Part shown: positions 1 to 64,000 of the stretch, one piece after another
How the letters are laid out: each line of letters begins with the position of its first letter
Numbering within the stretch: the first letter of the stretch is position 1
From: Elusimicrobiota bacterium
GTDB lineage: Bacteria; Elusimicrobiota; Elusimicrobia; UBA1565; UBA9628
Length of the DNA stretch: 64,000 nt
NCBI GenBank assembly: GCA_035533295.1
Contig: DATLUA010000002.1
Span: forward strand, 11,323-75,322
Direction: 5' to 3'
Translations under genes and position numbers: made by a program
The notes under the pieces: model-generated
What the model saw: the letters and a program-made list of their open reading frames with translations, nothing else
The model's database searches: none
What the model was told of the DNA's origin: nothing

Positions 1-1793
1 AACGCCCGCGAGGCGGAGAGGATCACGAGCAGGCCGGAGGCGGCGCCCGCGATCTCCCAGGCGGGGTTGGAGCCGGCGAACAAGGCGGCATAAGCGCCCG
101 AGGCGGCGAAAAGAAGCGGCCAGAAGACTCCGGCCAGGATTTGGGGCAGCCGGCGGCGCTCAAAGACAGCGAGCCAGGCCAGGGCCAAGAAAAAGGAATA
201 GGCCGCCCCCTCCAGCAGGACCCGCGGATCGACGCGCCAAGCCAGCGCCCCCGCGAGCGAACGGAGCAAAAGCAAAAACGGTGCCGCCAGGGTCGCGGCC
301 GCTGCCCACCCCTGGCTTTCCGCCTCCAGGACAATCAAGGAGAAGCCCAAGACCGCCAGGGCCGCCAGCATCGGCAGGCAGAGCAGGACGCGAATCGCGT
401 CCTCGAAGACGCCGAAAATTTTGGCTTTGAGGCCCGTCATCACGACCGCCGCAGGTAAGGCCATCGCTCCCATCATCACCCGCATCGCGTCCCGACCAAG
501 CCGGGCGCGGATGTCGAGCTCATTTTGAATTTCGCGCGCCCGGGCGTCCCTGGGAGAAAGACCCCGGAGCTCGGACTTCAAGGCATCGTCGCTCAGCCGG
601 GCCAATGTCGGATTTTTTTCCTTCTTGAGCGTCCCGATTTCCTTGGCGGCGGAGGCGAACGAAACGATCTGGGATTTCATGCTTTGGGCACGCATTTTTT
701 GGCGCAGCGTCCGGAACGGAATGGCCAGGAGCAACCCCAAGAAAATGAAGCAGAGCCTGGCTGAGCGCGGCGCCACGGCGTTTCGTTCCAGGAATTTTCG
801 TATCCGATACCAGCCGCCGCTTCTCAGCGGACCCACCGGCCTCGTCTCGCGCCGGGCCTTGAGATCGGCCAGCACCTCCGCCGCCCCGGCGTAGCGGCGC
901 GCCGCGTCGGCCAAGACGCATTGCCCCACGATCGCGGATAAGTCCTCATCCACATTGCCGCCCGTAGCCAGCGACGCCTTCTCCAACGGCCGGCGACCGA
1001 CGATCTCCCGGTAGAGCGCGAGCTTTTCGTCCAGCGTCTTGAGGCTCTCCAAGAACCTCCGGTCTTCCTCGCCGCCGTGCGGCGCCCGACCACTCAAAAC
1101 CGCCCACATCGCCGCCCCCAGGCCGTAAACGTCCCAGCGCACGTCCGGCCGGACCGGCTCGCCTTCCTTGGCGACCGCCGCCTGCTCCGGCGCCATGTAG
1201 AACAAGGTCCCCAGCGCCCCGGCGCTGTCGGTGACGATGCGCGATTGCCCGAAATCCGCCACCCGGATATGACCGCCCTCGTCCAAAAGGATGTTCGCGG
1301 GTTTCAAGTCGCAGTGGATCAGGCCCTTGGAGTGGACGTAGGCCAGGGCTTGGGCAACTTCCTCCATCCACCGTGCGGCCTCACCGACCGGGGCGGGGTT
1401 GGCCGGATCGACGAAGCGTTCGAGCGAACCCGCCGCCAGGAAATCCATCGCGTAGTACGCGGGGTCACCCGTGAGATCGGCGTCCAAAAGCGAGACGATA
1501 TGAGGATGCTTGTCGAGCGTGACGAGCCGCTCGACTTCCCGCTGGAGGAAGAGCCAGTTGACGCCTTTTCTCTGGGTGAAGACCTTGATCGCCACCTGCT
1601 TGCGCGTGCGGATCTGCCACGCCTTCCAGACCTCGGCGAAAGCGCCGCGGCCCAGGGCTTGAGTCAGGATGTAGCCCGCGATCTTGGGCGCGGCCGCGTG
1701 CTGCTCGGCCTCCTTGGGGAGCGAGAGCTCCTTGGAGGCCGCGATCTCCGCTTCGAGCTGGGCTTGGGTTTTCTCCGGCTCGGACTCGCTCAT
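1..1793 (-). CDS. Membrane-anchored eukaryotic-type Ser/Thr protein kinase (non-RD, HCD variant); N-terminal kinase domain plus at least 6 predicted C-terminal TM helices; C-terminus runs off the left window edge
   Basis: Absent from the ORF track because no stop lies in the window. Reverse-strand translation from the ATG at 1793 gives a Gly-loop LGRGAFAEVW, VAIK, AYVHSKGLIHCDLKPANIL, DFG and YMAPEQ, then hydrophobic segments (LLCLPMLAALAVLGF, FFLALAWLAVF and others), with no stop down to position 1. Confidence 0.8.
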   Translation of the reverse strand, partial: MSESEPEKTQAQLEAEIAASKELSLPKEAEQHAAAPKIAGYILTQALGRGAFAEVWKAWQIRTRKQVAIKVFTQRKGVNWLFLQREVERLVTLDKHPHIVSLLDADLTGDPAYYAMDFLAAGSLERFVDPANPAPVGEAARWMEEVAQALAYVHSKGLIHCDLKPANILLDEGGHIRVADFGQSRIVTDSAGALGTLFYMAPEQAAVAKEGEPVRPDVRWDVYGLGAAMWAVLSGRAPHGGEEDRRFLESLKTLDEKLALYREIVGRRPLEKASLATGGNVDEDLSAIVGQCVLADAARRYAGAAEVLADLKARRETRPVGPLRSGGWYRIRKFLERNAVAPRSARLCFIFLGLLLAIPFRTLRQKMRAQSMKSQIVSFASAAKEIGTLKKEKNPTLARLSDDALKSELRGLSPRDARAREIQNELDIRARLGRDAMRVMMGAMALPAAVVMTGLKAKIFGVFEDAIRVLLCLPMLAALAVLGFSLIVLEAESQGWAAAATLAAPFLLLLRSLAGALAWRVDPRVLLEGAAYSFFLALAWLAVFERRRLPQILAGVFWPLLFAASGAYAALFAGSNPAWEIAGAASGLLVILSASRA

Positions 1794-2323
1794 GGATCGA
1801 GCGCCGCAGGGACTAATGCCCTCCCCGGTGACCGCATCAACTGGAAAGAACTCGCGAACCGGCCGAAATCCGAAAAATCATTCGATGGGGAGATCATCTC
1901 GATCGCGTAAAGCGTCCGGCCGATCAGAAAATTCAGATTTCTTGAATACCCGCCTTTAATTTGCACGACGAAATCAACGCCCTGGTAGCCTTCGAAATTC
2001 ACATAATTGGACGTGAGCACCGTCCCCTGTGTCGCCCTCGCGGCGCCGTTGACGCTTCCATTCAGATTGACCCTGGGATTTGAGAAATCCGCTCCGGCGG
2101 GATATGTCGCGCACATCGCCGAGTATGCTCGATGATTCACCGTGACGGAATAAGTCGTCGTCACCAGCGGGCCGAACCTCGTCGGGACCGCGAATCTTTT
2201 TTCGGCGGGATAGCCCGGGAATTGGCTTTGGGCCTTGGCGTCCCCTCTTTCCGCGAATGGGAAAATCAGCTGGAAAGCCTTGGCGAAATCACCGGCGTTA
2301 TAAGCGGCAAAGGCCTCATTCAT
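1790..2323 (-). CDS. Hypothetical protein with N-terminal Sel1-like repeat (AFAAYNAGDFAKAF..AERGDAKAQ) and a beta-rich C-terminal part; its stop overlaps the kinase start (ATGA)
   Basis: 177-aa ORF in the track. Sel1-like motif by eye. The TGA at 1790-1792 overlaps the kinase ATG at 1791-1793. Confidence 0.5.
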   Translation of the reverse strand: MNEAFAAYNAGDFAKAFQLIFPFAERGDAKAQSQFPGYPAEKRFAVPTRFGPLVTTTYSVTVNHRAYSAMCATYPAGADFSNPRVNLNGSVNGAARATQGTVLTSNYVNFEGYQGVDFVVQIKGGYSRNLNFLIGRTLYAIEMISPSNDFSDFGRFASSFQLMRSPGRALVPAALDP

Positions 2324-2337
2324 CGTGGTTCACCTTG

Positions 2338-2649
2338 TCATTTAAAATAATCATTCCCACTCCACGCGGCGTACAGCCGGTCCGATTCGAGATCGCCGCG
2401 CCTTTCGACCATTTCGGTCCAATCCGGCGGAAGCCCGGAAGCACCCAGTCTTGCTCCCTGAATCACTCCCACCACGCAACAGATCGAATCGGAATCGCCT
2501 CCAGTATTGACCGAAGATATCAGACGACCGCGGAGATCGTCCGGGTGGCGCATCACCGAGCAGAGCGCGCAGGCCGGGACTTCGCAGGCCGTCCAGACTA
2601 ACATATTTATCGAGACGCGCCGACATATCGCGAATCTTGTCGCAAAATT
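2338..2649 (-). pseudogene. ADP-ribosylglycohydrolase family, C-terminal fragment only (..GGDSDSICCVVGVIQGA..GLPPDW..)
   Basis: The GGDSD(S/T)..A..GA.YG..G.P..W C-terminal signature of DraG-like hydrolases. An in-frame stop lies 16 codons upstream of the first Met and smpB abuts, so the N-terminal catalytic half (about 200 aa) is missing. Confidence 0.45.
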
Positions 2650-2678
2650 CTACAGTCTAGCGGCGGGGCCAGCCAGCG

Positions 2679-3167
2679 TCAGCCCTTGTAGCTTCCTTTA
2701 AAGCTCTTCTCCGCTTCGCGCGCCGCGGCTTTTTTCTTGAGAGCCTCGCGACGGTCGGGCCCCTTCTTGCCGCGCGCCAAGCCCACCGCCACCTTGGCCC
2801 AGCCGCGTCGGAAGTACACTTCCAGCGGCACCAGCGTCAGTCCCTTGATCTGCAGGCTGCCGGTGATTTTGTCGATTTCCCGGCGGCGCAGCAAGAGCCG
2901 CCGCTTGCGCCTGGGATCGGCGTCCGTGTTTTGAGTCGCGTAGCGGTAGGGAGGAATGTAGAAATTAAAGAGATAGATATCGCCGCCTTCAGCCCGGCCG
3001 AAAGAGCCATCCAAGGACGCCTGCCCGCCGCGCAAAGCCTTGACCTCGGGGCCCTCCAAGCTGATGCCCGCCTCGTAGGTCTCCAGGATTTCGTAGAAAT
3101 GCCGCGCCTTGCGGTAGGTCGAGACCGAAATCTTGTCCGACTCTTTCTCGTCTTTGGAGGGCTTCAT
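2679..3167 (-). CDS. smpB: SsrA-binding protein SmpB
   Basis: MKPSKDEK..STYRKARHFYEILETYEAGISLEGPEVKALR.. is a canonical SmpB. The start was moved to the internal Met at 3167, giving 162 aa. Confidence 0.9.
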   Translation of the reverse strand: MKPSKDEKESDKISVSTYRKARHFYEILETYEAGISLEGPEVKALRGGQASLDGSFGRAEGGDIYLFNFYIPPYRYATQNTDADPRRKRRLLLRRREIDKITGSLQIKGLTLVPLEVYFRRGWAKVAVGLARGKKGPDRREALKKKAAAREAEKSFKGSYKG

Positions 3168-3265
3168 CGTAGCGCCACCAGGGCGCGCAGGCATTATAGC
3201 AAGTCGGGCAAAGCCGGGCCCTTTTTGATAGAATAACACGCCTTCGCGGAAATTCTCGCTTTAAC

Positions 3266-3349
3266 GGGCAGGTGGCGGAATTGGCAGACGCGCACGGCTC
3301 AGGACCGTGTGGCCGCAAGGCCTTGGGGGTTCAAGTCCCCCCTTGCCCA
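3266..3349 (+). tRNA. tRNA-Leu (anticodon CAG), type II long variable arm, CCA not encoded
   Basis: Manual fold: acceptor GGGCAGG/CTTGCCC, anticodon stem CACGG/CCGTG with loop CTCAGGA, variable arm TGGCCGCAAGGCC, T-arm GGGGG-TTCAAGT-CCCCC. Confidence 0.85.
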
Positions 3350-3353
3350 TTTT

Positions 3354-3788
3354 ATGCCGGAAACTCCGCAGTTCTTCAGTTGCCGCATCTACGGCGTGCT
3401 GCGCCGCGGCGGCAGGGTGCTTCTGACCCGCAGCCGCTTCATCGACCGCGAATTCGTCAATTTCCCCGGCGGCGGCATCGAGTTGGGCGAGCCTCCTTTA
3501 AGCGCCTTGAAGCGCGAGTATAAAGAGGAGACCGGGCTTCTGATCCGCCCCCTTAATATCCTCTACGCCAGCGAGGGGCTGCACGTCTCGACCCATCGCC
3601 CCATGCAGATCGTGAGCCTCTATTGGCTGGTGGAGGAAACGGGCGGGACGCTGCGCTCGGGCGGCAACGACGACGACGTCATCGACTTGTTCTGGGCCGA
3701 CGCGGACGCCATACCCACCGACGAGATGTTCCCTTCCGACAAGGAATTCGCCCTACGGCTGAAAAGCCTAACCGCGGCCGGGCTTTAA
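3354..3788 (+). CDS. NUDIX hydrolase
   Basis: Nudix box GGGIELGEPPLSALKREYKEETGL. The start was moved to the ATG at 3354, 5 nt after the tRNA, because the track ORF start overlaps the tRNA. Confidence 0.7.
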   Translation: MPETPQFFSCRIYGVLRRGGRVLLTRSRFIDREFVNFPGGGIELGEPPLSALKREYKEETGLLIRPLNILYASEGLHVSTHRPMQIVSLYWLVEETGGTLRSGGNDDDVIDLFWADADAIPTDEMFPSDKEFALRLKSLTAAGL

Positions 3789-4724
3789 TATCCGGCGCGC
3801 CACGGCCACCGGATCGGAGCGGTGTTCGAGCATGCGCTTCAAGTCATCCCGCGTGACGCGATCCAGCGCCCGCTGGTAAAGCCGGCGGGAAATATACAGG
3901 GACAGCTCTTCTTGATGCTGGACCGAAAGCCGCGCGCGGCCTTCGCCCGAGGACTTCAAATATTCCCAGTGGGACTCCAGGATTTTTCCCAGTTCGGGCA
4001 CGCCCTCTCCGGTCATGGCGGACGCGGCGACGACTGGCGGATCCCACGGCATTTTCTCGCGGCCGCGGCCCAAGGACAGCGCCGATCTCAAATCGCTGAC
4101 CGCCTTGTCCTTGCCGCCCAGGTCGGCCTTATTGACCACGAAAACGTCGCCGATTTCCATGGCCCCGGCCTTCATGGCCTGGATTTCGTCGCCCAGCTGC
4201 GGCGTGGTGACGTAGGCCACGGTGTCGGCGACCTTGGCGATGGTCACCTCGTCCTGGCCCGTGCCCACGGTCTCGACGATGATTTTGGAGAAGCTCGCCG
4301 CCTCCAAGGCATGGATGGCGCCGTAAATAGTCTGCGAGACGCCGCCCACCATGCCGCGCGTGCCCAGGGAGCGCATGAACACGCCCGGGTCCGAGACGTG
4401 CTCCTGAACGCGCAGCCGGTCGCCCAAGAACGCGCCGCCGGTCAGGGGGCTCGTGGGGTCCACGGCCAGGACGCCGACCTTGAGCCCTTGGCCGCGAAAA
4501 TGGGAAATGAGCCGTCCGCAGAGAGTCGATTTGCCGGCGCCCGGCGGGCCGCTCAAGCCTATTTTATGCGCCCGGCCCGATTCAGGGAAAAAGCGTTGCA
4601 GCAAAACGTCGGATTCCGGAGCCTCGTTGATAAGAAGGCTCAAGGCCCGGGCCAAGCTCCGGCGGTTTCCCGCGCGCACCGCGGCCGCGAGCGCCTCGGC
4701 GGAGGATTTACTTCCCGCGCGCAC
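3768..4724 (-). CDS. meaB: Methylmalonyl-CoA mutase-associated GTPase MeaB/ArgK (G3E family)
   Basis: [14 protein letters not shown]-loop, VVNKADL and overall MeaB similarity. The start was set at GTG 4724, 13 nt after the upstream B12-subunit stop; the first ATG would overlap the upstream gene by 118 nt. Confidence 0.8.
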
Positions 4725-5124
4725 GGGGCAAGTTCTCTTGCAGATAGGCGACGATGATGGAAAGCGGCGTTCCCGGGCCGAAAACCTGGTGAACGCCTTT
4801 TTTCTTGAGCGCCGGCACGTCCTCATCCGGTATGATGCCGCCGCCGAAAAGAAGCACGCCCTTCAGGCCTTTTTTCTTGAGCAGCCCGGCCACTTGCGGA
4901 AAAAGCGTCATGTGCGCGCCGGAGAGGAGCGAAAGCCCCACGGCGTCCACGTCCTCCTGCAGCGCGGCCTCCGCGATCATTTCGGGCGTCTGGCGGATGC
5001 CCGTGTAAATCACCTCGAAGCCCGCGTCGCGCAGCGCCCGCACGATGACCTTGGCGCCGCGGTCGTGGCCGTCCAACCCGGGCTTGGCGATCAAGACCCG
5101 ATAGGTTTTTTTCCCCGTCACCAT
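4708..5124 (-). CDS. Methylmalonyl-CoA mutase B12-binding subunit (stand-alone C-terminal cobalamin-binding domain)
   Basis: [37 protein letters not shown] is a classic DxHxxG B12-binding domain. Confidence 0.85.
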
Positions 5125-6203
5125 ACGCCCTCCTCGTTCGCCGCGATTTCGACAAAAGCCTTGGCCACGCGCGGATCGAAGCGCGCGCCCGAGCCCTGCT
5201 TGGCCAGCGCTACGGCGCGGTCGCGCACGCTTTCTCCGTCCGTGCCGCCGCTCATGCGCATCTCTTCGACCGCCTCGACCAGCCCCAGGATGCGGCCGCC
5301 CAGCGAAATGTCCTCGCCTTTCAGGCCCGCCGGGAATCCCCCGCCGTCGAAGCGTTCATGATGTTCCCGGATGGCGGGCAGGGCCCCCGAGAGAATCTTG
5401 ATGCCTTCGAGCATGCGCACCGAAAGCAGCGGATGGCTCTCCTCCGAAACGTTGGTCATCCCCATTTCGCCCAAAAGCCTGATGTTGCGGAAAGCCAAGT
5501 AGCCCACGTCGTGGAGCAGGCCCGCGTAGTAGAGCATCCGGTAGTCGTGCTCCCCGATGTCCAAGGCGCGGCCGATAGCGCAGCACAGCCGGGCCGCGCG
5601 GCCGGGGTGCCCCTGCATCCCGGGTTTGGAGGTCTCGATGAGCGACACCAGCAGCTCTAGGATATGGGAAAAGAAGTTCTTTTGATCCGAAATCATGCGG
5701 GTATTGGTGATGGCCACCGAGGCCAAGCCCGCCAGGCTTTCCAGGAGCTTCGCGTCGGTCTCGGAGTATTTTCCCCGGCGCTTGTTCAAGACCTCGATGA
5801 CGCCGACCAAGTCCCCCTTGAAGAACATAGGCACGCACAAGACCGAGCGCGTCTCGAAGCCCGAGGCCTTGTCGAAGCGGCCCGTGAAGCGCGCGTCGTT
5901 CTTCACGTCGTTGACCATTTCGATTTTTCGGTTCTGGGCCACCCAGCCGGCGATACCCTGGCCCAGGGGCAGCGTCATGGTCCGAATCGCGCGGGCCTTG
6001 TCTCCCGAGGCCACCCGGAAAAAGAGGTTTTTCCCGTCGTCGGTCAGGAGCATGATGGCGCTGGCCTCGGAGTCGAGGAGCTTTTCCGCCTCCGAGCCGA
6101 TTTGCCGCAGCAAGGAATCCAAATCCATGCTGGAATTGAAGCTCCCGGCGATGGAGAAAAGCTCCAGCGCCGTCCGCGTGTCGAGCGAAAGCTCCGCGGC
6201 CAT
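5118..6203 (-). CDS. GAF domain + HD-GYP-type phosphohydrolase (motif variant [11 protein letters not shown], i.e. GFP instead of GYP)
   Basis: N-terminal GAF-like region (..[21 protein letters not shown]..), then H..HD..HHE.FDG.GFP. Confidence 0.75.
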
Positions 6204-6204
6204 G

Positions 6205-7987
6205 CTATTCGACCCCCCCGAGGACTTCCCGCACCGTGGTCAGGCCCATGAGCACCTTGTGGAGGCCGTCCTGCACGATGGGCCGCATGCCTTCCTTGAG
6301 CGCCTGGTGGCGGATGGGGTCGGCCGCGATTTCCTTAAGGCAGAGCGCGCGCAGAGAGTCGGACATCGCCAAAAGCTCGTGCAGGCCGATGCGGCCGCGG
6401 AAGGCCAGCTTCTTGCAGGCCTCGCAGCCTTCGGCCGAGGGCCCGTAAATCTTCGCGTCGGATTTGATCTCCACGCCGTTTTCCGCGAAGACTTGCTTCT
6501 CCTCGGGCGTCGGATCGTGCGGAACCTTGCACTTCTCGCAGAGCTTGCGCGAGAGCCTCTGCGCCATGACGGCCTTCAAGGTGGTCGCCACCATGTAGGC
6601 GGGAATTCCCATCTCCACCAGGCGCGAGATGGCCGAGGGCGCGTCATTGGTGTGGATGGTGGAGAAAACCAAGTGGCCGGTCATGGCCGCCTCCATGGAG
6701 ATGTGCGCGGTCTCGCGGTCGCGGATTTCGCCGACCATGATGACGTCGGGGTCCAGGCGCAAAAACGAGCGCAGCGCGGTCGCGAAGTCGAAGAACTTGT
6801 CCTCGCCGAGCTTCAAGTCCGGATTGACGGGAACCTGGATGATGCCGTCCAAGTTGTATTCGACCGGATTCTCCGCGGTCAGAATTTTGATGTCCGGCCG
6901 GTTGATGTGGTTCAAGGCGGCGTAGAGCGTCGTGGATTTACCGGAGCCCGTCGGGCCGCAGAGCAGGATGAGGCCGAAGTTCTTCTTGCCGCCGATGCCC
7001 TTCAAGAGGCTCAAGAACTTTTCCTGAGTGTCCGGCAAAAAACCCATTTTGCCGATGTCCACCTGCGCGGCCTTGCGGTCCAATATACGCATGACGCAGG
7101 ACTCGCCGTAGACCGCGGGGACGATTTCGACGCGGAACTCGATGGGGTTTCCCTGCGCCAGAATCTGGATGCGCCCCGACTGCGGGATGCGGCGCTCGGT
7201 GATGTTCATCGAGTTGGTCATGATCTTAATCTTGGCCGCGATGGCGTTGCGGTAGCCCCAGGGAACGTTGAAGGGGCCCGGCACCAACTGGCCGTCGACC
7301 CGGTAGCGGACCAGAACCCGGGAGTTGCGCCCCGTGGGATCCTCTAAGGGCTCGATGTGGATGTCGGAGGCCTTCATGGACAGCGCGGTCAGGATGATGG
7401 CGTTGACGAGCTTTTCCACCTCGGGAGCGGAAGCGTCGACTTCCGTGATGTCGGTCTTAACCTGATCCGACAAGACATCGACGCCGGTCGACTGCCCCAA
7501 ATCGTCCTTTTTGGCGACTTCCTCGATGAGCCGGCTCACGGTCGCCGCGCCGCTGCGCCCGTAGACGTTGTCCAAGGCGTCGCTGATGTCCTGGGGCACG
7601 GCCAGCACGCCCTGGACCTGCAGGCCCGTGCGCAGCTCGATGTCCTCGCAGACGAAAAAATCCTTAGGATCGGCCATGGCCACGTAGAGGAGGTTTTCCT
7701 CCTTGGCGAACGGAACGGCCCCGTGGCGCCGGGCCGCGGATTCGGGGATGATCCGCGCGGCCTCAAAATCCATCTCCACCTTGGTCAGGTCCACGGCCTG
7801 GACCTTCCATTCCTCGGACAGCGCCGCCAGCATGTCGTGCTTGGACGCGGCGCCCGCGTCGACGATGGCCTGGATGAAAGGCTTTTTGTCCTTCCTGGCG
7901 GCCTCTTCGGCCTCGCGAATTTTCTCCGCGGGAACCAAGCCCTTGTCCAAGAGAACCTCGGCCGCGGTCCTGCGCCGCGCAAGCCCT

Positions 7988-7998
<11 letters not shown>
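6205..7998 (-). CDS. GspE/PilB-family secretion/pilus-assembly ATPase with N-terminal T2SE_Nter domain
   Basis: LLCGPTGSGKSTTLYAAL Walker A, VGEIRD, HLVFSTIHTNDA and a C-terminal Cys cluster CEKC..CEAC. Confidence 0.85.
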
Positions 7999-9603
<1,605 letters not shown>

Positions 9604-9607
<4 letters not shown>

Positions 9608-9945
9608 TGGCGGAACTCCAATTTTTCCCCTTTGGCGACGGCGCCGGACGAGGCGCCGGCGGCCAGTTCCAGCACGCTGTGGGCGCGAAAAACCCAGGGC
9701 GAGAGGCGCCACGGCTTTAAGTTTTCCAGCACTCGCACGACGCCAAAGTTAGAATCGAGAAACACCGCGTCGATGGCGAATTTCATGAAAAACGTGTGGA
9801 TCATGGGGCAGGGCACAATCCAGAGGCCCTCGGAACGGCCCAAGGAGTTCCGGCCCAGAAGGCCGCGCGAGCGCGTCCGCGGCGTGTCCGCCTGCGAGAC
9901 TTGCGACGCCACCACGGCGTTCCGGCTCACGTTGAACGCGATCAC
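9604..9945 (-). CDS. DUF192 (COG1430) family protein
   Basis: ..RGLLGR..EGL.IVPCPMIHTFFMKFAIDAVFLD..L.PWR..VLELAAG... A probable GTG start at 9945 overlaps the ksgA stop (GTGA); the longer track ORF would overlap ksgA by 120 nt. Confidence 0.6.
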
Positions 9946-10766
9946 GATTTTTCGATGTCCTCCGGCGCGGCTTTGCTTTTTAAAATAGCAAATTTCTCCG
10001 CGAGGAGGGCGTAAGCTTCCGGCGGGATGTCCTGCGCGCGGCACGATGGCGAAAGGCCGCATTCGGATAGCACGCGCGCCGCCATGTTCTTGGGAATTGC
10101 GAAGGCCTGGGCGATGGGCGTCTGCGCCATTTTTCGCCGCTGGCTAAAGGCCGCCTTGGCCATGCGGAAAAACAGCGCCTGCCGCGCGGCATCCAGCATC
10201 GGCTTGGGCCGCCTGACCAGGCGCACCACCGAGGACTGCACCTGGGGCGGCGGCGAAAAAGAGCGCGGCCCCACGTCGAAAAGAATCTCGGCTTGGGCGT
10301 AAAGCCACGCCGACAGAGTCAAAACCCCGTAATCGGCCGTCCCGGGCTTGGCCGCGATGCGCAGCGCGACCTCCTTCTGGAACATCAAAACCGCCTCGTC
10401 CCAAGGCTCCCAGGGCAGGATTTTCTGCAAAATGGGCGACGCGACCGAATAGGGCAGATTGGCCGCGATTCGAAACGGCCCCGCCGAGGCCGGGCCCAGC
10501 TCGGCGAGGTTGAGCTTCAGGAAATCCGCGCGGACGAGGCGGAAATCGGCCCGCCCGGAAAACTCCTCTTCAAGCGCCGCGGCCAGGCGCTCGTCCATTT
10601 CCACCGCCGTGAGCTCGGCGCCGGCGGCCAGGAAAGCGCGCGTAAGCATTCCCCGGCCGGGACCTATTTCCAAAACGCGCCGGCCTTTCCCGATTTGAGC
10701 GCAGGCTGCCATGCGGTCGCGGACCCGCTCGTCCGAAAGGAAATGCTGCCCGAGCCTGGCCGGCAT
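9942..10766 (-). CDS. rsmA: 16S rRNA (adenine1518/1519-N6)-dimethyltransferase RsmA/KsgA
   Basis: GQHFL.D..V..RM......VLEIGPG.G.LT...NLPY motifs. The start was set at the Met at 10766, 7 nt after the murC stop. Confidence 0.85.
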   Translation of the reverse strand: MPARLGQHFLSDERVRDRMAACAQIGKGRRVLEIGPGRGMLTRAFLAAGAELTAVEMDERLAAALEEEFSGRADFRLVRADFLKLNLAELGPASAGPFRIAANLPYSVASPILQKILPWEPWDEAVLMFQKEVALRIAAKPGTADYGVLTLSAWLYAQAEILFDVGPRSFSPPPQVQSSVVRLVRRPKPMLDAARQALFFRMAKAAFSQRRKMAQTPIAQAFAIPKNMAARVLSECGLSPSCRAQDIPPEAYALLAEKFAILKSKAAPEDIEKS

Positions 10767-10773
10767 CAGCGGC

Positions 10774-12195
10774 CTAGGCCGGACCCGGATGGGCCGCGGC
10801 CAGCCGGCGCAGGAGCTCCTCGCCAACGGCGCGCACGTCTCCCGCGCCCAAGGTCAGCACCGTATCGCCGCTTTTGATGCTTTCCAAAACCGGCGCGACG
10901 CCCGGGAAGGCCGCGCAGTCAATCTTGCTGCGGACCAAGGAATCGAGAATCAGCTTCGAGCTGACTCCCGGCAGGGGTTTTTCGCCGGCCGGATAGATGT
11001 CCGTCACGTAAACGAAATCGGCGCCTTTAAACGCCGGGCCGAAATGCCCGGCCAGAAGCTTGGTGCGCGAAAAGCGGTGCGGCTGGAAAATCACCACGAG
11101 CCTTTCCCGGCGGGCGCGGCGGGATTTAGCGCCATTCCGGAGAGCGGCCAGCGTCGCCGCGATTTCGGTCGGATGGTGGCCGTAGTCGTCTACGAACTCG
11201 GCGTCCCCGACCGAGCCGAGGCGATCCAAGCGCCGGCCCACGCCGGAAAATTCCCCCAGCCCCCGGGCCAAATCCCGCGGCTCGAACCCCAAATAAGCGC
11301 CGGCGGCCATGGCCGCTAAGGCATTCAGGACATTATGCCGGCCCGGAACCCTGAGGGACACTTCGGCGGCTTTGCGGCCGCCATGAAGCGCCTCGAATCT
11401 TGAACCGCCTCGAAACAACCGCACATCGCGCGCGCGCCAGCCGGCCTTGCGATCAAAGCCGTAAGTCGAGACCGGCCGCTCGACGCGCGGCACGATAGAA
11501 GCCGCGCCGGCGTCGTCTTGGCAAATCACGGCGCAGCCGTAGAAGGGCAGGCGGTGCAGATAGTCCAGGAACGCCCGCTTCAACTGGTCCATCGATTTGT
11601 GGAAATCGAGATGATCGTCGTCGATGTTGGTCACCACGGCGGCCAGGGGCGATAGGTGCACGAATGAGCCGTCCGATTCGTCCGCCTCCACCACCATATA
11701 GTCTCCCATTCCCATGCCGGCCGCGGGACGGACGTTCTTGAGCCGCCCGCCGACGATCAGGGTCGGGTCGGCTCCGGCCGCCGCCAGCGCCAACGCGGCC
11801 ATGGAGGTGGCGGTGGTCTTGCCGTGGCTTCCCGCGACGGCCAGGGTCTTCTTGAAGCGGCAGAGCTCGGCCAGCATCTGGGCTCGCGGGATGACGGGAA
11901 TGCCCTCCCGGCGCGCGCGGACCAGCTCGGGGTTGTCCGCCGGCACCGCGGTGCTCGCGACCACGACCTGCGCGCCGCGGACGTGCGCGGCCCTATGGCC
12001 CAGCCAAACCTTGATTCCCTCCGCGGCCAGCCGCTTAAAGGCCTCGCCGCGCTTGGCGTCCGAGCCCGACACCTCGTAGCCCAGGCTGTGCAGGACCTCG
12101 GCGATGCCGCTCATGCCCGAGCCGCCGATGCCCACGAAGTGCACGCGCCGGATAAACGGCCGCATCATGTCCTCTAGGCGGGCCTTATCCGCCAT
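10774..12195 (-). CDS. murC: UDP-N-acetylmuramate--L-alanine ligase MurC
   Basis: VHFVGIGGSGMSGIAEVL..GSHGKTTATSM..DDYGHHPTEI. The start was set at the internal Met MADKARLEDMMRPF. Confidence 0.9.
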   Translation of the reverse strand: MADKARLEDMMRPFIRRVHFVGIGGSGMSGIAEVLHSLGYEVSGSDAKRGEAFKRLAAEGIKVWLGHRAAHVRGAQVVVASTAVPADNPELVRARREGIPVIPRAQMLAELCRFKKTLAVAGSHGKTTATSMAALALAAAGADPTLIVGGRLKNVRPAAGMGMGDYMVVEADESDGSFVHLSPLAAVVTNIDDDHLDFHKSMDQLKRAFLDYLHRLPFYGCAVICQDDAGAASIVPRVERPVSTYGFDRKAGWRARDVRLFRGGSRFEALHGGRKAAEVSLRVPGRHNVLNALAAMAAGAYLGFEPRDLARGLGEFSGVGRRLDRLGSVGDAEFVDDYGHHPTEIAATLAALRNGAKSRRARRERLVVIFQPHRFSRTKLLAGHFGPAFKGADFVYVTDIYPAGEKPLPGVSSKLILDSLVRSKIDCAAFPGVAPVLESIKSGDTVLTLGAGDVRAVGEELLRRLAAAHPGPA

Positions 12196-14575
12196 GGCCG
12201 CCTCCACGAGGCGAAGCCTGCACGGCGGCGGGACGCAGGAGCCAATTGAGGCCTTGGCGCGCCTCGCGGTTTTTAGGATCCAACCGAAGAACCCGGCGGT
12301 AGGTTTCCTCGGCGCCTTTTTCATCCCCGGTGATGACATAAGCCACGCCCAAGCCCAAGAGAGCCGATTCGTTCTGGGAATCCAAGGAAACCGCGCGCTT
12401 GAAAGCGTCGAGCGCCCGGCGGCCCTGGCCCAAATCCGCGCGGGCCAGCCCTTCGGCCACCCACCAGTCCGTCTGATCCGGATGGTTGGGCGGTTCGCCT
12501 ATCTGCGGCAGCGTCTCCTGCACCAAGGCCATCCAGCCCACGCCCACAATCCAGAGCCCCATGTCGTTGCCGACCTGCCGCGGCTCGTAGAGCACGTTGG
12601 AGTTGGAAGGATTTTCGCCCGAGCCAGCGCCTCCGCCGCCGGACTGCGCATCGGCGGACCGCGAACCGTCGGAAAGTTCCTGGAGCTTGTTGAAGGTCAG
12701 GTTCATGCCCAGGTGCACGTCGCTTCCATCGGGCGCCTCGGCCACGGTCTTCTGCAAATCCTGCAAAATTCCCGCTATTTGGCGCCGGCGCTCCTCGGGG
12801 CCAGCCGCGCGGATTTGGTAGCTGCGGTTGACGGCCTGGATTCCCTGGGAGGGCCCGTTGACGGCCATCTGCAGCGCGCGCTTCAACTGAGAGGAGCCGA
12901 CTTCCTGGGAAGACGGCTCGACGAGCTGCGGCTTGGGCATGAACACCGCCTGGACCTGCATGATGGCGTCTTGATCCAGGGGAATGCGCTCCAGGTTGCG
13001 CGCGAACACGCTCAAGGGATCATCCGCCGAAAGCTTGGGCATCGCGGCGCCGCCCGCTGACGGAGCCGGGGGCTCGGCGGCCCCGGATGCCGCGCCGGAA
13101 GGCGCGTTGGCGCCCCCGCTCGCGGCGGATTTCCCGGAATAGGCGACGGAAAGCTGCAGGCCCGCGCCGCCTTCCCGCGGCGTCAGGTGGAACGCGCCCG
13201 CGAAAATCTTGCGCGCCTGGGCGAAGCGGCCCTCGAAGAGCAGCACGCGCCCCAAGCGCAGGCGGGCCACCGAATCCCGGTTCTTTAGCTCCAAGGCCTT
13301 CTCAAAGCTCGCGAGAGCCGACTTCAAATCCCCGTCGCTTTCCTGGACCGCGCCCATCTCCAGCCATGCGTCCTCGAACTGCGGATTTAAATCCAGCGAC
13401 TTGCGGAACGCCGCCTCCGCGTCCTGGCTGCGGCCCAGAAGATAATAGAGCGCGCCCAGTTGAAAACGGTAGAGAGGCTCAGTGGGCGCGAGCGCCACCG
13501 CGCGGCGCAAATGTTCGAGCGCGTCGGAAATTTTCCCCAGGCTTTCCTCCAAGGACGCCAAATCCATGAACGAATCCGGGCGGTTCGGGTCGAGCTTGAT
13601 CGCCTTGCGGAACGCGTCGTAGGCTTCCTGATCGCGATCCTCGTAGGCCAGGGAAATGCCCCGAAGGATGTGGAGCTGGGCGCTGTTGGGGTTTAGCTTG
13701 AGGCTGATTTGGTATTCCTTGAGCGATTCATCCACCTCGCCCAGCCAATAATACGCCGCGCCCAGCATCATGTGCGCGTCCGCGTTCTTGGGATCCGCGG
13801 CCACCGCCCGGGAGAACCTCATCGCCGCCGTCGCGTAATGATGGTTTGAAAAATCGTCATAGCCCTGGGAGATATCCTGATTGGACTGCGCCGCCATCAT
13901 CTGATCCCAAACAGTCTGAGGCGGCTGCTCGGTCGGAAGCGCCCGCGACGGCGGCGCGCCCAAGCACAGCAGCACGCCGCCCAAGGCCAGGGCTTGCTTG
14001 ACGCGCGGCAAAATCGCCGCGAGCGCGCGGGCCCGGTGGCTGATGCGGTTTTTTTCCGCCAGGCCCATCTCGGCCAGCGTTTTTTTCTCGTCCGGCGCGT
14101 AGAACACGGGGTCGTAGCCGAAGCCTTCGATGCCACGCGGCTCAATCGTGATTTCACCCTCGAGACGGCCTTCCTCGCAGATGACCGCGCCGTCCGGCCC
14201 GGCCAAGGCCATGACGGTGCGAAAAACCGCGCGCCGAGGCGCCGGAACGCCGCGCAGCTCGGAGAGAAGCTTCTTGATGTTGGCCGCGAAATCGCAACCC
14301 GGCCCCGCGTAGCGCGCCGAATAAACGCCGGGCCGCCCGCCCAAGGCCGCGACCTCCAAGCCCGTGTCGTCGGCCAGGGCCCAGTCCCCGCAAAAACGCG
14401 CGGCCGTTTGCGCCTTCTTGCGCGCGTTGCCTTCGATGGTGGGCTGGTCCTCGTCTATTTCGGGAAAACCGGGGCAATCCTTGGGCAGGGCCAAAGCGAC
14501 GCCCAGCCCCCGCAGGGCTTCCGAAATCTCGCGGACCTTATGGGAATTTCCCGTGGCCAGAAAAAGGCGCCTCAT
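12185..14575 (-). CDS. Fusion protein: RdgB/Ham1 non-canonical purine NTP pyrophosphatase (N-terminal 200 aa) + signal-peptide-like hydrophobic segment + about 560-aa TPR-repeat region
   Basis: N-term LFLATGNSHKVREI..GFGYDPVF..NRISHRARAL is a complete RdgB. There is no stop before ALALGGVLLCLGAPPSRALP, which is followed by many TPR motifs (A..YY.LG..DEA...Y..ALKLNP). Confidence 0.7.
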   Translation of the reverse strand: MRRLFLATGNSHKVREISEALRGLGVALALPKDCPGFPEIDEDQPTIEGNARKKAQTAARFCGDWALADDTGLEVAALGGRPGVYSARYAGPGCDFAANIKKLLSELRGVPAPRRAVFRTVMALAGPDGAVICEEGRLEGEITIEPRGIEGFGYDPVFYAPDEKKTLAEMGLAEKNRISHRARALAAILPRVKQALALGGVLLCLGAPPSRALPTEQPPQTVWDQMMAAQSNQDISQGYDDFSNHHYATAAMRFSRAVAADPKNADAHMMLGAAYYWLGEVDESLKEYQISLKLNPNSAQLHILRGISLAYEDRDQEAYDAFRKAIKLDPNRPDSFMDLASLEESLGKISDALEHLRRAVALAPTEPLYRFQLGALYYLLGRSQDAEAAFRKSLDLNPQFEDAWLEMGAVQESDGDLKSALASFEKALELKNRDSVARLRLGRVLLFEGRFAQARKIFAGAFHLTPREGGAGLQLSVAYSGKSAASGGANAPSGAASGAAEPPAPSAGGAAMPKLSADDPLSVFARNLERIPLDQDAIMQVQAVFMPKPQLVEPSSQEVGSSQLKRALQMAVNGPSQGIQAVNRSYQIRAAGPEERRRQIAGILQDLQKTVAEAPDGSDVHLGMNLTFNKLQELSDGSRSADAQSGGGGAGSGENPSNSNVLYEPRQVGNDMGLWIVGVGWMALVQETLPQIGEPPNHPDQTDWWVAEGLARADLGQGRRALDAFKRAVSLDSQNESALLGLGVAYVITGDEKGAEETYRRVLRLDPKNREARQGLNWLLRPAAVQASPRGGGHGG

Positions 14576-14619
14576 GGATATGATCGAATCGTCGGCGAAA
14601 TTGTATCATTATTGCCGCG

Positions 14620-14928
14620 ATGTCGATGATGACGGCTTTGCGCTGGCGCTGTTGCCTCGCCATTCTGGCTCTGGGGTTGGCCGGGTGCGCGACGACGGGC
14701 GCCCAGGATATCAACCTCTCCGACGCGGCGCTCCAAGCCCGGGTCGAGGAGCGTCTGGCCGCGCGCAAGGACCTGGACCTGCACTTGGTGGACATCGACG
14801 TCGTCTCGCAGGTGGTGACTCTCTCCGGACTCGTCAATTCATGGCAGACCAAACAGGAAGCCGGACGCGTCGCGGCCCGCACGCCGGGCGTCCAGGAAGT
14901 CCTCAACAATCTCCTGATCCAAGAATAG
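14620..14928 (+). CDS. BON (OsmY-like) domain lipoprotein
   Basis: Signal peptide plus lipobox LAGC, then a BON domain (DAALQARVEERLAARKDLDL..VDIDVVSQVVTLSGLVNSWQTKQEAGRVAARTPGVQEV). Confidence 0.7.
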   Translation: MSMMTALRWRCCLAILALGLAGCATTGAQDINLSDAALQARVEERLAARKDLDLHLVDIDVVSQVVTLSGLVNSWQTKQEAGRVAARTPGVQEVLNNLLIQE

Positions 14929-15911
14929 CCCGCCTTCTGGCTTGGTACGACGCGCGCAAGCGTGATTTGCCCTGGCGGCGCAAGGTCGGCCCCTACTCCG
15001 CCTGGATTTCCGAAATCATGCTCCAGCAGACGACCGTCGCGACGGTCGTCCTCAAGTTCGAGCGCTTCCTGGCCCGGTTCCCAAACATTCAAGCGCTGGC
15101 CGCCGCCTCCGAAGAGGACGTGCTGGCCGGCTGGGCGGGCTTGGGCTACTACTCGCGCGCTCGCAACCTCCTGGCCGCCGCGCGCAAAATCACGGGAGAG
15201 ATGGGCGGACGCTTTCCCTCGGACTACGAAGGAATTCTCTCCCTGCCCGGTGTGGGCCGCTACACCGCGGGCGCCATCGGCTCCATCGCCTTCGGGCTGC
15301 GCCGGCCGGTCTTGGACGGCAACGTGATGCGCGTCTTTTCCCGCTGGTTCGCCGTGCAGGACAACCTCAAGGACGCCGCGACCCAGAAAAAACTCTGGGC
15401 CATCGCTGAAAAATTGGTCCCGGCCGCGCGGCCCGGCGATTGGAACCAAGCGCTCATGGAATTGGGCGCGACCGTGTGCCTGCCGGAAAATCCAAAATGC
15501 TTCGAATGCCCCGTTTCCAGTCATTGCCTCGCCTTCTCTCGAAAAATACAGGACCGCCTTCCCGTCGTCGCGGCGCGCCGGGAAGCCGTTTCTCTGCGCT
15601 GGACCTGCCTTTGGATAGAAAAAAACGGGAAAATCATTTTATGGAAAAGATCCCAGGACGAGCGTTTCTTGAAAGGGCTTTGGGGATTTCCCGAGGCGCG
15701 CCACCTGCGCGTCAAGCCCGGCGCGCTTTTAAAGACCACCGCGCATTCCATCACGCACCACCGGATCACGGCCGAACTGCGCCGCGCCTCCGCGCCGAAA
15801 AAGATTCCCGCTCAAGCCGCCTGGATCGCCAAGGAGAAGCTCAGCCGGCTCCTGGTCTCGTCGCTCTGGATTAAACTTCTCGGAAAAAACCGCAGCGCGC
15901 CCCAACTTTAA
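14841..15911 (+). CDS. mutY: A/G-specific adenine DNA glycosylase MutY (HhH-GPD + FeS cluster + C-terminal Nudix-like domain)
   Basis: LLAWYDARKRDLPWR..PYSAWISEIMLQQTTV..LPGVGRYTAGAI..C.ENPKCFECP..C. The start is uncertain: the first in-frame ATG at 14841 overlaps the BON gene by 88 nt, and no ATG/GTG/TTG lies just before LLAWYD. Confidence 0.8.
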   Translation: MADQTGSRTRRGPHAGRPGSPQQSPDPRIARLLAWYDARKRDLPWRRKVGPYSAWISEIMLQQTTVATVVLKFERFLARFPNIQALAAASEEDVLAGWAGLGYYSRARNLLAAARKITGEMGGRFPSDYEGILSLPGVGRYTAGAIGSIAFGLRRPVLDGNVMRVFSRWFAVQDNLKDAATQKKLWAIAEKLVPAARPGDWNQALMELGATVCLPENPKCFECPVSSHCLAFSRKIQDRLPVVAARREAVSLRWTCLWIEKNGKIILWKRSQDERFLKGLWGFPEARHLRVKPGALLKTTAHSITHHRITAELRRASAPKKIPAQAAWIAKEKLSRLLVSSLWIKLLGKNRSAPQL

Positions 15912-15957
15912 ACTTCCGGCGCGTTATGCTACGATGGCGTCTCAACGGAGGAGGGCG

Positions 15958-16500
15958 ATGAGAATGAATTGGTTTTCGGTGCTCGCGGGAACGTTTCTCG
16001 TTTTGCTGGGCTTGGGCATGATTCTGCAGGTCTTCGGCATCCACCTGCCTCTGGTGCGCACGGCCCTGGCCCTGCTCATCATCTACGCAGGCGTGCGCGT
16101 GCTCCTTCCCGGCTCCCGAGGCGTCTGCCGCGGCTGGACGCACAACGGCGCCGGCAGCGCGATCTTCTCCTCATCGAGCGTGGAGCACGCGGGCTCCGCG
16201 CCCGCGGAGTACAACGTGGCATTCGGCAGCCAAAAAATCGACCTGACCAAGGTCGATCTGTCCAAGGGCGACGTGCGCGTCCGCGTCAACGCGGCCTTCG
16301 GCTCGACCGAGGTCAAGCTCGACCCGGCCACGCCGGTCAAAATCGTCTTTAGTTGCGCCTTCGGCGGCGTGAAGTTCCCGGGCGGCAGCGCCGCGGTCAT
16401 CGGGACCAACACCTACAAGAGCGAGAGCTACAAGGAAGGCTCGCCCGCGCTCCTCATCGACGCCGACGCCGCTTTCGGCGAGATCAAGATTACGAACTAA
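15958..16500 (+). CDS. Hypothetical membrane protein with a beta-strand-rich C-terminal domain (VRVRVNAAFGSTEVKLD..IDADAAFGEIKIT, LiaF/DUF2154-like)
   Basis: Two predicted N-terminal TM helices and repeated AAFG.xEVK / AFGGVKF / AFGEIKI beta motifs. The family call is tentative. Confidence 0.45.
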   Translation: MRMNWFSVLAGTFLVLLGLGMILQVFGIHLPLVRTALALLIIYAGVRVLLPGSRGVCRGWTHNGAGSAIFSSSSVEHAGSAPAEYNVAFGSQKIDLTKVDLSKGDVRVRVNAAFGSTEVKLDPATPVKIVFSCAFGGVKFPGGSAAVIGTNTYKSESYKEGSPALLIDADAAFGEIKITN

Positions 16501-16510
16501 GCTTGGCCGC

Positions 16511-17671
16511 TTAGGCCCGGGCCAGCGCCCGCTCGAAGTCCGCGAGCAAATCCTCGACCGCTTCCAAGCCCACCGAAACTCGGACAAGCCCGTCCGCGAT
16601 GCGAAGCTTTCTCCGCTCGGCCGCGGGCATGCCGGAATGCGAGGTGGTCGCGGGCCGCGTGACGAGCGACTCCACGCCCCCAAAGCTCGGCGCCACGACC
16701 GGCAGACGCACGGCGCGCATGAAGCGCTCGGCCTTCTTCAAGCCCCCTTTGAGCTCGAAGCTCAGCAGCCCGCCGAAGCCGTCGAAGAGTTCGCGCGCCC
16801 TTTGGTGCCGCGGGTGGCTGCGCAGCCCCGGGTAATTGACTCCGGCCACTTTAGGATGCCGCTCCAAAAACCGCGCGACTTCAATGGCGCTGGCGTTTTG
16901 GCGGACCATCCTCACTGCCAGCGTCTTGATGCCGCGTTCGAGCAGGAAGCACGCGTGCGGGTCGAGCGAGCCGCCCAGGTGATTGAGCCGATGCGTGGCC
17001 CTCTCGACCCAGGATCTGCGGCCGATGATCGCTCCAGCCACGATATCCGAATGGCCGTTCAAGTATTTGGTGGCGCTGTGCAGCGATAAATCAAAGCCCC
17101 ATTGCGCGGGCCTGAAGTTCATCGGGCTCGCCGAGGTGTTGTCGATGAGCGAGACGATGCCGCGCTCCTTGGCGAAGCGCGCGACGGCTTCCAAGTCCCC
17201 CACCTGCAGCAGCGGATTGGTCATGGTCTCGACGTAGATGGCCTTGGTGTTGCGCTTGATTTTCTTTTTCCACGAGGCCGGTTTGTCCGCATCGATGAAG
17301 TCGCAGGAGACGCCGAAGGACTTCAAATCCCTCGCGATGAACTCGTGCGTGCCGCCGTAAAGGCAGTCCTGCGCGAGCAGGTGATCTCCCGCCGAGAGCA
17401 CGGTCAAAAGCGCGGTGGAGATGGCGGCCATGCCGCTGCCGGCCACCAAGGCGTCCTGCGCGCCCTCCAAGGCCGCGAGCTTGCGGTGCAGGGCCTGGTG
17501 ATTGGGCGTGTTGTTGAGGCGGATGTACTTGAGATCGTGGTAGCTGGTCTCGCCGAAATACTCGTAGATGGAGGACTGGAAGACCGGCATGCTCACCGCG
17601 CCCAAAATCCTGGGGTGGATGTTCCCCGCGTGAATGACCTCGGTCTCCAAACGCCTGGAATTTTTCGCCAT
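16511..17671 (-). CDS. PLP-dependent Cys/Met-metabolism enzyme (cystathionine gamma-synthase / O-acylhomoserine sulfhydrylase / Met gamma-lyase family)
   Basis: MAKNSRRLETEVIHAG.. and the HSATKYLNGHSD lysine motif. The track ORF carries a 117-aa Arg/Gly-rich N-terminal extension judged non-coding, so the start was set at ATG 17671. Confidence 0.85.
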   Translation of the reverse strand: MAKNSRRLETEVIHAGNIHPRILGAVSMPVFQSSIYEYFGETSYHDLKYIRLNNTPNHQALHRKLAALEGAQDALVAGSGMAAISTALLTVLSAGDHLLAQDCLYGGTHEFIARDLKSFGVSCDFIDADKPASWKKKIKRNTKAIYVETMTNPLLQVGDLEAVARFAKERGIVSLIDNTSASPMNFRPAQWGFDLSLHSATKYLNGHSDIVAGAIIGRRSWVERATHRLNHLGGSLDPHACFLLERGIKTLAVRMVRQNASAIEVARFLERHPKVAGVNYPGLRSHPRHQRARELFDGFGGLLSFELKGGLKKAERFMRAVRLPVVAPSFGGVESLVTRPATTSHSGMPAAERRKLRIADGLVRVSVGLEAVEDLLADFERALARA

Positions 17672-18168
17672 GGAATGACTCCTGTGTCCGCTCGTCAAGC
17701 CAGTCTTAGAGGCTGGCGGGGACGGCAGACCCGAAATCAAGATTTCCAGATCCCGCCCTTTGTTCCGCCGCCCGGCAAAATCGATTTTATCCCTTCGTTT
17801 CGGGCAGAGCGCCCCTTCGCCCTGAGTCGGATTGCCAATGGCGAGTGGGTGATTCAGGACCTTTCGGCCCCGCCGCCTGAGGCAGTCAGCCCGGCCGCCA
17901 GCGCACCCGCGCCGCAGGGCAAGGCTCTGGCCCCTCTGATTGACGCCATGCTCTTGGCAGGGAATATGACCATGCGCGGCATCGTCCGCGAGCTCCAACG
18001 CAAGGCGAGTTCCGTCTGCCACGGCCGCGATCTTCGGGCCAACGTTCGCGCCAGAATATACTGGCTAAAAAAGAGAGGCTGTAGCCCGTCGTTGCTTTTA
18101 TCCCTATAAATCCATCGCAAATATACCATGCGGATGATGGCTGGGCCTAGTAATTAACGATTTATGAT

Positions 18169-18197
18169 TTGCAAATCGTGAATCTATGCTGTATACT
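18169..18197 (+). promoter_or_regulatory. Sigma70-like promoter: TTGCAA, 17-nt spacer, TATACT
   Basis: AT-rich divergent intergenic region. The -10 element lies 6 nt upstream of ATG 18204, which suggests a leaderless transcript. Confidence 0.4.
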
Positions 18198-18203
18198 GTG
18201 GGC

Positions 18204-18743
18204 ATGAGACCCCAGCATGGCATCAAGCCGCAGGATGTGCTCATTCTGCTCAAGATCGCGTGTTGGCGAGACCGAGAATGGCGCTCGGTTGATCTTGCCC
18301 ATGAACTTCAGATCTCCCCGGCCGAGGTGAGCATGGCCCTCGAGCGGGCGCGGCGCGTGGGCTTTCTCGACCCCAAAAAGCGCAGCGTGATGAAGGCGCC
18401 ATTTCTGGAGTTTTTGCTCCATGCGGTCAAGTACGTCTTTCCCGCGGAGCCCGGTCCCCTCTGTCGCGGCATTCCCACGGCCCACTCCGCGCCGCCGTTG
18501 GCCAAGCGCATCGTGTCCGAGGAAAGCGATCAATACGTTTGGCCGCATGACGACGGCAAGGTGCGGGGTCAGGCTATCGCGCCGTTGTATGAGACGGCAC
18601 CCGCCGCCGCGCGGCAGGATGAGAAGCTTTATGAGTTCCTATCGCTCATAGACGCTCTCCGCGTCGGCCGCGCCAGGGAGCGAAACATCGCGGCCCAGGA
18701 AATCGAAAATCGGCTTAGCGAGCTCGTCCTTGAGAACAAGTAA
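18204..18743 (+). CDS. Winged-helix DNA-binding protein, possible AbiEi-like antitoxin/regulator
   Basis: N-terminal wHTH-like region (DVLILLKIACWRDREWRSVDLAHELQISPAEVSMALERARRVGFLD). Overlaps the downstream nucleotidyltransferase gene by 14 nt. An alternative start is at 18186. Confidence 0.45.
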   Translation: MRPQHGIKPQDVLILLKIACWRDREWRSVDLAHELQISPAEVSMALERARRVGFLDPKKRSVMKAPFLEFLLHAVKYVFPAEPGPLCRGIPTAHSAPPLAKRIVSEESDQYVWPHDDGKVRGQAIAPLYETAPAAARQDEKLYEFLSLIDALRVGRARERNIAAQEIENRLSELVLENK

Positions 18744-19422
18744 GAACCTGGACATGCTGTCCGTGGTCGCCCGCGGCCTTCAGGACCTCAAGGATCAAGT
18801 GGTCTTCGTCGGCGGTGCCACGGTCGATTTGTACGTCACCGATCCCGGAGGAGAACCGTTGCGCCCCACCGATGACGTGGACTGCGTGATCGGGATCACA
18901 AGCCGCGTCGCTTACCGGACTCTGGAGGAAAAACTCAGAGCCCTGAAATTTTCCCATCCGCTCGATGAGGCTCGGCCACCCATTTGCCGCTGGAAATTCT
19001 CCGGGATCTCCGTGGACGTAATGCCCACCGACGAAGGCGTATTGGGTTTTAGCAACCGCTGGTATCCCGACGGCATCGCGCACGCCGAAAGTCGGGTTCT
19101 GCCGGACGGCCAAACCGTCGCGATTTTCTCTCTTCCCTACTTCCTGGCCTCCAAGATCGAAGCATTCCTGGGGCGGGGCAAAGATGACTTTTACGGTAGT
19201 TCGGATCTGGAGGACATCGTGACGCTGATTGACCGGGCCGAAGACCTTCGCGAGAAGGTTCTGGCCGCGCCGAAGGATGTCCAGAACTATATCGGAGAGA
19301 AGTTCGGCTCTTTCCTGGGCAATGACCTGTTCGTGCAGAGCGTGGCCGGGCATCTCGACGCCGGTGCAGGGCCAGGCCGGGTGGAACGGGTTCTGGGACT
19401 CATGCGCGAGCTCGCAAAATGA
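18730..19422 (+). CDS. Nucleotidyltransferase, AbiEii/DUF1814-like (candidate type IV TA or abortive-infection toxin)
   Basis: VVFVGGATVDLYVTDPGGEPLRPTDDVDCVI matches the GG.A..L....R.T.D.D NTase signature of the AbiEii family. Confidence 0.5.
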   Translation: MRTSKNLDMLSVVARGLQDLKDQVVFVGGATVDLYVTDPGGEPLRPTDDVDCVIGITSRVAYRTLEEKLRALKFSHPLDEARPPICRWKFSGISVDVMPTDEGVLGFSNRWYPDGIAHAESRVLPDGQTVAIFSLPYFLASKIEAFLGRGKDDFYGSSDLEDIVTLIDRAEDLREKVLAAPKDVQNYIGEKFGSFLGNDLFVQSVAGHLDAGAGPGRVERVLGLMRELAK

Positions 19423-19443
19423 TTTCCACCGCTCCCGGTACTT

Positions 19444-19818
19444 TTAACGGGACACCGCCGCCTTGGTCCAGTCGAACACGATGGCCGGGTTGGTCGGATT
19501 GTAGGCCGCGTCGCACATCGAGGCGTTGATGAACGCGGTGTGCTCGTTCTTCGTGATGCCGTAGCCTTCATGCACGTGGCCGAAGATATGGTACTTCGGC
19601 TTGATCCTCTCCACGGCGGCCAGGAGGTCCGCGCAGCCGACGCGCTCTGTCTTTCCGTAGGAGGGGATGTCGTCGCCATGCCCGAGAGGCGGGCCATGAG
19701 TCAGAAGGATAGGGGAGCCGACGTCCGTCATGTCGCCGGCGTGGATGAAGACGTCGCCCTCCGGAATGGGCAGCCGATCGTGCATCGTGTGGGTGTCCGA
19801 GACGCAAACGAACCGCAT
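19444..19818 (-). CDS. Small metallophosphoesterase (calcineurin-like)
   Basis: MRFVCVSDTH.., ..VFIHAGDMT.., ..GHVHE motifs. Confidence 0.65.
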   Translation of the reverse strand: MRFVCVSDTHTMHDRLPIPEGDVFIHAGDMTDVGSPILLTHGPPLGHGDDIPSYGKTERVGCADLLAAVERIKPKYHIFGHVHEGYGITKNEHTAFINASMCDAAYNPTNPAIVFDWTKAAVSR

Positions 19819-19832
19819 AATCTGCCGCCGTT

Positions 19833-21269
19833 CTACCGTCTGTCCTTGATAATGTTCATCTTCCGGAAAAATCCGCTTCTGTGCTTGCGCTCGAACTCCT
19901 CGGGGCTCATGGATTCAAGGAGCCCCAGGTTGTTGCGGGCCACCTCATAATCCGGGTTTAACTTCAAGGCGGCCTTCAGCATGGCCAGGGCCTCCTCGCG
20001 ATTTCCCGACATTACGTAAGCCGTGGCCATGTTGCCCAAGACCCGATACGCCTCCGGGTGGTCCTTGACCATGGGATAGACTTTTTGGAGAAGATCGAGA
20101 GCGGTCTGAGTCTGCCCAGCCTTGAGATGATCCGTGGCCTGGTTGACCAAGCCCATCGCCTGAGACTCCGCTTCCCCTGCGGCCATTGGCGTCACTTGAA
20201 TCTCGTAGCCAACTTCCTGTTGAGGGTTCCCAAGAGCACGGCGCTCCTCTAGAATGGCTTGCCGAGGGCTCTTGCCGCCCAGTTCCTTCTGCGGCGCGGC
20301 AAGCCACTCACGCGTGATCTCACGCGCCTTGGAAGTAAAATCACCGCTTTCCATTTCTTCATTAGTGAGGCGGCCCATGACGAATCGCTGCAGGTCCGCG
20401 AGGAGCGAGCGTTCCTTGGGTCCGGGCTTGGGTGTGTCTTCGGCCAGCGTTAGATTCCACATGGCTTGAAGAAGGGGAGCGACTTCCTTGGCCGCCTCCG
20501 CGGATGGGGCCTTGCCGAGGACGACCTTAGAAAGCGGATGCTCCTTGGCGGCCTTCTTATGGGCCGCGAGGATGTCTTCCTCGATCTGAGCGACAGTGAT
20601 ATCCGCCACGCGCCAGCGTTGCAGGAGCGAAGCGAGCCGCGCGCGGACGCGGTGCAGGCCCTCCTTCTCCCATTCCACCGGAGGGACGAACAATCCAAGG
20701 ACGAACCGGTGGCTGATGGGTTCGTCCTTAAGTGCTTCGCCGCGAGACTGCATGAGACGCTCCATGTGGTAGCCGGCCTCGTCAGGAAGCCGCGCGACAA
20801 AACTTGACAACGCCCAGTGGTCCTGAAAGCGGAAGAGCCGGGCAATCAGGAACTGACCCTCCCTTCCATCCTCCGATCCCTTCGCGTCGAGGACACGACA
20901 GGTTTCCCCGCGCGGGATGGGCGTCAAGTCCAGCCACTCGCCCGCCTTGCGCGCGGTCAGTTTGAATATGCCGAAGCGACTGTCTTCTTTGAAGCCTTGA
21001 TAGGCGGCCGCCTCGGTCTTGTCGAAGCGTCGCTGGTTGGTCTTGATGAATAGATCGAGAGGAGTCAAGCCGCACCGCGTGAGCCGGCGCTCAAGGAGGA
21101 ACCAATCCTTAAACAGCGCGCCGATCAGATCGCGGCCGTCTTTTGGAATACGGCTCGGGCTGATGAAGAACTCCTCCATGGCCTCCGGCTCCTCGACCGC
21201 GACCATGCCCTCGCGTTGAGCCCAGCCCGTGAATTTATTGAAGTACTTATGCGCCTTGGACTGCGTCAT
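19833..21269 (-). CDS. Hypothetical protein with C-terminal TPR repeats
   Basis: 478-aa ORF. The C-terminal 100 aa show TPR-like A..Y..LG / ALKLNPDY motifs; no other recognised domain. Confidence 0.55.
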   Translation of the reverse strand: MTQSKAHKYFNKFTGWAQREGMVAVEEPEAMEEFFISPSRIPKDGRDLIGALFKDWFLLERRLTRCGLTPLDLFIKTNQRRFDKTEAAAYQGFKEDSRFGIFKLTARKAGEWLDLTPIPRGETCRVLDAKGSEDGREGQFLIARLFRFQDHWALSSFVARLPDEAGYHMERLMQSRGEALKDEPISHRFVLGLFVPPVEWEKEGLHRVRARLASLLQRWRVADITVAQIEEDILAAHKKAAKEHPLSKVVLGKAPSAEAAKEVAPLLQAMWNLTLAEDTPKPGPKERSLLADLQRFVMGRLTNEEMESGDFTSKAREITREWLAAPQKELGGKSPRQAILEERRALGNPQQEVGYEIQVTPMAAGEAESQAMGLVNQATDHLKAGQTQTALDLLQKVYPMVKDHPEAYRVLGNMATAYVMSGNREEALAMLKAALKLNPDYEVARNNLGLLESMSPEEFERKHRSGFFRKMNIIKDRR

Positions 21270-21286
21270 GTCCTGCTTCCCATGGC

Positions 21287-22363
21287 CTATGCCTTGCCGC
21301 GTTTTTTTCGCGGACCGGGACGTTTCTTGCGCTCGGTCTCCAGCGCTTTGGCCGATGTCCGGAGATCCTCAAGATACCGGGCCGCGGCAGAGGCCTCCGC
21401 TTCCAGCCGCCGGCGCTCGGCGAAGGCGTCGTATTGCTCGTTGGCCCAGGAAAGCACCTCTTCATGGGTCACTTTGCCGGAATCGGGAAGCACCGGCAGC
21501 TCCGTCTGCTGGAGAAACTGGTCCAGGAACGCGGTCCAGTCCCGCATCTGGATGTCCTGGCGGCGCTGGGCCCGGAACTCGGCCTGATCCAGGAACATGA
21601 CCACGATCCGGTTGAGCGTGTCGATTTCCTTCTCCGTCAGATAGTTCTTCGCCGTCGCCACGTCGCGCTTGAGCACCCGGCTGCCGCTCCAAGATGTCAG
21701 GCCCATGTTGGCTTTGCCGGCGTCGGCTCTCCTGCGGACGATCTCGGCAGCGGTCATGCCGGCCGCCGCGTAGTGCATCTTGTTCTGCATCGCGGCGAAG
21801 AAGGCCTGCGTCTCCTCCTGCCCCTCGACGTAGTCCATGGCCATGGCGAATATCTCCCGGATGCGCTGATAAACGCGGGCTTCGCTGGCCCGTATCTCGC
21901 GGATGCGGACCAGCAGTTCGTCAAAATAGTCGGCCAGCCTATCGTGGCCCTTGAGACGCTCGTCATCCAAGGTGAAGCCCTTGATGAGGTACTCCCGCAG
22001 CCGTTCGGTCGCCCATTGCCGGAACTGCACCCCGCGCGGCGAGCGGACCCGATAGCCGACGGCTAGGATCATGTCCAGGTTATAGAGCTTGATTTGGCGC
22101 CGGACGGCGCGCCCGCCTTCCTGGCGAACTTGTAAGTGTTCCTTACAAGTTGCCGCCTCCGACAGCTCGCCGTCCTTGTAGATTTCTCCGATGTGGATGG
22201 TGACGTTCTGCGGCGTCGTTTGGAACAGCTCCGCCATGAGCGCCTGGGACAGCCAAACCGTGCCGCCCTCCAGCCTGACCTGGATATGGCTCTGCCCATC
22301 CTCGGCCTGGTAGATGATGATTTCCGACTTGGCCGGTTTCTCCGGCGAGTTTTCCGTCATCAT
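21287..22363 (-). CDS. RhuM-family protein (virulence-associated / mobile-element-associated)
   Basis: IIIYQAEDGQSHIQVRLEGGTVWLSQALMAELFQTT..YNLDMILAVGYRVRSPRGVQFRQWATERLREYLIKGF matches the RhuM family closely. The start was set at MMTEN, with ATGA overlap to the upstream stop. Confidence 0.8.
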   Translation of the reverse strand: MMTENSPEKPAKSEIIIYQAEDGQSHIQVRLEGGTVWLSQALMAELFQTTPQNVTIHIGEIYKDGELSEAATCKEHLQVRQEGGRAVRRQIKLYNLDMILAVGYRVRSPRGVQFRQWATERLREYLIKGFTLDDERLKGHDRLADYFDELLVRIREIRASEARVYQRIREIFAMAMDYVEGQEETQAFFAAMQNKMHYAAAGMTAAEIVRRRADAGKANMGLTSWSGSRVLKRDVATAKNYLTEKEIDTLNRIVVMFLDQAEFRAQRRQDIQMRDWTAFLDQFLQQTELPVLPDSGKVTHEEVLSWANEQYDAFAERRRLEAEASAAARYLEDLRTSAKALETERKKRPGPRKKRGKA

Positions 22364-22980
22364 TTTTTGCGGCCAAGGGCCTTGTTGGCCGCGGCCAGAT
22401 CGAAGGCCTTCGGGTCGTAATCCCCGCCGACCCAATCGACCATCTCGTCGTGCTGCTCGTGCTTGGGATCGCGCAGCGCGGCGAGCAAATCCTCGCAGCC
22501 GCCGATGCCGCCGCAGTCCTCCGGGGGGCAAGCCCCTGCGCCGGCCAAACATTCGGGCCCTTTGAATGCGCCCGTGGCCGGCGTGATGGACTCCACCTTG
22601 ATTTCATGGCCCCAGCTGTCGCCCATGTCGTACTCGTAGAAAAACTTCGCGCCAGTTTTGCGCGCAATGTCCCAAAGCACGAACTTCCGCTCGTCCTCGA
22701 CGTCGTCCCAGTCCGGCGTCCGAGGGGCGATGCGCGTCTTGCCGACATGGAACATGTGCAGATGGCAATCGCTCCAGCCCATGGCGTACTGGATGACCCG
22801 ATGGAGGCTGCCCAGGCTCGCGTCTCCCGGCACGAGGACCCGCCGCCAGACCGGCGGCTCCAGGCCGACGAGAGTGATCTTGAGCTGGTAGACCTTGGCC
22901 GCGGCCTGGTCCAGCTCTTTTTTGACCTCATTGGGGACCCAGCCCCTATTCTTAAGTTGGTCAAGAGACTTTGTATTCAT
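22360..22980 (-). CDS. Plasmid pRiA4b ORF-3-like family protein
   Basis: VYQLKITLVGLEPPVWRRVLVPGDASLGSLHRVIQYAMGWSDCHLHMF..YDMGDSWGHEIKVE signature. Confidence 0.7.
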   Translation of the reverse strand: MNTKSLDQLKNRGWVPNEVKKELDQAAAKVYQLKITLVGLEPPVWRRVLVPGDASLGSLHRVIQYAMGWSDCHLHMFHVGKTRIAPRTPDWDDVEDERKFVLWDIARKTGAKFFYEYDMGDSWGHEIKVESITPATGAFKGPECLAGAGACPPEDCGGIGGCEDLLAALRDPKHEQHDEMVDWVGGDYDPKAFDLAAANKALGRKK

Positions 22981-22996
22981 AGGCTGGATTCTCCAC

Positions 22997-23083
22997 CCAA
23001 AAACCGAAACGGCGCGTTTTATCGCACCATTTCGGCTTTTGGAACGCCGGGTTCAACAATTAAGAGCTGGCGGGGCCGAGGGA
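22997..23083. repeat. Direct repeat copy A (about 85% identical to 25425..25515): partial tRNA-Asp 3' end (about 17 nt) plus degenerate terminator hairpin; att-like island boundary
   Basis: 42-nt exact core ccgaaacggcgcgttttatcgcaccatttcggcttttggaac shared with copy B; a tggcggggYcgaSgg tail matches the tRNA-Asp 3' end. Confidence 0.75.
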
Positions 23084-23348
23084 ATCGATTTACCGACGGC
23101 CTAAATCCCGCCCCTGTTCCAGCGCCAGAAAAAGCATATATTTTCCAAGCTTTCGCGCTCAACTGGTCCGTGACGTGGGGCTGCATCATGAACGGGGAGC
23201 GCGTGGTGTTGGAGACTGCCCCTTCGCCGGACCGAAAAACCATGGACTTCGACATCCCGGAGTTCAAATGCCGTCGTGCTATCGAAAGAACGGCGGGAGC
23301 AATACCAATAAGTCTCTGCCCTGACGGGGCGGCGCTCGGAGAATTTCT

Positions 23349-23690
23349 CTAAGCGGCAGCCAGCCGTTGAATGAGCGGCAAGGCCTGTTTGGCTTTGCTT
23401 TCGGCGATGCAGAACGGGACGAACTTCAGACCGAGAGCTTCCGCCATCTTCGCCACGCGATCCATGGACGCGGCCCGTAAGCCGCCGCCTTTAAGATCGC
23501 GGGATATCGCGCTCTTTTGAGTTCCCATGGCCTTCGCGAGGTCGGAGTAACTCCAATGCTTTTTTTCCAAGGCGTTGAGCATCTGGACTTCCAGCTTGAA
23601 GAGCTCGTAGCTCTCCTCATGACGCTTGCGGTAGGCGGGGTCCTCCATTTTCCGCGCCAAGAGCCCCTTGGCTTTCCCTTTAGTTTTCAT
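23349..23690 (-). CDS. XRE-type HTH antitoxin (HigA-like)
   Basis: ..WSYSDLAKAMGTQKSAISRDLKGGG..ASMDRVAKMAEALGLKF HTH. Lies downstream of the toxin gene and overlaps it by 11 nt. Confidence 0.6.
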   Translation of the reverse strand: MKTKGKAKGLLARKMEDPAYRKRHEESYELFKLEVQMLNALEKKHWSYSDLAKAMGTQKSAISRDLKGGGLRAASMDRVAKMAEALGLKFVPFCIAESKAKQALPLIQRLAAA

Positions 23691-24102
23691 AGTAGGTTCC
23701 CTCCTGGACGCGCTTCAAATAGTCGTGCCTATAACGCACCGCGACTTTCAAATGCTCCAAATCGGCCTTGGTCATCTGTTGAGAATGCTTGTGATAGGCG
23801 TTGGTGATGATCACCTTGGCCCCGGCCGTCGTGAAGTTGAAAAATCTCTCGTCCCGCGGCTTCAGCGCATAAATCTTGTTGGGGCGGTCCTCGATCCGGT
23901 AAAGCGTTTTCGGAAGCAAGGAGCCCGGCTTCGTTTCGCACAAGTATTGGATCATGTCGTCGAACCGGTCCTGGTCCATTTCGGCCAATCCAGCGTAATA
24001 TTCCCGAGCCGGCATTTTGCTCTCTATCGTGTAGAACCACTCCGCCGTCAAATAACGCCCCGGATGGATCAGGACGTCATCGTAGTCGGGATATTTGGCC
24101 AT
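23680..24102 (-). CDS. HigB/Gp49-like RelE-superfamily toxin (COG4679-like)
   Basis: ..LYRIEDRPNKIYALKPRDERFFNFTTAGAKVIITNAYHKHSQQMTKADLEHLKVA resembles the ..LLhgF.KKtqkTP..EI..A C-terminal signature. The start was set at MAKYPDYDD. Confidence 0.55.
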   Translation of the reverse strand: MAKYPDYDDVLIHPGRYLTAEWFYTIESKMPAREYYAGLAEMDQDRFDDMIQYLCETKPGSLLPKTLYRIEDRPNKIYALKPRDERFFNFTTAGAKVIITNAYHKHSQQMTKADLEHLKVAVRYRHDYLKRVQEGTYYEN

Positions 24103-24270
24103 TTCCGCTACTCGTAAGTTAACATATAAGTGAACGACTGTCAAGAGCCAACCGTTGCCCCAGAAAATCAACCTTGTCCACGACGTCCAGGGGCGGCGAA
24201 AGGCTAGGAAGGCCGCCGGTCGCGTTTTTGATGGGCGTACTTGGGATGAGAGGCCCCAGTTGGATTCGGC

Positions 24271-24951
24271 CTAACCATTCAAATCCAAGGCAGGTTTTAA
24301 GTTCCCCACCCGGAGATCGTTTAGAGCGCCCATGCGTTGTTTATGATCCTCCGCACTGAGAAAATCTTCTCTTAGAAGTAGGCGCAGAAAGTCTTCTACA
24401 GGGGTATCGTTCTTCCTGTTGTTGCATTGGCGGCAGGCCGCCACGACGTTTTTATAGCTGTTATTGCCTTCGGGTCTTGAAACTACATGTTCGATGACGT
24501 AGTTTTGAGGATTCAGCTTCCTAAGACAGTAGAAGCACTGATCATTTTCACGACTCAAAATAGCCTGACGATTTTGCGGGAGAAAAAAATCTATTTCCTC
24601 CAATACCGGTGGATTGCTTGCCGGCGATTTCGCCAGGATAACACCAGGTATTTCTGCGGGCAGCTTTAATCGAATTTTTCTTCCTTCGCGGGTTGAATCC
24701 AGAATTTCTATACAGCCCTTGGATTGCAGGGATTGCAGTTTTTCATAAGCAGTACTCTCAGACATTGGCTTGCCCTTTTCGCCAATTCCGCATGCCATAC
24801 GTTTTCTGGCCGATTTGAATCCGATTACAACTTCATCCAGACCAATCAGGCAGCTATGACGAAATATGTACAGATAAATTGCCTGCTCATAGGTGTCGAG
24901 CCTGGGGGCCAGAAAATCCTGAAACTCCTCAAGTATCTTTTTCAGTTCCAT
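24271..24951 (-). CDS. HNH endonuclease
   Basis: CFYCLRKL..NYVIEHVVSRPEGNNSYKNVVAACRQCNNRKNDTP HNH motif. It sits in markedly lower-GC DNA. Confidence 0.75.
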   Translation of the reverse strand: MELKKILEEFQDFLAPRLDTYEQAIYLYIFRHSCLIGLDEVVIGFKSARKRMACGIGEKGKPMSESTAYEKLQSLQSKGCIEILDSTREGRKIRLKLPAEIPGVILAKSPASNPPVLEEIDFFLPQNRQAILSRENDQCFYCLRKLNPQNYVIEHVVSRPEGNNSYKNVVAACRQCNNRKNDTPVEDFLRLLLREDFLSAEDHKQRMGALNDLRVGNLKPALDLNG

Positions 24952-25072
24952 CCGTTAATGATAACATTTTATAAAACTTCCCTTAGAAGGTCGAACGCTC
25001 GACGGATCGCTTCTTAATTCCGCTTGATGTCTTGCCTGAGAGAAGGTAATTCCTCTATAAAGGAGGTGAAAC

Positions 25073-25366
25073 ATGGGCACGCGAAAAATTGCGATCAGCC
25101 TCGATATTCCTATCTGTTGGAATCTGATCGCCAACGGCGAGAGGATCATCGAGCAAGCGGGACCGGACTCGGTCGACGTCGAGGTTCGCGAAGGTTCCAT
25201 CGACGGCGAGTCATGGCTTCAAGCGCTGTCGCGGCTATTGGATGAAGCGGAGGCGGAACTACGTCGCGTCGGGCGTCGCAGGCGTCGAGCAGTAGCAGAT
25301 TTCGATTCCCGTCGTTCACTCAACCGACGGCATCAAAAAACCACCGTGAAGCGAACAGGGCAGTAG
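25073..25366 (+). CDS. Hypothetical small protein (97 aa)
   Basis: Strong RBS AAGGAGGTG 5 nt upstream of the ATG (aaggaggtgaaacATG). No recognisable domain. Confidence 0.4.
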   Translation: MGTRKIAISLDIPICWNLIANGERIIEQAGPDSVDVEVREGSIDGESWLQALSRLLDEAEAELRRVGRRRRRAVADFDSRRSLNRRHQKTTVKRTGQ

Positions 25367-25424
25367 AGTAGACGAAAAACTGGGTTCGAATCGACATGCG
25401 CCGCGAAAATCACCGTCGTAGATG

Positions 25425-25515
25425 CCAAAAAAGCCGAAACGGCGCGTTTTATCGCACCATTTCGGCTTTTGGAACAACGGATTAAACTTATAAGAGCTGG
25501 CGGGGTCGACGGGAT
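25425..25515. repeat. Direct repeat copy B: tRNA-Asp 3' end plus its rho-independent terminator (AAAAGCCGAAA..TTTCGGCTTTTTT read on the minus strand)
   Basis: See copy A. On the minus strand the hairpin is followed by a T-run immediately downstream of the tRNA. Confidence 0.75.
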
Positions 25516-25575
25516 TTGAACCCGCGATCTCTGCCTTGACAGGGCAGCGTGTTAGGCCAGCTACACCACGACCCC
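25498..25575 (-). tRNA. tRNA-Asp (anticodon GTC), CCA encoded
   Basis: Reverse complement GGGGTCGTGGTGTAGCTGGCCTAACACGCTGCCCTGTCAAGGCAGAGATCGCGGGTTCAAATCCCGTCGACCCCGCCA folds with anticodon loop CTGTCAA. Confidence 0.85.
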
Positions 25576-25620
25576 AAAATTCGGGAAGCGCGCTATTCTA
25601 ACATTTTTCCTTTTTGATTG

Positions 25621-27144
25621 TCAGCGCGCGCCAGCCCCGCCCGGCGCCGCGAGGTATATTTTTCCATCCGGCTCCCGCACCAGAATCGGGGCGTAGAGCC
25701 CCAGGAGTTTTCGGTTCCACCAAGCGCCGGTTTTCCTCTTTTCGGCGGGCGACGAGAACCAGTAGCGCCAGACGACGGCGCGCACCGCGATCGGCGGCCC
25801 ATCCGCGAACGGATTGGCCTTAAAAAGATACAGCACGTCTTCATCCTGCTCCAGCAAGGCCTTTTCCACGCGCAGGACCCACGAGTATTGGCGCCAGCTT
25901 CCCAGCGAGGCAAACCACAAGTTCCAATCGAAGCGCGGCTGATAAGGAGCGTAAAGCCCCGGCGGTGTATTCACGTTCTGCGGCTTGTAGCGGAAGGGGT
26001 AGGGAGTCCAAGTCTTGCCGTCGCGCGCGCCTTGGAACTCGATTTCGTAGCGGGCCGTGGTCATCACCGCGAAAAGCCCGTAAGAATTGGCCACGCGCAG
26101 CGGCCCCAAGGCCTCGGCGGGCACAAGCGCCCAGGAGGGCAGGCGCGGAGCCAAAAGAGGAAACAAGACCAGCGTCGCGTAGAAAATCCAGGCCTGGGCA
26201 AAGCGCTTCAAGACCATCCCGGAACGCGCGTTCCATCCCGGCTCCGCCGCCGACTCGCCCGTCTTGGCCGCGCGCCACCCCAAGGACTTGAAGAACTGGT
26301 CATCCAAAAGCAGCACGCTCAACGAAAGCAGCATATAATTAAGGAAGGTGTAGTTGGCCGTCAGAAGGATGCCGACCTGGAACGCCGCCGTGACAAAAAA
26401 GCAGGCCAGCCGCAAGGGTCGGCCCAGAAAGGCGGCCCACACGAATACGTTTTCCATGATCAGCGTGGCCAGCGCCGTCCCTTCGTGAAAGCGGCGCGGC
26501 AGATACTGCTGGGCGTAATAGCCGATCCACGTGGGCAGCGGGCCGTTCTCGTAGTAATGCTCCATCGCGGTCAGGCGCCGCCACTGCGGATCGCCGGAGG
26601 CGAGCTTGGCCACGCCGGACTCGAAGTAAATGCGGAACCACTCCCACACGAGCAGAAACCGGCCGACCCCGTCGGGCGGATCGTTTTCCCCCAAGCCGGG
26701 CAGGAATCCCGCCGGAGCGAAAAGGAAGGACAGCAGACCCGCCTCCAGAAGCATGCCGTCCGATTGATAGGAGGAAAAATCGCCCGCGGCCGTGGCCAGC
26801 GACATATACATAACCTCGCAGACCAGCAGCATGGCCCTGGGCCAGACGTTCAAAAAAAGCAGCAGCGAAGCGGCAAGCCCGCAGCCGACCAGCACGGTCA
26901 AGGCCGCGTTGCCGCTGCCGATCCAAAGCAGGGACGGAACCTCCCAAATCCCGCGCCAGCCCGCATGCGATGCGGCCACGGCGCGCAGAAGCTCCTGCGC
27001 CGGCAGAATGCCGCGCGGACCCATCAAGCCCCGGACTTGAAACGCCCAAGAATAGAACGCCGAGAAGAAAATCGCCCCCATCGCCCGCATAAATATCCAC
27101 CGGGCGCAAAAATACGTGGCTTGGCCGCTCTTATCTTTTGACAT
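25621..27144 (-). CDS. Lipase maturation factor (LMF1-like) family polytopic membrane protein
   Basis: ..NTPPGLYAPYQPRFDWNLWFASLGSWRQYSWV..FKANPFADGPP..WRYWFSSPAEKRKTGAWWNRK matches the LMF1 C-terminal signature. Multiple N-terminal TM helices. Confidence 0.7.
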   Translation of the reverse strand: MSKDKSGQATYFCARWIFMRAMGAIFFSAFYSWAFQVRGLMGPRGILPAQELLRAVAASHAGWRGIWEVPSLLWIGSGNAALTVLVGCGLAASLLLFLNVWPRAMLLVCEVMYMSLATAAGDFSSYQSDGMLLEAGLLSFLFAPAGFLPGLGENDPPDGVGRFLLVWEWFRIYFESGVAKLASGDPQWRRLTAMEHYYENGPLPTWIGYYAQQYLPRRFHEGTALATLIMENVFVWAAFLGRPLRLACFFVTAAFQVGILLTANYTFLNYMLLSLSVLLLDDQFFKSLGWRAAKTGESAAEPGWNARSGMVLKRFAQAWIFYATLVLFPLLAPRLPSWALVPAEALGPLRVANSYGLFAVMTTARYEIEFQGARDGKTWTPYPFRYKPQNVNTPPGLYAPYQPRFDWNLWFASLGSWRQYSWVLRVEKALLEQDEDVLYLFKANPFADGPPIAVRAVVWRYWFSSPAEKRKTGAWWNRKLLGLYAPILVREPDGKIYLAAPGGAGAR

Positions 27145-27194
27145 CCTCGGGGTAAAATATATGCAATAAATCACGCTCGGCCAAGAGCGCCACC

Positions 27195-28346
27195 ATGCAC
27201 CTCCTAATCTCCGCCCTTTTCATCTGGACGCTCTTCCTGATTGCCGCTCTTTGGGCCTGCGTGGCGGCGACCTGGGCCTATTTCCGCCTCTCGCCCACGC
27301 CCCCGCTGGAAGCGGAGTTGCTGCCCATGACCGTCATCAAGCCCGTGCGCGGATTGGACGACGCCATGCTTCCCGGCTTGGAAGCTCTCGTGCGCGCTGA
27401 CCCGGACGGCCATCTGCAAATCCTCATCGCGATGGAAAGCGCCGAGGACCCCGCCTACGCCGCGTGCCGGAAGTTCGCCGCTGATTACCCGAAGCGGGAC
27501 ATCGGCATCATCATCTCCGGCCCGGCCCGAGGGCGCATGGGAAAAATCCACAACATGATTTCGGCCTTGCCCCGCGCCAAGCATCCTCGGATCATTTTCT
27601 CCGACGCCGACACCATCGCTCTGCCGGAAGTCCTGGCGGAGACAAGTTGCGCGTTCGGCCGGGGCTTCGACGCGATTTATGCGATCCCCTGCCACTTAAA
27701 GACGGACAACCTGAGCGGCTACCTGATGCAAATCGCCTTCGGGCACGGCTTTAGCGTAGCCGTGGCCCTGGGCTACCACCTTAAACGCTTTCACTTCTAC
27801 GCCGGAGCCTGGATGGCCTACACCAAGGACCTGATCGGCAAAATCGGCGGACTCGAACCCTTCGCCCACGTCATCGCGGACGACTACGCCTTGGGCGCCG
27901 CGGCGTCCAAGGCCGGCAGCCGCAAATATCTTTTGCATACGCGCATCGGCGTGCTGGAAAGCGACCGCACGCTCAAGGAATCCCTGCGCCACCTAGCCAA
28001 GTGGTCCGCCATCATCCGCAGCTGCCTGCCCGGCGTCTACGCGCTCTTGCCTCTCTTTGACGGCATGCTGGCCGCCGCCGCGGTCTTGGCGCTCGATATT
28101 TTTTCAAAACGCCCGACGGCGCCGGCGCTGTGTCTCCTCGCCGCAACGGCGGGCTCGCGGGCCCTGGCCGGCGTCATCCAGGATATTGCCCTACGCGAGA
28201 GCCTCATGCCCTGGCATGCCTACGCCGGCCTGCCCCTGGCCGATTTTCTCAACATCTTCCTTTGGCCGTTCGGATTTCGCTCCAAAATTTTGTGGCGCGG
28301 CACGCGCTACCGGCTGTCCTCGGGCGGCAAGGCTGAGGTGCTTTAA
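27195..28346 (+). CDS. GT2-superfamily membrane glycosyltransferase (ceramide-glucosyltransferase-like, GT21-like)
   Basis: N-terminal TM segment, FSDADTIALP (DxD) and ILWRGTRYRL (QxxRW-like). The assignment is moderate. Confidence 0.6.
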   Translation: MHLLISALFIWTLFLIAALWACVAATWAYFRLSPTPPLEAELLPMTVIKPVRGLDDAMLPGLEALVRADPDGHLQILIAMESAEDPAYAACRKFAADYPKRDIGIIISGPARGRMGKIHNMISALPRAKHPRIIFSDADTIALPEVLAETSCAFGRGFDAIYAIPCHLKTDNLSGYLMQIAFGHGFSVAVALGYHLKRFHFYAGAWMAYTKDLIGKIGGLEPFAHVIADDYALGAAASKAGSRKYLLHTRIGVLESDRTLKESLRHLAKWSAIIRSCLPGVYALLPLFDGMLAAAAVLALDIFSKRPTAPALCLLAATAGSRALAGVIQDIALRESLMPWHAYAGLPLADFLNIFLWPFGFRSKILWRGTRYRLSSGGKAEVL

Positions 28347-28379
28347 TTTATAATCTAACCTTGAGAGGAGGTGTTTGAA

Positions 28380-29105
28380 ATGAAATTATCCAGCTTCGTC
28401 ACGGCCGTTTTCCTGAGTGCGCTCACGATCCCGGCCGCTCAAGCGCAGATGCCGACGCCGTCCCTGCCTAAGGATCTCCAGTATGCGCATTCCATCGAGT
28501 TTTCGGCCATCCAGTCCGAGATTTACCGGATGGCGTGGCCCATCGTGCGGGCGGCGGCTAAAAAGCAGAAAGGCAAGTGGGCCGTGATTCTGGACATCGA
28601 CCAGACGGTCCTGGACAACGCCGCGTTCCAGAAGATGTTGGGCGGCCGCCCTTTTTCCGAGGCGGTTTGGAAGGAGTGGACCAAGCGCGCCGACGCCGCG
28701 GCCATCCCCGGCGCCCGGGCGTTTCTCGACAGGGTCCGCGCCCTGCCGCGCGGCGAAATCGCGTTCATCACCGACCGAGGCGACGACGAGGCCGCGGCGA
28801 CGCTTGCGGATTTGCGCGCGCAGGGGCTTTTCAAGAAAGGCGACGTGCTCCTGACCAAGAAGGACAAGGACGACAACAAGGGCGTGCGCCGCGAGTGCGT
28901 GAAAAGGGCGCTCGACCCGCGCTGCAAGGCGCAGGAGCCCCGGACCGTCATCGCGCTTTTCGGCGACAGCGCGCGCGACTTCGAGGAGTTCCACGGCCTG
29001 GGCATGGAAACCACCGGCCGCCAAGACATCCTGCATCTGGCTGGAATCAAATATTTCGTGCTGCCTAATCCCATGTACGGCCAATGGGAAAACGGCTACA
29101 AGTGA
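28380..29105 (+). CDS. Secreted class C-like acid phosphatase (HAD superfamily, e(P4) 5'-nucleotidase family)
   Basis: Signal peptide MKLSSFVTAVFLSALTIPAAQA, then AVILDIDQTVLDN (the DDDD HAD motif I). RBS GAGGAGGTG. Confidence 0.75.
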   Translation: MKLSSFVTAVFLSALTIPAAQAQMPTPSLPKDLQYAHSIEFSAIQSEIYRMAWPIVRAAAKKQKGKWAVILDIDQTVLDNAAFQKMLGGRPFSEAVWKEWTKRADAAAIPGARAFLDRVRALPRGEIAFITDRGDDEAAATLADLRAQGLFKKGDVLLTKKDKDDNKGVRRECVKRALDPRCKAQEPRTVIALFGDSARDFEEFHGLGMETTGRQDILHLAGIKYFVLPNPMYGQWENGYK

Positions 29106-29815
29106 GCCCGGCGCGGGTCCAGATACACGCCGGAGGACCTTTGAGCCCCGCGGCCAAGGCGGCGCTCGGGGCGTTTTTCGGCGAACGGCGCAAGGTCGCC
29201 TTCCTGACCGCGGCAAACCTCCAGGACGAGGACGCCTATTTCGAGCGCGTGCGCCGGGCGCTTGAGCCCGCGGCGCCCGAAGGCGCGGGGCTTTCTCTCA
29301 TCCACCTGCGCTGGAACAGCCGCCCCTTGGAAACTCTCGCCCAAGCCGAGGCTTTATTCGTAGGCGGCGGCAACACCTTCGCGCTTTTGCAGAGGCTGCA
29401 ATCCTCCGGCCTCTTGGACGCCGTCGGGGAAAAAGTCCGCTCCGGCATGCCCTACGCAGGCTCCAGCGCCGGCTCGAACGTCGCCGGACCGAACATCCTG
29501 ACCACCAACGATTGGAACGTCGTAGGTTTGGCCCGCTTCGACGCTCTGGAGCTTGTCCCCTTCAACATCAATCCCCACTACAAGGAAGCCGATCCGGCCA
29601 TGGCCCAATTCAGCGAAACCCGCGACGACCGCATCGCGGAGTATCACGCGGTCCGGAAAAATCCGGTGCTGGGCATCGAAGAAGGCTCCTGGGTCCAGGT
29701 CGAGAACGGCCGGGCGACGCTCGAAGGCCAATCCCGCGCCAAGCTCTTTCGCCGCGGAGCGCCGTCGCAGTGGCTTAAAGCCGGCGAGGACCTGCCCCTG
29801 GCGCCTTGGCCTTAG
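29084..29815 (+). CDS. pepE: Dipeptidase E (peptidase S51, alpha-aspartyl dipeptidase)
   Basis: ..FVGGGNTFALLQRL..YAGSSAGSNVAGPNI.. The start is either ATG 29084 or GTG 29102, which overlaps the phosphatase stop (GTGA). Confidence 0.8.
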   Translation: MGKRLQVSPARVQIHAGGPLSPAAKAALGAFFGERRKVAFLTAANLQDEDAYFERVRRALEPAAPEGAGLSLIHLRWNSRPLETLAQAEALFVGGGNTFALLQRLQSSGLLDAVGEKVRSGMPYAGSSAGSNVAGPNILTTNDWNVVGLARFDALELVPFNINPHYKEADPAMAQFSETRDDRIAEYHAVRKNPVLGIEEGSWVQVENGRATLEGQSRAKLFRRGAPSQWLKAGEDLPLAPWP

Positions 29816-29842
29816 CCCGAAGCGAAATGGTAATATGGCTCC

Positions 29843-31042
29843 ATGAATTTTGATCTCGACGCCGAGCACGTGGAGCTCCAGCGCCGCGCCAAAGAGTTCT
29901 GCCAAAAGGAAATCGCCCCCAAAGCCCAGGCCAACGATGCCAAGGAGACGTTCCACTGGGACACGGTCCCCGCTCTGCGCCGCATGGGCTATTTCGGAAT
30001 CACGTTCCCTAAAAAATACGGCGGCCAGGAGCTCGATGAGCTTTCGCTGTGCCTCATCCTCGAAGAACTGGGCGCGGCCGACGCCGCCGCGGCGCTCACC
30101 ATCGAGTCGCACAACGGCCTGTGCACCAACCATATCTACCTTAATGGTAACGAGGAACAGAAAAACAAGTATCTGCCTTTATTGACTTCGGGCGAGATGC
30201 TGGGCGGCTGGGCGCTGACCGAGCCCGGCTCGGGCTCGGACGCGGGCGCGGCCAAAACCAAGGCGATCTTCGACGGCGAGCAGTGGATTTTAAACGGCTC
30301 CAAGACCTTCACCACCCAGGGCTCGGTCGCGGGCGTCTACGTGGTCTTCGCCCAGACCGGCGACCCCGACGCGGGCAAAAAAGAGCTGACCGCCTTTCTC
30401 ATCGACAAAGGCACTCCGGGATTCACCGTCGGAAAAATTGAGCACAAGATGGGCATTCGCTCCTCGGACACGGCCCAGCTTCACCTGCACGACGTCAAGC
30501 TCGACCCCGACCGCATGATCGGGCCCAAGGGCAAGGCCTTCGGCGCGGCGCTGCGGATTTTGGACGGCGGCCGGGTCGCCATCTCCGGCATCTCGGTGGG
30601 CATCGCGCGCGCGGCGCTGGACGAAGGCGTCCGCTGGGTCGCCGCCCGGAAGAGCGACTACGGCATTGTCCCCGAGAACCCGGGACTCACGTTCGCGCAG
30701 CGCACGCTCGCGCAAATCGCGGCCGAGGTGGACGCGGCCAGGCTCCTGACCCACCGCGCCGCGTGCCTGATGGACGCGGGCCGGCCCTTTTCCAAGGAAG
30801 CCTCCATGGCCAAGCTCATCGCGGGAGACCTCGCCATGCGCGCGCCCACGGAAATCCTGGACGTCATCGGCCCCGAGGGCGCGTCCCTGGACTGCCCGGT
30901 CCAGCGCGCCTTTCGAGACGCCAAGCTCTACCAGATCGGCGAAGGTTCGAGCCAAATCCAGCAATTGGTCATCAGCCGCATGCTGCTGGCCGACAAGCCG
31001 CAAGCCGCGGACAAGAAAAAAGCCGCCGCGCACGCTTCATGA
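29843..31042 (+). CDS. Acyl-CoA dehydrogenase
   Basis: Full-length ACAD similarity (..[15 protein letters not shown].., ..[17 protein letters not shown]..). Confidence 0.9.
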
Positions 31043-33882
31043 GCGAGAGCGTCAAGGCCGAAGCCTCGCCTTATTCCGCGACGCTCAACCTTCCGCAAAC
31101 CGAGTTCCCAATGCGCGGGGACCTGCCCAAGCGCGAGCCGGAAATTCTCAGACGCTGGGCCGGGCTCTACGCCAAAATGCAGGAGCGGCAAGAGGGCCGC
31201 CCATCCTTCGTCCTGCACGACGGCCCGCCTTACGCCAACGGCCGCATTCATATCGGCCACGCCCTGAACAAAATCTTGAAGGACATGTCGGTCAAGTCCC
31301 GCGCGCTTATGGGTTTTTCAACGCCCTACGTGCCCGGCTGGGACTGCCGGGGGCTCCCCATCGAAACCGCGCTCTTGAAAGAAATGAAGACATCCAAGCG
31401 CGGCATCAAGGACGTGCCCGCCTTCCGCAGGGCCGCCGCCGAGTTCGCCGAGAAATTCATCACGATTCAAAAAGAGGAGTTCGAGCGCCTGGGCGTTTTG
31501 GGCGATTGGGAACACCCCTACAAGACGATGGCCCGCGGCTACGAGGCCAAAATCTTGGAGGCTTTCCGCCGGCTGCTGCTCAATGGCTACATCTACCGGG
31601 GCTTGAAGCCTGTTTACTGGTGCATCACCTGCGAGACCGCGCTGGCCGAGGCCGAGATCGAGTACAAAGACAAGACCTCGCCGTCGGTCTACGTGGCGCT
31701 TCCCATCAAAGAAGGCCCGAAAGAACTCCGCGACAAGGACGTGCTCGTCTGGACGACGACTCCCTGGACGCTGCCCGCCAACATGGCCGTCGCTTTTAAT
31801 CCCGACGAAGATTACCGCCTTGTCACCGTGGAAGGGCCGGATATTCCCGGTGGGAAAAGGGACATTTTGTTGGCCGGCAAACGCCTCGCCGCGGTTGAGC
31901 AGGAACTGAAATTAACAAAATACAGCCAGGGCCGCAGCTACAGCGGCGCCGAACTCGTCAGCGCACAACTGGCCTGTGAAACCCCTTTCGGCGAAAGGCG
32001 CTCTGTCGCCGTGGCAGCAAACTACGTCACCATGGAAGACGGCACCGGAATCGTACACACGGCCCCCGGACACGGCGCGGATGACTTCCAGACCGGGCAG
32101 AAATACGGTTTGGAGACGCTTTGCCCCGTGGACGGCGCGGGACGATTCACCGATGAAGCCCCGGAATTTTTGCGCGGCGTGAGGGTTTTTCCCGAGGGCA
32201 ACGACGCCGTCATCGCCGATTTGAAGGAACGCGGCCTACTGCTGGCCCAGAAAAACATCCAGCACAGCTACCCGCACTGCTGGCGGTGCAAGAACCCCGT
32301 CATTTTCCGGGCCACGGAGCAGTGGTTCCTGAATTTGGAAGGCCCGGCCCAATCAGGCTCCTTGCGCGGGAAGCTCCTGGCCGCGATAGAAGCCGTTTCC
32401 TGGATTCCCGAGGCCGGCAAAGCCCGCATTGCCAGCATGGTGGAGAACCGTCCGGATTGGTGCTTGTCGCGCCAGCGCATTTGGGGCACGCCGATTCCGA
32501 TTCTTCACTGCGCCAATCCCACGTGCGCCCAGCCGATTAAGGAAGAAACTGTCTTCATCGCCATTGAGGGCAAGGTCGCCAAGGACGGCGACGGCTTCTG
32601 GTTCGAGAACCCGGGCGCGGAAGTCTCCGCCGAAACCTGGAGCTTTCTGCCGCGAAACCTGCGCTGCCCCGCCTGCGGCCATGAGAGCTTTCGCCGCGAG
32701 ACCGACATCTTGGACGTCTGGATGGACTCGGGCGCCTCGTGGCTGGCCGTGCTGGGAGCCGGCGCGGAAAATCCGCCGGACGTTCCGGCCGCGGACCTCT
32801 ACCTGGAAGGCTCGGACCAGCACCGCGGCTGGTTCCAAAGCTCGCTGGTGCTTTCCACAGCCCTGGCCGGCCGCGCGCCCTACAAAACGGTCTTGACCCA
32901 CGGCTTCGTTTTGGACGAGCGCGGCCGGGCCATGCACAAATCCGCGGGCAACGTCGTCTCCCCTCAAGACGTGATCGGCAAGATGGGCGCGGACGTGCTG
33001 CGGCTCTGGGTCGCCCTGGCGGATTACAACGACGACGTGCGCATCTCGGACAAGCTTCTGGAAGTGCCGGCCGAGGCTTACCGCAAGTTCCGCAACACCG
33101 TGCGCTACCTTCTAGGCAACACTTTCGATTTTGACCCGAAACAAAATTCCATCCCGCCCGAAAAACTGCCGGAGCTTGAGCGCTATATCCTGGAGCTCCT
33201 GGCCGCGCTTCAAAAGGACGTCATGGAAGACTACGGAGCGTTCCGCTTCCGGACCGCGGCCAGGCGCTTCATTGATTTTTGCGCGTCCGACCTCTCTTCC
33301 TTCTACCTCGACATCGTCAAGGACAAGCTCTACACCTTTCCTAAAAACGATCCGGCTCGCCGCGCGGCGCAGACTGTGATGGCCGAAATCCTGGAGCGCC
33401 TTCTGCTTTTGGCCGCGCCCATCCTGTCGTTTACCGCCGAGGAAGCCTGGCAGATGGGGCCGCGCCGATGGAGCCGACGCGAAAGCGCCTTCCTCGCGGA
33501 TTTACCTAAACATGGGATGCGACCGGACGGCGGCGGCAAGGACTTGGCCGCGAAGTGGAGCCACATCCGCCGCATCCGGGCAGTCGCGCAAAAAGCCCTG
33601 GAAGAAGCGCGCGCGGCCAGGAAAATCGGCAGTTCGCTCCAGGCGGCGGTGACGCTTTCAGGCGAGGGCGCGGCGCTTCTGGACGAGGACGGTTGGAGCG
33701 AGGCGCTTTTGGTCTCGCGCGTGCGGCGGGAAACCGGGCCCGGCGAAGTCAAAGCCGCGGTCTTGCCGATCGCCGGTCCCAAGTGCGCCCGCTGCTGGCG
33801 CTACCCCGAGGACGTGGGCGCCGATTCCCGGCATCCCGATTTGTGCGGCCGATGCGCCAAGCACCTCAGTCTCCAAGCCTAA
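31039..33882 (+). CDS. ileS: Isoleucyl-tRNA synthetase
   Basis: [13 protein letters not shown] (HIGH), KMSKS-region equivalents, and a C-terminal Zn-finger C..C...C..C. The start was set at MSESVK (ATGA overlap with the ACAD stop); the track ORF start at 30763 lies inside the ACAD gene. Confidence 0.95.
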
Positions 33883-34364
33883 GCCTTGCCTCCCGCGCCG
33901 CCGTCATCGCGGCGCTTTTCGGGATTGATCGCCTAAGCAAACTTTGGGCCGTCAAGTGCCTCAAACCCACGGCCGTCATCCAGGTCTTTTCTTTTTTTCG
34001 CTTCGTCTATGTCGAGAACACCGGCATGGCTTTCGGATTGGGCCGCCACCGCAATGAGCTTTTCCTGGTCCTCTCCACGGCGCTGCTGCTTGTCCTCCTC
34101 TATCTGCAGAAACTCTGGGCGAAGAAAAATCTCTGGATTCAGCTCGGACTCCTATTGATCATCGTCGGGGCCTTGGGCAATATTTGCGACCGGGTTTTAT
34201 ACGGGCACGTGGTGGACTTTCTGGATTTGCGCATCCTCTCGTTCGATGTCTTCAACGTGTTCAACGTCGCGGATTCTTGCGTGAGCGTCGGCGCGGTCTG
34301 CCTGGGGCTCGGAATTTTAAAGGACGACGCGGAAGAGAAGCGCGGCGGGAAGCCCGTCAGTTAG
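33852..34364 (+). CDS. lspA: Lipoprotein signal peptidase II
   Basis: ..[33 protein letters not shown].. Its ATG lies 31 nt inside the ileS 3' end, in a different frame. Confidence 0.85.
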
Positions 34365-34897
34365 CTGGACGGATGCTCCATCTTCCAAACGTGGTTTCCA
34401 AATAAATAGCCCCCTCCCGCCGCGAACAAAAGACCCAGAAATCCGAAGCCAAAAACCGACATGGCCACATAACCGGCATATGCGCCGGTAAGAACGCCGT
34501 TGCGGTTAGCCCTTTTGTCGCCCCCTCCCGTCTTCGGGGCCGCGACGCCGACTTCTTCGTGCGGAGCCGGGACGGACAGATTATCAGAGGACCCGCCCTG
34601 CCCAACGGCCTCATGCAGATCATACGATTGAGCCCTTTGGTTGATTTCGCCCTGGGATTTCGCGTCTCCACTCTGCGCCGCCTTATTCGGAACATCGACG
34701 ACCGCAGGAACCGAGTTCCGACATGGGCCGCCCGTATCCAAGGGACTTAAATCGCCGCAGGCACCGGCCTCCTGCAGCGTGGTCTGCGCCTTGCCGCCTT
34801 TATCTTGGATGGTCCCCTGGGACTGAGACTGCGGCCAAGCAACGGCGCAGGTCAAAACGAACGCCACCACGGCCGCTCCCAGTCTTATTCCTTTCAT
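34361..34897 (-). CDS. Hypothetical secreted/membrane protein (signal peptide plus C-terminal TM anchor)
   Basis: MKGIRLGAAVVAFVLTCAVAWPQ signal, a Gly/Ser/Ala-rich middle, and a C-terminal AGYVAMSVFGFGFLGLLFAAGGGYLFG helix. Confidence 0.45.
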   Translation of the reverse strand: MKGIRLGAAVVAFVLTCAVAWPQSQSQGTIQDKGGKAQTTLQEAGACGDLSPLDTGGPCRNSVPAVVDVPNKAAQSGDAKSQGEINQRAQSYDLHEAVGQGGSSDNLSVPAPHEEVGVAAPKTGGGDKRANRNGVLTGAYAGYVAMSVFGFGFLGLLFAAGGGYLFGNHVWKMEHPSS

Positions 34898-34969
34898 AAA
34901 TACAAGCCTCACCTTCAGAATAAAGGAAGAACTTGACCCTGTCAAGGGCCTACCAAAGTAAAAATTCGG

Positions 34970-36379
34970 TTAAAAACCGCGGCTTGCCCGTCGCAAAAGG
35001 CCGACAAGCTCAACGTGGGAGGTTTGGGGAAACAAGTCCACCGGCTGGACTCGTTCGAGCTTGTAGCCCGCGCGCGAAAGCAGCCCCGCGTCCCGCGCGA
35101 AGGTGGCTGGATTGCAGGAAACGTAGACCACGCGCTCGAAGGACCGGTGCGTTAGGGCGCGCAGCGCGCCGGGCAAGAGCCCTTGCCTCGGCGGGTCGAC
35201 CACCGCGGCGCAGGCTCCGGAGAGTTCGGCGGAAAGCTGGCGCAGGATTGATTCCACCCGTCCGGCCAGAAACCGGGCATTTTTGATTCCGTTCCTGCGC
35301 GCGTTGGCCCCGGCGTCTTGGACCGCCTCCGCATTCTCCTCGACGCCGATGATTTTATCCGCCGCGTCGGACAGCCACGCGGTGAGCGTGCCCACGCCGC
35401 AATAAAGGTCGAGAACTCGGTCGAACCTGGGAGCGCCCTCCGCCAGCGCCGAACGGGCGGCGGCGTAGAGGATTTCCGCGGCGGGAGTGTTCACCTGTAG
35501 GAAGGCTCCCGGCGAGGCCGAGAACAAAAACTTCCCGACTCGCTCCTCGATGCGTGGAACGCCCCAAAGCCGCGTCCAGCGCGGCCCCAGGACCACCGAG
35601 GTTTTCTCCGGCTGCACGTTGAGGTAAATCGAAGCCAGCTCCGGCGTCCCGGCGCGCATCTCTTCGACGAAGCGATCCCCATCCGGGAATTCGGCCGACC
35701 GTACGGCCAAGGCAATCAACGCCTGCCCCTGGGTATTGGTGCGCGCGAAGAAGTGCCTAAGCCATCCCCCGCCGCTTTTTTCATCGTAAACCTTCCAGTT
35801 GAAGCGGCGCGCCAACGCCTTGGCCTTTAACGCCAGGCGCACCGCCAAGTCCGGCTGGACCGGGCAGGCGGAAAAATCCGCAATCTGGTGGCTCTGCGGA
35901 GCGTAGAATCCCGCGATAATTTCGTTTTTTCCATTAATGCCGAAAGGAATCTGGACCTTATTGCGGTAGCCCCATATATAAGGAGAGGCCAGCGTCGGGA
36001 GCACCTCGGCGCCCGTAATCTTGCCGATGCGGCGCAGACAGTCCTCCACGATGCCCCGCTTATATTCCAGCTGCGCCGGATAGCTCAAATGCTGCCAATC
36101 GCAGCCGCCGCAAAAAAGGCCAGAGGAACCCGGGCGAAAATGGAGGGGGCACGCCGGATCGACCCGGTCCGGACCGGGCGCCACGACGCGCAGGATTTTA
36201 GCGCGGGCATAGGTTCCCTTGGTCGAGACGATTTCGGCTTCGATTTCATCGCCAGGAGCGCCGTAGGGAACAAAGACCACGCGCGCGGAATCTTGCGCCC
36301 GGGCGATGGCCTCTCCCTCGGGCGCCAAGCGCTCGACCTTGAGCCTCAAGACCTGACGTTCTCCGGACACGGCCTTCAT
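34970..36379 (-). CDS. rlmD: 23S rRNA (uracil-C5)-methyltransferase RlmD/RumA (TRAM + 4Fe-4S + SAM MTase)
   Basis: TRAM N-terminus, a Cys cluster C..C..C, VLDLYCGVGTLT SAM motif, and VVYVSCNPATFARD. The start was set at MKAVSGERQ; the 114-aa upstream extension was judged non-coding. Confidence 0.85.
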   Translation of the reverse strand: MKAVSGERQVLRLKVERLAPEGEAIARAQDSARVVFVPYGAPGDEIEAEIVSTKGTYARAKILRVVAPGPDRVDPACPLHFRPGSSGLFCGGCDWQHLSYPAQLEYKRGIVEDCLRRIGKITGAEVLPTLASPYIWGYRNKVQIPFGINGKNEIIAGFYAPQSHQIADFSACPVQPDLAVRLALKAKALARRFNWKVYDEKSGGGWLRHFFARTNTQGQALIALAVRSAEFPDGDRFVEEMRAGTPELASIYLNVQPEKTSVVLGPRWTRLWGVPRIEERVGKFLFSASPGAFLQVNTPAAEILYAAARSALAEGAPRFDRVLDLYCGVGTLTAWLSDAADKIIGVEENAEAVQDAGANARRNGIKNARFLAGRVESILRQLSAELSGACAAVVDPPRQGLLPGALRALTHRSFERVVYVSCNPATFARDAGLLSRAGYKLERVQPVDLFPQTSHVELVGLLRRASRGF

Positions 36380-36406
36380 CCTACAATTTTGTAAAATGGA
36401 CGCTCC

Positions 36407-37258
36407 ATGAAAATGCGCCCGGCGCTCCTCGCCGCAGCCGCGCTCGCGGCCGGGGCCTGCGTTCCCTACCCGCAGAGCGGCCCGGACGAATCCGGCGCCG
36501 GAAGCGCGCCCGCCGTCACCCAGGGCTCCTTCGGGCCGCTCGACGCGGGCGCCAGCCGAGTCGACAGCCTGCATTTCTCCGTGCATGCTTACGGCGATCA
36601 AGCCGCCAACCAAATCTCGGCCGCGGCCGAGACCGATTACAACAACATCATGATGGACACCAACCTTTACTCCTTCATGCCCCAGACCGGGCTCTATCAG
36701 ATTTATGTCTATGCCGACCAAGCCGAGTACCTAAAGAAGACGGGCCAGCCGGGCTGGTCCGGGGGCATGGCTTACGGCAACTCCATCTACACCTACATGA
36801 GCCAGCAGCTTTACCCCATCTTGGCCCATGAAATGACCCACGTCATTTTCTACGAGTACATGCGCTACCCCGGCGGTGAAATAAATTCTCAGCACCGCTG
36901 GGTCAACGAGGGGTTGGCCGTTTATGAGGAAGAAAAAGCGGCCTCCGGCGGACAGGGTTTGGTGGACATCTTCCCGAGCGTGCGGCCCACCATGGTCCAA
37001 AGCCCCATCCCGATGGATCAGATGATCAGCCTGGCCCCGGCGACCGAAGAGGCCCATACGGTCAGCGTTTGGTACTGCGAGGCCGAAAGCCTGGTCCAAT
37101 TCATGATCGAGCACGGCGGACGCATGGGCTTCTCGCAGTTCCTGGCCGCCCTGCAAAAGGGCCAAACTCTCGATCAAGCGGTCGCCGCGGGATTTCCCGG
37201 CACCTGGAGCAACCTGGCTTCTCTCTACAGCGCATGGAAGACATCCCTTTTGCAGTAA
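36407..37258 (+). CDS. Putative Zn-metallopeptidase lipoprotein (HExxH)
   Basis: Signal peptide with AAGAC lipobox-like Cys, then ILAHEMTHVIFYE...WVNEGLAVYEE (HExxH plus a downstream Glu). Confidence 0.55.
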   Translation: MKMRPALLAAAALAAGACVPYPQSGPDESGAGSAPAVTQGSFGPLDAGASRVDSLHFSVHAYGDQAANQISAAAETDYNNIMMDTNLYSFMPQTGLYQIYVYADQAEYLKKTGQPGWSGGMAYGNSIYTYMSQQLYPILAHEMTHVIFYEYMRYPGGEINSQHRWVNEGLAVYEEEKAASGGQGLVDIFPSVRPTMVQSPIPMDQMISLAPATEEAHTVSVWYCEAESLVQFMIEHGGRMGFSQFLAALQKGQTLDQAVAAGFPGTWSNLASLYSAWKTSLLQ

Positions 37259-39180
37259 ACGCCGCGAACCGGGTCCCTCTAATCCAGATCGCGGCGGGAA
37301 TCCTCCTGGCCACGCCCATCCTGGCTCAAAACGCCCTGGGGTTTTCCCCCTACACCGGCTTGGCCTTGTCCTTCCTGCTGGTCTTAGCCGGCGGCTGGAG
37401 TTTTCACAAAAGCGCGGCTAGGAATTTTATTTGGAAAGGGCTTGGCGCCGACGCGCTCATCTCGTTTTCTTCTTGGACGGCTTTTGTCTCCATCGCGGCC
37501 GCCGTCTTGTTCCCGCGCATCCTGCCCGCCGCGACGCGAACCTCCGGCGCGGACATTCTCTGCTCGCTCATAGTTATCTCCTCTCTCGGGCGCCGTATCG
37601 CCGACCGCATGGACGCGCGCGGCGGGCGCGCCCTGGACAGGCTGCTCCGGCTCGCGCCCAAGACCGGAAGAATACTTAATTCCTCCGGAGAAAAAACGGT
37701 CCCCATCGAGGAGATCGCGGCCGGAGCTATCGCGCATGTCCGTCCAGGGGAGCAAATTCCCGCCGACGGCGTCGTCGCCTCGGGTTCATCCCTGGTTGAC
37801 GAAGCGCTCATACACGCCACCCCCCAACCGATCGAAAAAGCCGAAGGAGCCGCCGTGACGGCCGGAGCCCTGAACAAATCCAACTCGCTCTGGCTGCGCG
37901 CCAAAAAACCGGGCGACGAATCCGAGTTGCGCCGAATCGTGGGCCAATCATCCGCCAAAAGAAATTCAGGTTCGCGTTTCTTTGGCTTCGCCGATAACGC
38001 CGCGGCGCTAAGCCTGCCCCTCGTGCTTATCGCTTCGCTGACCATGGCCGTGATTTGGGCCATTGACGGCCCCAAGTCGCGCCCCCTGTGGGCTAGCGCC
38101 GTTCTTTTCTCCGTCCTATCTGCGGCCTGCCCCTGCGCGCTCGCGCTGTCCGAGCCTCTTGCCGCCCTCTGCGGATGGCGGCAAGCCCGCAGAAAAGGCG
38201 TCAACTTCCGCCGTTTAGGCGCGCTCTCCGGAATGAACCGCATTGACGTCGTCTTGGTCGGCAAGACCGGAGTCTTGACCCGCGGGAAACCGAGCGTGGT
38301 CAAGGTCGTAGGAGCCAACCCCGGAACGGAGAAAAAATCCCTCGCCGCCGCTCTTTCCATCGCGGAGCGCTCGCCCCACCCACTGTCTGAAGCCGTCGCG
38401 GCGTACGCCCGAGAGGCCGGCGCGCGGCCTCTTCCGGTCGAATCGTTCGAGATGGATCAGGGCCGGGGCGCCACCGCCAGAATCGGCGGACGGACCGCGC
38501 GGCTGGGCAGCCTGTCCTGGCTCAAGGCCAGCGGCGTCGCCGTCCCGACCGCCGCCATCGGAGGAGCCGTTTCCGCCGTGGGCTTCGCCTGGGACAAAGA
38601 CTCTCTTCTTGTCTTTATCCTGGAGGACCAATTTCGGAACGGCGCCGCCCAAGCCGTCGCGCGGCTTAAAAGAATGGGAATCGAAACCGTGCTGGCGTGC
38701 GGGGATCGCAACGAAAGCGCTTACCGGGCGGCCGAAAAGACCGGCATCGCCCGCGTCTTTCCCGAGACCCTGCCCGAGGAAAAAATGCGCCTCGTCGAAA
38801 GGCTCCAGGCCGAGGGAAAACGCGTGGCCCTGCTGGGGCGAAAATTCTCGGATGCCGAGGCCCTCTGCCGGGCGGATTTTTCCCTTTCAGCCAAGCCCGG
38901 TTCCTCTGTCGCCCAGGAAATCGCGGATGTCGTGCTTGAGGACGGCGACATCTCCCGCGTCGCGCGGACTTTCGAAATGGGCGACGCTATCCGCCGGGCA
39001 GCTCGAAAAAACGTCCTTTGGGCGCTGGGAATAAACGCGCTCCTTCTTCCGGCGGCGGCGGGCGCCCTCTATCCTCGCTTTGGAGTCCTCATCCCCGAAT
39101 CCCTCGCGGCCGGGGTCATTCTCGCGCAAATCCTGGCGCAATGGATCAACTCAAGCAGAATCGTGAAGGAGGCGGCATGA
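37234..39180 (+). CDS. Degenerate P1B-type (heavy-metal) P-type ATPase homolog: CPC and HP motifs retained; TGES, DKTGT (now GKTGV) and GDGIND (now GRKFSD) lost
   Basis: Alignment by eye to CopA/ZntA: SAACPCALALS, ..IDVVLVGKTGVLTRGKPSV.. (CopA has IDTVVFDKTGTLTEGKPEV), ..ERSPHPLSEAV.., ..VALLGRKFSDAEAL.. (CopA has VAMVGDGINDAPAL). No N-terminal HMA domain. Confidence 0.7.
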   Translation: MEDIPFAVNAANRVPLIQIAAGILLATPILAQNALGFSPYTGLALSFLLVLAGGWSFHKSAARNFIWKGLGADALISFSSWTAFVSIAAAVLFPRILPAATRTSGADILCSLIVISSLGRRIADRMDARGGRALDRLLRLAPKTGRILNSSGEKTVPIEEIAAGAIAHVRPGEQIPADGVVASGSSLVDEALIHATPQPIEKAEGAAVTAGALNKSNSLWLRAKKPGDESELRRIVGQSSAKRNSGSRFFGFADNAAALSLPLVLIASLTMAVIWAIDGPKSRPLWASAVLFSVLSAACPCALALSEPLAALCGWRQARRKGVNFRRLGALSGMNRIDVVLVGKTGVLTRGKPSVVKVVGANPGTEKKSLAAALSIAERSPHPLSEAVAAYAREAGARPLPVESFEMDQGRGATARIGGRTARLGSLSWLKASGVAVPTAAIGGAVSAVGFAWDKDSLLVFILEDQFRNGAAQAVARLKRMGIETVLACGDRNESAYRAAEKTGIARVFPETLPEEKMRLVERLQAEGKRVALLGRKFSDAEALCRADFSLSAKPGSSVAQEIADVVLEDGDISRVARTFEMGDAIRRAARKNVLWALGINALLLPAAAGALYPRFGVLIPESLAAGVILAQILAQWINSSRIVKEAA

Positions 39181-39608
39181 AAAAAAAATCAAAAACCAAG
39201 GGGGCGTTCTACGGGTACGCTCCCGAACTCGCCTTTTCCGGCAGGTCCGAGCGCCTGCCTCCGCTGGAAACCTGGCCGAACCAATACCGGGGCTATGAAA
39301 TCAAGATCGAATGCCCGGAGTTTACCTCCATCTGCCCCAAGACCAAGCTTCCCGATTTCGGCGCGCTGACGTTGCGCTATCTTCCAAATAGGGAATGCGT
39401 GGAGCTAAAATCCTTCAAGTACTACCTGCTCGGCTACCGGAACCTGGGGATTTTCTACGAGAACGCGGTCAACCGCATCTTGGACGACGTCGTCAAGGCC
39501 GTCAAGCCCGTTTGGGCGGAACTGGAAGGCAAATTCTCCACCCGCGGCGGCATGCACTCCACGATTACCGCCCGGCACCCGCGGCGCGACGGAGAAGCCG
39601 GAAGCTAA
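39177..39608 (+). CDS. queF: NADPH-dependent 7-cyano-7-deazaguanine reductase QueF (type I)
   Basis: ..FTSICPKT..ELKSFKYYLLGYRN.. QueF motifs. RBS AAGGAGG; the ATG overlaps the ATPase stop (ATGA). Confidence 0.85.
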   Translation: MKKKSKTKGAFYGYAPELAFSGRSERLPPLETWPNQYRGYEIKIECPEFTSICPKTKLPDFGALTLRYLPNRECVELKSFKYYLLGYRNLGIFYENAVNRILDDVVKAVKPVWAELEGKFSTRGGMHSTITARHPRRDGEAGS

Positions 39609-39624
39609 ACCAGGCGGCGGGTTT

Positions 39625-40683
39625 TTAGGCCGGTTCGTCGATAAGCTCGCGCAACGCGCGCCCGACGTCCGCCTTTTGCGGCACGGTGACGTACTCAAGA
39701 ACGGGCGAGAGTCCGACGCCCGGAGTCGCCTTGCCGCACAAAAGCCTGGGCCGGACCTTCAGGTCGTAGAAAAGCTCGTCCACGGTCCGGCGGAACAGGT
39801 GCTCGCCGAAATTGGTGATCTCCGTCTCCTCGTTCAGAAAAAGAACGCGCCCGGTCTTCTTGATGGACGCCTTGATAAGTTCCCAATCGTAGGGCACCAG
39901 CGAACGCATGTCCACGACCTCGACGTCGCCGGTTCCGGCCGCGGCAAACGCTTTGGCCACATCCAGGGCGACCGGAGCCAAGCGGCCGTGGGTCACGACC
40001 GTGGCGTCCTTCCCGGCTTTGGAAATCTTGGCCTGGCCGATGGGAACGGCGTATTCCTTGACGTCCGGCCAGCGCGGCTTCCACTGGGCGCGGTCGCCGA
40101 TGGGCGCGTCGATCATCGCGCGCAGCTCCTTTTCGTTCGCAGGCTCGCCCGGGATGAGCTCTTCTCCCTTCACGCGCAAGAGCGCCTTGGGCTTCAGGAA
40201 AAGAACCGGGTTGTCGTCTTTGATGGCGGAAATCATGAGCCCGTAGGCGTCGAGCGGGTTCGAGGGGCAGACCACCTTCATGCCGTGGAGCTTGGTGGCG
40301 ATGGAATCAAAGGAATGTGAATGGTAGATGGAGCCGTGGATGCCCGAACCGGTCGGCGTCATGACCACCATCGGGGTCTTGTAGCGCCCGCCGGAAGTCC
40401 AGGTCGCGTTGGCCGCGAGCTTGAGCAAATCGATGACGTTAAAAATATAATCGACGAACTGGATTTCGGCCACGGGGCGAAACCCGGCCCAAGCCAAGCC
40501 CATGGCCGCGCCCACGATGCCGCGCTCGTCCAGCGGCGAGTTCCACGCGGTGCGCAAACCCTGCGTCGCGGTAAAAACCCCGCCCAACGGCGGGCCCACG
40601 TCCTCGCCAAAAATCTCCCGCACGCCCAGGTTTTCCTCGCCGTAGTGGAGAGCCAGGCGAATGGCTTGGACCATGTTCGCCAT
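39625..40683 (-). CDS. 2-oxoacid dehydrogenase E1 component beta subunit (transketolase-like)
   Basis: ..VREIFGEDVG..GGVF..T.GL....ERGIVGAAMGLA..GFRPVAEIQF.. The start was set at MANMVQAIRLAL. Confidence 0.9.
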   Translation of the reverse strand: MANMVQAIRLALHYGEENLGVREIFGEDVGPPLGGVFTATQGLRTAWNSPLDERGIVGAAMGLAWAGFRPVAEIQFVDYIFNVIDLLKLAANATWTSGGRYKTPMVVMTPTGSGIHGSIYHSHSFDSIATKLHGMKVVCPSNPLDAYGLMISAIKDDNPVLFLKPKALLRVKGEELIPGEPANEKELRAMIDAPIGDRAQWKPRWPDVKEYAVPIGQAKISKAGKDATVVTHGRLAPVALDVAKAFAAAGTGDVEVVDMRSLVPYDWELIKASIKKTGRVLFLNEETEITNFGEHLFRRTVDELFYDLKVRPRLLCGKATPGVGLSPVLEYVTVPQKADVGRALRELIDEPA

Positions 40684-41717
40684 CAGCTGCCTCCCTTGGT
40701 AGGATAGGACGGCGGCAGGGGCTCCGCGTAGACTCCTTCCCAAATGGATTCCGGCGAGGGGTAGGGCTCCTTCTTGACCTGCTGATGGGCGTCGTCGACT
40801 TCGGCCAAGGCCTGGGACCAGACCTTCTCCAAATCTTCCTTCTTCGCCAAGCCCTGGGCCGTGAGCTTCTCCTCGAAAAGGGCGATGCAGTCCGGCTCGT
40901 TCACGCGGTTGGCGCCCGAAGCCGAGGAATGGCCGTAAAGCCGGCTGCAGACGGCCTCCAAAAGATAGGGCTTTCTTTCCTTGCGGCAGTAGGCCAGCGC
41001 TTCCTTAATGGAGGCGTAGGACTCGGCGACGTCGTTGCCGTCGATGGTCTTGGCCGCCATGCTGAAAACCTTGCCCCAATCGGAAATCTTTTTCTCGCCG
41101 TGCTGGGTCTGCTCCGGCACGGAGATGGCGTAGTGATTATTGACCACGATGATGAGGATGGGCAGCGGTAGAATCGGACGATTGGCCCACACCAGGCAGG
41201 AGTGGAAGTCCCCCTCCGCCGTGCCGCCGTCCCCCCCGGTGACGATGGTGACGGCGTCCCCGGGCGTCCGGGCATTGGCGATGGCCGTGCCGATGGCCGA
41301 GGAATACTGGGTCTCGATGGTCGAAGTCACGGGCACGACGTTCCACTCCGGAACGCAGTAGTGGTTGACGAAATTGCGCCCCTTGGTATATGGATCCGTC
41401 GCCACCGTGCGCATCTGCCGGATGCCGTCGATGGTCGTGGCGCCCATGGCCAGGAGCGTGGCGCTGTTGCGGTAATGGAGATTGAGGTAATCGTAGCGCG
41501 GCCCTTGGCCTTTCTTGACCTGGAGTCCCAAGCTGACGTTGAACGCCTCTTCTCCAGGACCGCCGATCCAGAAATAGCCCTCGCCGGTGCGCCCCATCTT
41601 GATGCAGCGCTCCTCCAAAATCCGGGCGCGGACCATGAGGGTATGGATTTTGAGCAAAAGAGCCTTATCCATCGTGCCGAAAGGGCCGCCGGAGACGGCC
41701 ACGGTTGGCTGGGCCAT
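40683..41717 (-). CDS. 2-oxoacid dehydrogenase E1 component alpha subunit (TPP-dependent; pyruvate/acetoin/branched-chain type)
   Basis: ..GGDGGTAEGDFHSCLVWA.. TPP-binding motif and overall E1-alpha similarity. Confidence 0.9.
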   Translation of the reverse strand: MAQPTVAVSGGPFGTMDKALLLKIHTLMVRARILEERCIKMGRTGEGYFWIGGPGEEAFNVSLGLQVKKGQGPRYDYLNLHYRNSATLLAMGATTIDGIRQMRTVATDPYTKGRNFVNHYCVPEWNVVPVTSTIETQYSSAIGTAIANARTPGDAVTIVTGGDGGTAEGDFHSCLVWANRPILPLPILIIVVNNHYAISVPEQTQHGEKKISDWGKVFSMAAKTIDGNDVAESYASIKEALAYCRKERKPYLLEAVCSRLYGHSSASGANRVNEPDCIALFEEKLTAQGLAKKEDLEKVWSQALAEVDDAHQQVKKEPYPSPESIWEGVYAEPLPPSYPTKGGS

Positions 41718-41764
41718 AAATTTAGGATAGCAAAAAATTGCGGAGACTTAAATTCGAGCCCGCT

Positions 41765-42205
41765 CTAGGGCTGAACGGCGGGCGCCGGGCCGCGCGTCAT
41801 GCGCCAAGACGAGGAAGCGCCGTCATTGCCGTTGAAAGTCCCCTGGCAGGGGCCCGCGGAAGCGCACTGCCCGCTGCCGCTGCCTCCGCCGCACGAGTTC
41901 CCGGCCGGCGCCGCCTCGGAAAAGGAAACTGACCCGTCGGAACCGACGGTCCCCTTGGCGTCGGCGGCATCGAAGGTTCCATCGTTCGCGACGGTGACCG
42001 GAAGATTAAAAGGTCCCCATTGCGCGGAGCATCCCGGAACGGCCGGAGTGGAGCCGGGTTGAGCCGTGAAATTCCAGGTCCCCGTGTAGGGATTTTTCTC
42101 GTTGAAGGAAAGCCCTTTAAACCCGACGCCTGAAAGGCTTTGGCAGCCCGCGAGCCCGGCCGCGACGCACAGGCAAACCGCCGCTTTAGAGCGATTTCCC
42201 GTCAT
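41765..42205 (-). CDS. Small Cys/Gly-rich lipoprotein
   Basis: MTGNRSKAAVCLCVAAGLAGC lipobox, then a Cys-rich secreted region. The start was set at the internal Met directly after the permease stop. Confidence 0.45.
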   Translation of the reverse strand: MTGNRSKAAVCLCVAAGLAGCQSLSGVGFKGLSFNEKNPYTGTWNFTAQPGSTPAVPGCSAQWGPFNLPVTVANDGTFDAADAKGTVGSDGSVSFSEAAPAGNSCGGGSGSGQCASAGPCQGTFNGNDGASSSWRMTRGPAPAVQP

Positions 42206-42951
42206 GCCGCCGTGCCGGCGCCCGCGAGCCAGGCGGAGAAGGCCAGAATCGCCGCGGAGAAGCCGGCCAGAATGATGAGGCACGAGGACAGCGAAGCGAA
42301 CGCCGCGCCGCCGCCGGCGCGCATTGGGGAAAGAGCCTCCTGCAGGCCCACAACGGCGTATGTCACGGGGTTGATGCGCATCACCCAGCGCAGCCAGACG
42401 GGCGCCGTAGACGCCGGGAACAAGGCGCCGGAGAGCATCCAGAGAGGAATGAGGAACAAGTTCATCACCGCATGAAAGCCCTGGGTCGACTCCATGCTCC
42501 AGGCGATGCAAAAGCCGATGCCGGTCAGGCCCAAGGCGCACAGGGCCAGCACCAGAACGGCCCATACATAGTCCGCGAGCCCGGCCGGGAACCCCACGGC
42601 GCGGGCAAAAACCAGGAAAAAGAGGCCCTCGACGAAGCCGACCGTGGCCGCGCCCAAAACCTTGCCCATCACGACGGCTAGGCGCGGCGCCGGCGAGACC
42701 AGCACCGACTGAAGGAAGCCTTCCTTCCTGTCATCGATGATGGAAATGGTGGCGAAGACCGCGGTAAAAAGAACGATGAGCACGAGAGTTCCGGAAAAAT
42801 AATACTGCAGGACCTTCGGACCCAGGCCGGAGCCGATGAGAAACCAAAAGAGCACGGGCGGCGCGATGGCGCCGATGACGCGCGCCCGGTCCCGGAAAAA
42901 GCGCTTCATTTCCCGCTCCCACAGGCTGGCCACGGCCAAGGCAAAATTCAT
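42202..42951 (-). CDS. ABC-2 type transporter permease
   Basis: Six predicted TM helices; ABC-2 family-like (..RINPVTYAVVGLQEAL..). Confidence 0.7.
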   Translation of the reverse strand: MNFALAVASLWEREMKRFFRDRARVIGAIAPPVLFWFLIGSGLGPKVLQYYFSGTLVLIVLFTAVFATISIIDDRKEGFLQSVLVSPAPRLAVVMGKVLGAATVGFVEGLFFLVFARAVGFPAGLADYVWAVLVLALCALGLTGIGFCIAWSMESTQGFHAVMNLFLIPLWMLSGALFPASTAPVWLRWVMRINPVTYAVVGLQEALSPMRAGGGAAFASLSSCLIILAGFSAAILAFSAWLAGAGTAA

Positions 42952-43907
42952 CGGGCCTCCTCTTCCTTGACCCAGAAGCGGTGGCCGGTGCGGTGCATGA
43001 ACACGTCCTCCAAGGTCGGCTTCGACAAACTCACGGAGCGAATGAGGCCCGGGAAGGCTTCCACGATTTGAGGGATGAAGGAGTGTCCGTTTTCGCGTTC
43101 AAGCCGCAGGACTCCGTCCACCTGCGCCGGAGTAACGCCGAAGCGCTCCTTGATGCGCGCGCCCAAGGCGGCCGGATCCTCGGCTCCGATGGCGATGACG
43201 TCTCCGCCGATTTCGGCCTTCAAGGCGCCGGGAGTTCCCTGCGCGGCCAAGCGGCCCTCATCGAGCAGAATTAGGCGCGAGCAGTTTTCCGCCTCGTCCA
43301 TGTAGTGGGTCGTCAGCAAAATCGTCGAACTCCGCGCCGCACGCAAATCTTTCAGGTGTTCCCACAAATCGCGCCGCGCGCCCGGGTCAAGGCCGGTGGA
43401 CGGCTCATCTAGAAGAATGAGATCAGGCCGGTGCAGAAGGCTCTTGGCCAACTCCACGCGCCTTTTTTGACCGCCGGACAAGGCGCCCGCGTAATCATCG
43501 GCGCGAGAAGCCAAACCGTAGCGCTCGAGCCCCTCGGACACGCGCTTGGAGAGCTCCGCGCCGTGGACGCCGTAGAGGCGGCCCTGCTGCTCCATGTTTT
43601 CCCGCACGGTCAGTTTGGCGTCAAGACTGGGACTCTGGAAGACCACGCCCAGGCGGCGGCGGACGGCGCTCGCCTCTTTGAGCACGTCCAGCCCAAAGAC
43701 TTCCGCCGCTCCGGAAGCCGGCCTCAAGGCGGTCGATAAAATCTTAAAGAGCGTGCTCTTGCCGCCGCCGTTGGGTCCCAAGACTCCAAAAATTTCGCCC
43801 GCCGCGACATCAAAGGAGACGTTCTTCAAAGCCTCACGCGCCGGAGATTTTTTGCGCGCGGGATAGGCGTGGCCGACGGCTTTAAGCGCGACCGCCGGAG
43901 CCGTCAT
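42948..43907 (-). CDS. ABC transporter ATP-binding protein
   Basis: GVLGPNGGGKSTL Walker A, LSGGQKRRVELAKSL signature, ILLDEPSTGLD Walker B. The start was set at MTAPAVALK (ATGA overlap with the upstream stop). Confidence 0.85.
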   Translation of the reverse strand: MTAPAVALKAVGHAYPARKKSPAREALKNVSFDVAAGEIFGVLGPNGGGKSTLFKILSTALRPASGAAEVFGLDVLKEASAVRRRLGVVFQSPSLDAKLTVRENMEQQGRLYGVHGAELSKRVSEGLERYGLASRADDYAGALSGGQKRRVELAKSLLHRPDLILLDEPSTGLDPGARRDLWEHLKDLRAARSSTILLTTHYMDEAENCSRLILLDEGRLAAQGTPGALKAEIGGDVIAIGAEDPAALGARIKERFGVTPAQVDGVLRLERENGHSFIPQIVEAFPGLIRSVSLSKPTLEDVFMHRTGHRFWVKEEEAR

Positions 43908-44473
43908 TTGGCCGCCCTCCACAAAGTCTCGGTTTTGCCCGACTGATGATTGGCCCAGCGCGCCGCGGTAAAAAGATAGTCCGAAAGCCGGTTCAAGTAA
44001 ACGACGACCTCGGTGGGAACGGCTTCGGCCGCAGCCAAGGCCACCGCCGCGCGCTCGGCCCTGCGGCAGACGGCCCGAGACCAATGCAGGCCCGCGCCCG
44101 CTTTGCCGCCGCCGGGGAGGATAAAGTTGGACAGAGGCTCCAAGCCCGCGGTCATCGAATCGATGGCGGCTTCCATGCGTTTGATCGCTTCAGGTTCCAG
44201 CGGCGGCGTCCGGGAAGAAGAGCTTTTCTTGATGTCCGGCGGGGAAGCGAGGATGGCGCCGATGACGAAGAGTTCCTGCTGGATTTTGCGCAGTTCGCCG
44301 CGCAGGTCGCGCAGGTTTTCCTGCGGCTCGATTTCCGCCAGGACCGCGCCCAACGCGCAGTTGAGCTCGTCCACGTCGCCGTAGGCCGCTACGCGCCGGT
44401 CGTTCTTGGGCACCCTTGCGCCGCCCCAAAGCCCGGTTTCGCCCTTGTCTCCGGTCCTTGTGTAAATCTTCAC
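43904..44473 (-). CDS. ATP:cob(I)alamin adenosyltransferase, PduO-type
   Basis: MKIYTRTGDKGETGL.. is a canonical PduO/MMAB N-terminus. Confidence 0.85.
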   Translation of the reverse strand: MKIYTRTGDKGETGLWGGARVPKNDRRVAAYGDVDELNCALGAVLAEIEPQENLRDLRGELRKIQQELFVIGAILASPPDIKKSSSSRTPPLEPEAIKRMEAAIDSMTAGLEPLSNFILPGGGKAGAGLHWSRAVCRRAERAAVALAAAEAVPTEVVVYLNRLSDYLFTAARWANHQSGKTETLWRAAK

Positions 44474-44524
44474 TAAAATAATTTTGGCAAATTAAGAAGG
44501 GCCTGAAAAGACCCCGGAGGATTT

Positions 44525-46372
44525 TTATTCCCGGCCCAGATGCCGCGCCAGGAATTTCTCGCAGGCTTCGTAGAACTTAAGGCGGTTCTCGGGCCGGGCA
44601 AAACCGTGTCCCTCATCGGGAAAGAGCAGATACTCCACCTCCTTGCCCCTGGCGCGCAGCGCGCCGACGATGGCTTCCGATTCCGCGGCCTTGACCCGCG
44701 GATCGTTGGCGCCCTGCGCGATGAGCATGGGCGCCTGGATTTTATCGGCGAAAAAAAGCGGCGAGCGCGACTCCAGGAATTCCGGCTCCGTTTCCAGGCT
44801 GCCCACCCGCAGATCGAAAACGCGACGCAAGGGCTCCCAATAGGGAGGAACGGACTTAATGAGCGTCGCCAGGTTGGAAGGGCCTACGATGTCCACCGCG
44901 CAGCGATAGAGATTGGGCGTGAACGCGGCGCCGCACAAGGCCGCGTAGCCGCCGTAGGAAGCGCCGTAAATCGCGACACGGTTTTTATCCGCTATCCCTT
45001 CACGAATGGCCCAGAACACCGCGTCGGTCAAGTCGTCCTGCATGCGCGCGCCCCACTCCCGGTCGCCCGCGTGGAGAAAGCGCTTGCCGAAGCCCGCGGA
45101 GCCTCGGAAGTTGACCTGCAGGACAGCGTAGCCCTGGTTAGCGAGCCATTGGATTTCTGGGTGCAATCCCCAGGAATCGCGCGCCCAGGGCCCGCCGTGA
45201 ACATGAAGGACGAGCGGAAGCTTGTGGGGCTCCGCGCCCACCGGGACCGTAAGATAAGCCGTCAGCTTCAAGCCGTCCCGCGCCGCAATTTCCACAGGTC
45301 GCATGGGTGACAAAGCGTAGGATTCCAACGCCGGCCGCGTGCTGAAAAGAAAGGCCGTCGCACGCGTTGCGCGGTCGTATCGGTAATAGGACGCCGGGCG
45401 GCGATCGCTGATGCAGGAGACAATCCAGAGTTGATCCGCGTCATCCCGAGAAGCGAGATGAACGTCTCCTTCAAGCGCCTTGGCCAGAGCCTCGAAATCG
45501 GAGCCGACGTCACCGCCGATGGGCCGCCAAACGAGGCGCTCTTTTTCAAAGGCGCAGGCCTGAACGTTGAATTTGATGGGATGCACGAGAATCCCGGCGA
45601 CGTCCGCTCCCGCGCAGGAGGCCAGAAGCTGCCTCGACTTCCCGTCCAGGCTCATCTCCCACAATTGCGTGGCGTCCGAATCGAGGCTCGATTCCACGTA
45701 GAGCGCGTCGTTGGAGGGCGCAAAGCCGTGCGCGCCGACGGCTTCGTCCGGCCCCCACGATAAGAACGTGCGCCAAGGAGTCCCCGCGCCGTCCTTGACG
45801 CGCAACTCCCCGCCGCCGTCCGGCTTCATGGCGCGGGCGCAGCGCAGGTCAAAGCGGATGTCCGGCAGCCAGCCGATGATATCGCCCGGGTTCTGCTCGA
45901 CAAGGTCCATGGCGCCGGAAGCCACGTTGAGCCTGTAGGCATCGTGAACGCGCGCGTCGCGGCGATTAAGGCCGATGAGCGCGTCCTGGGGAAAATCAGG
46001 GTGGGTGCCGATAATCTGCGCTTGGACGCCGATAAAAGGCGTCAAGTCGGCGCCCATGCCGCCCTGCCAATCCGCGCGGTAGAGATGCCAGTTCTCGTCC
46101 CCGTCCTTGTCCTGGACGTAAAGGAGAGTCCGGCTGTCCCCGCTCCAAAAATAGCTGCGGATTCCGCGGCCGCGATCGCGCGTCACGGGCTTGGCGGCCC
46201 CCTCAAGAGGCCCCGCCCAAATATTCAAGACGCCCTCGTCCTCGGCTAAAAAGGCCAGCTTGGTCCCGTCCGGGGAAATTCGCGGCGAGGCTTTCTCGGG
46301 ATTGCCGAAAATAAGCTCGCGGGGAATCCGGCGGGGTTGTGACGGCTTCGCTAACTCCGGCGTCCGGCTCAT
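44525..46372 (-). CDS. S9 family serine peptidase (prolyl oligopeptidase / acylaminoacyl peptidase-like) with N-terminal beta-propeller
   Basis: ..VHGGPWARDSWG.., ..AIYGASYGGYAAL.. (GxSxGG), and a C-terminal ..DPRV..H catalytic region. Confidence 0.85.
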   Translation of the reverse strand: MSRTPELAKPSQPRRIPRELIFGNPEKASPRISPDGTKLAFLAEDEGVLNIWAGPLEGAAKPVTRDRGRGIRSYFWSGDSRTLLYVQDKDGDENWHLYRADWQGGMGADLTPFIGVQAQIIGTHPDFPQDALIGLNRRDARVHDAYRLNVASGAMDLVEQNPGDIIGWLPDIRFDLRCARAMKPDGGGELRVKDGAGTPWRTFLSWGPDEAVGAHGFAPSNDALYVESSLDSDATQLWEMSLDGKSRQLLASCAGADVAGILVHPIKFNVQACAFEKERLVWRPIGGDVGSDFEALAKALEGDVHLASRDDADQLWIVSCISDRRPASYYRYDRATRATAFLFSTRPALESYALSPMRPVEIAARDGLKLTAYLTVPVGAEPHKLPLVLHVHGGPWARDSWGLHPEIQWLANQGYAVLQVNFRGSAGFGKRFLHAGDREWGARMQDDLTDAVFWAIREGIADKNRVAIYGASYGGYAALCGAAFTPNLYRCAVDIVGPSNLATLIKSVPPYWEPLRRVFDLRVGSLETEPEFLESRSPLFFADKIQAPMLIAQGANDPRVKAAESEAIVGALRARGKEVEYLLFPDEGHGFARPENRLKFYEACEKFLARHLGRE

Positions 46373-46434
46373 TTGCCCTTTTCGGCCGCAACTGATAAAA
46401 TACGCTTCGCCGGACGCTGAAGCCTGGATTTCGT

Positions 46435-46511
46435 GGCGCGTTCGTCTAGCGGCCTAGGACATCGCCCTCTCAAGGCGGAGATCACGGGTTCAAATCCCGT
46501 ACGCGCCACCA
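46435..46511 (+). tRNA. tRNA-Glu (anticodon CTC), CCA encoded
   Basis: GGCGCGTTCGTCTAGCGGCCTAGGACATCGCCCTCTCAAGGCGGAGATCACGGGTTCAAATCCCGTACGCGCCACCA. The anticodon loop CTCTCAA has T33 and C34-T35-C36. Confidence 0.75.
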
Positions 46512-46525
46512 GTTTTTCCTCCACG

Positions 46526-49500
46526 CTAAGGATAGCGCCGCCGCCGGCGGGAAGCCGCGGCTTGGTACTGCAGGTGGAACTTCACCGCCTCCAGCGCGGC
46601 CTTGTTGATGAAGGGCCTTGGGTCCGTGAGCATCTTTTCGATTTTGGAGATGGGCCGGCCATTCTCATCGGTCTCGTTCTCCGCCAGGTAGCCCCGGATG
46701 CGGCCCGAGCGCGCCGCCATCTTGGCCCAGGCCTGCGCCGCCTCGTGCTGGGCGAGTTCGCCGTAGCCGGAAGAAACGCCGTCGAGAATCCGGAACACCA
46801 TGGCTTCGTCCTCCACCGCCGAGGACGCGGATACCGCGGACAGGACCATGACCAATTTGGCGACGTTCAAACTCCCGCTGACGGCCAAATAGTGGCCCAA
46901 ATGGCGGCGCAAGTCAGCTTCGGATCCCTCGAAAATGCGCCGGGTCGCCAAGAGTTTTTCCAAGGCCTGTCCCGCCGCGACGCCAAAAAACATGTGCTGC
47001 TCGACAGAGGAAAACCCGTCAATCATGTCTCGCATTTTTTTCGCGGCGGCTTCCGCGTCCCGATCGGAGCTCAAGTCTGCGGCGGCATAGAGCGCGAGCG
47101 CCTCGTCACGCTTCACCTCATGAGAGGAGTCGGCAGGCGGGGCCCCCCATGCGCCCCGCCCGCGCCATGATTGATAAAGTTCCTCCAAGCGTTTCGGAGC
47201 GACGCGCTGCAAATAGCGGTAGAGGACTTTCGCCCGCTCGGCCTGGGCGATGCCGGTGCTGATGGAGTAGCCGGCGCCGGTGACGCCGACCCAATCCTGC
47301 ATCAGCATTTCCTTGAATTCGGGCCCTCCCCAGCGCGCGGCCGCGAGAAAAAGCGCTTCTTTCTCCGTCGTCCGGTTTTGGCGCGCCGCTTGGTAACGGC
47401 GCATGAGCTCGGCTTGCTCCTCCCGCGTCTCGGGCTTCAAAAGCGCGGCCAGGGATTCCGCCAAGGCCAGCCTGAGCGGATTGTAATTATCCCCGCCGAT
47501 GCTGCTGTCTTCGGCTCGCCTGATGGCCTCGGTAACCAACCGCGCGTCTTCGGCCCCTGCGCCCGAACGGGCCAAAATGCCGGCCGCGGCGGCGGCCTCG
47601 GGGTAATACCGGTAAAGCGCGGCCATCTTATCGGAGGAAAGGATTTCCCTGGCCCACTCAACATCGTTTGGCGCGGCGGCGGCCAATGTTTCCGCCGCGG
47701 CGTAGCGCACGCCGGGGCTGCGGGTGTCCTCCTGCGCCAGAAGTCTTATGAGAAACTCCTTAAGTCCGCCCCTATCGTCATTGCTGGCGGGAAAATAAGA
47801 ACCCTTCGGCGTCGAGACCGCCCGAGTCTGGGGCGAGGATGCAGGAGCCTCGGCCGCGGCCGGTTGGCTCTTGAGCAGGATCAAGACCTCGGGAGAAACC
47901 CGCACCTCGGTTCCAGGTTCCGCGGCCAGCTCCAGGGCGAACTGGGCGGCCGCCCGCTCATCGGGGAACGCCACGCCATGATAATGGGGGCCGTCTTTTT
48001 CGCGCACCCAATAGTCCGGCCGGCGGCCGAAGCGCGCGACGATGCGATCGTAATTCTCCGAGGATCCCGTCTGCTCTCCGAAATTAAACAGCACGATTTC
48101 CGCCCTGTCGGCGGGATTCCAAGCCGAATCATGCGGGACGAAGACGGCGATTTTATCCGTGCCGCGCCGCAGGCTGCGCATCAATCCGGGATGGATCAGA
48201 ACCTTGGAAACGCCTTCCGCGCGAATCAGCGCCAGCACGGCGCGCACGGCGGCGCCTGTATCCGGCGCCGAGCCCTTAAGAGTGAACCGCGGGCTGACAT
48301 TGGACGTTTCGCGCATGAAAATGGAGAGGCCGGCGCGGCGCGCCAAATCTTCCACCTCCCTCTTTTTTGAAGCATCATCGCTCAAAACCAAAATAGTGTT
48401 CTCCGCCGTTATATCCGCGGATTCAGAAATCTTTCCCGCGTTCTCAGGGAAAAGAACGGATGGCGCGTCATGGGCATCGGCGGGAGCCGGGAGCGCCGGA
48501 ATCCCGTTGTCCGAACTGGGATTGACGACTCGGGCGTAGACCTCCGGGTGCACGGCCACGGCTGAAATCGCGGCGGAAGCGGCCAGGGCCAGCGCCAAAC
48601 GCGCCGCGTCCCGCGCGCCCGCCAAGGTCGCGAAAGCCTGGTAGGAGGACGGCGCGCCGTGGCGCATCGTCATCACGGGCACGCCGCCAAATCCCGCGGC
48701 CCCAAGCGCCGCGTTCAAGGCCGCGCGCGCGTCGGCGGCGGAAGCGGCGGAGACGAACACGCGGCCTGCGGAAGCCCGCGGGTGGAGAACCGTGTCGAAG
48801 GCCGCCACCTTGGATGCCGGAGAAGACGCCCCGGCGCCGGGCTGCGCCTGCGGCTCCGAAGCATGGCCCTCTTGAGCGGACGTCGAAAAAGAGGAGCCTT
48901 CCGTTCCGGCGTCTGAGTTATCAGCCGCAGGCGGCTCGCTGGACGGCCCGTTTCCAGGAACCTCGATCCAAATGGCAGCTTCTTTTCCCTCGACGAATCG
49001 CGGCAAAACGCCCGTTTCGGGCGAAGGCGCGTTCGGGTCGATGCCGGCTCGCGCTCCGGCCTCATAAAAAATCCGTCCGCCGCCGGCCCTGAAATTATGG
49101 CCCACCACGGTCTGGGGGGCGAAGGCGGCTTTAAGCCGCCGAACGGCCTCCGGAGAAAGAACCCGCGCCGGCGCCCGGATCCGGATCAGGATGCGCCCGG
49201 AACCCATCCGCCAATTCACGTCGATGCTCCGCCCCTCTTCAATTAAGGACTTAATGATAAGAATCGTTTCGCGGTAGGCTTGAGCCGCGGCCAAGCGCTG
49301 GAAGCGCGGCAAGCCGGAACGTCCGGAGTCCTCCCCGTAGGACTGCAGAGCCGCCGTTTCGCTCTCCGAATTCCCGTTGACTATTTCGACGGTCTTCCCG
49401 GGGCCGTTCCACCCAAAGGGAAAATTCTCCGGCATGGGCAGGACCGCGTCCGGGACTTCGTCCTGCGCCGCTTGGGCGGGAGGCTCCTGCGGGTCGCGCA

Positions 49501-51007
49501 CGCGCTCCGCGATCACGTCCGCCAGAGACTTGGCGACTCGGATGTAGGCGATTTCCTTTTGGCGCAGGAGCGCGATGGTTTTTTCCGCGGCCGCCTCAAG
49601 GGAGGAGAATAAATCCGGCGTGGCGACGCGCTCGCTTTGGATAACCGCCGGTTTCCCGATGCCGAAACGTTCCAGAAACGACCGGATGGAATCGGCCGAT
49701 AACGGATCGGCGAAATGGATGTTGACGCTTTTTTCTTCCGTCACGGCGGGGCGAACTCTCAAGCGGCGCAAGAGTTCTTCGGAAAGAGGCATCGGCTCCG
49801 ATGGAGCTAAATCAAGGCGCCGCTCGATGAGCGGCCTCAAGGCGGCGGGAACCTCCAAGCGGGTCAGATGGGGATCGTCAAGCAATTCCAGCGCCCTCTT
49901 GATGGCCGCCTCCCGGTTCGACATGAAAAAATACAGGCGCGGCTCATTGACGTTTTTGCCCCCCCAGCGAGCGAGGTCCTCCTGGGTGCTGAATTGCGCG
50001 TCCAGGCGGTTGCCGGAAAGTTCTTCCTTGACCGCGAGCCGATCCGCCATCAAGATCGGCGGCACGGCCTCGGCCGCCGCGCCCTCATCCGCCGCCGGTG
50101 TTTTTGAAACGGGCGCCTTGGGAAAGGACGGCACGACATCCGGATGAACCGCCACGGAGGAGATAATGTCCAGCCCCGCCAAAGCCACGGCCGCTTTGGC
50201 GGCCTCTTCGGCGTTCTTGAAGTCGATAAACGCCCCGCCGGAACGCAGGTAGGCCGGCGCCGCCGGCAGATTAAGCTTAAGAAGGGCGGCGCCGAGGGCT
50301 TCGCGATCCGCGCCATAAACCCGCAGCCGCCCGGGCAGGCTCTTGGGAGGCGTCAAAGAATCCGCGAGCCTTATTTTGGGCGGCACCGCGCCGATGGAAA
50401 TCGCCTCCGCCAAGGACATTCGAGTTCCCCATGCCGCGGCGGCTTGGCCGATTCCGATTCTAATCCGGTCTTCTTTATGTTGCGCAAGCCTTCTCTCCAG
50501 CGCCGCTATTTTTTCACGTTGCGGCGCGCTCAGCAAAGCTTCGTACAGCTTGAGCCGGCTTAAGGACTTTTCCAGGCCGGCCGCGTTTGCTTTCGCGATT
50601 TTCTCCGGCTCCGAAGCCAATATCCTATCCGCGCTGCGGCGTTCTTGCGCGGCTTTTCGCGTCAACGCTTCCAAAGCGTTCCGGCGGGCGCCCTCGGCCT
50701 CCGGCGCGCTCCCCTCCGCCTTGAGGACCGGGGCCACGGCTTGAGCCAGTTGCGGCGAGAGGCCCCCCGCGCACGAAAGCCCTTCCAAGAGATCACCCGC
50801 GTCCATGCCGTTGAACATCATGCCTTGGCTTTGGGAAATGATTTCAGGAGAAATCAGGGCCGGAACGGCCCCTTCGGCGGAAGAACCTTCCACGGGAGCG
50901 ACTTCCGCGGCCAAGGCGGCGTAAACGCCGGCGCCCGGCGACGCCAGCACGAGGCCCGCGCTCAAAAACAGCGAGAGAGCCCGGATTGCCCGGCTATCTC
51001 GATTCAT
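46526..51007 (-). CDS. Giant secreted Ala-rich protein (1493 aa), no recognised catalytic domain; N-terminal signal region similar to (apparently paralogous with) the upstream giant gene; internal repeated ..AVHP(D/E)V.. modules
   Basis: Intact 4.5-kb ORF starting MNRDSRAIRALSLFLSAGLVLASPGAGVYAALAAE. Overlaps the upstream giant ORF by 14 nt. Confidence 0.65.
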   Translation of the reverse strand: MNRDSRAIRALSLFLSAGLVLASPGAGVYAALAAEVAPVEGSSAEGAVPALISPEIISQSQGMMFNGMDAGDLLEGLSCAGGLSPQLAQAVAPVLKAEGSAPEAEGARRNALEALTRKAAQERRSADRILASEPEKIAKANAAGLEKSLSRLKLYEALLSAPQREKIAALERRLAQHKEDRIRIGIGQAAAAWGTRMSLAEAISIGAVPPKIRLADSLTPPKSLPGRLRVYGADREALGAALLKLNLPAAPAYLRSGGAFIDFKNAEEAAKAAVALAGLDIISSVAVHPDVVPSFPKAPVSKTPAADEGAAAEAVPPILMADRLAVKEELSGNRLDAQFSTQEDLARWGGKNVNEPRLYFFMSNREAAIKRALELLDDPHLTRLEVPAALRPLIERRLDLAPSEPMPLSEELLRRLRVRPAVTEEKSVNIHFADPLSADSIRSFLERFGIGKPAVIQSERVATPDLFSSLEAAAEKTIALLRQKEIAYIRVAKSLADVIAERVRDPQEPPAQAAQDEVPDAVLPMPENFPFGWNGPGKTVEIVNGNSESETAALQSYGEDSGRSGLPRFQRLAAAQAYRETILIIKSLIEEGRSIDVNWRMGSGRILIRIRAPARVLSPEAVRRLKAAFAPQTVVGHNFRAGGGRIFYEAGARAGIDPNAPSPETGVLPRFVEGKEAAIWIEVPGNGPSSEPPAADNSDAGTEGSSFSTSAQEGHASEPQAQPGAGASSPASKVAAFDTVLHPRASAGRVFVSAASAADARAALNAALGAAGFGGVPVMTMRHGAPSSYQAFATLAGARDAARLALALAASAAISAVAVHPEVYARVVNPSSDNGIPALPAPADAHDAPSVLFPENAGKISESADITAENTILVLSDDASKKREVEDLARRAGLSIFMRETSNVSPRFTLKGSAPDTGAAVRAVLALIRAEGVSKVLIHPGLMRSLRRGTDKIAVFVPHDSAWNPADRAEIVLFNFGEQTGSSENYDRIVARFGRRPDYWVREKDGPHYHGVAFPDERAAAQFALELAAEPGTEVRVSPEVLILLKSQPAAAEAPASSPQTRAVSTPKGSYFPASNDDRGGLKEFLIRLLAQEDTRSPGVRYAAAETLAAAAPNDVEWAREILSSDKMAALYRYYPEAAAAAGILARSGAGAEDARLVTEAIRRAEDSSIGGDNYNPLRLALAESLAALLKPETREEQAELMRRYQAARQNRTTEKEALFLAAARWGGPEFKEMLMQDWVGVTGAGYSISTGIAQAERAKVLYRYLQRVAPKRLEELYQSWRGRGAWGAPPADSSHEVKRDEALALYAAADLSSDRDAEAAAKKMRDMIDGFSSVEQHMFFGVAAGQALEKLLATRRIFEGSEADLRRHLGHYLAVSGSLNVAKLVMVLSAVSASSAVEDEAMVFRILDGVSSGYGELAQHEAAQAWAKMAARSGRIRGYLAENETDENGRPISKIEKMLTDPRPFINKAALEAVKFHLQYQAAASRRRRRYP

Positions 51008-54000
51008 GCGCCGCGGGATTGGGGATCTCGATCCAATAATCGGTTCCGGAAGCGCCCGTCGAATAACCGAGGCGCGCGCCGGGAATGGATGAGAGAACGC
51101 GGTAGAGCTCGAAGAAGAGGCGGCTCGAGCTGTCCTGCTTCAAGATATTGCCGCCCTCCGCGCGATCCAGAGACTCCTGGGCGCTGGCTGGAACGCGGCC
51201 GGTGAAGTGCGCGCGCAGAAACGCCGCTTCCGATTCGCTCAAGGAGCCGTTTGCGTGAATCGCGACCGCGGCCGATTGCGGATCAATCCGATAGCGGACT
51301 TGGAGCGCGCTATTCCGGCCGCCGGCGGCTTGGCGAAGGAACACCTTGAGCCATCCTTCATAGGACTCTATTTCTGAGGGCACGGACCGCAGCAGGGCGT
51401 CTTGGACGCTTTCGGGGTAATGCTCGCGTTCGAGCGCCTCCTTGATTTGCCGCGCGGCGCCCAAGCGAAATTCCTTGGCGGTTTCCTGATCGCCTTGGAG
51501 GATTACCGGATCTTGCGCGCTCATATTTGGCGCTTGGTTCTGCGCCAGCAAAGAATCCGCCTGCGGTTGCGTCGGGACGGCGAGCGCCGCGGCGGCCGTT
51601 TCGCTCTTTTCTTCGGAAGCCGCCGGAGGAGCCGCAGGCGCCGCCTCATCCGCCGCGGGATGGCTCTTGATTTCATCCAGTATCCACCGATCCAGAATTT
51701 CCCGGGTCAGGCCCATCTCGGCGTCTTCCTCGACCGCCTGTTCCACGAGAGTCACCAAACGATCGAATATTTCGCGGCTCATCGCCTCGGCGGGAGGATT
51801 CTTGACCGCAGGCTTCACGGGCAAGGGCTCCACAGCCACGTTGATTTTGCCTTTTTGGACGCTTAAGCGGATGAGCTTGGGCCCGGGCTGGGCTCCGCCT
51901 TTCGCGGCCGATTCCAGGATTTCGCGGGAAATGGGCGACTCCACCAGATTCTTGATGGCGTTGCGCAGCGGCCGCGCGCCTTTGTCCACGCTGTAGCCTT
52001 CGTGGACGAGAAGCTTGACCACCTCGGGAGTCCACTCCAATTCATTGCCCCTCTGGCCTACTTTGCGGCGAACCTTCTGCAATTCCAGCGGCGCGATTTT
52101 TTCCATCATCGCCATGGTCATGGGGTTAAAAACGATGGGATCGTACTGCAGGCGCCCGCGGAACTCGGGCGGGAACATCCCGGTCATGGCCTCGTTGGTC
52201 GCGGCGACGGCCTTCTCCCGGATTTCGCGCGCCATCCGGACGCCGAACTCGGAAAGCTGGGCCTCCACATCGGCGCGCCGGGACGCGTCTGCTTCCGACG
52301 CGTCCCACTGCGCCTTCAGCACCGCGTAGGCTTTTTCATAGGGCCCTAAATCAAGGCTCATCATGCCCACGTTGGAGCTCATGAGCACGATGGTGTTCTT
52401 GAAGCTCACGGTCCGCCCGTGGCCGTCGGTCAGGCGGCCGTCGGCCAAGACCTGCAGCAGGATAAGCCACGCCGCCGGGTTGGCCTTCTCGATTTCGTCG
52501 AACAAAACCACGCTGTAGGGATGCTTGCGGACCGCTTCGGTCAGAGTCCCGCCCTGTTCGAAGCCCACGTAGCCCGGAGGCGCGCCCGTCATCTTGGCGA
52601 CCTCGTGCGGCTGCATGTACTCGGACATGTCCAGACGAATCATGGCGTTCTCGCTGCCGAAAAGAAAATCCGCGAGCTTCTTGGCGAAATAGGTCTTGCC
52701 CGTGCCGGTGGGACCGGTCAGCAAAAAGACGCCGATGGGCTCGTCCTCGGAGTCGTGCATGCCGGACTTGCTGCGGCGCACGGCGTCCGAAATCACGTGG
52801 ACCGCCTCTTCCTGGCCCACCACGATTTTATTCAAGGACTGCTCCATCTCGACGTACTTGTGCATGTCCTCGCGGCCCAACGTCAGCTGGTTGGTCGCGA
52901 CGCCGGTCTCTTCGACGATTTTTTCGTTGACCTGCTGTTCGTCGACGTTGGGGATGCCATCGGTTGGAATGGCTTGACGTTGGCGATAGAGCGTCACCAA
53001 ATCTTCGACCAGCCTTGCCGCGGCATTCTCCAAATCAATGACGCTGGGCACTTCGTCTGCGTCTTCCTCGGCGGCGGCGCCGGATTCGGCCTGGAACAGC
53101 TTGGCCTTTTCTTCCTCCAGGCGCTTAAACGCATATTCCAGTTCGCTCATCTTGTCCTGGATGGCCAAGGAAAGGCGATCGCGGCGGCTCTGGAAATCGG
53201 CGACCCGCAGCGCCTCGATGAGATAATGGAAGGCCCGTCCTGGTAAAAAAATCTCGCTATCTACATGAGAGTTCTCAGCCGCGGCCTTGAGCGCGGACGG
53301 TTCAATTTTTACTCCGTAGCGCCGCTCATAATACGCCCGCGATTCCTGCAGCGCGCGCAGGGACTGCGTCTCGTCATATTCCGGCACCTCGACGGCTTTC
53401 AAGCGGCGCTTGATGGCTTCGTCGGGCCGAATGTACTTGTCGTACTCCTCTCTGGTGGTGCCGCCCACGATGACGACATCGCCGCGCTCCAAGGGTTTTT
53501 TAAGCAGATTCTTGATCCGGGTGCCGTACTGCGTATCCTGGAAAAAAGTATGCACCTCGTCGATGACCAGGACCACCTTGGCCCCACGGCCGCGCTGCAA
53601 GGCGTTGAATTTCGCCAGGATGCGGAGCAGATTGGAAAGAATCGCCGTGGAATTGTCCTGTGCCACGCGGTCCAGGATTTGGTTTGGATCCAGAGATAAG
53701 AAATAGCGATCGTCCAACGTAGAGAGGCGAAAGGTGCCGCCCTCGCCTTCCTGCTGCCGCGAGATCCCGACCGCCTGAATCATCTTCCGGAGAACCGCGG
53801 TCTTGCCCACGCCCGCCTTGCCCACCAGCACCACGCCGTTGGCGTCGCCGGACGGCGAGGCGATGACGGGAACCATCTTGTTCATCTCCTCGAGCCTTCC
53901 GATGACGGGAGTCTCGTCGGGAACAATCTCTTCGAGCACGCGCTGGCCGAACATGGCCGTCAGAAATTTCTTGTCTTCGCGAGAGAGATCCACCGCCGGG

Positions 54001-56285
54001 TCTTCGGCGGCCTCAAGAAAAGGTTTTAGCGGCGGGCGCGCGGAGGCGGCGGCCGGAGCCGAAGAATCCTCGATGGAGCCGAGAAGGAGCCCCAGCGGCG
54101 ACGCGGCAGCCAAGACCGCGTGCGCGCCCAGAAGATGCGGCAGCGCCAAGCCGCCCAGCGCCGCCACGGCGATGAGGCCCAGCACCGTTCCGGCCTTCTT
54201 GGCGGCTTGCTCGCCCTGGGAACCGCCAGTCCGGGCGTCCTGGCCTTTGCGCTTTTCCGTGCGCCAGCGCGACCAAATGTCGCGGCCATCCCAGCGCTGT
54301 TCCATCCAGCGGCGCAGTTCCGCCAGCCTGGCCCGGCCGTCCTGGCTTTCGAAAAGTTTTTGGCGGATGCTTTGGACGTCATCGTCAGGCAGCCCGCGCG
54401 AGTCCGCGTGCAGGGCCTCGGCGGCGCGGCCGATGAACGCATCCTGGAAGCGGTTCCATTTCTCATCGTTGGAAAGCGAATCGAAGCCCTCGGAGCCAAT
54501 AACCTCATCCATCAAGTCGCCGTCCAGGACCTCGGCCATGATGTTCTCGAAGCGCTCGCTGTCGACCTCCGAGCGCAACTCGCCCTTTTCCGCCAAGTCC
54601 GACGCCCAGCGCGCCCAGCCGCCCAGGACGCCGCGCAGGGACTTGACCGCCTCCTCGTTCTGGACCTTCTCGTAGATGCAGTAGTACGCTTGGCTGCAGG
54701 CCAAGGCGATGCCGACCACCGGCAGGCCCAGCCAGAAATAACCGGCCAGGGAAGCGGCCGAAAACGCCGCGAAGCCGAGCCCCCAAGTCAGGCGCTGGAC
54801 GCGGCGCGGAGAAAAGCCGTGGCGGGAAAGCCACGCCAGCGGATTCGCCGGACCTTCGTAGAGCCGCCGGAAAATGCCCTGATAAGCTCCGCTGGGCAGT
54901 TCCGGATTACGCGTCCACGCGAAACGGTAGGCGCGGGTCGGCCACCAACGGATGCCGATCTTGAATCCGTCCGCGTGCGGCAGCGGCGCCAAAAGATTGA
55001 AGGCAGCCAAGGCCAGGTTGACCACGGCCGCGGCCTCGAGCGCGGAGGCCGCCAAGCCTCCGGCGGCGATAACGCCAGTCGAGACCAACGCTAAGCGAAC
55101 ACCCCAGGCCAGCGCCGCCGTGGCGGCGTTCGCCGCGGGCCCGGCTAAGGCGACCTTGGCCGCGTCCCGCTTGGGATCGGCCAGCTTGTTGTAATCGACC
55201 GGGATAGGCTTGGCCCAGCCCAGCAGCAGCGGAACGTGAAGGAAAGTGGAGCTTGCGACAAGGCTCAAGAAAGGCAGCAGGACGGTGCCCCAAGGATCGA
55301 TGTGCTTGAAAGGGTTCAAGCTTCCCTGGCCGAAGCGGCGGGCCGTATCGTCTCCCAAGCGGCGAGCCATGTATAAATGGCCCGTCTCATGGAGAAGAAT
55401 GCCGGACATCAGCGCCGCGCCGTAAAGGACGGCGCCGAGGCTCAGGGCCGCGCCGTGGGTCAGGAAGAGCGCCGCGGCGCCGCCGACCACGGCGGCCGCG
55501 CTCAAAAGCCGGCGCCAGCGGCCTGGGCCATTGATGGAAATTTTTCGCGCCAAACTTCCAAAGGCCGCACGCCGCGGCGCCGGAATCTCCGTATCGCGCT
55601 GGACACCGGAAGCGCCCGCGGACTCAAGAAGCCCGGACGGAAGGCCTCGCGCCGCGTCGGCGCCGGTTTCAACGCCCGCCGGGGCCGCTTTGCCCCAAAG
55701 CCGGCGCGCTTGGGCCACCAAGCCCTGCGCCTGCCTCGCCTTCATGCCGGCCAAACTCTTTTGGGCGGTGCCCAATTTTTCCAGACTCGGGGCGTTCAAG
55801 AAATCCCGGTAGGCGTTCGCCTGAGCGACGGCTCGCTCGAAACTGGAAGTGTCGTCAGTCTGTTTTGCTTGCAGCGCCAGCGCGGGCAGAGCCTCGGCCT
55901 GCGCGCGGGCACGCGCGGCGATCTTAGCCAGTTGCGCCACGGCGGCCGGGGCCTGCTCCCGGGAAGTCCCTGCGGCTTGAACGCCGCGCAGGATGTCCGC
56001 CTCTTCCGGGGTCAGCGACGGCGCGCGCTCAAGGCCGGAAAGCAGCTCGGGAATATTGACGCCGCCAATATTTTCAGAGAACGCGCCCTGGGGCAGAACG
56101 GCGTTGCCCAGCGAAGAAATAGGCGGAAGAGAAAGATTCGCGGGAGCCTCGGCTCCGGTCTCGGGGGCTTCAAAGCCCGCGGCCAGGACGCCGTAGCAGC
56201 CCAGGCCGGGAGACACCAAAACGAGCGAGGATGAAAGCCCCAGGGCCAGAATCTTGACCGCCAGGCGGCGCGACGCAATCTCCAT
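50994..56285 (-). CDS. Giant multidomain protein (about 1760 aa): signal peptide + Ala-rich N-terminal region + YwhC-like M50 (site-2-protease family, COG1994) membrane metalloprotease domain + ClpA/ClpB-like double AAA+ ATPase (D1+D2) + about 380-aa C-terminal extension
   Basis: LLHETGHLYMARRLGDDTARRFGQGSLNPFKHIDPWGTVLLPFLSL..LLGWAKPIPVD (M50/YwhC signature). D1: VLVGKAGVGKT..VVLVIDEVHTF. D2: VGQEEAV..LLTGPTGTGKT..RLDMSEYM..GAPPGYVGFEQGGTLTEAV..VVLFDEIEKA..LQVLADGRLTDGHGRTVSFKNT. The start was set at the Met at 56285 (MEIASRRLAVKIL..). Confidence 0.75.
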   Translation of the reverse strand: MEIASRRLAVKILALGLSSSLVLVSPGLGCYGVLAAGFEAPETGAEAPANLSLPPISSLGNAVLPQGAFSENIGGVNIPELLSGLERAPSLTPEEADILRGVQAAGTSREQAPAAVAQLAKIAARARAQAEALPALALQAKQTDDTSSFERAVAQANAYRDFLNAPSLEKLGTAQKSLAGMKARQAQGLVAQARRLWGKAAPAGVETGADAARGLPSGLLESAGASGVQRDTEIPAPRRAAFGSLARKISINGPGRWRRLLSAAAVVGGAAALFLTHGAALSLGAVLYGAALMSGILLHETGHLYMARRLGDDTARRFGQGSLNPFKHIDPWGTVLLPFLSLVASSTFLHVPLLLGWAKPIPVDYNKLADPKRDAAKVALAGPAANAATAALAWGVRLALVSTGVIAAGGLAASALEAAAVVNLALAAFNLLAPLPHADGFKIGIRWWPTRAYRFAWTRNPELPSGAYQGIFRRLYEGPANPLAWLSRHGFSPRRVQRLTWGLGFAAFSAASLAGYFWLGLPVVGIALACSQAYYCIYEKVQNEEAVKSLRGVLGGWARWASDLAEKGELRSEVDSERFENIMAEVLDGDLMDEVIGSEGFDSLSNDEKWNRFQDAFIGRAAEALHADSRGLPDDDVQSIRQKLFESQDGRARLAELRRWMEQRWDGRDIWSRWRTEKRKGQDARTGGSQGEQAAKKAGTVLGLIAVAALGGLALPHLLGAHAVLAAASPLGLLLGSIEDSSAPAAASARPPLKPFLEAAEDPAVDLSREDKKFLTAMFGQRVLEEIVPDETPVIGRLEEMNKMVPVIASPSGDANGVVLVGKAGVGKTAVLRKMIQAVGISRQQEGEGGTFRLSTLDDRYFLSLDPNQILDRVAQDNSTAILSNLLRILAKFNALQRGRGAKVVLVIDEVHTFFQDTQYGTRIKNLLKKPLERGDVVIVGGTTREEYDKYIRPDEAIKRRLKAVEVPEYDETQSLRALQESRAYYERRYGVKIEPSALKAAAENSHVDSEIFLPGRAFHYLIEALRVADFQSRRDRLSLAIQDKMSELEYAFKRLEEEKAKLFQAESGAAAEEDADEVPSVIDLENAAARLVEDLVTLYRQRQAIPTDGIPNVDEQQVNEKIVEETGVATNQLTLGREDMHKYVEMEQSLNKIVVGQEEAVHVISDAVRRSKSGMHDSEDEPIGVFLLTGPTGTGKTYFAKKLADFLFGSENAMIRLDMSEYMQPHEVAKMTGAPPGYVGFEQGGTLTEAVRKHPYSVVLFDEIEKANPAAWLILLQVLADGRLTDGHGRTVSFKNTIVLMSSNVGMMSLDLGPYEKAYAVLKAQWDASEADASRRADVEAQLSEFGVRMAREIREKAVAATNEAMTGMFPPEFRGRLQYDPIVFNPMTMAMMEKIAPLELQKVRRKVGQRGNELEWTPEVVKLLVHEGYSVDKGARPLRNAIKNLVESPISREILESAAKGGAQPGPKLIRLSVQKGKINVAVEPLPVKPAVKNPPAEAMSREIFDRLVTLVEQAVEEDAEMGLTREILDRWILDEIKSHPAADEAAPAAPPAASEEKSETAAAALAVPTQPQADSLLAQNQAPNMSAQDPVILQGDQETAKEFRLGAARQIKEALEREHYPESVQDALLRSVPSEIESYEGWLKVFLRQAAGGRNSALQVRYRIDPQSAAVAIHANGSLSESEAAFLRAHFTGRVPASAQESLDRAEGGNILKQDSSSRLFFELYRVLSSIPGARLGYSTGASGTDYWIEIPNPAAHESR

Positions 56286-56320
56286 GTAACCGGTATCCTT
56301 GTCTAGTCCAAAATATAACG

Positions 56321-56342
56321 CGGACGCGCGACGGCGCGTCCG
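56321..56342. promoter_or_regulatory. Perfect palindrome CGGACGCGC-GACG-GCGCGTCCG (9-bp arms) 36 nt upstream of the giant operon start; candidate operator
   Basis: Seen directly. It lies in an AT-richer 170-nt intergenic region, with a TATATA-like element upstream and an AAGGATA RBS downstream on the minus strand. Confidence 0.45.
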
Positions 56343-56491
56343 AACCAACGTTATTCTGATATATAGAAGCTTCCTTAAGTAGGGTCGATGGTTCCAGCCC
56401 AAGGCCGGCAATGGGCCTAAGGTTCGGTGGGACTTAAGACCTACGTGAAGATGGGTTTACGACGGCTGCGAAGGGTCCGCAGACGCGGTGA

Positions 56492-56854
56492 TTAGAGACG
56501 GCCGATTTTCCCTGTGACGACCGTGCAGGTCTTGGTGTAGAGGCCCAGCAGATAGGCCCGGACTTTGACGTCGGCCTTCACGTCGTAGAGAACGTCGCTG
56601 GCGTCGCCCTTGAGCGCCGAAGAGACCGCGCCCGCGTAGCCGCCGTCCCCCCAGCTCACGAGAAACAGCACGCTTCGATTGCAGGATTGGCCGGAGACGA
56701 TGGTATCCGTCGGGCTGGCCTTGACGTCGCTGGGCGAGGCGGAGCGGTAGGAATACGGCTCCTCGATGCCCGTATAAAGGATGCCGCAACCGCCAAGGAA
56801 GGCGGCGGCCAAGGCCAGCGTCGCCGCCTTCCCCGCGATTGCTCGGACTGACAA
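56492..56854 (-). CDS. Small lipoprotein (TRL-like?)
   Basis: Signal peptide with LGGC lipobox. C-terminal ..AYLLGLYTKTCTVVTGKIG. Confidence 0.45.
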   Translation of the reverse strand: MSVRAIAGKAATLALAAAFLGGCGILYTGIEEPYSYRSASPSDVKASPTDTIVSGQSCNRSVLFLVSWGDGGYAGAVSSALKGDASDVLYDVKADVKVRAYLLGLYTKTCTVVTGKIGRL

Positions 56855-56858
56855 GGAA

Positions 56859-57131
56859 TCAGCTCAGGTGCTTGCTGACCAGCTTGGTCATCTCGAACAT
56901 ATTAACGGTCGACCGGCCGCCGAAAACGGCCTTCAGGTTCTCGTCCGCGTTGATGTTGCGCTTGTTCTTGGCGTCTTGAAGCTTGTGCTTTTTGATGTAC
57001 TCCCAGAGCTTCTTGACCACCTGGGTCCTCGGCAGCGGCTTGGTGCCGACGATTTTGGCCAAAGTGGGGCTAATCGTGAGTTCTTTCATGAATGCGGCGT
57101 TGGCGGCTCTAGGCATTTTGCTCTTCTCCAT
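56859..57131 (-). CDS. SWIB/MDM2 domain protein
   Basis: ..LAKIVGTKPLPRTQVVKKLWEYIKKHKLQDAKNKRNINADENLKAVFGG..VNMFEMTKLVSKHL is the canonical SWIB fold sequence. Confidence 0.8.
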   Translation of the reverse strand: MEKSKMPRAANAAFMKELTISPTLAKIVGTKPLPRTQVVKKLWEYIKKHKLQDAKNKRNINADENLKAVFGGRSTVNMFEMTKLVSKHLS

Positions 57132-57160
57132 TGATGACGAAAGTCCGTGCCGGGCCTCGC

Positions 57161-57688
57161 TTAAAGGCGGCCCAAGCCGGTTGAACGGCTCCCATTGTGT
57201 ATGTTTTTACCGGTCGAGGTCAAGAGACAGGCGCGGCGCTTGGCGTAGCGGATGGCTTCAAGTCCGGTGCGGCGCACCTCGGTTCGCACATGGGACTTTT
57301 TCAAATCCGCCGGACCGTGCCAGCGCATGCCCTCGTGCTCTCGAACGGAAAAAACGGGCTTGCCGTCCAGGGCGCGGCAAAAATAGACCAAATCGACGTG
57401 GTCCGCGTGGCCGGGAATGTGCTCCAGTTGGACATGGTTGGGAATATGCAGGTAGCGGACCTCGGGTTCGGGAGGATTGGGAGCCACCCGAGGCGAAAGA
57501 ATTTCCACCTCCAGGCCGGTCTCTTCTAGGATTTCGCGCCGCAGCGCCTCATCGGGCGTCTCATTCTCCTCGATGTGGCCTCCGGGCGGCAGCCACATGC
57601 GCAGCTTTTTATGGAACAGCAGCAAGGTCTTGCCGCCGCGGACCACGTAGCCCGTGGCCACGAAATGCTTGGGTTTCGCGTTCTTCAT
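57161..57688 (-). CDS. NUDIX hydrolase
   Basis: GGHIEENETPDEALRREILEETGL Nudix box. Confidence 0.8.
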   Translation of the reverse strand: MKNAKPKHFVATGYVVRGGKTLLLFHKKLRMWLPPGGHIEENETPDEALRREILEETGLEVEILSPRVAPNPPEPEVRYLHIPNHVQLEHIPGHADHVDLVYFCRALDGKPVFSVREHEGMRWHGPADLKKSHVRTEVRRTGLEAIRYAKRRACLLTSTGKNIHNGSRSTGLGRL

Positions 57689-58527
57689 GAAGTCATGGCC
57701 TTTTTTTCAAGCCCGAGGGCAAAATCAGAAGCGGCCGCCGCGAACTCCCGCGGCGTGTCCAGGGGAACATGGTGGAAGGATTCGGGAATCTCCAACCCTC
57801 GGGCGCCCGGCACGGCCTTGACCGCCCCCTCGAAGTCCTGCCTTTCCATGACCGTGCTGAATTCCCCGCGGATAATGAAGCAGGGCATGCCCAACTGCGG
57901 GAAAATCGGCCACGCGCTCTCATAGAGGAACGTGAAAATCCGCCAATCCGTCTTCCAGGTAAAGCCTCTCTCCGTCTGGCGCACGCACGACTCGGCCAAG
58001 GCGCGGAACCGCGCGGCATCCATGCGGTTTCCCGGCGGCTGGAGATGGAAGCGCCCGATGATTTCCTCGCGTTCCTTATAAAAGGGCTGGCGCGGCTTGA
58101 ACCTGGCCAAAAAACTTTTTTTCTTGGGGTTGGGCTGCCGGTATTCCGGCATGAAGTCGGCGGCGATGAGGCCCAGGAGCCTTTGCGGGCGCTTAATCGC
58201 GTAATCCAACGACATCCGCGCCCCGAAAGAATGCCCGCAAAGAAAAAACTTGTCCCATCCCAGCGCCACGCGGGCTTGCTCGATATCCTCGACAAATCCC
58301 TCGCCGGAGTAATTGCCGTCCGCGTGCCAAGCGCTGTCCCCGTGGCCGCCCAAATCCAGCGCCGCCGGCGCGAAGTCTCGGGAGAGCAGCGGCGCGACGT
58401 AATCCCACCAGTGGGAGTTGCCGGCCATGCCGTGCACCATCAGAAGCGGCCGCTTTCCCTCGGAGGGCCAAACCCGGAGATGAAGCGCGCCGTCGGCCGT
58501 CCGAAGCGACCGCGCCTCTTTCATCAA
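57685..58527 (-). CDS. Alpha/beta-fold hydrolase
   Basis: ..LLMVHGMAGNSHWW.., ..FFLCGHSFGARM.. (GxSxG), and a C-terminal His. Confidence 0.8.
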   Translation of the reverse strand: MMKEARSLRTADGALHLRVWPSEGKRPLLMVHGMAGNSHWWDYVAPLLSRDFAPAALDLGGHGDSAWHADGNYSGEGFVEDIEQARVALGWDKFFLCGHSFGARMSLDYAIKRPQRLLGLIAADFMPEYRQPNPKKKSFLARFKPRQPFYKEREEIIGRFHLQPPGNRMDAARFRALAESCVRQTERGFTWKTDWRIFTFLYESAWPIFPQLGMPCFIIRGEFSTVMERQDFEGAVKAVPGARGLEIPESFHHVPLDTPREFAAAASDFALGLEKKAMTS

Positions 58528-59450
58528 GACGTCCTAGGCGCGGCGGCCGCCGCGGCATCCGGCCACACGGCGTTCTTGAATCTCCGGTGCACCCAAAGCC
58601 ATTGGCTGGGCTCGCGGCGAATCCAGTTCTCGGCCATGGAAACCAAAAATTGGGTCGCTTGGTCCGGGTCGCGCGCGGCTTCGCCCAATTCCAACTCGGG
58701 CCCAAGCACGACATGAACGATGCCGTCGGGCGTGCGGCGCTGGAACGATGGAATGATGGCCGCGCCCGTGCGCTGGGCCAAGCTTCCCACCGCGGCCAAC
58801 GTATGAACCTTGGCCCCAAAAAACACCGCCCACGTTCCCATCGGCGGAGGCGCGTACTGATCCATGATGAAGGCCACGCTCTCGTTGGCGCGCAGCGCGC
58901 GCAGGATGCCGGGCAGCGTGCGCGGTTGATAAAGGGCGCGAACTCCGGCGGAGAGCCGCGTTTTTTCCATCTTGCGGTGCAGCCATTCAGGCCTCAAATG
59001 CCGCGTGATAATGGTCACGGGCACCCCGCTCATGGCCGCGGCGCTGGCCGCGAACTCCCAGTTGGCCAGATGCGCGGAGACAAAAAGGACGCCCTTGCCC
59101 TTCCGCGCGGCCCGCTTCCAGTGCTCCAAGCCTTCGAACCGGGCGACGCGCGCGGCGTAGCGGCGATAATGCCCGGGAATGGGCGAGAACATATGCAGCA
59201 TCTCGAGGGCCAGGATGCCGTAATGCTCGAAATTTTCCCGCAGAAGTTTTTTTTGCCGCTCCGGCGCCAGCTCCGGAAGGCAGCGCCGGATATTGTCCTC
59301 CGCAACGCGGCGTCGGGCAAGCATCACATGGGTCGCCAAGCGGCCCAGCGCGCGGCCCAGGGGCAATTCCAGGCTCCGGGGCAAAAGGCTGACGGCCGAG
59401 CCGAAGGCGAAGAGTATTCCGCGCAGGAAAGCGGAGAGAAGAGGGTTCAA
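58524..59450 (-). CDS. Lipid A biosynthesis late acyltransferase (LpxL/HtrB, LPLAT family)
   Basis: N-terminal TM anchor; ..LFVSAHLANWEF.. (HX4D-like region). Family similarity is moderate. Confidence 0.7.
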   Translation of the reverse strand: MNPLLSAFLRGILFAFGSAVSLLPRSLELPLGRALGRLATHVMLARRRVAEDNIRRCLPELAPERQKKLLRENFEHYGILALEMLHMFSPIPGHYRRYAARVARFEGLEHWKRAARKGKGVLFVSAHLANWEFAASAAAMSGVPVTIITRHLRPEWLHRKMEKTRLSAGVRALYQPRTLPGILRALRANESVAFIMDQYAPPPMGTWAVFFGAKVHTLAAVGSLAQRTGAAIIPSFQRRTPDGIVHVVLGPELELGEAARDPDQATQFLVSMAENWIRREPSQWLWVHRRFKNAVWPDAAAAAAPRTS

Positions 59451-59463
59451 TCCGCGAAGACCG

Positions 59464-59967
59464 CTAAGGTTTCAAAACGACGATTTGACCGACGGGGCCG
59501 TTGGAAACGCCCGAATAGGCGGCGTAAATCGGGAAGAGGCTTTCCTTGGACGGCGCGACGAAATCCACCGTGATTTGGCCGACGGCGACGGGAAGCCAAA
59601 CGTGGATGCCGTGGGTCGGCTTGCCGTCGGCTAGAGCGTCGAGACCGTCCACGTCGAAACTGGCCCCATCATCCTGACCAGCGAGGACCGGGTTGGAAAG
59701 ATTCAGGCGGACATGCCGGCCCTCGTACACCGCGATGCGCAGGCCGGAAAACGGCGGGTTCGGATCGGGAAGCAGATGCCAGCGGTCATTGCGCCACACC
59801 AGATTGAAAGTCACGTCTTGCGGGGCGGCGGCCAAACGGGACGCCGCGGGCTTAAGGGCTTGGCTCAACTGCGCGAAAGTTTGGGAAAGCGTCGGGACGG
59901 GGCCGGCCTGCGCCACGGCCGCCGCGGACGCGATGACGATGGAAACGACGAACGCTTTTTTCATCAA
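59464..59967 (-). CDS. Hypothetical secreted protein
   Basis: Signal peptide MMKKAFVVSIVIASAAAVAQA. No recognised domain. Confidence 0.45.
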   Translation of the reverse strand: MMKKAFVVSIVIASAAAVAQAGPVPTLSQTFAQLSQALKPAASRLAAAPQDVTFNLVWRNDRWHLLPDPNPPFSGLRIAVYEGRHVRLNLSNPVLAGQDDGASFDVDGLDALADGKPTHGIHVWLPVAVGQITVDFVAPSKESLFPIYAAYSGVSNGPVGQIVVLKP

Positions 59968-60055
59968 TACCCCCCAACGGAACTGCCTTTAATAGTAAAA
60001 AACTGCGGGACCTCCTGTCAAACCGCAGGCCCGACTCGGAACGCCGCAGCTTGCG

Positions 60056-60084
60056 CTTGACGCGAAGGGGCGAAGTTGATATCA
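60056..60084 (+). promoter_or_regulatory. Candidate sigma70 promoter of the infC-rpmI-rplT operon (TTGACG, 17-nt spacer, TATCAT)
   Basis: Sequence motif only. Confidence 0.35.
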
Positions 60085-60122
60085 TCAGCCTCGGCCATCC
60101 GGAGACATCGTCGGCGGGCCGT

Positions 60123-60689
60123 ATTTTAAAACGGAAGAGGAAAGCCATCAACAACCACAACAACAGGTTCGGCGGCAGGCCCACCGAAACCGTCCGAATC
60201 AACAACAGAATTTCAGCGGCCATGGTCCGGCTCATCGATTCGGACGGCACCCAAATCGGAATTCGGCCCATCAGCGAAGCTTTGGCGCTGGCTCGAACCC
60301 GCGGGATGGACTTGATCGAAATCGCGCCGCAGGCCAACCCGCCCGTCTGCAAGGTTTTAGACTATTCCAAATACCGCTATGAGCAGGATAAAAAAGAGCG
60401 CGAGTCCCACAAGAACCAGAAGTCGGGATTCCTCAAGGAAGTGCGCATCAAGCCCCACATCGGGCAGCACGACCTTGACGTCAAAATCAGACAGATGACG
60501 GAATTTTTGACGGATCGGGACAAGGTCCGCATCACCGTGGTTTTTCGCGGGCGCGAGATGGCCCATCAGGACTTGGGCATGAAGCTGCTCAAGTCCATCC
60601 AGGAGCGCTTGGCCGAACTCGCGTCGGTGGAGCAGGCGCCGCTGACCGACCGCAACCGCTTGTCCATGACTTTAATGCCCAAACGCTAG
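60123..60689 (+). CDS. infC: Translation initiation factor IF-3 (non-AUG start: AUU at 60123 or AUC at 60147)
   Basis: ..VRLIDSDGTQIGI..GMDLIEIAPQANPPVCKVLDYSKYRYE..ITVVFRGREMAHQ.. There is no ATG between the upstream stop and the conserved core. IF3 genes typically start with AUU. A purine-rich GGAAGAGGAAAG lies before AUC 60147. Confidence 0.8.
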   Translation: MLKRKRKAINNHNNRFGGRPTETVRINNRISAAMVRLIDSDGTQIGIRPISEALALARTRGMDLIEIAPQANPPVCKVLDYSKYRYEQDKKERESHKNQKSGFLKEVRIKPHIGQHDLDVKIRQMTEFLTDRDKVRITVVFRGREMAHQDLGMKLLKSIQERLAELASVEQAPLTDRNRLSMTLMPKR

Positions 60690-60706
60690 GATTCGGGGAG
60701 AATTAC

Positions 60707-60904
60707 ATGCCGAAAATAAAATCGCACAGCGGCGCCAAAAAGCGCTTTTCCAAGTCGGCCTCCGGCAAATGGCGGCACTATAGGCCCGGCCGGCGCCACC
60801 TCATCGCCCCCATGAAGAACGATCGGAGGCGCGCTCTCAATCAAAAAAACGAGTTGACCAGGACCGAGGGACGGACGATGTCCCGGTTCCTGCCCTACGC
60901 ATAA
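60707..60904 (+). CDS. rpmI: 50S ribosomal protein L35
   Basis: MPKIKSHSGAKKRF.. is canonical. Confidence 0.9.
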   Translation: MPKIKSHSGAKKRFSKSASGKWRHYRPGRRHLIAPMKNDRRRALNQKNELTRTEGRTMSRFLPYA

Positions 60905-60907
60905 GCC

Positions 60908-61258
60908 ATGAGAATAAAATCCGGAGTCACCACCCGCCGCCACAAGAAGAAGAAGTTCAAGCTCGCCAAGGGCTTTTATTCGGACAAGAGCCGCAAATGG
61001 CGCCAGGTCAAGCAGGCCGTCGAGCGCTCGCTGGCGGTCGCCTACGTGGGACGCAAGGACCGCAAGGGCGATTTCCGCTCTCTGTGGATCACCCGCATCA
61101 ACGCCGCCTGCCGCGAGCACGGCGTCACCTACGGGCGCTTCATCTCTGGCTTGAAGAAAGCCGGCGTGACCTTGAACCGCAAGATGCTTTCCGAGATGGC
61201 CATCAGGGACGGCGCCTCGTTCAAGAAGCTGGTGTCCTTGGCGTCCGGCGGCGCGTAA
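60908..61258 (+). CDS. rplT: 50S ribosomal protein L20
   Basis: MRIKSGVTTRRHKKKKFKLAKGFY.. is canonical. Confidence 0.9.
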   Translation: MRIKSGVTTRRHKKKKFKLAKGFYSDKSRKWRQVKQAVERSLAVAYVGRKDRKGDFRSLWITRINAACREHGVTYGRFISGLKKAGVTLNRKMLSEMAIRDGASFKKLVSLASGGA

Positions 61259-61272
61259 AGCCCGCGCCCGTC

Positions 61273-61329
61273 GTTCCGGCGCAAGCCGGAATCCATATGA
61301 CTGGGCCCCGGCTTACGGATTGCCGGGGC
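61273..61329 (+). promoter_or_regulatory. Two consecutive stem-loops (TTCCGGC-GCAA-GCCGGAA and GGCCCCGGC..GCCGGGGC) between rplT and pheS; possible terminator/attenuator
   Basis: Perfect 7-bp and 8-bp inverted repeats. A T-rich stretch (gttttagagtagtttttt) follows about 15 nt later. Confidence 0.35.
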
Positions 61330-61363
61330 GACGCGAGGAAAGGGTTTTAGAGTAGTTTTTTCC

Positions 61364-62419
61364 ATGCCCGAAACCGACCGCAAACAATGGGAATCCCAGT
61401 TGGAGGCCGTGCGCGCGGCTTTCGCGGCGACGGCAGCGCAGACAGCGGCCGATCTCAAAGCCCTCGATGACATCCGCGTGCGGTTCTTGGGCCGTAAAGG
61501 CGGGCTGACCGAACTTCTTAAGCTCCTTAAAGATTTCCCTATCGCGGAAAAACGTGAGCTGGGCCCCAAGGCCCAGGAAACCAAGGAAAGCTTCGAGGCC
61601 GTCATCGCGCGCCGCCAAATGGAGCTCGAGGAAAACCTTCTGCAATCCAAATTGTCGGGCCAGCGCATCGACGTCAGCCTGCCTTCCTACCGCGAGCCGC
61701 GCGGTCGCCTGCACCCGCTGACTTTAGTCATGGATGAGATGACGCGCATCCTCACACTGATGGGATTCTCCCTGGCGCAAGGCCCTCACGTGGAAACGGA
61801 GCACCACAACTTCGAGGCGCTCAATATCCCCAAGCATCACCCGGCGCGGGACATGCTTGACACCTTTTACCTCAAAGGCGCTCCCGGCGTCCTGCGCACC
61901 CACACATCTCCGGTGCAAATCCGTGTCATGGAAAAACAAAAACCTCCTCTGCGCATCATCTGTCCCGGGCGCGTCTTCCGCCACGAGGAAGTGGACGCCT
62001 CCCACTCCTCCGTGTTCCATCAAATCGAAGGACTGGCCGTGGACAAGGGCGTTTCCTTCGCCGACCTGAAGGGCACTCTCGATTTCTTCTTAAAGGAACT
62101 CTTCGGCCAGAAGACTCAGACCCGCTACCGCCCTTCCTATTTTCCGTTCACCGAGCCCTCGACCGAGGTCGACGTCCGGTGCCTATTCTGCTCAGGCGCC
62201 GGCTGCCCGGCCTGCAAAAGATCGGGCTGGATGGAAATTTTAGGCGCCGGCGTCGTGAACCCCAACGTGCTCAAGGCCGTGGGCCTGGATCCCGCGCAAT
62301 GGTCGGGATTTGCCTTCGGCGTGGGCGTCGAGCGCGTGGCCATGCTGCGCCTGGGCGTCAACGACATGCGGCTTTTCTACGAGAACGACCAGCGCTTTCT
62401 CGTTCAATTCGACGGCTGA
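61364..62419 (+). CDS. pheS: Phenylalanyl-tRNA synthetase alpha subunit
   Basis: ..HHPARDMLDTFY.., ..RTHTSPVQIR.., ..FPFTEPS.. motifs. Confidence 0.95.
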   Translation: MPETDRKQWESQLEAVRAAFAATAAQTAADLKALDDIRVRFLGRKGGLTELLKLLKDFPIAEKRELGPKAQETKESFEAVIARRQMELEENLLQSKLSGQRIDVSLPSYREPRGRLHPLTLVMDEMTRILTLMGFSLAQGPHVETEHHNFEALNIPKHHPARDMLDTFYLKGAPGVLRTHTSPVQIRVMEKQKPPLRIICPGRVFRHEEVDASHSSVFHQIEGLAVDKGVSFADLKGTLDFFLKELFGQKTQTRYRPSYFPFTEPSTEVDVRCLFCSGAGCPACKRSGWMEILGAGVVNPNVLKAVGLDPAQWSGFAFGVGVERVAMLRLGVNDMRLFYENDQRFLVQFDG

Positions 62420-62425
62420 AACAAG

Positions 62426-64000
62426 ATGAAAATTTCTCTTGAGTGGCTCAAGGAGCACCTGCCGTCCTTAAACCTCGGCGCGGAGGAGTTGGCCAAGGCG
62501 CTGCTGAACCTGGGCCTGGAGGTGTCCTCCATACAGCGCCGCGGCGCGGCCTTTTCGGGCGTCGCGGCCGCGAAAATTCTCTCGGTCGGCAAGCACCCCA
62601 ACGCGGACAGGCTTTCGGTCTGCTCGGTGGAGTCCGGCGGAGAGGTTTTCCCCGTGGTCTGCGGCGCTAAGAACATCGCGGCCGGGCAAATCGTCCCTTT
62701 GGCCCGGCCCGGGGCCACTCTTCCGGGCGGGCGGACCTTGGCCAAGACCGTCATCCGCGGCGTGGAATCCCAGGGCATGCTCTGCTCCGCGGCGGAATTG
62801 GGCCTGGGTTCGGATCACGGCGGCATCCTTATCCTAAAACCCGATACTCCGAGCGGCGCGGATCTAAGCTCCCTGCTAGCCAAGCCGGACTTGGTCCTGG
62901 AAGTCGAAGTCACGCCCAACCGGCCGGATTGCCTCTCGCACCTGGGGCTGGCCCGGGAACTCTCGGCGGCGCTGTCCCTACCGCTGCGAATTCGTCAGCT
63001 GGCGCCCCTTCTTGAGGCCGTGGCTCCGCTTAAAATCAGCGTGGCGGACGCGGGTGCCTGCCCGCTCTACACCGGCAAGGTTTTTTCCGGCCTGGACATC
63101 AGGCCCAGCCCCGGATGGCTCTGCGCCAGGTTGGAAGCCGTGGGGCTGCGGCCCATCAACGCCCTGGTGGACATCACCAACTACGTCTTGATGGACGTCG
63201 GGCAGCCCCTGCACGCCTTCGACTACGACAAAATCGCGGGCGGCGAAATCGCGGTGCGCTTCGCCAAAAAGGGCGAGAGCATCGCGGCCTTGGACGGAAA
63301 AACCTACGAGCTCGCGCCGGAATGCCTGGTCGTCGCCGACGCCCAAAGGCCCGCGGCCATAGCCGGAATCATGGGCGGAATGGAGAGCTCCATCACGGAC
63401 ACGACCAAGCGGGCGCTGCTGGAAAGCGCGTGCTTTTCCCCGGTCGCGGTCCGGCGCGGCTCGCAACTCCTGCGCCTGCGCTCGGACTCCTCATACCGTT
63501 TCGAGCGCGGGACCGACCCGGCGGCGGCGCCCGCGGCTGCGGCCCTGGCGGAGACTCTGCTCCGCGAGCTGTGCGGAAAATCAGTCCGAGCGGACGCTTC
63601 GGCGAGCGCGGGCAAGACTCCTTCCGCGGCCGAGCCCATTTCGGTCTCGGCCGCGCGCATCAACCAAATCCTCGGCTCGGATTTCGCCCCGACGGAAATT
63701 TCCCAGGCTTTGAACCGCATTTCGGCGCGGCCGGACTCATCCGCGAGCGGCATCACCTTTTACCCCCCAAGCTACCGGCGGGACTTGGCCACGGAATGGG
63801 ACTTGGCGGAAGAGACCGCCAGGCTGCTTGGCTACGACCGCATCCCGGCGCGGGAACCCGTCTCGCGCCCGGCTTTGTCCCGCGTGGAGGCGGGGCACGC
63901 GGCTTTGGTCCGCTGCCGCGCGCGCCTGAGCGCGGCGGGACTCTTGGAAGCCTTCAACCACGATTTTGTCTCGGAGAAAGTTCTCGCCGCTTCCCGGCAA
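62426..64000 (+). CDS. pheT: Phenylalanyl-tRNA synthetase beta subunit, N-terminal part (continues past the window end)
   Basis: Not in the ORF track because no stop lies in the window. MKISLEWLKEHLP.., then a tRNA-binding domain (..AAKILSVGKHPNADRLSVC..) and a B3/4 region (..PINALVDITNYVLMDVGQPLHAFD..). Confidence 0.9.
   Translation, partial: MKISLEWLKEHLPSLNLGAEELAKALLNLGLEVSSIQRRGAAFSGVAAAKILSVGKHPNADRLSVCSVESGGEVFPVVCGAKNIAAGQIVPLARPGATLPGGRTLAKTVIRGVESQGMLCSAAELGLGSDHGGILILKPDTPSGADLSSLLAKPDLVLEVEVTPNRPDCLSHLGLARELSAALSLPLRIRQLAPLLEAVAPLKISVADAGACPLYTGKVFSGLDIRPSPGWLCARLEAVGLRPINALVDITNYVLMDVGQPLHAFDYDKIAGGEIAVRFAKKGESIAALDGKTYELAPECLVVADAQRPAAIAGIMGGMESSITDTTKRALLESACFSPVAVRRGSQLLRLRSDSSYRFERGTDPAAAPAAAALAETLLRELCGKSVRADASASAGKTPSAAEPISVSAARINQILGSDFAPTEISQALNRISARPDSSASGITFYPPSYRRDLATEWDLAEETARLLGYDRIPAREPVSRPALSRVEAGHAALVRCRARLSAAGLLEAFNHDFVSEKVLAASRQ

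Follow-up and report, generated by a model that had tools for sequence, protein, structure and literature searches.

A PilB-like ATPase and a GAF/HD-GYP protein encoded between the subunits of a split methylmalonyl-CoA mutase in Elusimicrobia: a gene order that resembles frozen history more than any demonstrated tie of metabolism to pili

Introduction

Split methylmalonyl-CoA mutases, composed of a large catalytic subunit and a B12-binding subunit of ~135 aa, occur in many archaea and some bacteria. The genes for the two subunits are not always adjacent, as with Msed_0638 and Msed_2055 of Metallosphaera sedula. The locus described here encodes a split mutase with an adjacent MeaB equivalog, and the nearest solved split relative of this mutase is HcmAB, a 2-hydroxyisobutyryl-CoA mutase (PDB 4R3U). 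It differs from the known split mutases in that exactly two unrelated genes, for a PilB-like secretion-superfamily ATPase and for a protein with GAF and HD-GYP domains, lie between the subunit genes and are joined to them by overlapping codons. Our literature search found no account that places a secretion-type ATPase or HD-GYP protein between mutase subunits.

Both intervening proteins have described relatives. The PilB proteins of M. xanthus (3JC8) and Geobacter metallireducens (5TSG) and the PilF protein of Thermus share with the ATPase of this locus an MshEN/GSPII N-domain, an N2 domain, an ATPase core and a tetracysteine motif. The N-domain fold family also includes the c-di-GMP receptors V. 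cholerae MshE and Thermus PilF GSPII-B and GSPII-C, and the published c-di-GMP motif of MshEN, (R/K/L)LGxx(L/V/I)(L/V/I)xxG(L/V/I)(L/V/I)xxxxLxxxLxxQ, occurs in two copies (PMC11731258). The PilB-PilZ-FimX system of Xanthomonas citri offers, purely as a mechanistic analogy, a precedent for control of PilB by contact with proteins that carry degenerate second-messenger domains. The N-terminal domain of X. citri PilB does not itself bind c-di-GMP (PMC8389850; described in PMC12943098). The partners in that system are PilZ and a GGDEF-EAL protein, whereas at this locus the candidate partner is a GAF/HD-GYP protein. The latter shares its two-domain architecture and length with PmGH of Persephonella marina (4MCW) and with the cAMP-activated Tlr0485 of Thermosynechococcus. 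In PmGH, the D183A and K225A substitutions abolish activity and both residues are essential (PMC4159591), and there is precedent for GAF-controlled HD-GYP activity (bioRxiv 10.1101/2021.11.05.467447).

In this study, we describe the gene identities, overlaps, motif states, order conservation and phylogenetic distribution of this locus in a 64,000-nt stretch of DNA (the window) from an Elusimicrobiota bacterium (GCA_035533295.1, contig DATLUA010000002.1, positions 11,323-75,322, forward strand), and we weigh the explanations for its gene order. Gene coordinates are window positions; they come from genes called independently on the ENA contig of identical sequence.

Results

The locus is a co-directional run of nine minus-strand genes, 14575-3768, in which each junction is overlapping or has a gap of at most 7 nt. 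An earlier note on this DNA had described eight tightly packed genes; their identities and packing were borne out by Pfam, NCBIfam and the gene call, and a ninth gene was added at the upstream end. This first gene (12185..14575, by gene call) encodes a Ham1/RdgB non-canonical NTP pyrophosphatase (Pfam Ham1p_like, 3.8e-61) fused to a ~600-aa TPR protein that matches many TPR families; it overlaps murC by 11 nt, and the fusion recurs in locus L162. Next is murC (UDP-N-acetylmuramate--L-alanine ligase; 10774..12195; TIGR01082, 487 bits against a cut-off of 335), whose start is called at 12195, the boundary of 12339 given before being that of the longest murC ORF. It is followed by ksgA/rsmA (16S rRNA dimethyltransferase; 9942..10766; TIGR00755, 233 bits against a cut-off of 171) and by a gene for a small all-beta DUF192 protein (COG1430; 9604..9945), called at 113 aa. 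Then come mcmA, the large catalytic subunit of the split methylmalonyl-CoA-type mutase (7988..9607; PF01642, 5.2e-205; TIGR00641, 681 bits), the PilB-like ATPase (6205..7998; T2SSE, 1.2e-108; MshEN, 5.7e-19), the GAF/HD-GYP protein (5118..6203; GAF_2, 5.7e-22; HD_5, 3.2e-21), mcmB, the small B12-binding subunit (4708..5124; PF02310, 1e-24; TIGR00640, 174 bits against a cut-off of 57), and meaB, the G-protein chaperone of the mutase (3768..4724; TIGR00750, 309 bits against a cut-off of 241). The run is bordered upstream by a divergent BON-domain gene (14626-14928, plus strand) and downstream by a convergent NUDIX hydrolase gene (3354-3788, plus strand, by gene call), next to a tRNA-Leu(CAG) (3266-3349, plus strand; ARAGORN and Rfam).

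From murC to meaB, the successive junctions measure +7, -4, -4, -11, +1, -7 and -17 nt. The mcmA stop falls within codons 3-4 of the ATPase gene, in an 11-nt overlap (7988..7998, minus strand) that reads ...CATCATGCCGGCTAAAGG..., and the GAF/HD-GYP stop overlaps the mcmB start by 7 nt (ATGGTGA; 5118..5124, minus strand), with a GGAGG-like ribosome-binding site just 5'. The 11-nt overlap is kept in every gene-called contig with this arrangement (type A), and both overlaps are present in all eight type-A loci that were read at the DNA level. There was no excess of terminator-like sites (17 found, 15.2 expected) or of promoter-like sites (1 found, 1.7 expected), and the stop/start codon overlaps leave terminators no room, which fits co-expression. 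The geometry of the run thus suggests co-transcription and translational coupling. Because the overlaps stand at both junctions, production of both mutase subunits would require translation through the ATPase pair.

The earlier note had proposed gene-order conservation in relatives as a check, and had allowed that the order might be unique to this assembly. Ten further Elusimicrobia contigs from independent assemblies carry the six-gene core from DUF192 to meaB, so that the order is not a product of misassembly or chance (core loci: window/L001, L082, L162, L163, L164, L165, L166, L010, L011 (partial) and the contigs of P0037 and P0051). The block runs on, in most relatives, into genes for epimerase, carboxyltransferase and malate dehydrogenase. 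Comparison with L163-L166 showed that the Epi-CT-Mdh-PanK-unk243-SmpB segment is inverted in the window lineage, with tRNA-Leu(CAG) and the NUDIX gene standing where the run ends downstream and where this lineage-specific inversion has its breakpoint. The core is intact there despite the inversion and an upstream deletion. Identity to the window's ATPase ranged from 96% down to 64% (tblastn, five loci measured), and tblastn identities for three of the query proteins were 71%, 70% and 66%. The pairwise identities of the six core genes co-vary (r = 0.59-0.95 against the ATPase), and mean identity is 71% for the ATPase and 73% for mcmA. GC3 values of 0.88 for the ATPase and 0.85 for the GAF/HD-GYP gene are like those of their neighbours. 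The conserved surrounding order includes murC, ksgA, EF-P, HAD phosphatase, S8 peptidase, PanK and SmpB. Survival of the core through flanking rearrangements, with an ATPase as conserved as mcmA, would also fit a selected functional link.

The mutase has the marks of a conventional enzyme. Its mcmA Tyr (RQYAGF), Arg and Ala (STAFD) align with MutB and human MUT, including the Tyr89/Arg207-type residues, and not with the Ile, Gln and Asp of HcmA. As judged from this alignment, the active site is of the methylmalonyl type. The mcmB translation contains the DxHxxG motif as DGHDRG. Together with the adjacent MeaB and the epimerase and carboxyltransferase genes that follow in relatives, these features are those expected of an ordinary split, B12-dependent methylmalonyl-CoA mutase of the succinate/propionate pathway, which mcmA, mcmB and meaB would encode.

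The assignment of the ATPase to the PilB/GspE type was upheld. Its highest-scoring NCBIfam model is PilB, at 533 bits and under the equivalog cut-off of 676, with GspE at 477 bits and also under its cut-off of 630. Among PDB entries it matches M. xanthus PilB (3jc8), Geobacter PilB and Thermus PilF best, and alignment to PilB/PilF is full-length at ~40% identity (E ~1e-115). Walker A, Walker B, the His box and four Cys are invariant across 17 orthologues. The protein nevertheless differs from PilB in forming a clade of its own, with 50-96% identity within Elusimicrobia and at most 43% to all else. Its N-domain, which the earlier description did not include, matches Pfam MshEN, 5htl and PilF domains (phmmer), and an NfrB C-terminal family. 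Both MshEN motifs lack the RLG/Q residues that are kept twice in Geobacter-type PilB, reading T-A-A...A and P-F-I...E instead of the published receptor motif, and motif position 3 is never Gly across the whole Elusimicrobia ATPase clade.

A similar degeneracy was found in the GAF/HD-GYP protein, which matches PmGH over its full length (4mcw, 7.8e-34). The window protein keeps H189, H221, D222, H250, H276 and H277, all shared with PmGH, and the HHE...DGxG(F/Y)P motif; with all six core metal ligands retained, some hydrolytic activity is possible. In contrast to PmGH, residues D183, E185, K225 and R314 are replaced family-wide: K225 by Y/F in all 121 orthologues, D183 by K/R in 117 of them, E185 by a non-acidic residue and R314 by G. 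D305 is E in 80/121 and D308 is E throughout. At least one of the six core ligands is missing in 42 of the 121, and in 40 of these three or four are replaced (pattern Y-H-K-L-H-K) at an identity that is still at least 59%. The GAF domain is better conserved than the HD-GYP domain (mean column identity 0.855 versus 0.763), and neither a GGDEF gene nor a riboswitch was found in the 64-kb window. The proposal of a c-di-GMP-type phosphodiesterase and second-messenger turnover is therefore not sustained, given that the MshEN motif is missing and the HD-GYP domain is without residues essential in PmGH; judged from these motifs, the c-di-GMP reading of the pair is weak.

The ATPase had been called orphaned, and within the window this holds. 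Among ORFs of at least 200 aa, none belongs to the T2SSF/PilC, PilM/N/O, secretin, PilT or pilin families, and no prepilin motif of the G-F-T-L-I-E type occurs in any frame of the window. The ATPase thus differs from PilB in having no adjoining pilC, pilM-Q or pilin, and nothing in this genome could be assigned to it as a PilC-type platform, secretin or pilin. Filament genes do occur near some relatives: at L012, a Tad-like cluster (a TadZ/TadA fusion and two T2SSF genes) is followed by DUF192-secretin-ATPase-GAF/HD genes; L164 and the P0037 contig carry pilin and prepilin peptidase genes at a distance of 8-10 kb; and L168 has a pilin alone.

Discussion

The distribution of the ATPase pair bears directly on how the interleaved order arose. 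DUF192-ATPase-GAF/HD occurs without mutase genes at L167, L168 and L004; at L012 the secretin stands between DUF192 and the ATPase, in the mcmA slot; and nine Elusimicrobiales loci have DUF192-ATPase alone. Where Elusimicrobia loci extend upstream of the ATPase, DUF192 in nearly all of them directly precedes the ATPase, or mcmA and the ATPase; it was not detected upstream at L003 and L088. In mutase-less lineages, ATPase orthologues occupy the same backbone slot, between S8 peptidase-DUF192 and unk243-SmpB. Outside these lineages, ATPase-GAF/HD pairs were found in a Nitrospirota MAG (L035) and two further metagenome contigs (L091, L111). Judged by this distribution, DUF192-ATPase-GAF/HD-GYP is a unit older than the mutase at this locus.

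A neighbour-joining tree of the ATPase (one protein, 100 bootstraps) groups all mutase-flanked loci into a single clade, in which L002 and L004 are nested (100/100) and outside which L167/L168 fall (63/100, the key node). Since L004 retains the carboxyltransferase and PanK, its mutase genes appear to have been lost secondarily, and on this tree there are two such losses nested within the clade. With the pair at a backbone site lacking mutase, pairs in other phyla and a single derived mutase-flanked clade, the mutase genes most likely came to the ATPase pair and not the reverse, which overturns the proposal that a mutase operon had been interrupted by an insertion. This direction, gain and then loss, is read from a one-protein tree with 63% support at the key node; a scenario in which the mutase-flanked order was ancestral and then lost several times is almost as parsimonious. 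Placing mutase genes on both sides of the pair needs two events or an unobserved intermediate.

We hold, at slightly better than even confidence, that the locus is vertically inherited and that mutase genes were placed around an old ATPase module, the order reflecting history and the ATPase serving a filament encoded elsewhere. The nine-gene run would be inherited vertically and most likely form one transcription unit. Within it, the old module would comprise DUF192, the PilB-like hexameric ATPase and the GAF/HD-GYP sensor protein, which methylmalonyl-CoA pathway genes would have come to surround in the ancestor of one Elusimicrobia clade, with mcmA upstream and mcmB, meaB, epimerase, carboxyltransferase and malate dehydrogenase downstream. 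One way to this order would be that a mutase operon inserted beside the pair, with local duplication-and-loss or transposition afterwards. The stop/start overlaps at mcmA/ATPase and GAF-HD/mcmB may then have fixed the order, so that the four proteins would be co-expressed. The ATPase is probably catalytically competent and acts as the extension-type motor of a type IV filament. The GAF/HD-GYP protein would use its GAF domain to sense a small ligand within the cell and most likely regulate the ATPase by protein contact, not by c-di-GMP hydrolysis.

It is possible, though we think it rather unlikely, that the ATPase and its sensor are kept in the mutase operon by selection, with pilus activity and second-messenger state following methylmalonyl-CoA (propionate) flux or the reverse. 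The two invariant overlaps, the retention of the core despite rearrangement on both flanks, the similar conservation of ATPase and mcmA, and, in most relatives, the further epimerase, carboxyltransferase and malate dehydrogenase genes of the block, which put the pair inside a coherent pathway operon, all speak for such coupling. However, the ATPase keeps its backbone position in mutase-less lineages, whether or not GAF/HD-GYP and DUF192 accompany it, and persists in L004 after secondary loss of the mutase, and the c-di-GMP signatures of both proteins are degenerate. Moreover, the conserved surroundings hold clearly unrelated housekeeping genes, so that adjacency is weak evidence for shared function. 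Of the co-regulation of metabolism with pilus and second messenger that the earlier note had suggested, the overlaps fit co-expression; the functional link between the ATPase pair and propionate metabolism is unproven, adjacency being the whole argument for it.

Recent horizontal insertion of a mobile ATPase/HD-GYP cassette into an intact mcmA-mcmB-meaB operon is very improbable. The interleaved order superficially resembles an insertion, and GC skew is slightly different over 6000-7500, but GC and GC3 of both genes match their neighbours, across eight loci the pair has diverged in step with the mutase genes, orthologues hold the same slot without the mutase, and neither side of the pair shows an integrase, transposase or repeats. 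An uninterrupted DUF192-mcmA-mcmB-meaB order with the ATPase pair elsewhere was found in none of 30 orthologous loci and contigs.

Still harder to credit is a role of the two proteins as mutase accessory factors, for instance in cofactor delivery, repair or assembly, with nothing to do with filaments. Apparent co-translation between the mutase subunits, adjoining the MeaB chaperone, would suit it. Against it, both proteins are kept where the mutase is absent, the ATPase has full PilB architecture with PilB and PilF as its closest solved relatives, and at L012 it follows a secretin and the Tad-like cluster. To our knowledge, MeaB and an adenosyltransferase are all that the known mutase systems require.

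An assembly or binning chimera, conceivable for a metagenome-assembled genome, has next to no probability and is already refuted by the same order in the 10 other contigs, which come from different samples and assemblers.

Gene Content of the Run

The arrangement of genes in the window is best accounted for by an older module, consisting of a DUF192 protein, a PilB-like ATPase and a GAF/HD-GYP protein, that is embedded between the genes for the two subunits of a split methylmalonyl-CoA mutase. Starts were set by an independent gene call on the identical ENA contig (L001), and ORF listing and translation, Pfam and NCBIfam recovered every gene named in the earlier note. The tight minus-strand packing that it described was also evident, except that the run consists of nine genes instead of eight and is headed by a Ham1/RdgB-TPR fusion (12185-14575, minus strand; Pfam and gene call). 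Then follow on the same strand, each from the gene call with Pfam/NCBIfam, murC (10774-12195), ksgA (9942-10766), the DUF192 gene (9604-9945), mcmA for the large mutase subunit (7988-9607), the gene for an ATPase with MshEN and T2SSE domains (6205-7998), the GAF/HD-GYP gene (5118-6203), mcmB for the B12-binding mutase subunit (4708-5124) and meaB (3768-4724). From the fusion to meaB the junctions measure -11, +7, -4, -4, -11, +1, -7 and -17 nt, so that all eight are overlaps or gaps of at most 7 nt. A divergent BON-domain gene limits the run upstream; at its downstream end lie a tRNA-Leu and a NUDIX gene in convergent orientation.

Terminator-like and promoter-like sites were no commoner within the run than in shuffled controls, and internal promoters or terminators were rejected on these counts. 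Riboswitch control was rejected as well, as Rfam at gathering thresholds detected three tRNAs only in the window, and no cobalamin or c-di-GMP riboswitch. The TPR part of the leading fusion extends over about 600 aa, the middle of which is Ala/Gly/Ser-rich and of low complexity; the fusion is also present in the homologous locus L162.

Conservation and History of the Gene Order

The gene order is conserved in related genomes. The six-gene core, DUF192-mcmA-ATPase-GAF/HD-mcmB-meaB, recurs in ten further contigs: L082 (ATPase 96% identical to that of the window), L162 (82%), L010 (64%), L163 (query protein 71% identical), L164, L165, L166, L011 (partial), and the contigs carrying the orthologues P0037 and P0051. 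At the DNA level, the mcmA stop sits within codons 3-4 of the ATPase gene (…CATCATGCCGGCTAAAGG…) in all eight loci examined, and in 8/8 the GAF/HD stop overlaps the mcmB start as ATGGTGA, with a GGAGG-like site ahead. Given these overlapping codons, the geometry predicts that all four middle genes (mcmA, ATPase, GAF/HD and mcmB) are co-expressed.

A common backbone was deduced by tblastn and phmmer of the window proteins against all fetched loci, with gene contexts completed by exact-protein look-ups and a few orthologues taken from contig-collection scans. In Elusimicrobia it reads murC-ksgA-[variable]-EF-P-HAD-S8 peptidase-DUF192-[mcmA]-ATPase-[GAF/HD]-[mcmB-meaB-Epi-CT-Mdh]-PanK-unk243-SmpB(-), where the bracketed parts are lineage-dependent. 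The lineage of the window has lost the upstream EF-P-HAD-S8 segment, which is why ksgA abuts the DUF192 gene, and its downstream Epi…SmpB segment is inverted with the six-gene core left intact. A tRNA-Leu(CAG) and the NUDIX gene (3266-3788, plus strand) lie exactly at the breakpoint of this Epi-CT-Mdh-PanK-unk243-SmpB inversion.

Several lineages carry the backbone without the mutase. Elusimicrobiales-type loci (L005-L008 and L083-L087) have the order S8-DUF192-ATPase-unk243-SmpB, and two others, L167 and L168, carry DUF192-ATPase-GAF/HD and lack the mutase genes. L012 (508-13059) is from a distantly related Elusimicrobiota MAG; there, a Tad-like pilus cluster, with a TadZ/ParA-TadA fusion, two T2SSF genes, sCache and TPR, leads into DUF192, a short secretin of 315 aa, the PilB-like ATPase and the GAF/HD-GYP gene, the secretin filling the slot held by mcmA in the window. 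Outside the phylum, a Nitrospirota MAG (L035) and two contigs from metagenomes (L091 and L111) likewise have ATPases of about 40% identity followed by GAF/HD-GYP genes, each time amid housekeeping genes. In the two metagenome contigs (L091 8611-12262; L111 91-3894), a DUF3307 membrane protein, not DUF192, precedes the pair, so that DUF3307-ATPase-GAF/HD-GYP constitutes a second recurrent three-gene arrangement. In L035, a nucleotidyltransferase/HepT pair splits the ATPase from the GAF/HD gene. A zeta-toxin/ParD-like toxin-antitoxin pair occupies 3918-4876 (minus strand) of L168, within an otherwise conserved S8-peptidase-to-DUF192 backbone.

In a neighbour-joining tree of the ATPase, all mutase-flanked loci form one clade, within which L002 and L004 are nested (100/100 bootstraps) and outside of which L167 and L168 fall (63/100 bootstraps). 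L004 has lost mcmA, mcmB, meaB, the epimerase and Mdh, yet behind GAF/HD it retains the carboxyltransferase and PanK, which clearly mark a secondary loss. L002 shares 15 nt, GGAGAATACCATGGC, with the mutase-flanked loci, a stretch that is ambiguous as an mcmA relic since it contains a ribosome-binding site and start codon. A relic was also considered in the mutase-less L168, where a 41-aa ORF lies over the ATPase start, and was rejected because the ORF has no visible similarity to the mcmA C-termini compared.

The presence of DUF192-ATPase-GAF/HD without the mutase, together with the single clade of mutase-flanked loci, reverses the view in the earlier note of a mutase operon interrupted by an insertion. 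We hold with moderate confidence, from the distribution and tree of these loci, that DUF192-ATPase-GAF/HD would be ancestral at this position and that the methylmalonyl genes would have been recruited around it once. The mutase-flanked arrangement would then have arisen a single time, in one Elusimicrobia clade, and would since have been locked by its overlapping codons. An ancestral interleaved order with several later losses is only slightly less parsimonious. The earlier note offered a functional explanation, namely co-regulation of propionate/methylmalonyl metabolism with pilus or secretion activity. A selected link of this kind, for which the argument is the interleaved order itself, we consider doubtful. 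The data do not require it: DUF192-ATPase-GAF/HD is retained in loci that lack the mutase, and genes of mixed function make up the conserved order around it.

Recent horizontal transfer of the block is very improbable and was ruled out. Across loci, the six core genes show correlated pairwise identities (r = 0.59-0.95 against the ATPase), and their means are similar (mcmA 73%, ATPase 71%, GAF/HD 65%, meaB 65%, DUF192 61% and mcmB 83%). A foreign composition of the ATPase and GAF/HD pair was rejected, as its GC3 is like that of its neighbours. Taken together, the co-varying identities, similar means and matching GC3 argue that the block was inherited vertically as a unit. Misassembly has practically no chance of being the explanation, as the same order is found in contigs that stem from different samples and assemblers.

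Identity of the Mutase

The mcmA product scored 681 bits against TIGR00641 (cut-off 304) and matched PF01642 at 5.2e-205. Mutases of the methylmalonyl type are distinguished by Tyr89 and Arg207 (P. shermanii numbering), ICM by Phe/Gln and HCM by Ile/Asp. The Tyr of RQYAGF, the motif Arg and the Ala of STAFD in mcmA align with MutB (1req) and human MUT (2xij); at the same sites HcmA (4r3u) has RQIAGF, MAQKEYIYP and STDFD (Ile, Gln and Asp). HcmA is the best solved relative of the mcmA product, and this match hinted at an HcmA or ICM identity that the active-site residues rule out. The mcmB product scored 174 bits against TIGR00640 (cut-off 57) and contains the DxHxxG motif as DGHDRG in translation, while MeaB reached 309 bits against the TIGR00750 equivalog cut-off of 241. 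The best account of these signatures would be an ordinary split methylmalonyl-CoA mutase with its MeaB, within a residue criterion that leaves ethylmalonyl-CoA mutase unseparated. In most relatives the block runs on into a glyoxalase-family epimerase, a carboxyltransferase and malate dehydrogenase, a set of genes for a succinate/propionate pathway.

The PilB-like ATPase and DUF192

The ATPase had been described as PilB/GspE-type. Its scores favor a PilB-like protein without equivalog status, being below both cut-offs (PilB TIGR02538, 533 bits, cut-off 676; GspE TIGR02533, 477 bits, cut-off 630), and M. xanthus PilB, Geobacter PilB and Thermus PilF are the solved structures that it matches best. 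The Walker A motif, Walker B motif and His box (GPTGSGKST, DPDVIMVGEIRD and TGHLVFSTIHTN) and the tetracysteine zinc site (C487/C490/C525/C528) do not vary among 17 orthologues. Elusimicrobia members share 50-96% identity, against at most 43% to others among the GTDB-species-set matches listed. The protein thus belongs to a distinct PilB-like clade that is widespread in Elusimicrobia and very well conserved, and that usually has a GAF/HD-GYP protein as its partner.

This clade is detached from pilus genes save in L012, where the secretin and Tad-like cluster are adjacent. The observation that no pilus genes lie nearby was borne out for the whole 64-kb window, which has no PilC, PilM-Q, secretin, PilT or pilin. 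Elsewhere, at a distance of 8-10 kb, L164 and the P0037 contig carry genes for a pilin and a prepilin peptidase; L168 carries a pilin alone, and in L088 a PilZ protein and another ATPase of the PilB-like type are encoded just upstream.

At its N-terminus the ATPase has a domain of the MshEN/GSPII fold family. The c-di-GMP-binding MshEN motif is a 24-residue sequence, (R/K/L)LGxx(L/V/I)(L/V/I)xxG(L/V/I)(L/V/I)xxxxLxxxLxxQ, present in two copies 5 residues apart (PMC11731258). When aligned to M. xanthus PilB, motif I of the window ATPase reads T11-A12-A13 ... A34, and motif II P40-F41-I42 ... E63. Both preserve the hydrophobic scaffold, but the nucleotide-contacting R/L/G/Q of the consensus are lost across the clade. 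Geobacter-type PilBs keep RLG…Q twice, whereas in the same alignment the Gly at motif position 3 is missing from every Elusimicrobia clade member. We infer from the loss of these residues that canonical c-di-GMP binding by the ATPase is unlikely.

The DUF192 protein, of about 113 aa, occurs at 58-99% identity in more than 100 Elusimicrobia clusters. It is modelled as all-beta (pLDDT 85), and the model matches uncharacterised DUF192 structures only. A hint that DUF192 serves type IV filaments as an accessory protein comes from the gene order of L012.

The GAF/HD-GYP Protein

The GAF/HD-GYP protein matches Persephonella marina PmGH (4MCW) end to end, and PmGH numbering is used here for 121 orthologues of at least 59% identity. 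All six core metal ligands (H189, H221, D222, H250, H276 and H277) are present in the window protein and intact in 79/121; in the other 42 one or more are missing, and 40 of these carry three or four substitutions (pattern Y-H-K-L-H-K). Absent from the window protein are three catalytic or stabilising residues, D183 (here K), K225 (Y) and D308 (E), as well as three substrate contacts, Y285 (F), R314 (G) and K317 (D). Across the family, K225 is Y/F and D308 is E in every orthologue (121/121), R314 is G in 120, D183 is K/R in 117, and 120 have no acidic residue at E185. In PmGH, D183A, K225A and D308A each abolish c-di-GMP hydrolysis (PMC4159591). Mean column identity is 0.855 for GAF versus 0.763 for HD-GYP, and both domains are still constrained in the "dead" subgroup.

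As read from these residues, the pattern is that of a putative sensor/adaptor, not of a dedicated c-di-GMP hydrolase, and the role in c-di-GMP turnover proposed earlier is unsupported by the motifs of either the MshEN or the HD-GYP domain. There is precedent for GAF control of an HD-GYP domain in Tlr0485, which is activated by cAMP (bioRxiv 10.1101/2021.11.05.467447). The Xanthomonas PilB-PilZ-FimX system is described as one in which PilB is controlled by contact with degenerate second-messenger domains (PMC12943098). By analogy, altered catalytic residues and a conserved sensor domain point to a filament motor that may be controlled by contact, in the manner of FimX.

In this organism, two genes are inserted between SmpB and unk243, one for a Ser/Thr protein kinase and one for a class III nucleotide cyclase of 564 aa (Guanylate_cyc); they lie at window 1-1793 (minus strand) and past the window start (L001 16206-19705). 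Neither L082 nor L162, both close relatives, has a kinase or cyclase between these genes. That a cNMP made by the cyclase is the ligand of the nearby GAF domain is pure speculation.

Implications

The four protein families are all well known, and no new kind of machine is shown. What is new is a two-subunit enzyme whose genes are kept apart by, and apparently co-translated via, two unrelated regulatory/motor genes, a separation that is long-lasting (ATPase identity down to 64%). The locus provides a clean natural case for asking how far gene order inside operons reflects function or frozen history. Also new is the distinct PilB-like ATPase clade with its GAF/HD-GYP partner, in an uncultivated phylum in which type IV filaments are thought to matter. 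For annotation, the locus is a warning that MshEN and HD-GYP matches need a motif check before c-di-GMP is invoked. We found no paper joining methylmalonyl-CoA mutase, MeaB and the type IV pilus, and the literature on Elusimicrobia with methylmalonyl-CoA or pili, judged by title and abstract, contained none on this locus.

A more ambitious proposal, which we rate as improbable, is that DUF192, the ATPase and the GAF-(pseudo)HD-GYP protein are an undescribed Elusimicrobia-wide module in which a GAF sensor whose HD-GYP domain is largely non-catalytic directly gates a type IV filament motor and, in the mutase-flanked clade, reports methylmalonyl-CoA fermentation flux by its GAF ligand or by its expression. 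Were this so, translational coupling with the mutase subunits would hard-wire pilus extension, be it for adhesion, uptake or motility, to energy metabolism. If metabolism and piliation are coupled, the locus would make the question directly testable.

Other Features of the Window

Two giant overlapping ORFs occupy 46526-56411 (minus strand). The first (50994-56411) encodes 1805 aa with Peptidase_M50, a STAND/AAA_16-NACHT-like NTPase and a ClpB-like module of AAA_2 plus D2-small; the next (46526-51007) encodes a 1493-aa protein with no Pfam match. Together they may form a system for defence or proteolysis. Beside a tRNA-Asp (25498-25575), a minus-strand region (21287-24951) encodes a RhuM-family protein (21287-22552) and an HNH endonuclease (24271-24951), and has the look of a small islet of mobile or defence genes. 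At 25621-27174 (minus strand), adjoining a GT21/GT2 glycosyltransferase, is a lipase maturation factor homologue (LMF1 and LMF1_C domains), of a family best known from eukaryotes.

What the first reader, a model, noticed from the sequence alone, without database searches (positions are those of the whole stretch)
12185..14575. In-frame fusion of a complete RdgB/Ham1 pyrophosphatase to a long TPR protein with an embedded signal-peptide-like segment
RdgB normally ends at ..NRISHRARAL... Here the frame continues without a stop into PRVKQALALGGVLLCLGAPPSRA|LP.., which looks like the n-, h- and c-regions of a Sec signal peptide, and then into about 560 aa of TPR repeats. This suggests two ancestral genes (a cytoplasmic ITPase and a secreted TPR protein) were fused by loss of a stop, or that there is an internal in-frame start. 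A cytoplasmic NTP-cleansing enzyme fused to an export signal is functionally odd.
Basis: partly seen in the sequence, partly recalled or inferred. Interest (0 to 1): 0.5.

Follow-up and report, generated by a model that had tools for sequence, protein, structure and literature searches.

The report
RdgB fused to an exported TPR protein
A housekeeping nucleotide-cleaning enzyme and a periplasmic repeat protein, separate genes in related bacteria, are joined into one gene across a clade of Elusimicrobiota, and the export signal of the second protein survives in the middle, where it probably still directs export and cleavage.

Summary
ORF 12185-14575 (-) encodes 796 aa: a complete RdgB/Ham1 domain (aa 1-194), a signal-peptide-like segment (aa 188-212, ILPRVKQ/ALALGGVLLCLGA/PPSRA|LP), and a 584-aa protein with two TPR blocks around a non-TPR insert.

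It is not an artefact. At least 120 protein clusters from Elusimicrobiota MAGs (47-92% identity, full length) share the architecture and the BON<-|rdgB-TPR->murC->rsmA neighbourhood.

More distant orthologs of the TPR half are separate 530-620-aa proteins. Their ordinary N-terminal signal peptide sits exactly where the internal segment lies. Several are in the same operon as a separate 204-aa rdgB. So the fusion is derived, and one member appears to have split again.

The internal segment evolves like a cleavable Sec signal peptide. Its core is variable and short (median 13 apolar residues). Position -1 is Ala in 114/120, -3 is A/S/V in 112/120, and the upstream charge is +3.3. Its hydrophobicity matches the N-terminal signals of unfused orthologs.

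No conserved internal start codon exists. Two members have no ATG/GTG/TTG there at all.

Best reading: one ORF yields a cytoplasmic RdgB and an exported TPR protein, probably separated by signal peptidase I. Cleavage is inferred, not shown. This is a new variant of a known kind, of moderate interest.

The parts
12185..14575 (-). Whole fused ORF, 796 aa plus TAA stop (12185-12187).
   Evidence: It is 100% identical to database protein P0001, seen on 3 contigs and named 'RdgB/HAM1 family ... [Elusimicrobiota bacterium]'.
13994..14575 (-). RdgB/Ham1 non-canonical purine NTP pyrophosphatase domain, aa 1-194. Predicted cytoplasmic.
13994..14038 (-). RdgB C-terminal helix (aa 180-194, HRARALAAILPRVKQ). 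It doubles as the positively charged n-region of the internal signal peptide.
   Evidence: Standalone RdgBs of relatives end ...HRARALQAILPVLKGIPA* and ...HRGRALRAILPRLKALGTLV*. The tail after SHR has a median of 17 aa in 79 standalone RdgBs. Net charge is +3.3 upstream and -0.4 downstream of the apolar stretch.
13955..13993 (-). h-region of the internal signal peptide, aa 195-207 (ALALGGVLLCLGA).
   Evidence: This is the most variable segment of the protein (2.49 bits mean entropy). The apolar run has a median of 13 aa, range 9-20. Its hydrophobicity is indistinguishable from the N-terminal signal peptides of unfused orthologs (p=0.53). AlphaFold draws it as a continuation of the RdgB C-helix (H180-205).
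13940..13954 (-). c-region, aa 208-212 (PPSRA). The predicted signal peptidase I site lies between A212 and L213, that is between nt 13940 and 13939.
   Evidence: Across 120 homologs -1 is Ala in 114 (plus 2 Gly and 2 Ser), -3 is A/S/V in 112, -4 is Pro in 80, and -2 is variable. The -1 column has 0.37 bits entropy. The model is disordered at 207-218.
12188..13939 (-). Predicted mature exported (periplasmic) protein, aa 213-796.
   Evidence: It is orthologous to standalone 530-623-aa proteins that have N-terminal signal peptides.
13880..13933 (-). Highly conserved N-terminus of the mature part, aa 215-232 (TEQPPQTVWDQMMAAQSN).
   Evidence: Mean entropy is 0.74 bits. W223, D224, M227 and Q230 are invariant or nearly so. 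The WDxxM motif is also present in all unfused orthologs.
13199..13912 (-). TPR block 1, aa 222-459 (about 7 repeats).
13058..13174 (-). Low-complexity Ala/Gly/Ser/Pro linker, aa 468-506.
   Evidence: pLDDT <50. Variable, with partial occupancy in the alignment.
12689..13018 (-). Small alpha/beta insert domain, aa 520-629. No known family.
12503..12598 (-). Conserved motif region, aa 660-691 (..YEPRQVGNDMGLWIVGVGWMALVQETLP..).
   Evidence: P665 G669 N670 D671 L674 W675 G678 W681 are invariant. The motif is also conserved in unfused orthologs.
12236..12472 (-). TPR block 2, aa 702-780.
   Evidence: Pfam TPR_8, TPR_16 and TPR_CcmH_CycH. Model helices 702-780.
10774..12195 (-). murC. The likely start is ATG 12193-12195, preceded by GGAGG at 12201-12205. 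It overlaps the end of the fused ORF by 11 nt, which suggests translational coupling.
   Evidence: The same order rdgB-TPR->murC->rsmA is seen in four homologous loci, with a 4-nt overlap in one.
9942..10826 (-). rsmA/ksgA (16S rRNA dimethyladenosine transferase), third gene of the conserved array. Its start codon is uncertain.
   Evidence: Pfam RrnaAD E 3e-49. Syntenic.
14620..14928 (+). Divergently transcribed BON-domain protein with a lipoprotein-type signal (LAG|C). It is a conserved upstream neighbour.
   Evidence: Pfam BON. Sequence. It is the neighbour.

Best explanation
The ORF is a real, lineage-wide gene fusion. An rdgB gene and a downstream gene for a Sec-exported TPR protein, both once in one operon with murC, became a single reading frame in a clade of Elusimicrobiota.

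The join lies at the natural C-terminus of RdgB. The TPR protein's start codon and own n-region are gone. RdgB's basic C-terminal helix (..ILPRVK..) now serves as the n-region. The hydrophobic core and the Ala-x-Ala cleavage site were kept.

Proposed mechanism:
1. The RdgB domain folds in the cytoplasm and stays there.
2. When the internal signal peptide emerges, it inserts into SecYEG as a hairpin, N-terminus inside.
3. The 584-aa TPR part is threaded into the periplasm.
4. Signal peptidase I cuts after A212. This releases the TPR protein and leaves RdgB with a short hydrophobic tail, which may later be trimmed or extracted.

The gene would thus behave as a two-product polyprotein, which explains how an otherwise odd fusion is tolerated.

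Shown here: the fusion, its conservation, its derived origin, homology of the segment to real N-terminal signal peptides, its signal-peptide-like evolution, intact RdgB catalytic residues, and the absence of a conserved internal start.
Inferred: export, cleavage, and the fate of the RdgB tail.

I put about 0.9 on a real fusion with a functional export signal, and about 0.6 on cleavage as well.
For: - All of the best 120 homologous clusters (47-92% identity, 94-100% coverage, 734-810 aa) carry both PF01725 and TPRs. All named ones come from Elusimicrobia/Elusimicrobiota MAGs.
- The junction alignment shows a conserved RdgB helix, a variable hydrophobic stretch, then P-A-x-A followed by a conserved mature N-terminus.
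- The apolar run has a median of 13 aa. The summed Hessa-scale dG of the best 19-mer has a median of +3.8 kcal/mol, with only 2% below 0. This does not differ from the N-terminal signal peptides of 19 unfused orthologs (3.78 vs 3.13, p=0.53).
- Charge is +3.3 upstream and -0.4 downstream.
- Unfused orthologs carry N-terminal signal peptides at the homologous position: L009-L011 in Elusimicrobiaceae, L016, and P0121-P0220.
- Operon intermediates exist: rdgB - small TPR - CsgG-like - TPR - murC (L101), rdgB - kinase-like - TPR - murC (L016), and rdgB - 47 nt - TPR (L099).
- In an NJ tree the unfused proteins form a basal grade and the fused ones a crown clade.
- P0121 is unfused but 71-73% identical to fused members. 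It has a regenerated N-terminal signal peptide ending in the same ..ARA|GKTEPP site.
- RdgB catalytic residues are invariant and the fold matches Ham1 structures.
- There is no conserved internal start codon or SD, while murC has GGAGG.
Against: - No experiment and no dedicated predictor (SignalP, DeepTMHMM) was available. Export and cleavage are inferred from sequence patterns only.
- The hydrophobicity scale was recalled from memory and applied as a plain sum.
- A conserved K/R at +2 after the predicted site (113/120) is not typical of efficiently exported Sec substrates. Residues +2 to +8 are so conserved that the -1 Ala could partly reflect constraints on the mature protein.
- Moderately hydrophobic signals are usually handled post-translationally in model bacteria. 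How well an internal one after a folded 190-aa domain is recognised in Elusimicrobiota is unknown.
- The tree is neighbour-joining without support values.
- L099 is a single 3.9-kb contig.
Confidence: 0.6

Rival explanations
1. Uncleaved signal-anchor. The hydrophobic segment stays in the inner membrane as a single transmembrane helix. The product is a bitopic protein with RdgB on the cytoplasmic face and the TPR domain in the periplasm. The tethering itself might be the selected function.
For: The topology signals (positive-inside charge, one hydrophobic segment) fit this model as well as the cleavage model. AlphaFold draws one continuous helix 180-205. There is no linker between RdgB and the segment. 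The fusion has been kept across a clade at about 50% divergence. Bitopic proteins with a periplasmic TPR domain are common (general knowledge).
Against: The apolar run (median 13, range 9-20) and the summed dG (median +3.8 kcal/mol, 2% below 0) are too weak for a stable membrane span. They have not shifted relative to cleavable signals of unfused orthologs. An anchor has no reason to conserve Pro at -4, a small residue at -3 and Ala at -1 while the core varies freely. The member that split again works with an ordinary N-terminal signal and a separate RdgB.
Confidence: 0.25
2. Two proteins by internal initiation. The TPR pre-protein is translated from an in-frame start near L189 (TTG 14009-14011), giving MPRVKQALALGG.. 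as a normal N-terminal signal peptide. The long ORF would then be a nested-gene arrangement.
For: The window has an in-frame TTG at the right place, conserved in L001 and L003. A product starting there would look like a textbook signal peptide. The rdgB start itself lacks an obvious SD, so absence of an SD is weak evidence.
Against: The codon is TTA in L002 and ATT in L004-L012. L004 and L006 have no ATG/GTG/TTG anywhere between SHR and the mature N-terminus. Only 39 of 115 members have a Met there, at varying positions. The I/L/M residues occupy hydrophobic positions of RdgB's own C-helix, which are also present in standalone RdgBs. No SD-like sequence precedes the TTG, whereas murC has GGAGG.
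Confidence: 0.05
3. The export signal is a dead relic. The whole 796-aa protein is cytoplasmic and the hydrophobic segment is just a linker.
For: None directly. Internal signal peptides are rarely documented in bacteria.
Against: A relic would not keep hydrophobicity, positive-inside charge and the -3/-1 pattern in 120 clusters at about 50% divergence while its sequence turns over. In unfused loci the orthologs are secreted proteins that are sometimes encoded next to a CsgG-like lipoprotein.
Confidence: 0.05
4. Assembly or sequencing artefact, or a pseudogene: a missed stop or frameshift at the junction of two separate genes.
For: The window comes from a metagenome-assembled genome, and no reads were available to check.
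Against: An identical protein is seen on 3 contigs from several sources. The 90% and 82% identical homologs, and more than 100 further clusters from independent assemblies, keep the same frame. Both halves are under purifying selection.
Confidence: 0.01

Closest known systems
RdgB/Ham1/ITPA non-canonical purine NTP pyrophosphatases (PF01725, TIGR00042; E. coli RdgB, PDB 1K7K/2PYU)
   Different: Known RdgBs are soluble cytoplasmic proteins of about 200 aa. Here the C-terminal helix runs directly into a signal-peptide core and a 584-aa exported protein.
Standalone orthologs of the TPR half (P0121-P0220; Elusimicrobium/Elusimicrobiaceae L009-L011; L016)
   Same: They have the same two TPR blocks, insert domain, WDxxM and GNDMGLW motifs, and the same position upstream of murC and/or rsmA. 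The signal peptide with A-x-A lies immediately before the conserved N-terminus.
   Different: Their signal peptide is N-terminal with its own Met and n-region. rdgB is a separate gene upstream or is not nearby. None of these proteins has a described function.
Bradyrhizobium japonicum FbcH, the cytochrome b-c1 precursor (Thony-Meyer et al. 1991, PNAS; recalled from memory, not retrieved)
   Same: One bacterial ORF encodes two proteins separated by an internal signal peptide. The downstream part is exported and released by signal-peptidase-type cleavage.
   Different: In FbcH the upstream part is a polytopic membrane protein of the same complex. Here it is a soluble enzyme with no evident functional link to the exported part. 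Cleavage is demonstrated for FbcH and only inferred here.
Bitopic N-in/C-out proteins with a periplasmic TPR domain (for example anti-sigma-factor-like proteins)
   Same: The overall layout is the same: cytoplasmic domain, one hydrophobic segment, periplasmic TPR domain.
   Different: Those proteins have a genuine transmembrane helix of about 20 residues and no conserved A-x-A site. Here the segment is signal-peptide-like in length and hydrophobicity.
Streptomyces Rieske protein with an internal Tat signal peptide (mentioned in PMC13186574)
   Same: An internal signal peptide directs export of a C-terminal domain.
   Different: That case uses the Tat pathway in a polytopic membrane protein. 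Here no twin-arginine motif is conserved (0/115 strict) and the upstream part is soluble.

Membership tests
RdgB/Ham1 (PF01725 / TIGR00042) | Profile score above the curated cutoff | tested here: met
   PF01725 scores 206.7 bits against 22.5. TIGR00042 scores 162.9 against 145.35. The narrower equivalog NF011397 scores 209 against 234, below its cutoff.
RdgB/Ham1 (PF01725 / TIGR00042) | Signature residues: N-terminal T/N-x-x-K, E-D metal site, DD(T/S)G, FGYDP, K-N-x-x-SHR | tested here: met
   E42 D43 K53 D70 F152 Y154 D155 K175 H180 R181 are invariant. T8 N10 K13 D69 G72 are at least 90% conserved in 120 homologs. The mapping of these residues to catalytic roles rests on general knowledge of the family.
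RdgB/Ham1 (PF01725 / TIGR00042) | Ham1 fold | tested here: met
RdgB/Ham1 (PF01725 / TIGR00042) | dITP/XTP pyrophosphatase activity | not testable with these tools
   This needs an enzyme assay.
Sec-type (signal peptidase I) signal peptide | Tripartite n/h/c structure with a basic n-region and a 7-15-residue hydrophobic core | tested here: met
   ILPRVKQ / ALALGGVLLCLGA / PPSRA. The apolar run has a median of 13 aa and the upstream net charge is +3.3.
Sec-type (signal peptidase I) signal peptide | Small uncharged residues at -3 and -1, with a helix breaker around -4 to -6 | tested here: met
   -1 is A/G/S in 118/120, -3 is A/S/V in 112/120, and -4 is Pro in 80/120.
Sec-type (signal peptidase I) signal peptide | Located at the N-terminus of the pre-protein | tested here: not met
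   It starts about 188 residues into the ORF, and no conserved internal start would make it N-terminal.
Sec-type (signal peptidase I) signal peptide | Descent from, or positional homology with, a bona fide signal peptide | tested here: met
   Unfused orthologs have N-terminal signal peptides ending immediately before the same conserved WDxxM N-terminus.
Sec-type (signal peptidase I) signal peptide | Actual export and cleavage | not testable with these tools
   No experiment was possible, and no SignalP-type predictor was available.
Transmembrane signal-anchor (bitopic membrane protein) | Hydrophobic stretch long and hydrophobic enough to span the membrane (about 18-20 residues or more, predicted insertion dG at or below 0) | tested here: not met
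   The apolar run has a median of 13 aa (maximum 20). The best 19-mer has a median of +3.8 kcal/mol, with 2% below 0 (simplified scale recalled from memory).
Lipoprotein (signal peptidase II) signal peptide | Lipobox [LVI][ASTVI][GAS]C | tested here: not met
   Present in 4/115 members. The Cys in the window (C204) is not conserved, with 23% column occupancy.
Tat signal peptide | Twin-arginine motif S/T-R-R-x-F-L-K | tested here: not met
   0/115 match the strict motif and 11/115 match a loose RR pattern.
TPR repeat proteins | Multiple TPR profile matches and helical-hairpin repeats | tested here: met
Bacterial polyprotein with an internal signal peptide (FbcH type) | One ORF encodes two proteins that exist as separate genes elsewhere, joined by a signal peptide with a cleavage motif | tested here: met
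Bacterial polyprotein with an internal signal peptide (FbcH type) | Demonstrated proteolytic separation of the two products | not testable with these tools
   This needs protein-level data.

The most novel reading that the evidence does not exclude
The fusion is selected for its own sake. RdgB would be deliberately delivered to, or held at, the inner face of the membrane, next to the translocon and the murC-encoded cell-wall precursor pathway. It would then be released only by signal peptidase plus intramembrane proteolysis. That would couple nucleotide-pool sanitation or RdgB dosage one-to-one with export of an envelope TPR factor. If so, this would be a natural Sec-processed bacterial polyprotein with a soluble enzyme as the 'pre' part.
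Probability: 0.12. Interest if true: 0.65.

Novelty: new variant of a known kind. Interest (0 to 1): 0.42.

Why it matters
It shows that a Sec signal peptide can survive being moved from the N-terminus to the interior of a protein, behind a folded cytoplasmic enzyme, and still evolve under the usual signal-peptide constraints for a long time. If cleavage is confirmed, this would be a rare natural bacterial polyprotein resolved by the housekeeping signal peptidase. It comes with a series of evolutionary stages: separated genes, adjacent genes, the fusion, and a member that split again.

In practice, these proteins are annotated simply as 'RdgB/HAM1 pyrophosphatase' or 'tetratricopeptide repeat protein'. 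Both names hide half of the product and its predicted dual location. The case also warns that Rosetta-stone reasoning (fused, therefore functionally linked) may fail when the join is a cleavable signal.

Tried and rejected
- The metagenome scan with the family alignment chose the generic RdgB motif GFGYDP as its pattern. It returned almost only unrelated standalone rdgB genes. These were useful only as a sample of RdgB tail lengths and for L016.
- Specific TPR subfamilies (PilW, PrsT, MamA, NlpI, BcsC and others) were all far below their NCBIfam cutoffs and were rejected as identities.
- Literature searches for this fusion, for Elusimicrobia RdgB, and for bacterial internal signal peptides or FbcH found nothing on this protein and did not retrieve the FbcH paper. 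That precedent is cited from memory.
- There is no second rdgB in the 64-kb window. This does not tell whether the genome has another copy.
- Lipoprotein and Tat signals were considered and rejected.
- The internal-start hypothesis was tested at the DNA level and rejected as a conserved feature.

Full report
**1. What is in the window**

One search lists a single ORF at 12185..14575 on the minus strand (ATG start, 796 aa, TAA stop).
- Pfam places a full-length Ham1p_like domain at aa 4-189 (E 3.8e-61) and many TPR families further on.
- The NCBIfam RdgB/HAM1 equivalog TIGR00042 is above its cutoff (162.9 against 145.35).
- The DNA at the junction reads through ...AAC CGC ATC AGC CAC CGG GCC CGC GCG CTC GCG GCG ATT TTG CCG CGC GTC AAG CAA GCC CTG GCC TTG GGC GGC GTG CTG CTG TGC TTG GGC GCG CCG CCG TCG CGG GCG CTT CCG ACC... 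with no stop.

**2. It is not an artefact**

A search of the 5.8-billion-protein collection with the whole protein returned an identical protein seen on three contigs, then homologs at 90%, 82% and 68% identity, then more than 100 further clusters at 47-55% identity. All of the best 120 are 734-810 aa, cover 94-100% of the query and carry both PF01725 and TPR domains. All named ones come from Elusimicrobia/Elusimicrobiota metagenome-assembled genomes.

Four homologous loci share the window's gene order: a divergent BON-domain gene (often with mutY beyond it), then rdgB-TPR, murC and rsmA/ksgA. In the window murC starts at ATG 12193-12195 behind a GGAGG, overlapping the last codons of the fused ORF.

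**3. Anatomy of the junction**

Three results come from the alignment of 120 homologs.

(b) 'HRxxALxxILPRLK' is RdgB's own C-terminal helix. In 79 unrelated standalone RdgBs the tail after SHR has a median of 17 aa. A standalone RdgB of a relative ends ...SHRARALQAILPVLKGIPA*. In the window the hydrophobic stretch starts 14 residues after SHR. The join is therefore at the natural C-terminus with no linker, and RdgB's basic residues act as the n-region.

(c) The next segment behaves like a cleavable signal peptide.
- It is the most variable part of the protein (2.49 bits per column) but always apolar.
- It is followed by Pro at -4 (80/120), A/S/V at -3 (112/120), a variable -2, and Ala at -1 (114/120; 0.37 bits).
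- A very conserved mature N-terminus follows (xKTEPGQETIWDQIMA in the main clade, LPTEQPPQTVWDQMMA in the window's subclade).
- Net charge is +3.3 in the 12 residues upstream and -0.4 downstream, which predicts N-in/C-out.
- The longest apolar run has a median of 13 residues.
- A simple sum of the Hessa biological hydrophobicity scale (values recalled from memory) over the best 19-mer has a median of +3.8 kcal/mol, with 2% of members below zero. That is signal-peptide-like and not transmembrane-like.
- No lipobox (4/115) and no twin-arginine motif (0/115 strict) is conserved.

**4. Orthologs: separate or fused?**

Both states exist, and they order into a history.
- In gut Elusimicrobium/Elusimicrobiaceae MAGs the TPR half is a standalone 563-574-aa protein. 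It begins MTKKIGLFACVLLFLAAGFSHA|RFPF...SQTVWDQMM, is followed by rsmA, and has no rdgB upstream.
- An exhaustive HMMER search of 1.84 billion cluster representatives with aa 196-796 found the fused family as one 50% cluster. It also found at least 20 full-length unfused orthologs (530-623 aa, 30-50% identity). Nearly all begin with a short hydrophobic N-terminal segment just before the WDxxM motif, and most of these end in a recognisable A-x-A-type site. One (P0128) starts without such a segment.
- Their contexts show intermediates:
  - L101: BON<-|rdgB (204 aa) - small TPR - CsgG-like lipoprotein - TPR - murC.
  - L016: rdgB (204 aa) - kinase-like - TPR - murC.
  - L100: small TPR - CsgG-like - TPR - NTPase - murC.
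  - L099: BON<-|rdgB (205 aa) - 47 nt - TPR - next gene.
- In a neighbour-joining tree of the TPR halves, the unfused proteins form the basal grade and the 120 fused proteins the crown. The tree has no support values.
- The L099 protein (P0121) is nested inside the fused clade. It is 71-73% identical to fused members and 49% identical to the best other unfused protein.
- The L099 RdgB ends ...HRGRALRAILPRLKALGTLV*, which is the fused-type junction plus the first residues of an h-region. Its TPR gene, in another frame, starts with a new Met and a longer hydrophobic core but ends in the same ..VAARA|GKTEPP site.
- I read L099 as a secondary fission. This needs read-level confirmation, because L099 is one 3.9-kb contig. 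If real, it is a natural experiment: the two halves work as separate proteins, and the A-x-A site is the functional boundary.
- The hydrophobicity of the internal segments does not differ from that of the N-terminal signals of unfused orthologs (dG19 3.78 vs 3.13, p=0.53; apolar run 13 vs 12, p=0.03). There has been no drift towards a membrane anchor since the fusion.

**5. Internal start?**

At the DNA level the window's in-frame TTG (L189, 14009-14011) is shared by its two closest relatives. It is TTA in L002 and ATT in five more distant members. L004 and L006 have no ATG, GTG or TTG at all between SHR and the mature N-terminus. Only 39/115 members have any Met in that stretch.

The I/L/M residues sit at hydrophobic positions of the RdgB helix that standalone RdgBs also have. 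No purine-rich SD precedes the window's TTG, whereas murC has GGAGG. The rdgB start itself lacks an SD, so that argument is weak on its own. A conserved internal initiation site is therefore not supported. In at least some members the TPR part can only be made as part of the fusion.

**6. Mechanism proposed**

RdgB folds and stays in the cytoplasm. The internal signal inserts into the Sec translocon with its basic end inside. The TPR part is translocated, and signal peptidase I cuts after A212. This yields an exported protein of about 63 kDa and an RdgB of about 23 kDa carrying a short hydrophobic tail. The fate of that tail (extraction, or trimming by signal-peptide peptidases) is speculative.

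Under this model the fusion is close to neutral for both functions, which explains its persistence despite no evident functional link. The main rival is an uncleaved anchor that tethers RdgB to the membrane. It fits the topology signals, but not the short weak core or the conserved -4/-3/-1 pattern. Neither model can be decided without protein-level data.

**7. The exported half**

Its function remains unknown. It has two TPR blocks (aa 222-459 and 702-780), low-complexity linkers, a small alpha/beta insert (aa 520-629) and an invariant PRQVGNDMGLW..GW motif. No specific family, PDB relative or informative fold match was found.

Two context features suggest a periplasmic envelope-associated scaffold: its constant position just upstream of murC/rsmA, and its association with a CsgG-like lipoprotein and a small TPR protein in unfused loci. 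This is inference from context only.

**8. Comparison with what is known**

- The N-terminal half is a bona fide RdgB/Ham1 member.
- The junction meets every sequence criterion of a Sec/SPase I signal peptide except N-terminal position.
- Functionally, the closest precedent I know is the Bradyrhizobium japonicum FbcH cytochrome b-c1 precursor, where an internal signal peptide separates two products of one ORF. This is from memory; the literature tool did not retrieve it.
- An internal Tat signal in the Streptomyces Rieske protein is mentioned in PMC13186574.
- No paper on an RdgB-TPR fusion or on Elusimicrobia RdgB was found.
- Database records name these proteins either 'RdgB/HAM1...' or 'tetratricopeptide repeat protein' without comment.

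**9. Verdict**

The fusion interpretation is supported and extended, and the internal-start alternative is rejected as a conserved feature. This is a lineage-specific variant of known things (domain fusion, internal signal peptide), documented here with unusually clear evolutionary intermediates. Interest is moderate.

Noticed in passing
L099 637-1254 and 1302-3044: One relative nested inside the fused clade (71-73% identical to fused members) has rdgB and the TPR gene separate again. They are 47 nt apart and in different frames. The RdgB still ends with the fused-type junction (..ILPRLKALGTLV*), and the TPR gene has a new Met and a longer signal core. This looks like a secondary gene fission, but it rests on one 3.9-kb contig.
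   Followed up: partly
L101 3833-5001; L100 243-1318: In unfused loci the large TPR gene is preceded by a small (141-174 aa) secreted TPR protein and a CsgG-like lipoprotein (PF03783, with a lipobox). This may be a three-gene envelope module. Whether fused genomes keep the other two genes elsewhere is unknown.
   Followed up: no
window 12185-12205: The murC start (ATG 12193-12195, SD GGAGG 12201-12205) lies inside the last codons of the fused ORF, an 11-nt overlap that suggests translational coupling. The mechanical ORF list puts the murC start 48 codons too far upstream, at 12339.
   Followed up: partly
window 14620-14928 (+) and 14841-15911 (+): The divergent neighbour is a small BON-domain protein with a lipoprotein signal (..LALGLAG|C..), followed by a mutY-like HhH-GPD glycosylase. 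The first plausible Met of the glycosylase (14841) would overlap the BON gene by about 88 nt. The BON gene, and often mutY, are conserved next to rdgB in both fused and unfused relatives, so two DNA-fidelity genes (mutY and rdgB) sit back to back.
   Followed up: partly
window 12605-12688 and 13058-13174 (-): There are two low-complexity Gly/Ala/Ser/Pro stretches inside the exported protein (aa 468-506 and 630-657). Both have pLDDT below 50 and variable length, and the second has about 50% alignment occupancy. They flank the alpha/beta insert and probably act as flexible tethers.
   Followed up: no
window 5118-9712 (-): Downstream on the same strand lie a methylmalonyl-CoA mutase large-subunit gene, a T2SSE/PilB-type secretion ATPase with an MshEN domain, and a GAF-HD (HD-GYP-like) protein. 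I did not examine them further. The mutase is also near the fusion in the P0076 locus.
   Followed up: no
L096 8322-8864; L100 3105-3635: In the basal fused member P0110 and in the unfused L100, a small NTPase_1 (PF03266) gene sits between the TPR gene and murC. It is absent from the window and most fused loci.
   Followed up: no

Follow-up and report, generated by a model that had tools for sequence, protein, structure and literature searches.

An accessory segment with defence-type and toxin-antitoxin cargo downstream of a tRNA-Asp gene in an uncultured Elusimicrobiota genome

Background

CIMEs, described for ICESt1/ICESt3 of Streptococcus thermophilus, are att-flanked, integrase-less derivatives of integrative elements. 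AbiE, a type IV toxin-antitoxin (TA) / abortive infection system, consists of the AbiEi antitoxin and the AbiEii toxin, a GTP-specific nucleotidyltransferase. Replacement of a gene end by an incoming element is known from the cryptic prophage e14 in E. coli icd/icdC, which supplies a new 3' end, the displaced and diverged end staying behind as a pseudo-copy (PMC13626634). As for cargo, a representative of the PADLOC defence candidate PDC-S05 lowered T7 and T5 plating about 1000-fold in E. coli and also protected against T4 (PMC12881386).

The locus considered here lies in an uncultured Elusimicrobiota genome, in a 64-kb stretch of DNA that was analysed as a whole (the window). An earlier, sequence-only reading had placed an accessory, defence-type gene cluster at 18100-25600, between housekeeping blocks and ending at a tRNA gene. 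This island interpretation is largely supported: all the genes listed are present where they were placed, both flanks consist of housekeeping genes and the tRNA gene is indeed the border, while the outer bounds had to be redrawn, the true variable segment (7.8 kb, downstream of tRNA-Asp) being 17684-25497.

Location and boundaries of the segment

Gene calls in the window match the public calls on the identical contig, and the window was compared with three relatives (L085, L087 and L088), all of them MAG contigs. The flanks are 80-92% identical to these relatives at the DNA level, MetC is 85-95% identical, and the synteny comparison shows that the block between them is not conserved, the whole of it being absent from all three. 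Homology breaks exactly at the tRNA-Asp 3' end (right breakpoint at 25495-25497) and at the MetC start, the left flank picking up again at 17671-17683. In L087 the site is empty, with tRNA-Asp followed by an intact 36-nt spacer and MetC, and in L085 and L088 the same spot is occupied by cargo unrelated to that of the window. The left flank carries MutY-like, LiaF-like and Cys/Met PLP enzyme genes, the right flank genes for an LMF1-like protein, GT21, acid phosphatase, peptidase S51, acyl-CoA dehydrogenase and IleRS. The segment is an ordinary kind of accessory island with defence-type and TA cargo and without an integrase: neither of its two modules (Table 1) contains an integrase or other recombinase, nor did the L169 integrase (see below) have a homologue anywhere in the window.

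Table 1. Coordinates of the modules, repeats and genes in the window
Feature	Position	Strand	Description
tRNA-Asp(GTC)	25498..25575	-	Integration target; ARAGORN; Rfam tRNA 67.8 bits
att copy 1	25429..25515	-	Last 18 nt of tRNA-Asp + 69-nt element arm with strong terminator hairpin
Islet B	23086-25497		2.4 kb; small ORF, winged-helix-HNH nuclease, Gp49/HigB-like toxin and Xre antitoxin candidates
Small ORF, 97 aa	25073..25366	+	Conserved element gene beside hairpin arm; called in public assemblies
Winged-helix + HNH nuclease, 226 aa	24271..24951	-	Cargo of alien composition, swapped in
Gp49/HigB-like (RelE/ParE superfamily) toxin candidate, 140 aa	23680..24102	-	45 of 60 homologues match PF05973
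Xre-type HTH antitoxin candidate, 113 aa	23349..23690	-	PF01381 HTH_3 2.9e-07; phrog_1373 transcriptional regulator 4.5e-13
att copy 2	22999..23085	-	Degenerate tRNA-Asp 3' end + second hairpin arm; islet B/island A junction
Island A	17726-22998		5.3 kb; PRiA4_ORF3, RhuM, TPR protein, deleted metallophosphoesterase, wHTH + nucleotidyltransferase pair
PRiA4_ORF3 family protein, 206 aa	22360..22980	-	PF07929 3.4e-63
RhuM family protein, 358 aa	21287..22363	-	PF13310 3.9e-107 (full length); PADLOC PDC-S05 3e-144
TPR protein, 478 aa	19833..21269	-	Lineage-restricted N-terminal domain (about 360 aa) + C-terminal TPRs
Metallophosphoesterase, 124 aa, internally deleted MPPED2-type	19444..19818	-	PDC-S10 1.5e-42, two stretches
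Nucleotidyltransferase-fold protein, 222-230 aa	18754..19422	+	PADLOC PDC-M21B 2.1e-61
wHTH protein, 179-185 aa, PDC-M21B partner	18186..18743	+	PADLOC PDC-M21A 8.4e-48
att copy 3	17713..17760	-	Decayed tRNA-Asp 3' end remnant, then ancestral tRNA-to-MetC spacer; left border

Three copies of the tRNA-Asp 3' end

The tRNA-Asp 3' end is present in three copies, all on the same strand, that divide the segment into islet B and island A, and a block that ends at a tRNA 3' end and holds three direct copies of that end bears the signature of tRNA-gene integration. The 9-mer CCCCGCCAG occurs exactly three times in the window, each time on the minus strand and at one of the three junctions. Copies 1 and 2 form an 87-nt direct repeat (spacing 2430) that is 87% identical and in which a 39-nt hairpin-core pattern is exact in both; the hairpin of copy 1 (-32.5 kcal/mol, z=-6.6) is followed by a U-run, that of copy 2 reaches -37.3 kcal/mol (z=-5.5), and copy 2 ends 20 nt ahead of the PRiA4_ORF3 start codon. 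The hairpin arm stands ahead of both modules and no such hairpin was found in the regions downstream of the relatives' tRNA, from which it follows that the arm belongs to the elements. Copy 3 is a short, degenerate stretch (clear over 13 nt, CCGTCCCCGCCAG at 17713-17725, and arguable over about 35-45 nt); it was aligned with the tRNA ends and spacers of the relatives, and the L087 spacer resembles the sequence after it. In their distal arms, A and B are weakly similar (score 24 vs 17.6 +/- 2.3 for shuffles). The tRNA itself differs from that of the relatives at 3 positions, all from the anticodon stem onward and including one compensatory pair.

Since copies 1 and 2 are just 87% identical, recent integrase-mediated excision is doubtful. 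For islet B alone, no excised circle and no empty-site variant was seen, and Logan contigs break at the repeats because the identical core is present in both copies.

An integrase-linked sister element

Other Elusimicrobiota MAGs (L169, L171 and L172) carry, at a different locus, a sister element that consists of the hairpin arm, a small ORF, a UvrD/PD-(D/E)XK helicase-nuclease gene and the same TA pair as islet B, bracketed by perfect 53-nt tRNA-Asp repeats and with a PF00589 tyrosine integrase adjacent. Identity between window and sister element is 76% over 25550-25130, 92% for the arm of copy 2 (88 nt, with a nearly identical spacer; the spacer of copy 1 differs) and 81% for the TA pair at the DNA level, and a 980-bp HNH segment of 46.8% GC exactly replaces the helicase-nuclease gene. 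In L169 the integrase sits just beyond the left repeat, and a Glu-like 5' half is joined to this repeat (a fusion that ARAGORN does not accept as tRNA), which makes the integration geometry of the sister element hard to explain.

Gene content and composition

In islet B, the small ORF has no Pfam or PHROG match and shares 51% identity over 61 aa (E=2e-18) with its counterpart in the integrase-linked L169 element. The TA pair was taken by the sequence-only reading as HigBA-like; its toxin candidate is Gp49/HigB-like at family level only: PF05973 (Gp49) is matched by 45 of 60 homologues (best 3.9e-19), the window protein itself remaining below threshold (E=0.016). The toxin candidate gene precedes the HTH gene, overlaps it by 11 nt and has an upstream promoter-like TTGACA..TATATG that is conserved in the window and L169; the HTH candidate is accompanied by the same toxin in L169, L171 and L172. 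The winged-helix-HNH gene makes one cargo gene of the islet a member of a widespread, uncharacterised nuclease family, which is kept across phyla and compositionally alien, often with TA genes and direct repeats flanking it.

In island A, the PRiA4_ORF3 gene is the first of a tightly packed minus-strand string, its stop overlapping the RhuM start by 4 nt. The TPR protein belongs to an orphan family confined to Elusimicrobiota, with homologues elsewhere in unrelated contexts around which the gene combination of the window was not seen. What had been taken for a small metallophosphoesterase is a deletion derivative of an MPPED2-type enzyme: its residues 2-37 correspond to 61-96 of MPPED2 and 18-117 to 192-290 (E=1.7e-37), which means that about 115 internal residues are missing. 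With these the GNH(D/E) motif of this fold has presumably been lost, and the protein, a singleton at 90% clustering, is probably inactive. A promoter-like site (18168-18197) goes with the first gene of the plus-strand pair. The second protein resembles AbiEii/MNT weakly: it matches PF08843 (AbiEii) at E=0.015 (15.7 bits, cut-off 22.5) and the 'nucleotidyltransferase-like protein' 5UVD at E=0.037, with GGA...R-x-T-[DE]-D-V-D in the alignment.

The description of the genes as typical mobile-island cargo needs qualification. In its favour, four genes fit PADLOC defence-candidate models (PDC-M21A, PDC-M21B, PDC-S10 and PDC-S05), RhuM/PDC-S05 has experimental anti-phage support (PMC12881386) and PRiA4_ORF3 relatives occur on 2832 of 72,556 plasmids (1910 of the 2832 conjugative), whereas the TPR protein has no such documented status and the window contains no mobility gene. 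Similarly, the left part was rightly described as host-like in GC, all island A genes being within about 2 SD of the 30 background genes in GC3 and codon usage, but the right part is alien only in the HNH gene (GC3 z=-5.7, CAI z=-4.3) and the small ORF. The greater age proposed for the left part agrees with the topology, in which the tRNA-proximal unit is the youngest because fresh integrations go into an intact tRNA, and also with the more degenerate distal att copy and the decayed phosphoesterase gene. The host-like GC itself may simply derive from same-phylum donors, given the Elusimicrobiota-only TPR family and the 90% identity of the TA pair to copies in other Elusimicrobiota.

Possible origin of the segment

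Following these results, it seems that two integrase-less members of a single family of integrative elements, whose target is the 3' part of tRNA-Asp, lie in tandem at 17684-25497 (probability about 0.72). Island A, from its hairpin arm to the PDC-M21 pair, would have come in first, bringing a replacement tRNA 3' end and displacing the original end (copy 3) against MetC. Islet B, with its arm, small ORF, variable cargo slot and TA pair, would have entered the restored tRNA later and shifted the island A junction (copy 2) inward. Integration was most probably the work of a tyrosine integrase like the one adjoining the sister element, either lost from the window copies or working in trans. In islet B a low-GC winged-helix-HNH gene occupies the cargo slot that is filled by a helicase-nuclease gene in the sister element. 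Judging by family membership, RhuM and the PDC-M21 pair may have an anti-phage or abortive-infection role and the TA pair may stabilise the islet; the strong hairpin behind each att copy could stop read-through from the tRNA, and the phosphoesterase would be a decaying, pseudogene-like remnant.

It is improbable, by comparison, that the nuclease itself brought in islet B or, at a minimum, the 980-bp HNH segment. It would then be a free-standing enzyme, homing-type or structure-specific, with cleavage close to terminator hairpins or the 3' ends of genes, after which repair would copy the cassette in together with a diverged replacement copy of the target. Such activity would fit the 62-69% identity of the family across phyla with every catalytic and Zn-binding residue conserved, a GC below that of the flanks in 31/36 loci, and bracketing direct repeats (>= 50 bits) in 7/48 loci vs 8/466 control positions. 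In two cassettes the repeats are moreover gene 3' portions (in L112 the 3' half of a tRNA together with a hairpin, the cassette there also having a further HNH gene that contains homing-endonuclease repeats; in L153 the final 213 nt of a PLP-enzyme gene), and none of the repeat-bracketed cassettes examined contains an integrase. However, a bracketing repeat is lacking at most of the HNH loci whose flanks are complete, the edges of the swapped segment showed no repeats, and the family has no member in 2.9 million viral contigs, 50,697 phage genomes and 72,556 plasmids, which sets it apart from the known homing endonucleases of the free-standing type. The integrase-linked sister element has repeats and arms of the window type but no HNH gene, which identifies these repeats and arms as its att sites and the HNH gene as cargo; integrases equally yield repeat-flanked 3'-end duplications (PMC13626634).

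Little weight, likewise, falls on RecA-type homologous (Campbell) recombination without a site-specific recombinase, in which circular or linear DNA of a related strain crossed over in a hairpin core identical to that of the island A arm. The perfectly identical core between diverged flanks is what a single crossover would leave, the segment contains no integrase, and the likeness of the copy 2 arm (and not the copy 1 spacer) to L169 indicates that homeologous arm versions circulate in the phylum. Yet the tRNA 3' end is part of the repeat, and in the sister element the perfect tRNA repeat adjoins an integrase, which makes site-specific recombination the simpler account; tRNA differences starting at the anticodon stem also fit 3'-part replacement at an att core rather than a hairpin crossover. 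Least probable is an ancestral block, independently lost or replaced in the relatives, with repeats due to chance or local duplications. The host-like island A genes, the Elusimicrobiota-confined TPR family and a comparison of three MAG contigs would suit it, but it demands that the block was lost three times independently and precisely, each time right at the tRNA 3' end and the start of MetC, and it has to accommodate the intact spacer of L087, the tRNA-end copies exactly at the junctions, TPR homologues in unrelated contexts and a TA module at a different locus in other MAGs.

Comparison with known systems

At the level of individual genes, the TA pair shares with HigBA / Gp49-HTH type II modules the toxin-first operon overlapping an Xre-HTH antitoxin gene; unlike typical HigB, the toxin candidate is longer (140 aa, about 45 of which form an additional N-terminal stretch) and below the Pfam threshold. 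As in AbiE, the PDC-M21 pair has a wHTH gene first and an abutting or overlapping Pol-beta-fold nucleotidyltransferase gene second, an R-x-T-x-D-x-D-like motif and a weak PF08843 match across most of the domain. In contrast to AbiE, this match is under the gathering threshold and the first protein has no AbiEi family match in Pfam (wHTH hints being weak), so the earlier AbiEi/AbiEii-like assignment comes down to a sub-threshold resemblance, and PDC-M21 is the better label for the pair. The HMM matches to PDC-M21 (both models), PDC-S05 and PDC-S10 are strong, the PDC-S10 homologue being the shortened one, and in the window these candidates are strung together with PRiA4_ORF3 and the TPR protein.

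With e14 the locus shares imperfect direct repeats that bracket the element, a replacement 3' end for the target gene and a displaced 3' end at the far side. e14 is a prophage remnant of 15 kb that encodes an integrase and shows SOS-induced excision (PMC13626634), whereas the window has a tRNA target and units of 2.4 and 5.3 kb without an integrase. Tandem tRNA-linked islands and CIMEs differ in host (here an uncultured Elusimicrobiota), in that conjugation or mobilisation genes are missing from the window, and in that the att copies here are diverged (87%; a 13-nt remnant), for which reason the units may be fixed remnants rather than mobilisable ones. The likeness to such tandem islands and CIMEs extends to insertion at a tRNA 3' end, tRNA-end direct repeats at each junction, two stacked units with a common internal att copy, accessory defence and TA cargo, and units that have no integrase themselves although one is present in a related element.

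Accessory status of the tRNA-Asp locus

The block between the tRNA-Asp gene and the gene for a Cys/Met PLP enzyme (MetC) on the left flank is neither conserved nor syntenic across the three relatives compared, which were found by a homologue search with MetC (95%, 88% and 85% protein identity) and whose contigs have matching flanks. In an NCBI Elusimicrobia MAG (L087) the tRNA-Asp gene, 36 nt and MetC follow one another directly (i.e. an empty site), in the closest relative (L088) an aspartate kinase gene lies between the two (336-1655), and in the remaining relative (L085) the interval holds five unrelated genes (epimerase, photolyase, MerR-B12, CbiX and lipocalin; 5184-9933). Against all three, blastn homology to the window ends at 25495-25497 (the 3' end of the tRNA) and restarts at 17671-17683 (the start of MetC), while none of the cargo of the L085 and L088 intervals was found elsewhere in the 64-kb window; together, these breakpoints and the missing cargo place the variable segment at 17684-25497. 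The aspartate kinase and the photolyase-type set show that metabolic genes are exchanged at this locus as well, and not just defence genes.

For the right-hand flank, a contig search with the LMF1-like protein as synteny probe gave only Acidobacteriota-type relatives (≤59% identity), which are of no use for synteny because tRNA-Asp adjoins the gene in none of them. In L087, the LMF1-like gene beside tRNA-Asp (372-1283) is broken into two ORFs (104 and 186 aa), and compared with the 489-aa gene of the window it has an internal gap; this points either to a pseudogene or to an error in the MAG assembly.

The segment lies between housekeeping genes on both flanks, in a window of ~63% GC. Its gene set rests on frame-specific GC and on searches with Pfam, PADLOC, NCBIfam and PHROGs, which agree with one another and with the genes called publicly for the identical contig (NCBI MAG TPA proteins HVA65368-HVA65375; locus tags include VNK24_00400-00435); given this agreement, the gene list of the sequence-only reading was right. 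Rfam gave no match besides the tRNA. A candidate uncalled small ORF or pseudogene is present at 17849-18109 (+), between the leftmost tRNA-end copy and PDC-M21A (at most about 86 aa from a GTG at 17849, GC3 0.71, without a Pfam match).

Features of the variable segment and the adjoining tRNA-Asp gene (window positions)
Feature	Position	Strand	Remark
tRNA-end (att) copy 3	17713-17725	-	decayed
PDC-M21A	18186-18743	+	PADLOC
PDC-M21B	18754-19422	+	PADLOC
metallophosphoesterase, 124 aa	19444-19818	-	PDC-S10 / MPPED2 type
TPR protein, 478 aa	19833-21269	-	
RhuM	21287-22363	-	PF13310 / PDC-S05
PRiA4_ORF3	22360-22980	-	
tRNA-end (att) copy 2	23068-23085	-	
Xre-HTH protein	23349-23690	-	HTH_3, 2.9e-07
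toxin candidate, 140 aa	23680-24102	-	Gp49/HigB-like via homologues
winged-helix-HNH protein	24271-24951	-	
small ORF, 97 aa	25073-25366	+	
tRNA-Asp	25498-25575	-	
tRNA-end (att) copy 1	25498-25515	-	

Junctions and layout of the two modules

An 87-nt direct repeat (25429-25515 and 22999-23085; 87% identical, spacing 2430) is made up of the final 18 nt of the tRNA and 69 nt in which a hairpin of 18-21 bp precedes a U-run. The folding energies of the two copies' hairpins are -32.5 and -37.3 kcal/mol (z -6.6 and -5.5), and a 39-nt hairpin-core pattern is exact in both. A third, decayed tRNA end (CCGTCCCCGCCAG) stands directly before MetC, and the spacer after it resembles the tRNA-to-MetC spacer of the relatives. 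The 64 kb contain exactly three occurrences of the 9-mer CCCCGCCAG, one at each of the three junctions and each on the minus strand; a 25-nt tRNA-end pattern with 3 mismatches allowed had missed the degenerate copies, which were recovered by eye and by the 9-mer search. The layout is thus tRNA-Asp, a tRNA-proximal module (islet B, 25497-23086), att copy 2, a distal module (island A, 22998-17726), att copy 3 and MetC. Island A too begins with a hairpin arm, and since no hairpin follows the tRNA in the relatives, the arm belongs to the inserted DNA. The likeness between the distal arms of A and B was discarded as evidence, the similarity being too weak. The window tRNA-Asp itself has 3 differences from those of L085, L087 and L088, none of them before the anticodon stem (one is a compensatory C-G to U-A pair), which fits a 3' part supplied by the element.

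An integrase-linked sister element

Via the 90% cluster of the 140-aa protein, a sister element of islet B was reached in other Elusimicrobiota MAGs. In L169 (GCA_027343145.1) and L171 (GCA_021792465.1) the toxin-HTH pair lies in a 3.9-kb segment between perfect 53-nt direct repeats (L169 4809-4861 and 8768-8820), each corresponding to the part of tRNA-Asp that begins with the anticodon stem and runs through the 3' end. The order within it is hairpin arm, small ORF, UvrD/PD-(D/E)XK gene (860 aa) and toxin-antitoxin (TA) pair, of which the arm matches window copy 2 at 92% identity and has nearly the same spacer, the small ORF has 51% protein identity to the 97-aa ORF of the window, and the TA pair has 81% DNA identity to that of the window. 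A PF00589 integrase adjoins the element in both MAGs: a 542-aa tyrosine integrase (PF00589 and HTH_17; L169 3027-4655) and a HicB gene are located directly outside the left repeat. In L169 this left att repeat is formed by a chimeric pseudo-tRNA (4783-4861), with a Glu-like 5' half and the anticodon arm and 3' part of tRNA-Asp, at which ARAGORN calls no tRNA and on whose outer side the integrase lies.

Window homology to L169 covers 25550-25130 and 24149-23349, and the intervening 980 bp (24150-25129, containing the HNH gene, GC 46.8%) takes the place of the helicase-nuclease gene, so that the sister element has a different gene at the HNH position and not an empty site. This comparison assigns the window repeats to an integrase-type element, with the HNH gene as cargo. 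In the segment itself, Pfam, NCBIfam, PADLOC and PHROGs gave no recombinase (called island genes and two intergenic translations), tblastn with the integrase of the sister element found no homologue in the window, and no excision product was seen.

Cargo genes

The two leftmost genes had been taken for an AbiEi/AbiEii-like pair, a designation that is better replaced by PDC-M21: both PADLOC models match adjacent genes at near full length (PDC-M21A 8.4e-48, PDC-M21B 2.1e-61), whereas AbiEii/DUF1814 (PF08843) reaches only 15.7 bits on M21B (E=0.015; cut-off 22.5) and no AbiEi Pfam family matches M21A up to E=5, where only weak generic wHTH matches are found. The alignment of M21B with 5UVD, itself a weak match (E=0.037), contains a Pol-beta nucleotidyltransferase motif (VGGA ... 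R-P-T-D-D-V-D).

The phosphoesterase looks like a decaying gene, judging from its alignment. It matches MPPED2 in two blocks (residues 2-37 to 61-96 and 18-117 to 192-290; E=1.7e-37), without about 115 residues between them, and the equivalents of MPPED2 97-191 are missing. The full metal-binding set of a calcineurin-like metallophosphoesterase (DxH, GD, GNH(D/E), H, GHxH) is incomplete here, as DTH, GD, THGPP and GHVH are visible in the 124-aa protein and GNH(D/E) is not. RhuM is a full-length member of its family, with 357.7 bits for PF13310 (cut-off 33.7; profile positions 1-249 of 252) and 3e-144 for PDC-S05; a scan of viral contigs with it gave no match. In E. coli, one PDC-S05 gene lowered the plating of both T7 and T5 by about 1000-fold (PMC12881386). 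Relatives of PRiA4_ORF3 are found on 2832 of 72,556 plasmids.

For the TPR protein there are about 29 full-length homologues, all from Elusimicrobiota or unnamed metagenome proteins, which are solitary and in unrelated, often defence-rich contexts, and this led us to give up the notion of a conserved PRiA4-RhuM-TPR-phosphoesterase system. The protein's confidently predicted model (pLDDT 82) has structural neighbours for the TPR part only. Within the N-terminal 360 aa, most invariant positions are taken up by aromatic or structural residues, and no catalytic set is obvious among them. A short motif, W..APQKEL.GK[ST]P, weakly matches the Xre_MbcA_ParS_C toxin-binding domain (E=0.01). Beside one TPR homologue (L092, 11846-20941) lies a defence-like gene string of SNF2 helicase, NOV_C, D12 methyltransferase, NERD-UvrD helicase, AAA_22 ATPase and RadC.

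In islet B, the gene for the 140-aa protein lies upstream of the Xre-HTH gene and overlaps it by 11 nt, and L169, L171 and a third such MAG (L172) have this pair as well. The protein itself stays below threshold for PF05973 (Gp49; 15.7 bits, cut-off 23.9), while 45 of 60 homologues match this family (best 3.9e-19). A promoter-like sequence upstream of the toxin gene (24110-24150, minus strand: CTTGACAG..GTTCA..TATATGTTAAC) is shared with L169 (7960-8000) and lies where the swapped cargo slot ends on the right. On the basis of the homologues' family, the overlapping Xre-HTH gene and this conserved site, it is reasonable to regard the two as a candidate HigBA-like TA pair.

Composition, compared with 30 background genes, deviates strongly (z -4 to -7) only in the HNH gene (GC3 z=-5.7, CAI-like z=-4.3) and the 97-aa ORF. 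The TA genes have low total GC with host-like GC3, and the genes of island A are within about 2 SD of the background. From the host-like GC of the left part, an older acquisition had been proposed. Both the topology and the degenerate state of att copy 3 support the greater age, but the GC argument has an alternative account, since host-like composition would also be expected if the donors were Elusimicrobiota.

The winged-helix-HNH family

The window HNH protein has an HNH domain with the conserved catalytic His/Asn and a CxxC...CxxC zinc site, and belongs to a large chromosomal family (1327 matches at E<1e-5), with 62-69% identity across Elusimicrobiota, Polyangiaceae, Vicinamibacterales, Binataceae and Opitutaceae. 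Nothing was found on the function of this family. At the family's loci, the GC of the HNH gene is below that of its flanks in 31 of 36 cases (mean difference 5.9 points), and bracketing direct repeats of at least 50 bits are about 10-fold enriched (7 of 48 HNH loci versus 8 of 466 control positions). One example is a 1.8-kb cassette (L112) between copies of a 54-nt repeat (417-470 and 2188-2241) that consists of a tRNA 3' half (T-loop GGTTCAATTCC, CCA) and a palindromic hairpin. Within this cassette lie a winged-helix-HNH gene and a second HNH gene that has homing-endonuclease repeats (PF18780), without an integrase. In another (L153), an HNH and Phd/ParE cassette lies between two copies (2234-2446 and 3704-3916; 90% identical) of the 3'-terminal 213 nt of a convergent PLP-enzyme gene.

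Following these observations, one could suppose that winged-helix-HNH genes form autonomous mini-cassettes beside terminator hairpins or gene 3' ends, often with imperfect target duplications of 25-213 nt, and recruit interchangeable TA modules. If true, such cassettes would be a nuclease-driven, integrase-independent means of seeding small accessory islets in bacterial chromosomes; we consider this improbable. For islet B, insertion driven by the HNH gene had to be demoted, as the arms, the small ORF and the TA pair are found without an HNH gene beside an integrase. A strict HNH and TA operon is likewise weakened, since TA families within 1 kb downstream of the HNH gene (about 1/4-1/3 of 35 loci) or upstream (about 6 of 32) show a TA-rich neighbourhood and not a fixed pairing. 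No conserved non-coding flanks were found around the HNH genes, and phmmer with the toxin against the ORFs neighbouring them gave no match.

Nature of the island and comparison with known systems

The segment is a genomic island of composite make-up at tRNA-Asp, of a well-known kind, which lacks an integrase and carries defence-type and TA genes. The accessory island ending at a tRNA gene that the sequence-only reading had described is real, with tRNA-end repeats at its junctions and a locus that lacks the block in three relatives, and its interpretation was correct in outline. From the comparison with L169, and because island A starts with the same arm, A and B are read as two probable integrase-less members of one tRNA-Asp-specific element family, which would have been stacked by successive integrations at tRNA-Asp.

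For genome annotation, the tRNA-Asp/MetC interval is shown to be a recombination hotspot in this Elusimicrobiota lineage, and small integrative elements specific to tRNA-Asp, some with an integrase and some lacking one, are defined as a family. To our knowledge, mobile elements have barely been described in Elusimicrobiota. The cargo provides natural contexts for three PADLOC candidate systems, of which RhuM/PDC-S05 has recent experimental support. The island itself will not surprise specialists, and any wider potential lies with the winged-helix-HNH family only.

As for known systems, the PDC-M21 pair resembles AbiE only weakly, with the Pol-beta motif present and neither AbiE family matched above threshold. 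Known free-standing homing endonucleases reside in phages, introns or inteins, whereas the winged-helix-HNH family has no full-length relatives in IMG/VR viral contigs, INPHARED phages or PLSDB plasmids. For the window tRNA-Asp, a replacement 3' end and a displaced, diverged copy are proposed, and both have a documented precedent in e14 and icd-icdC (PMC13626634).
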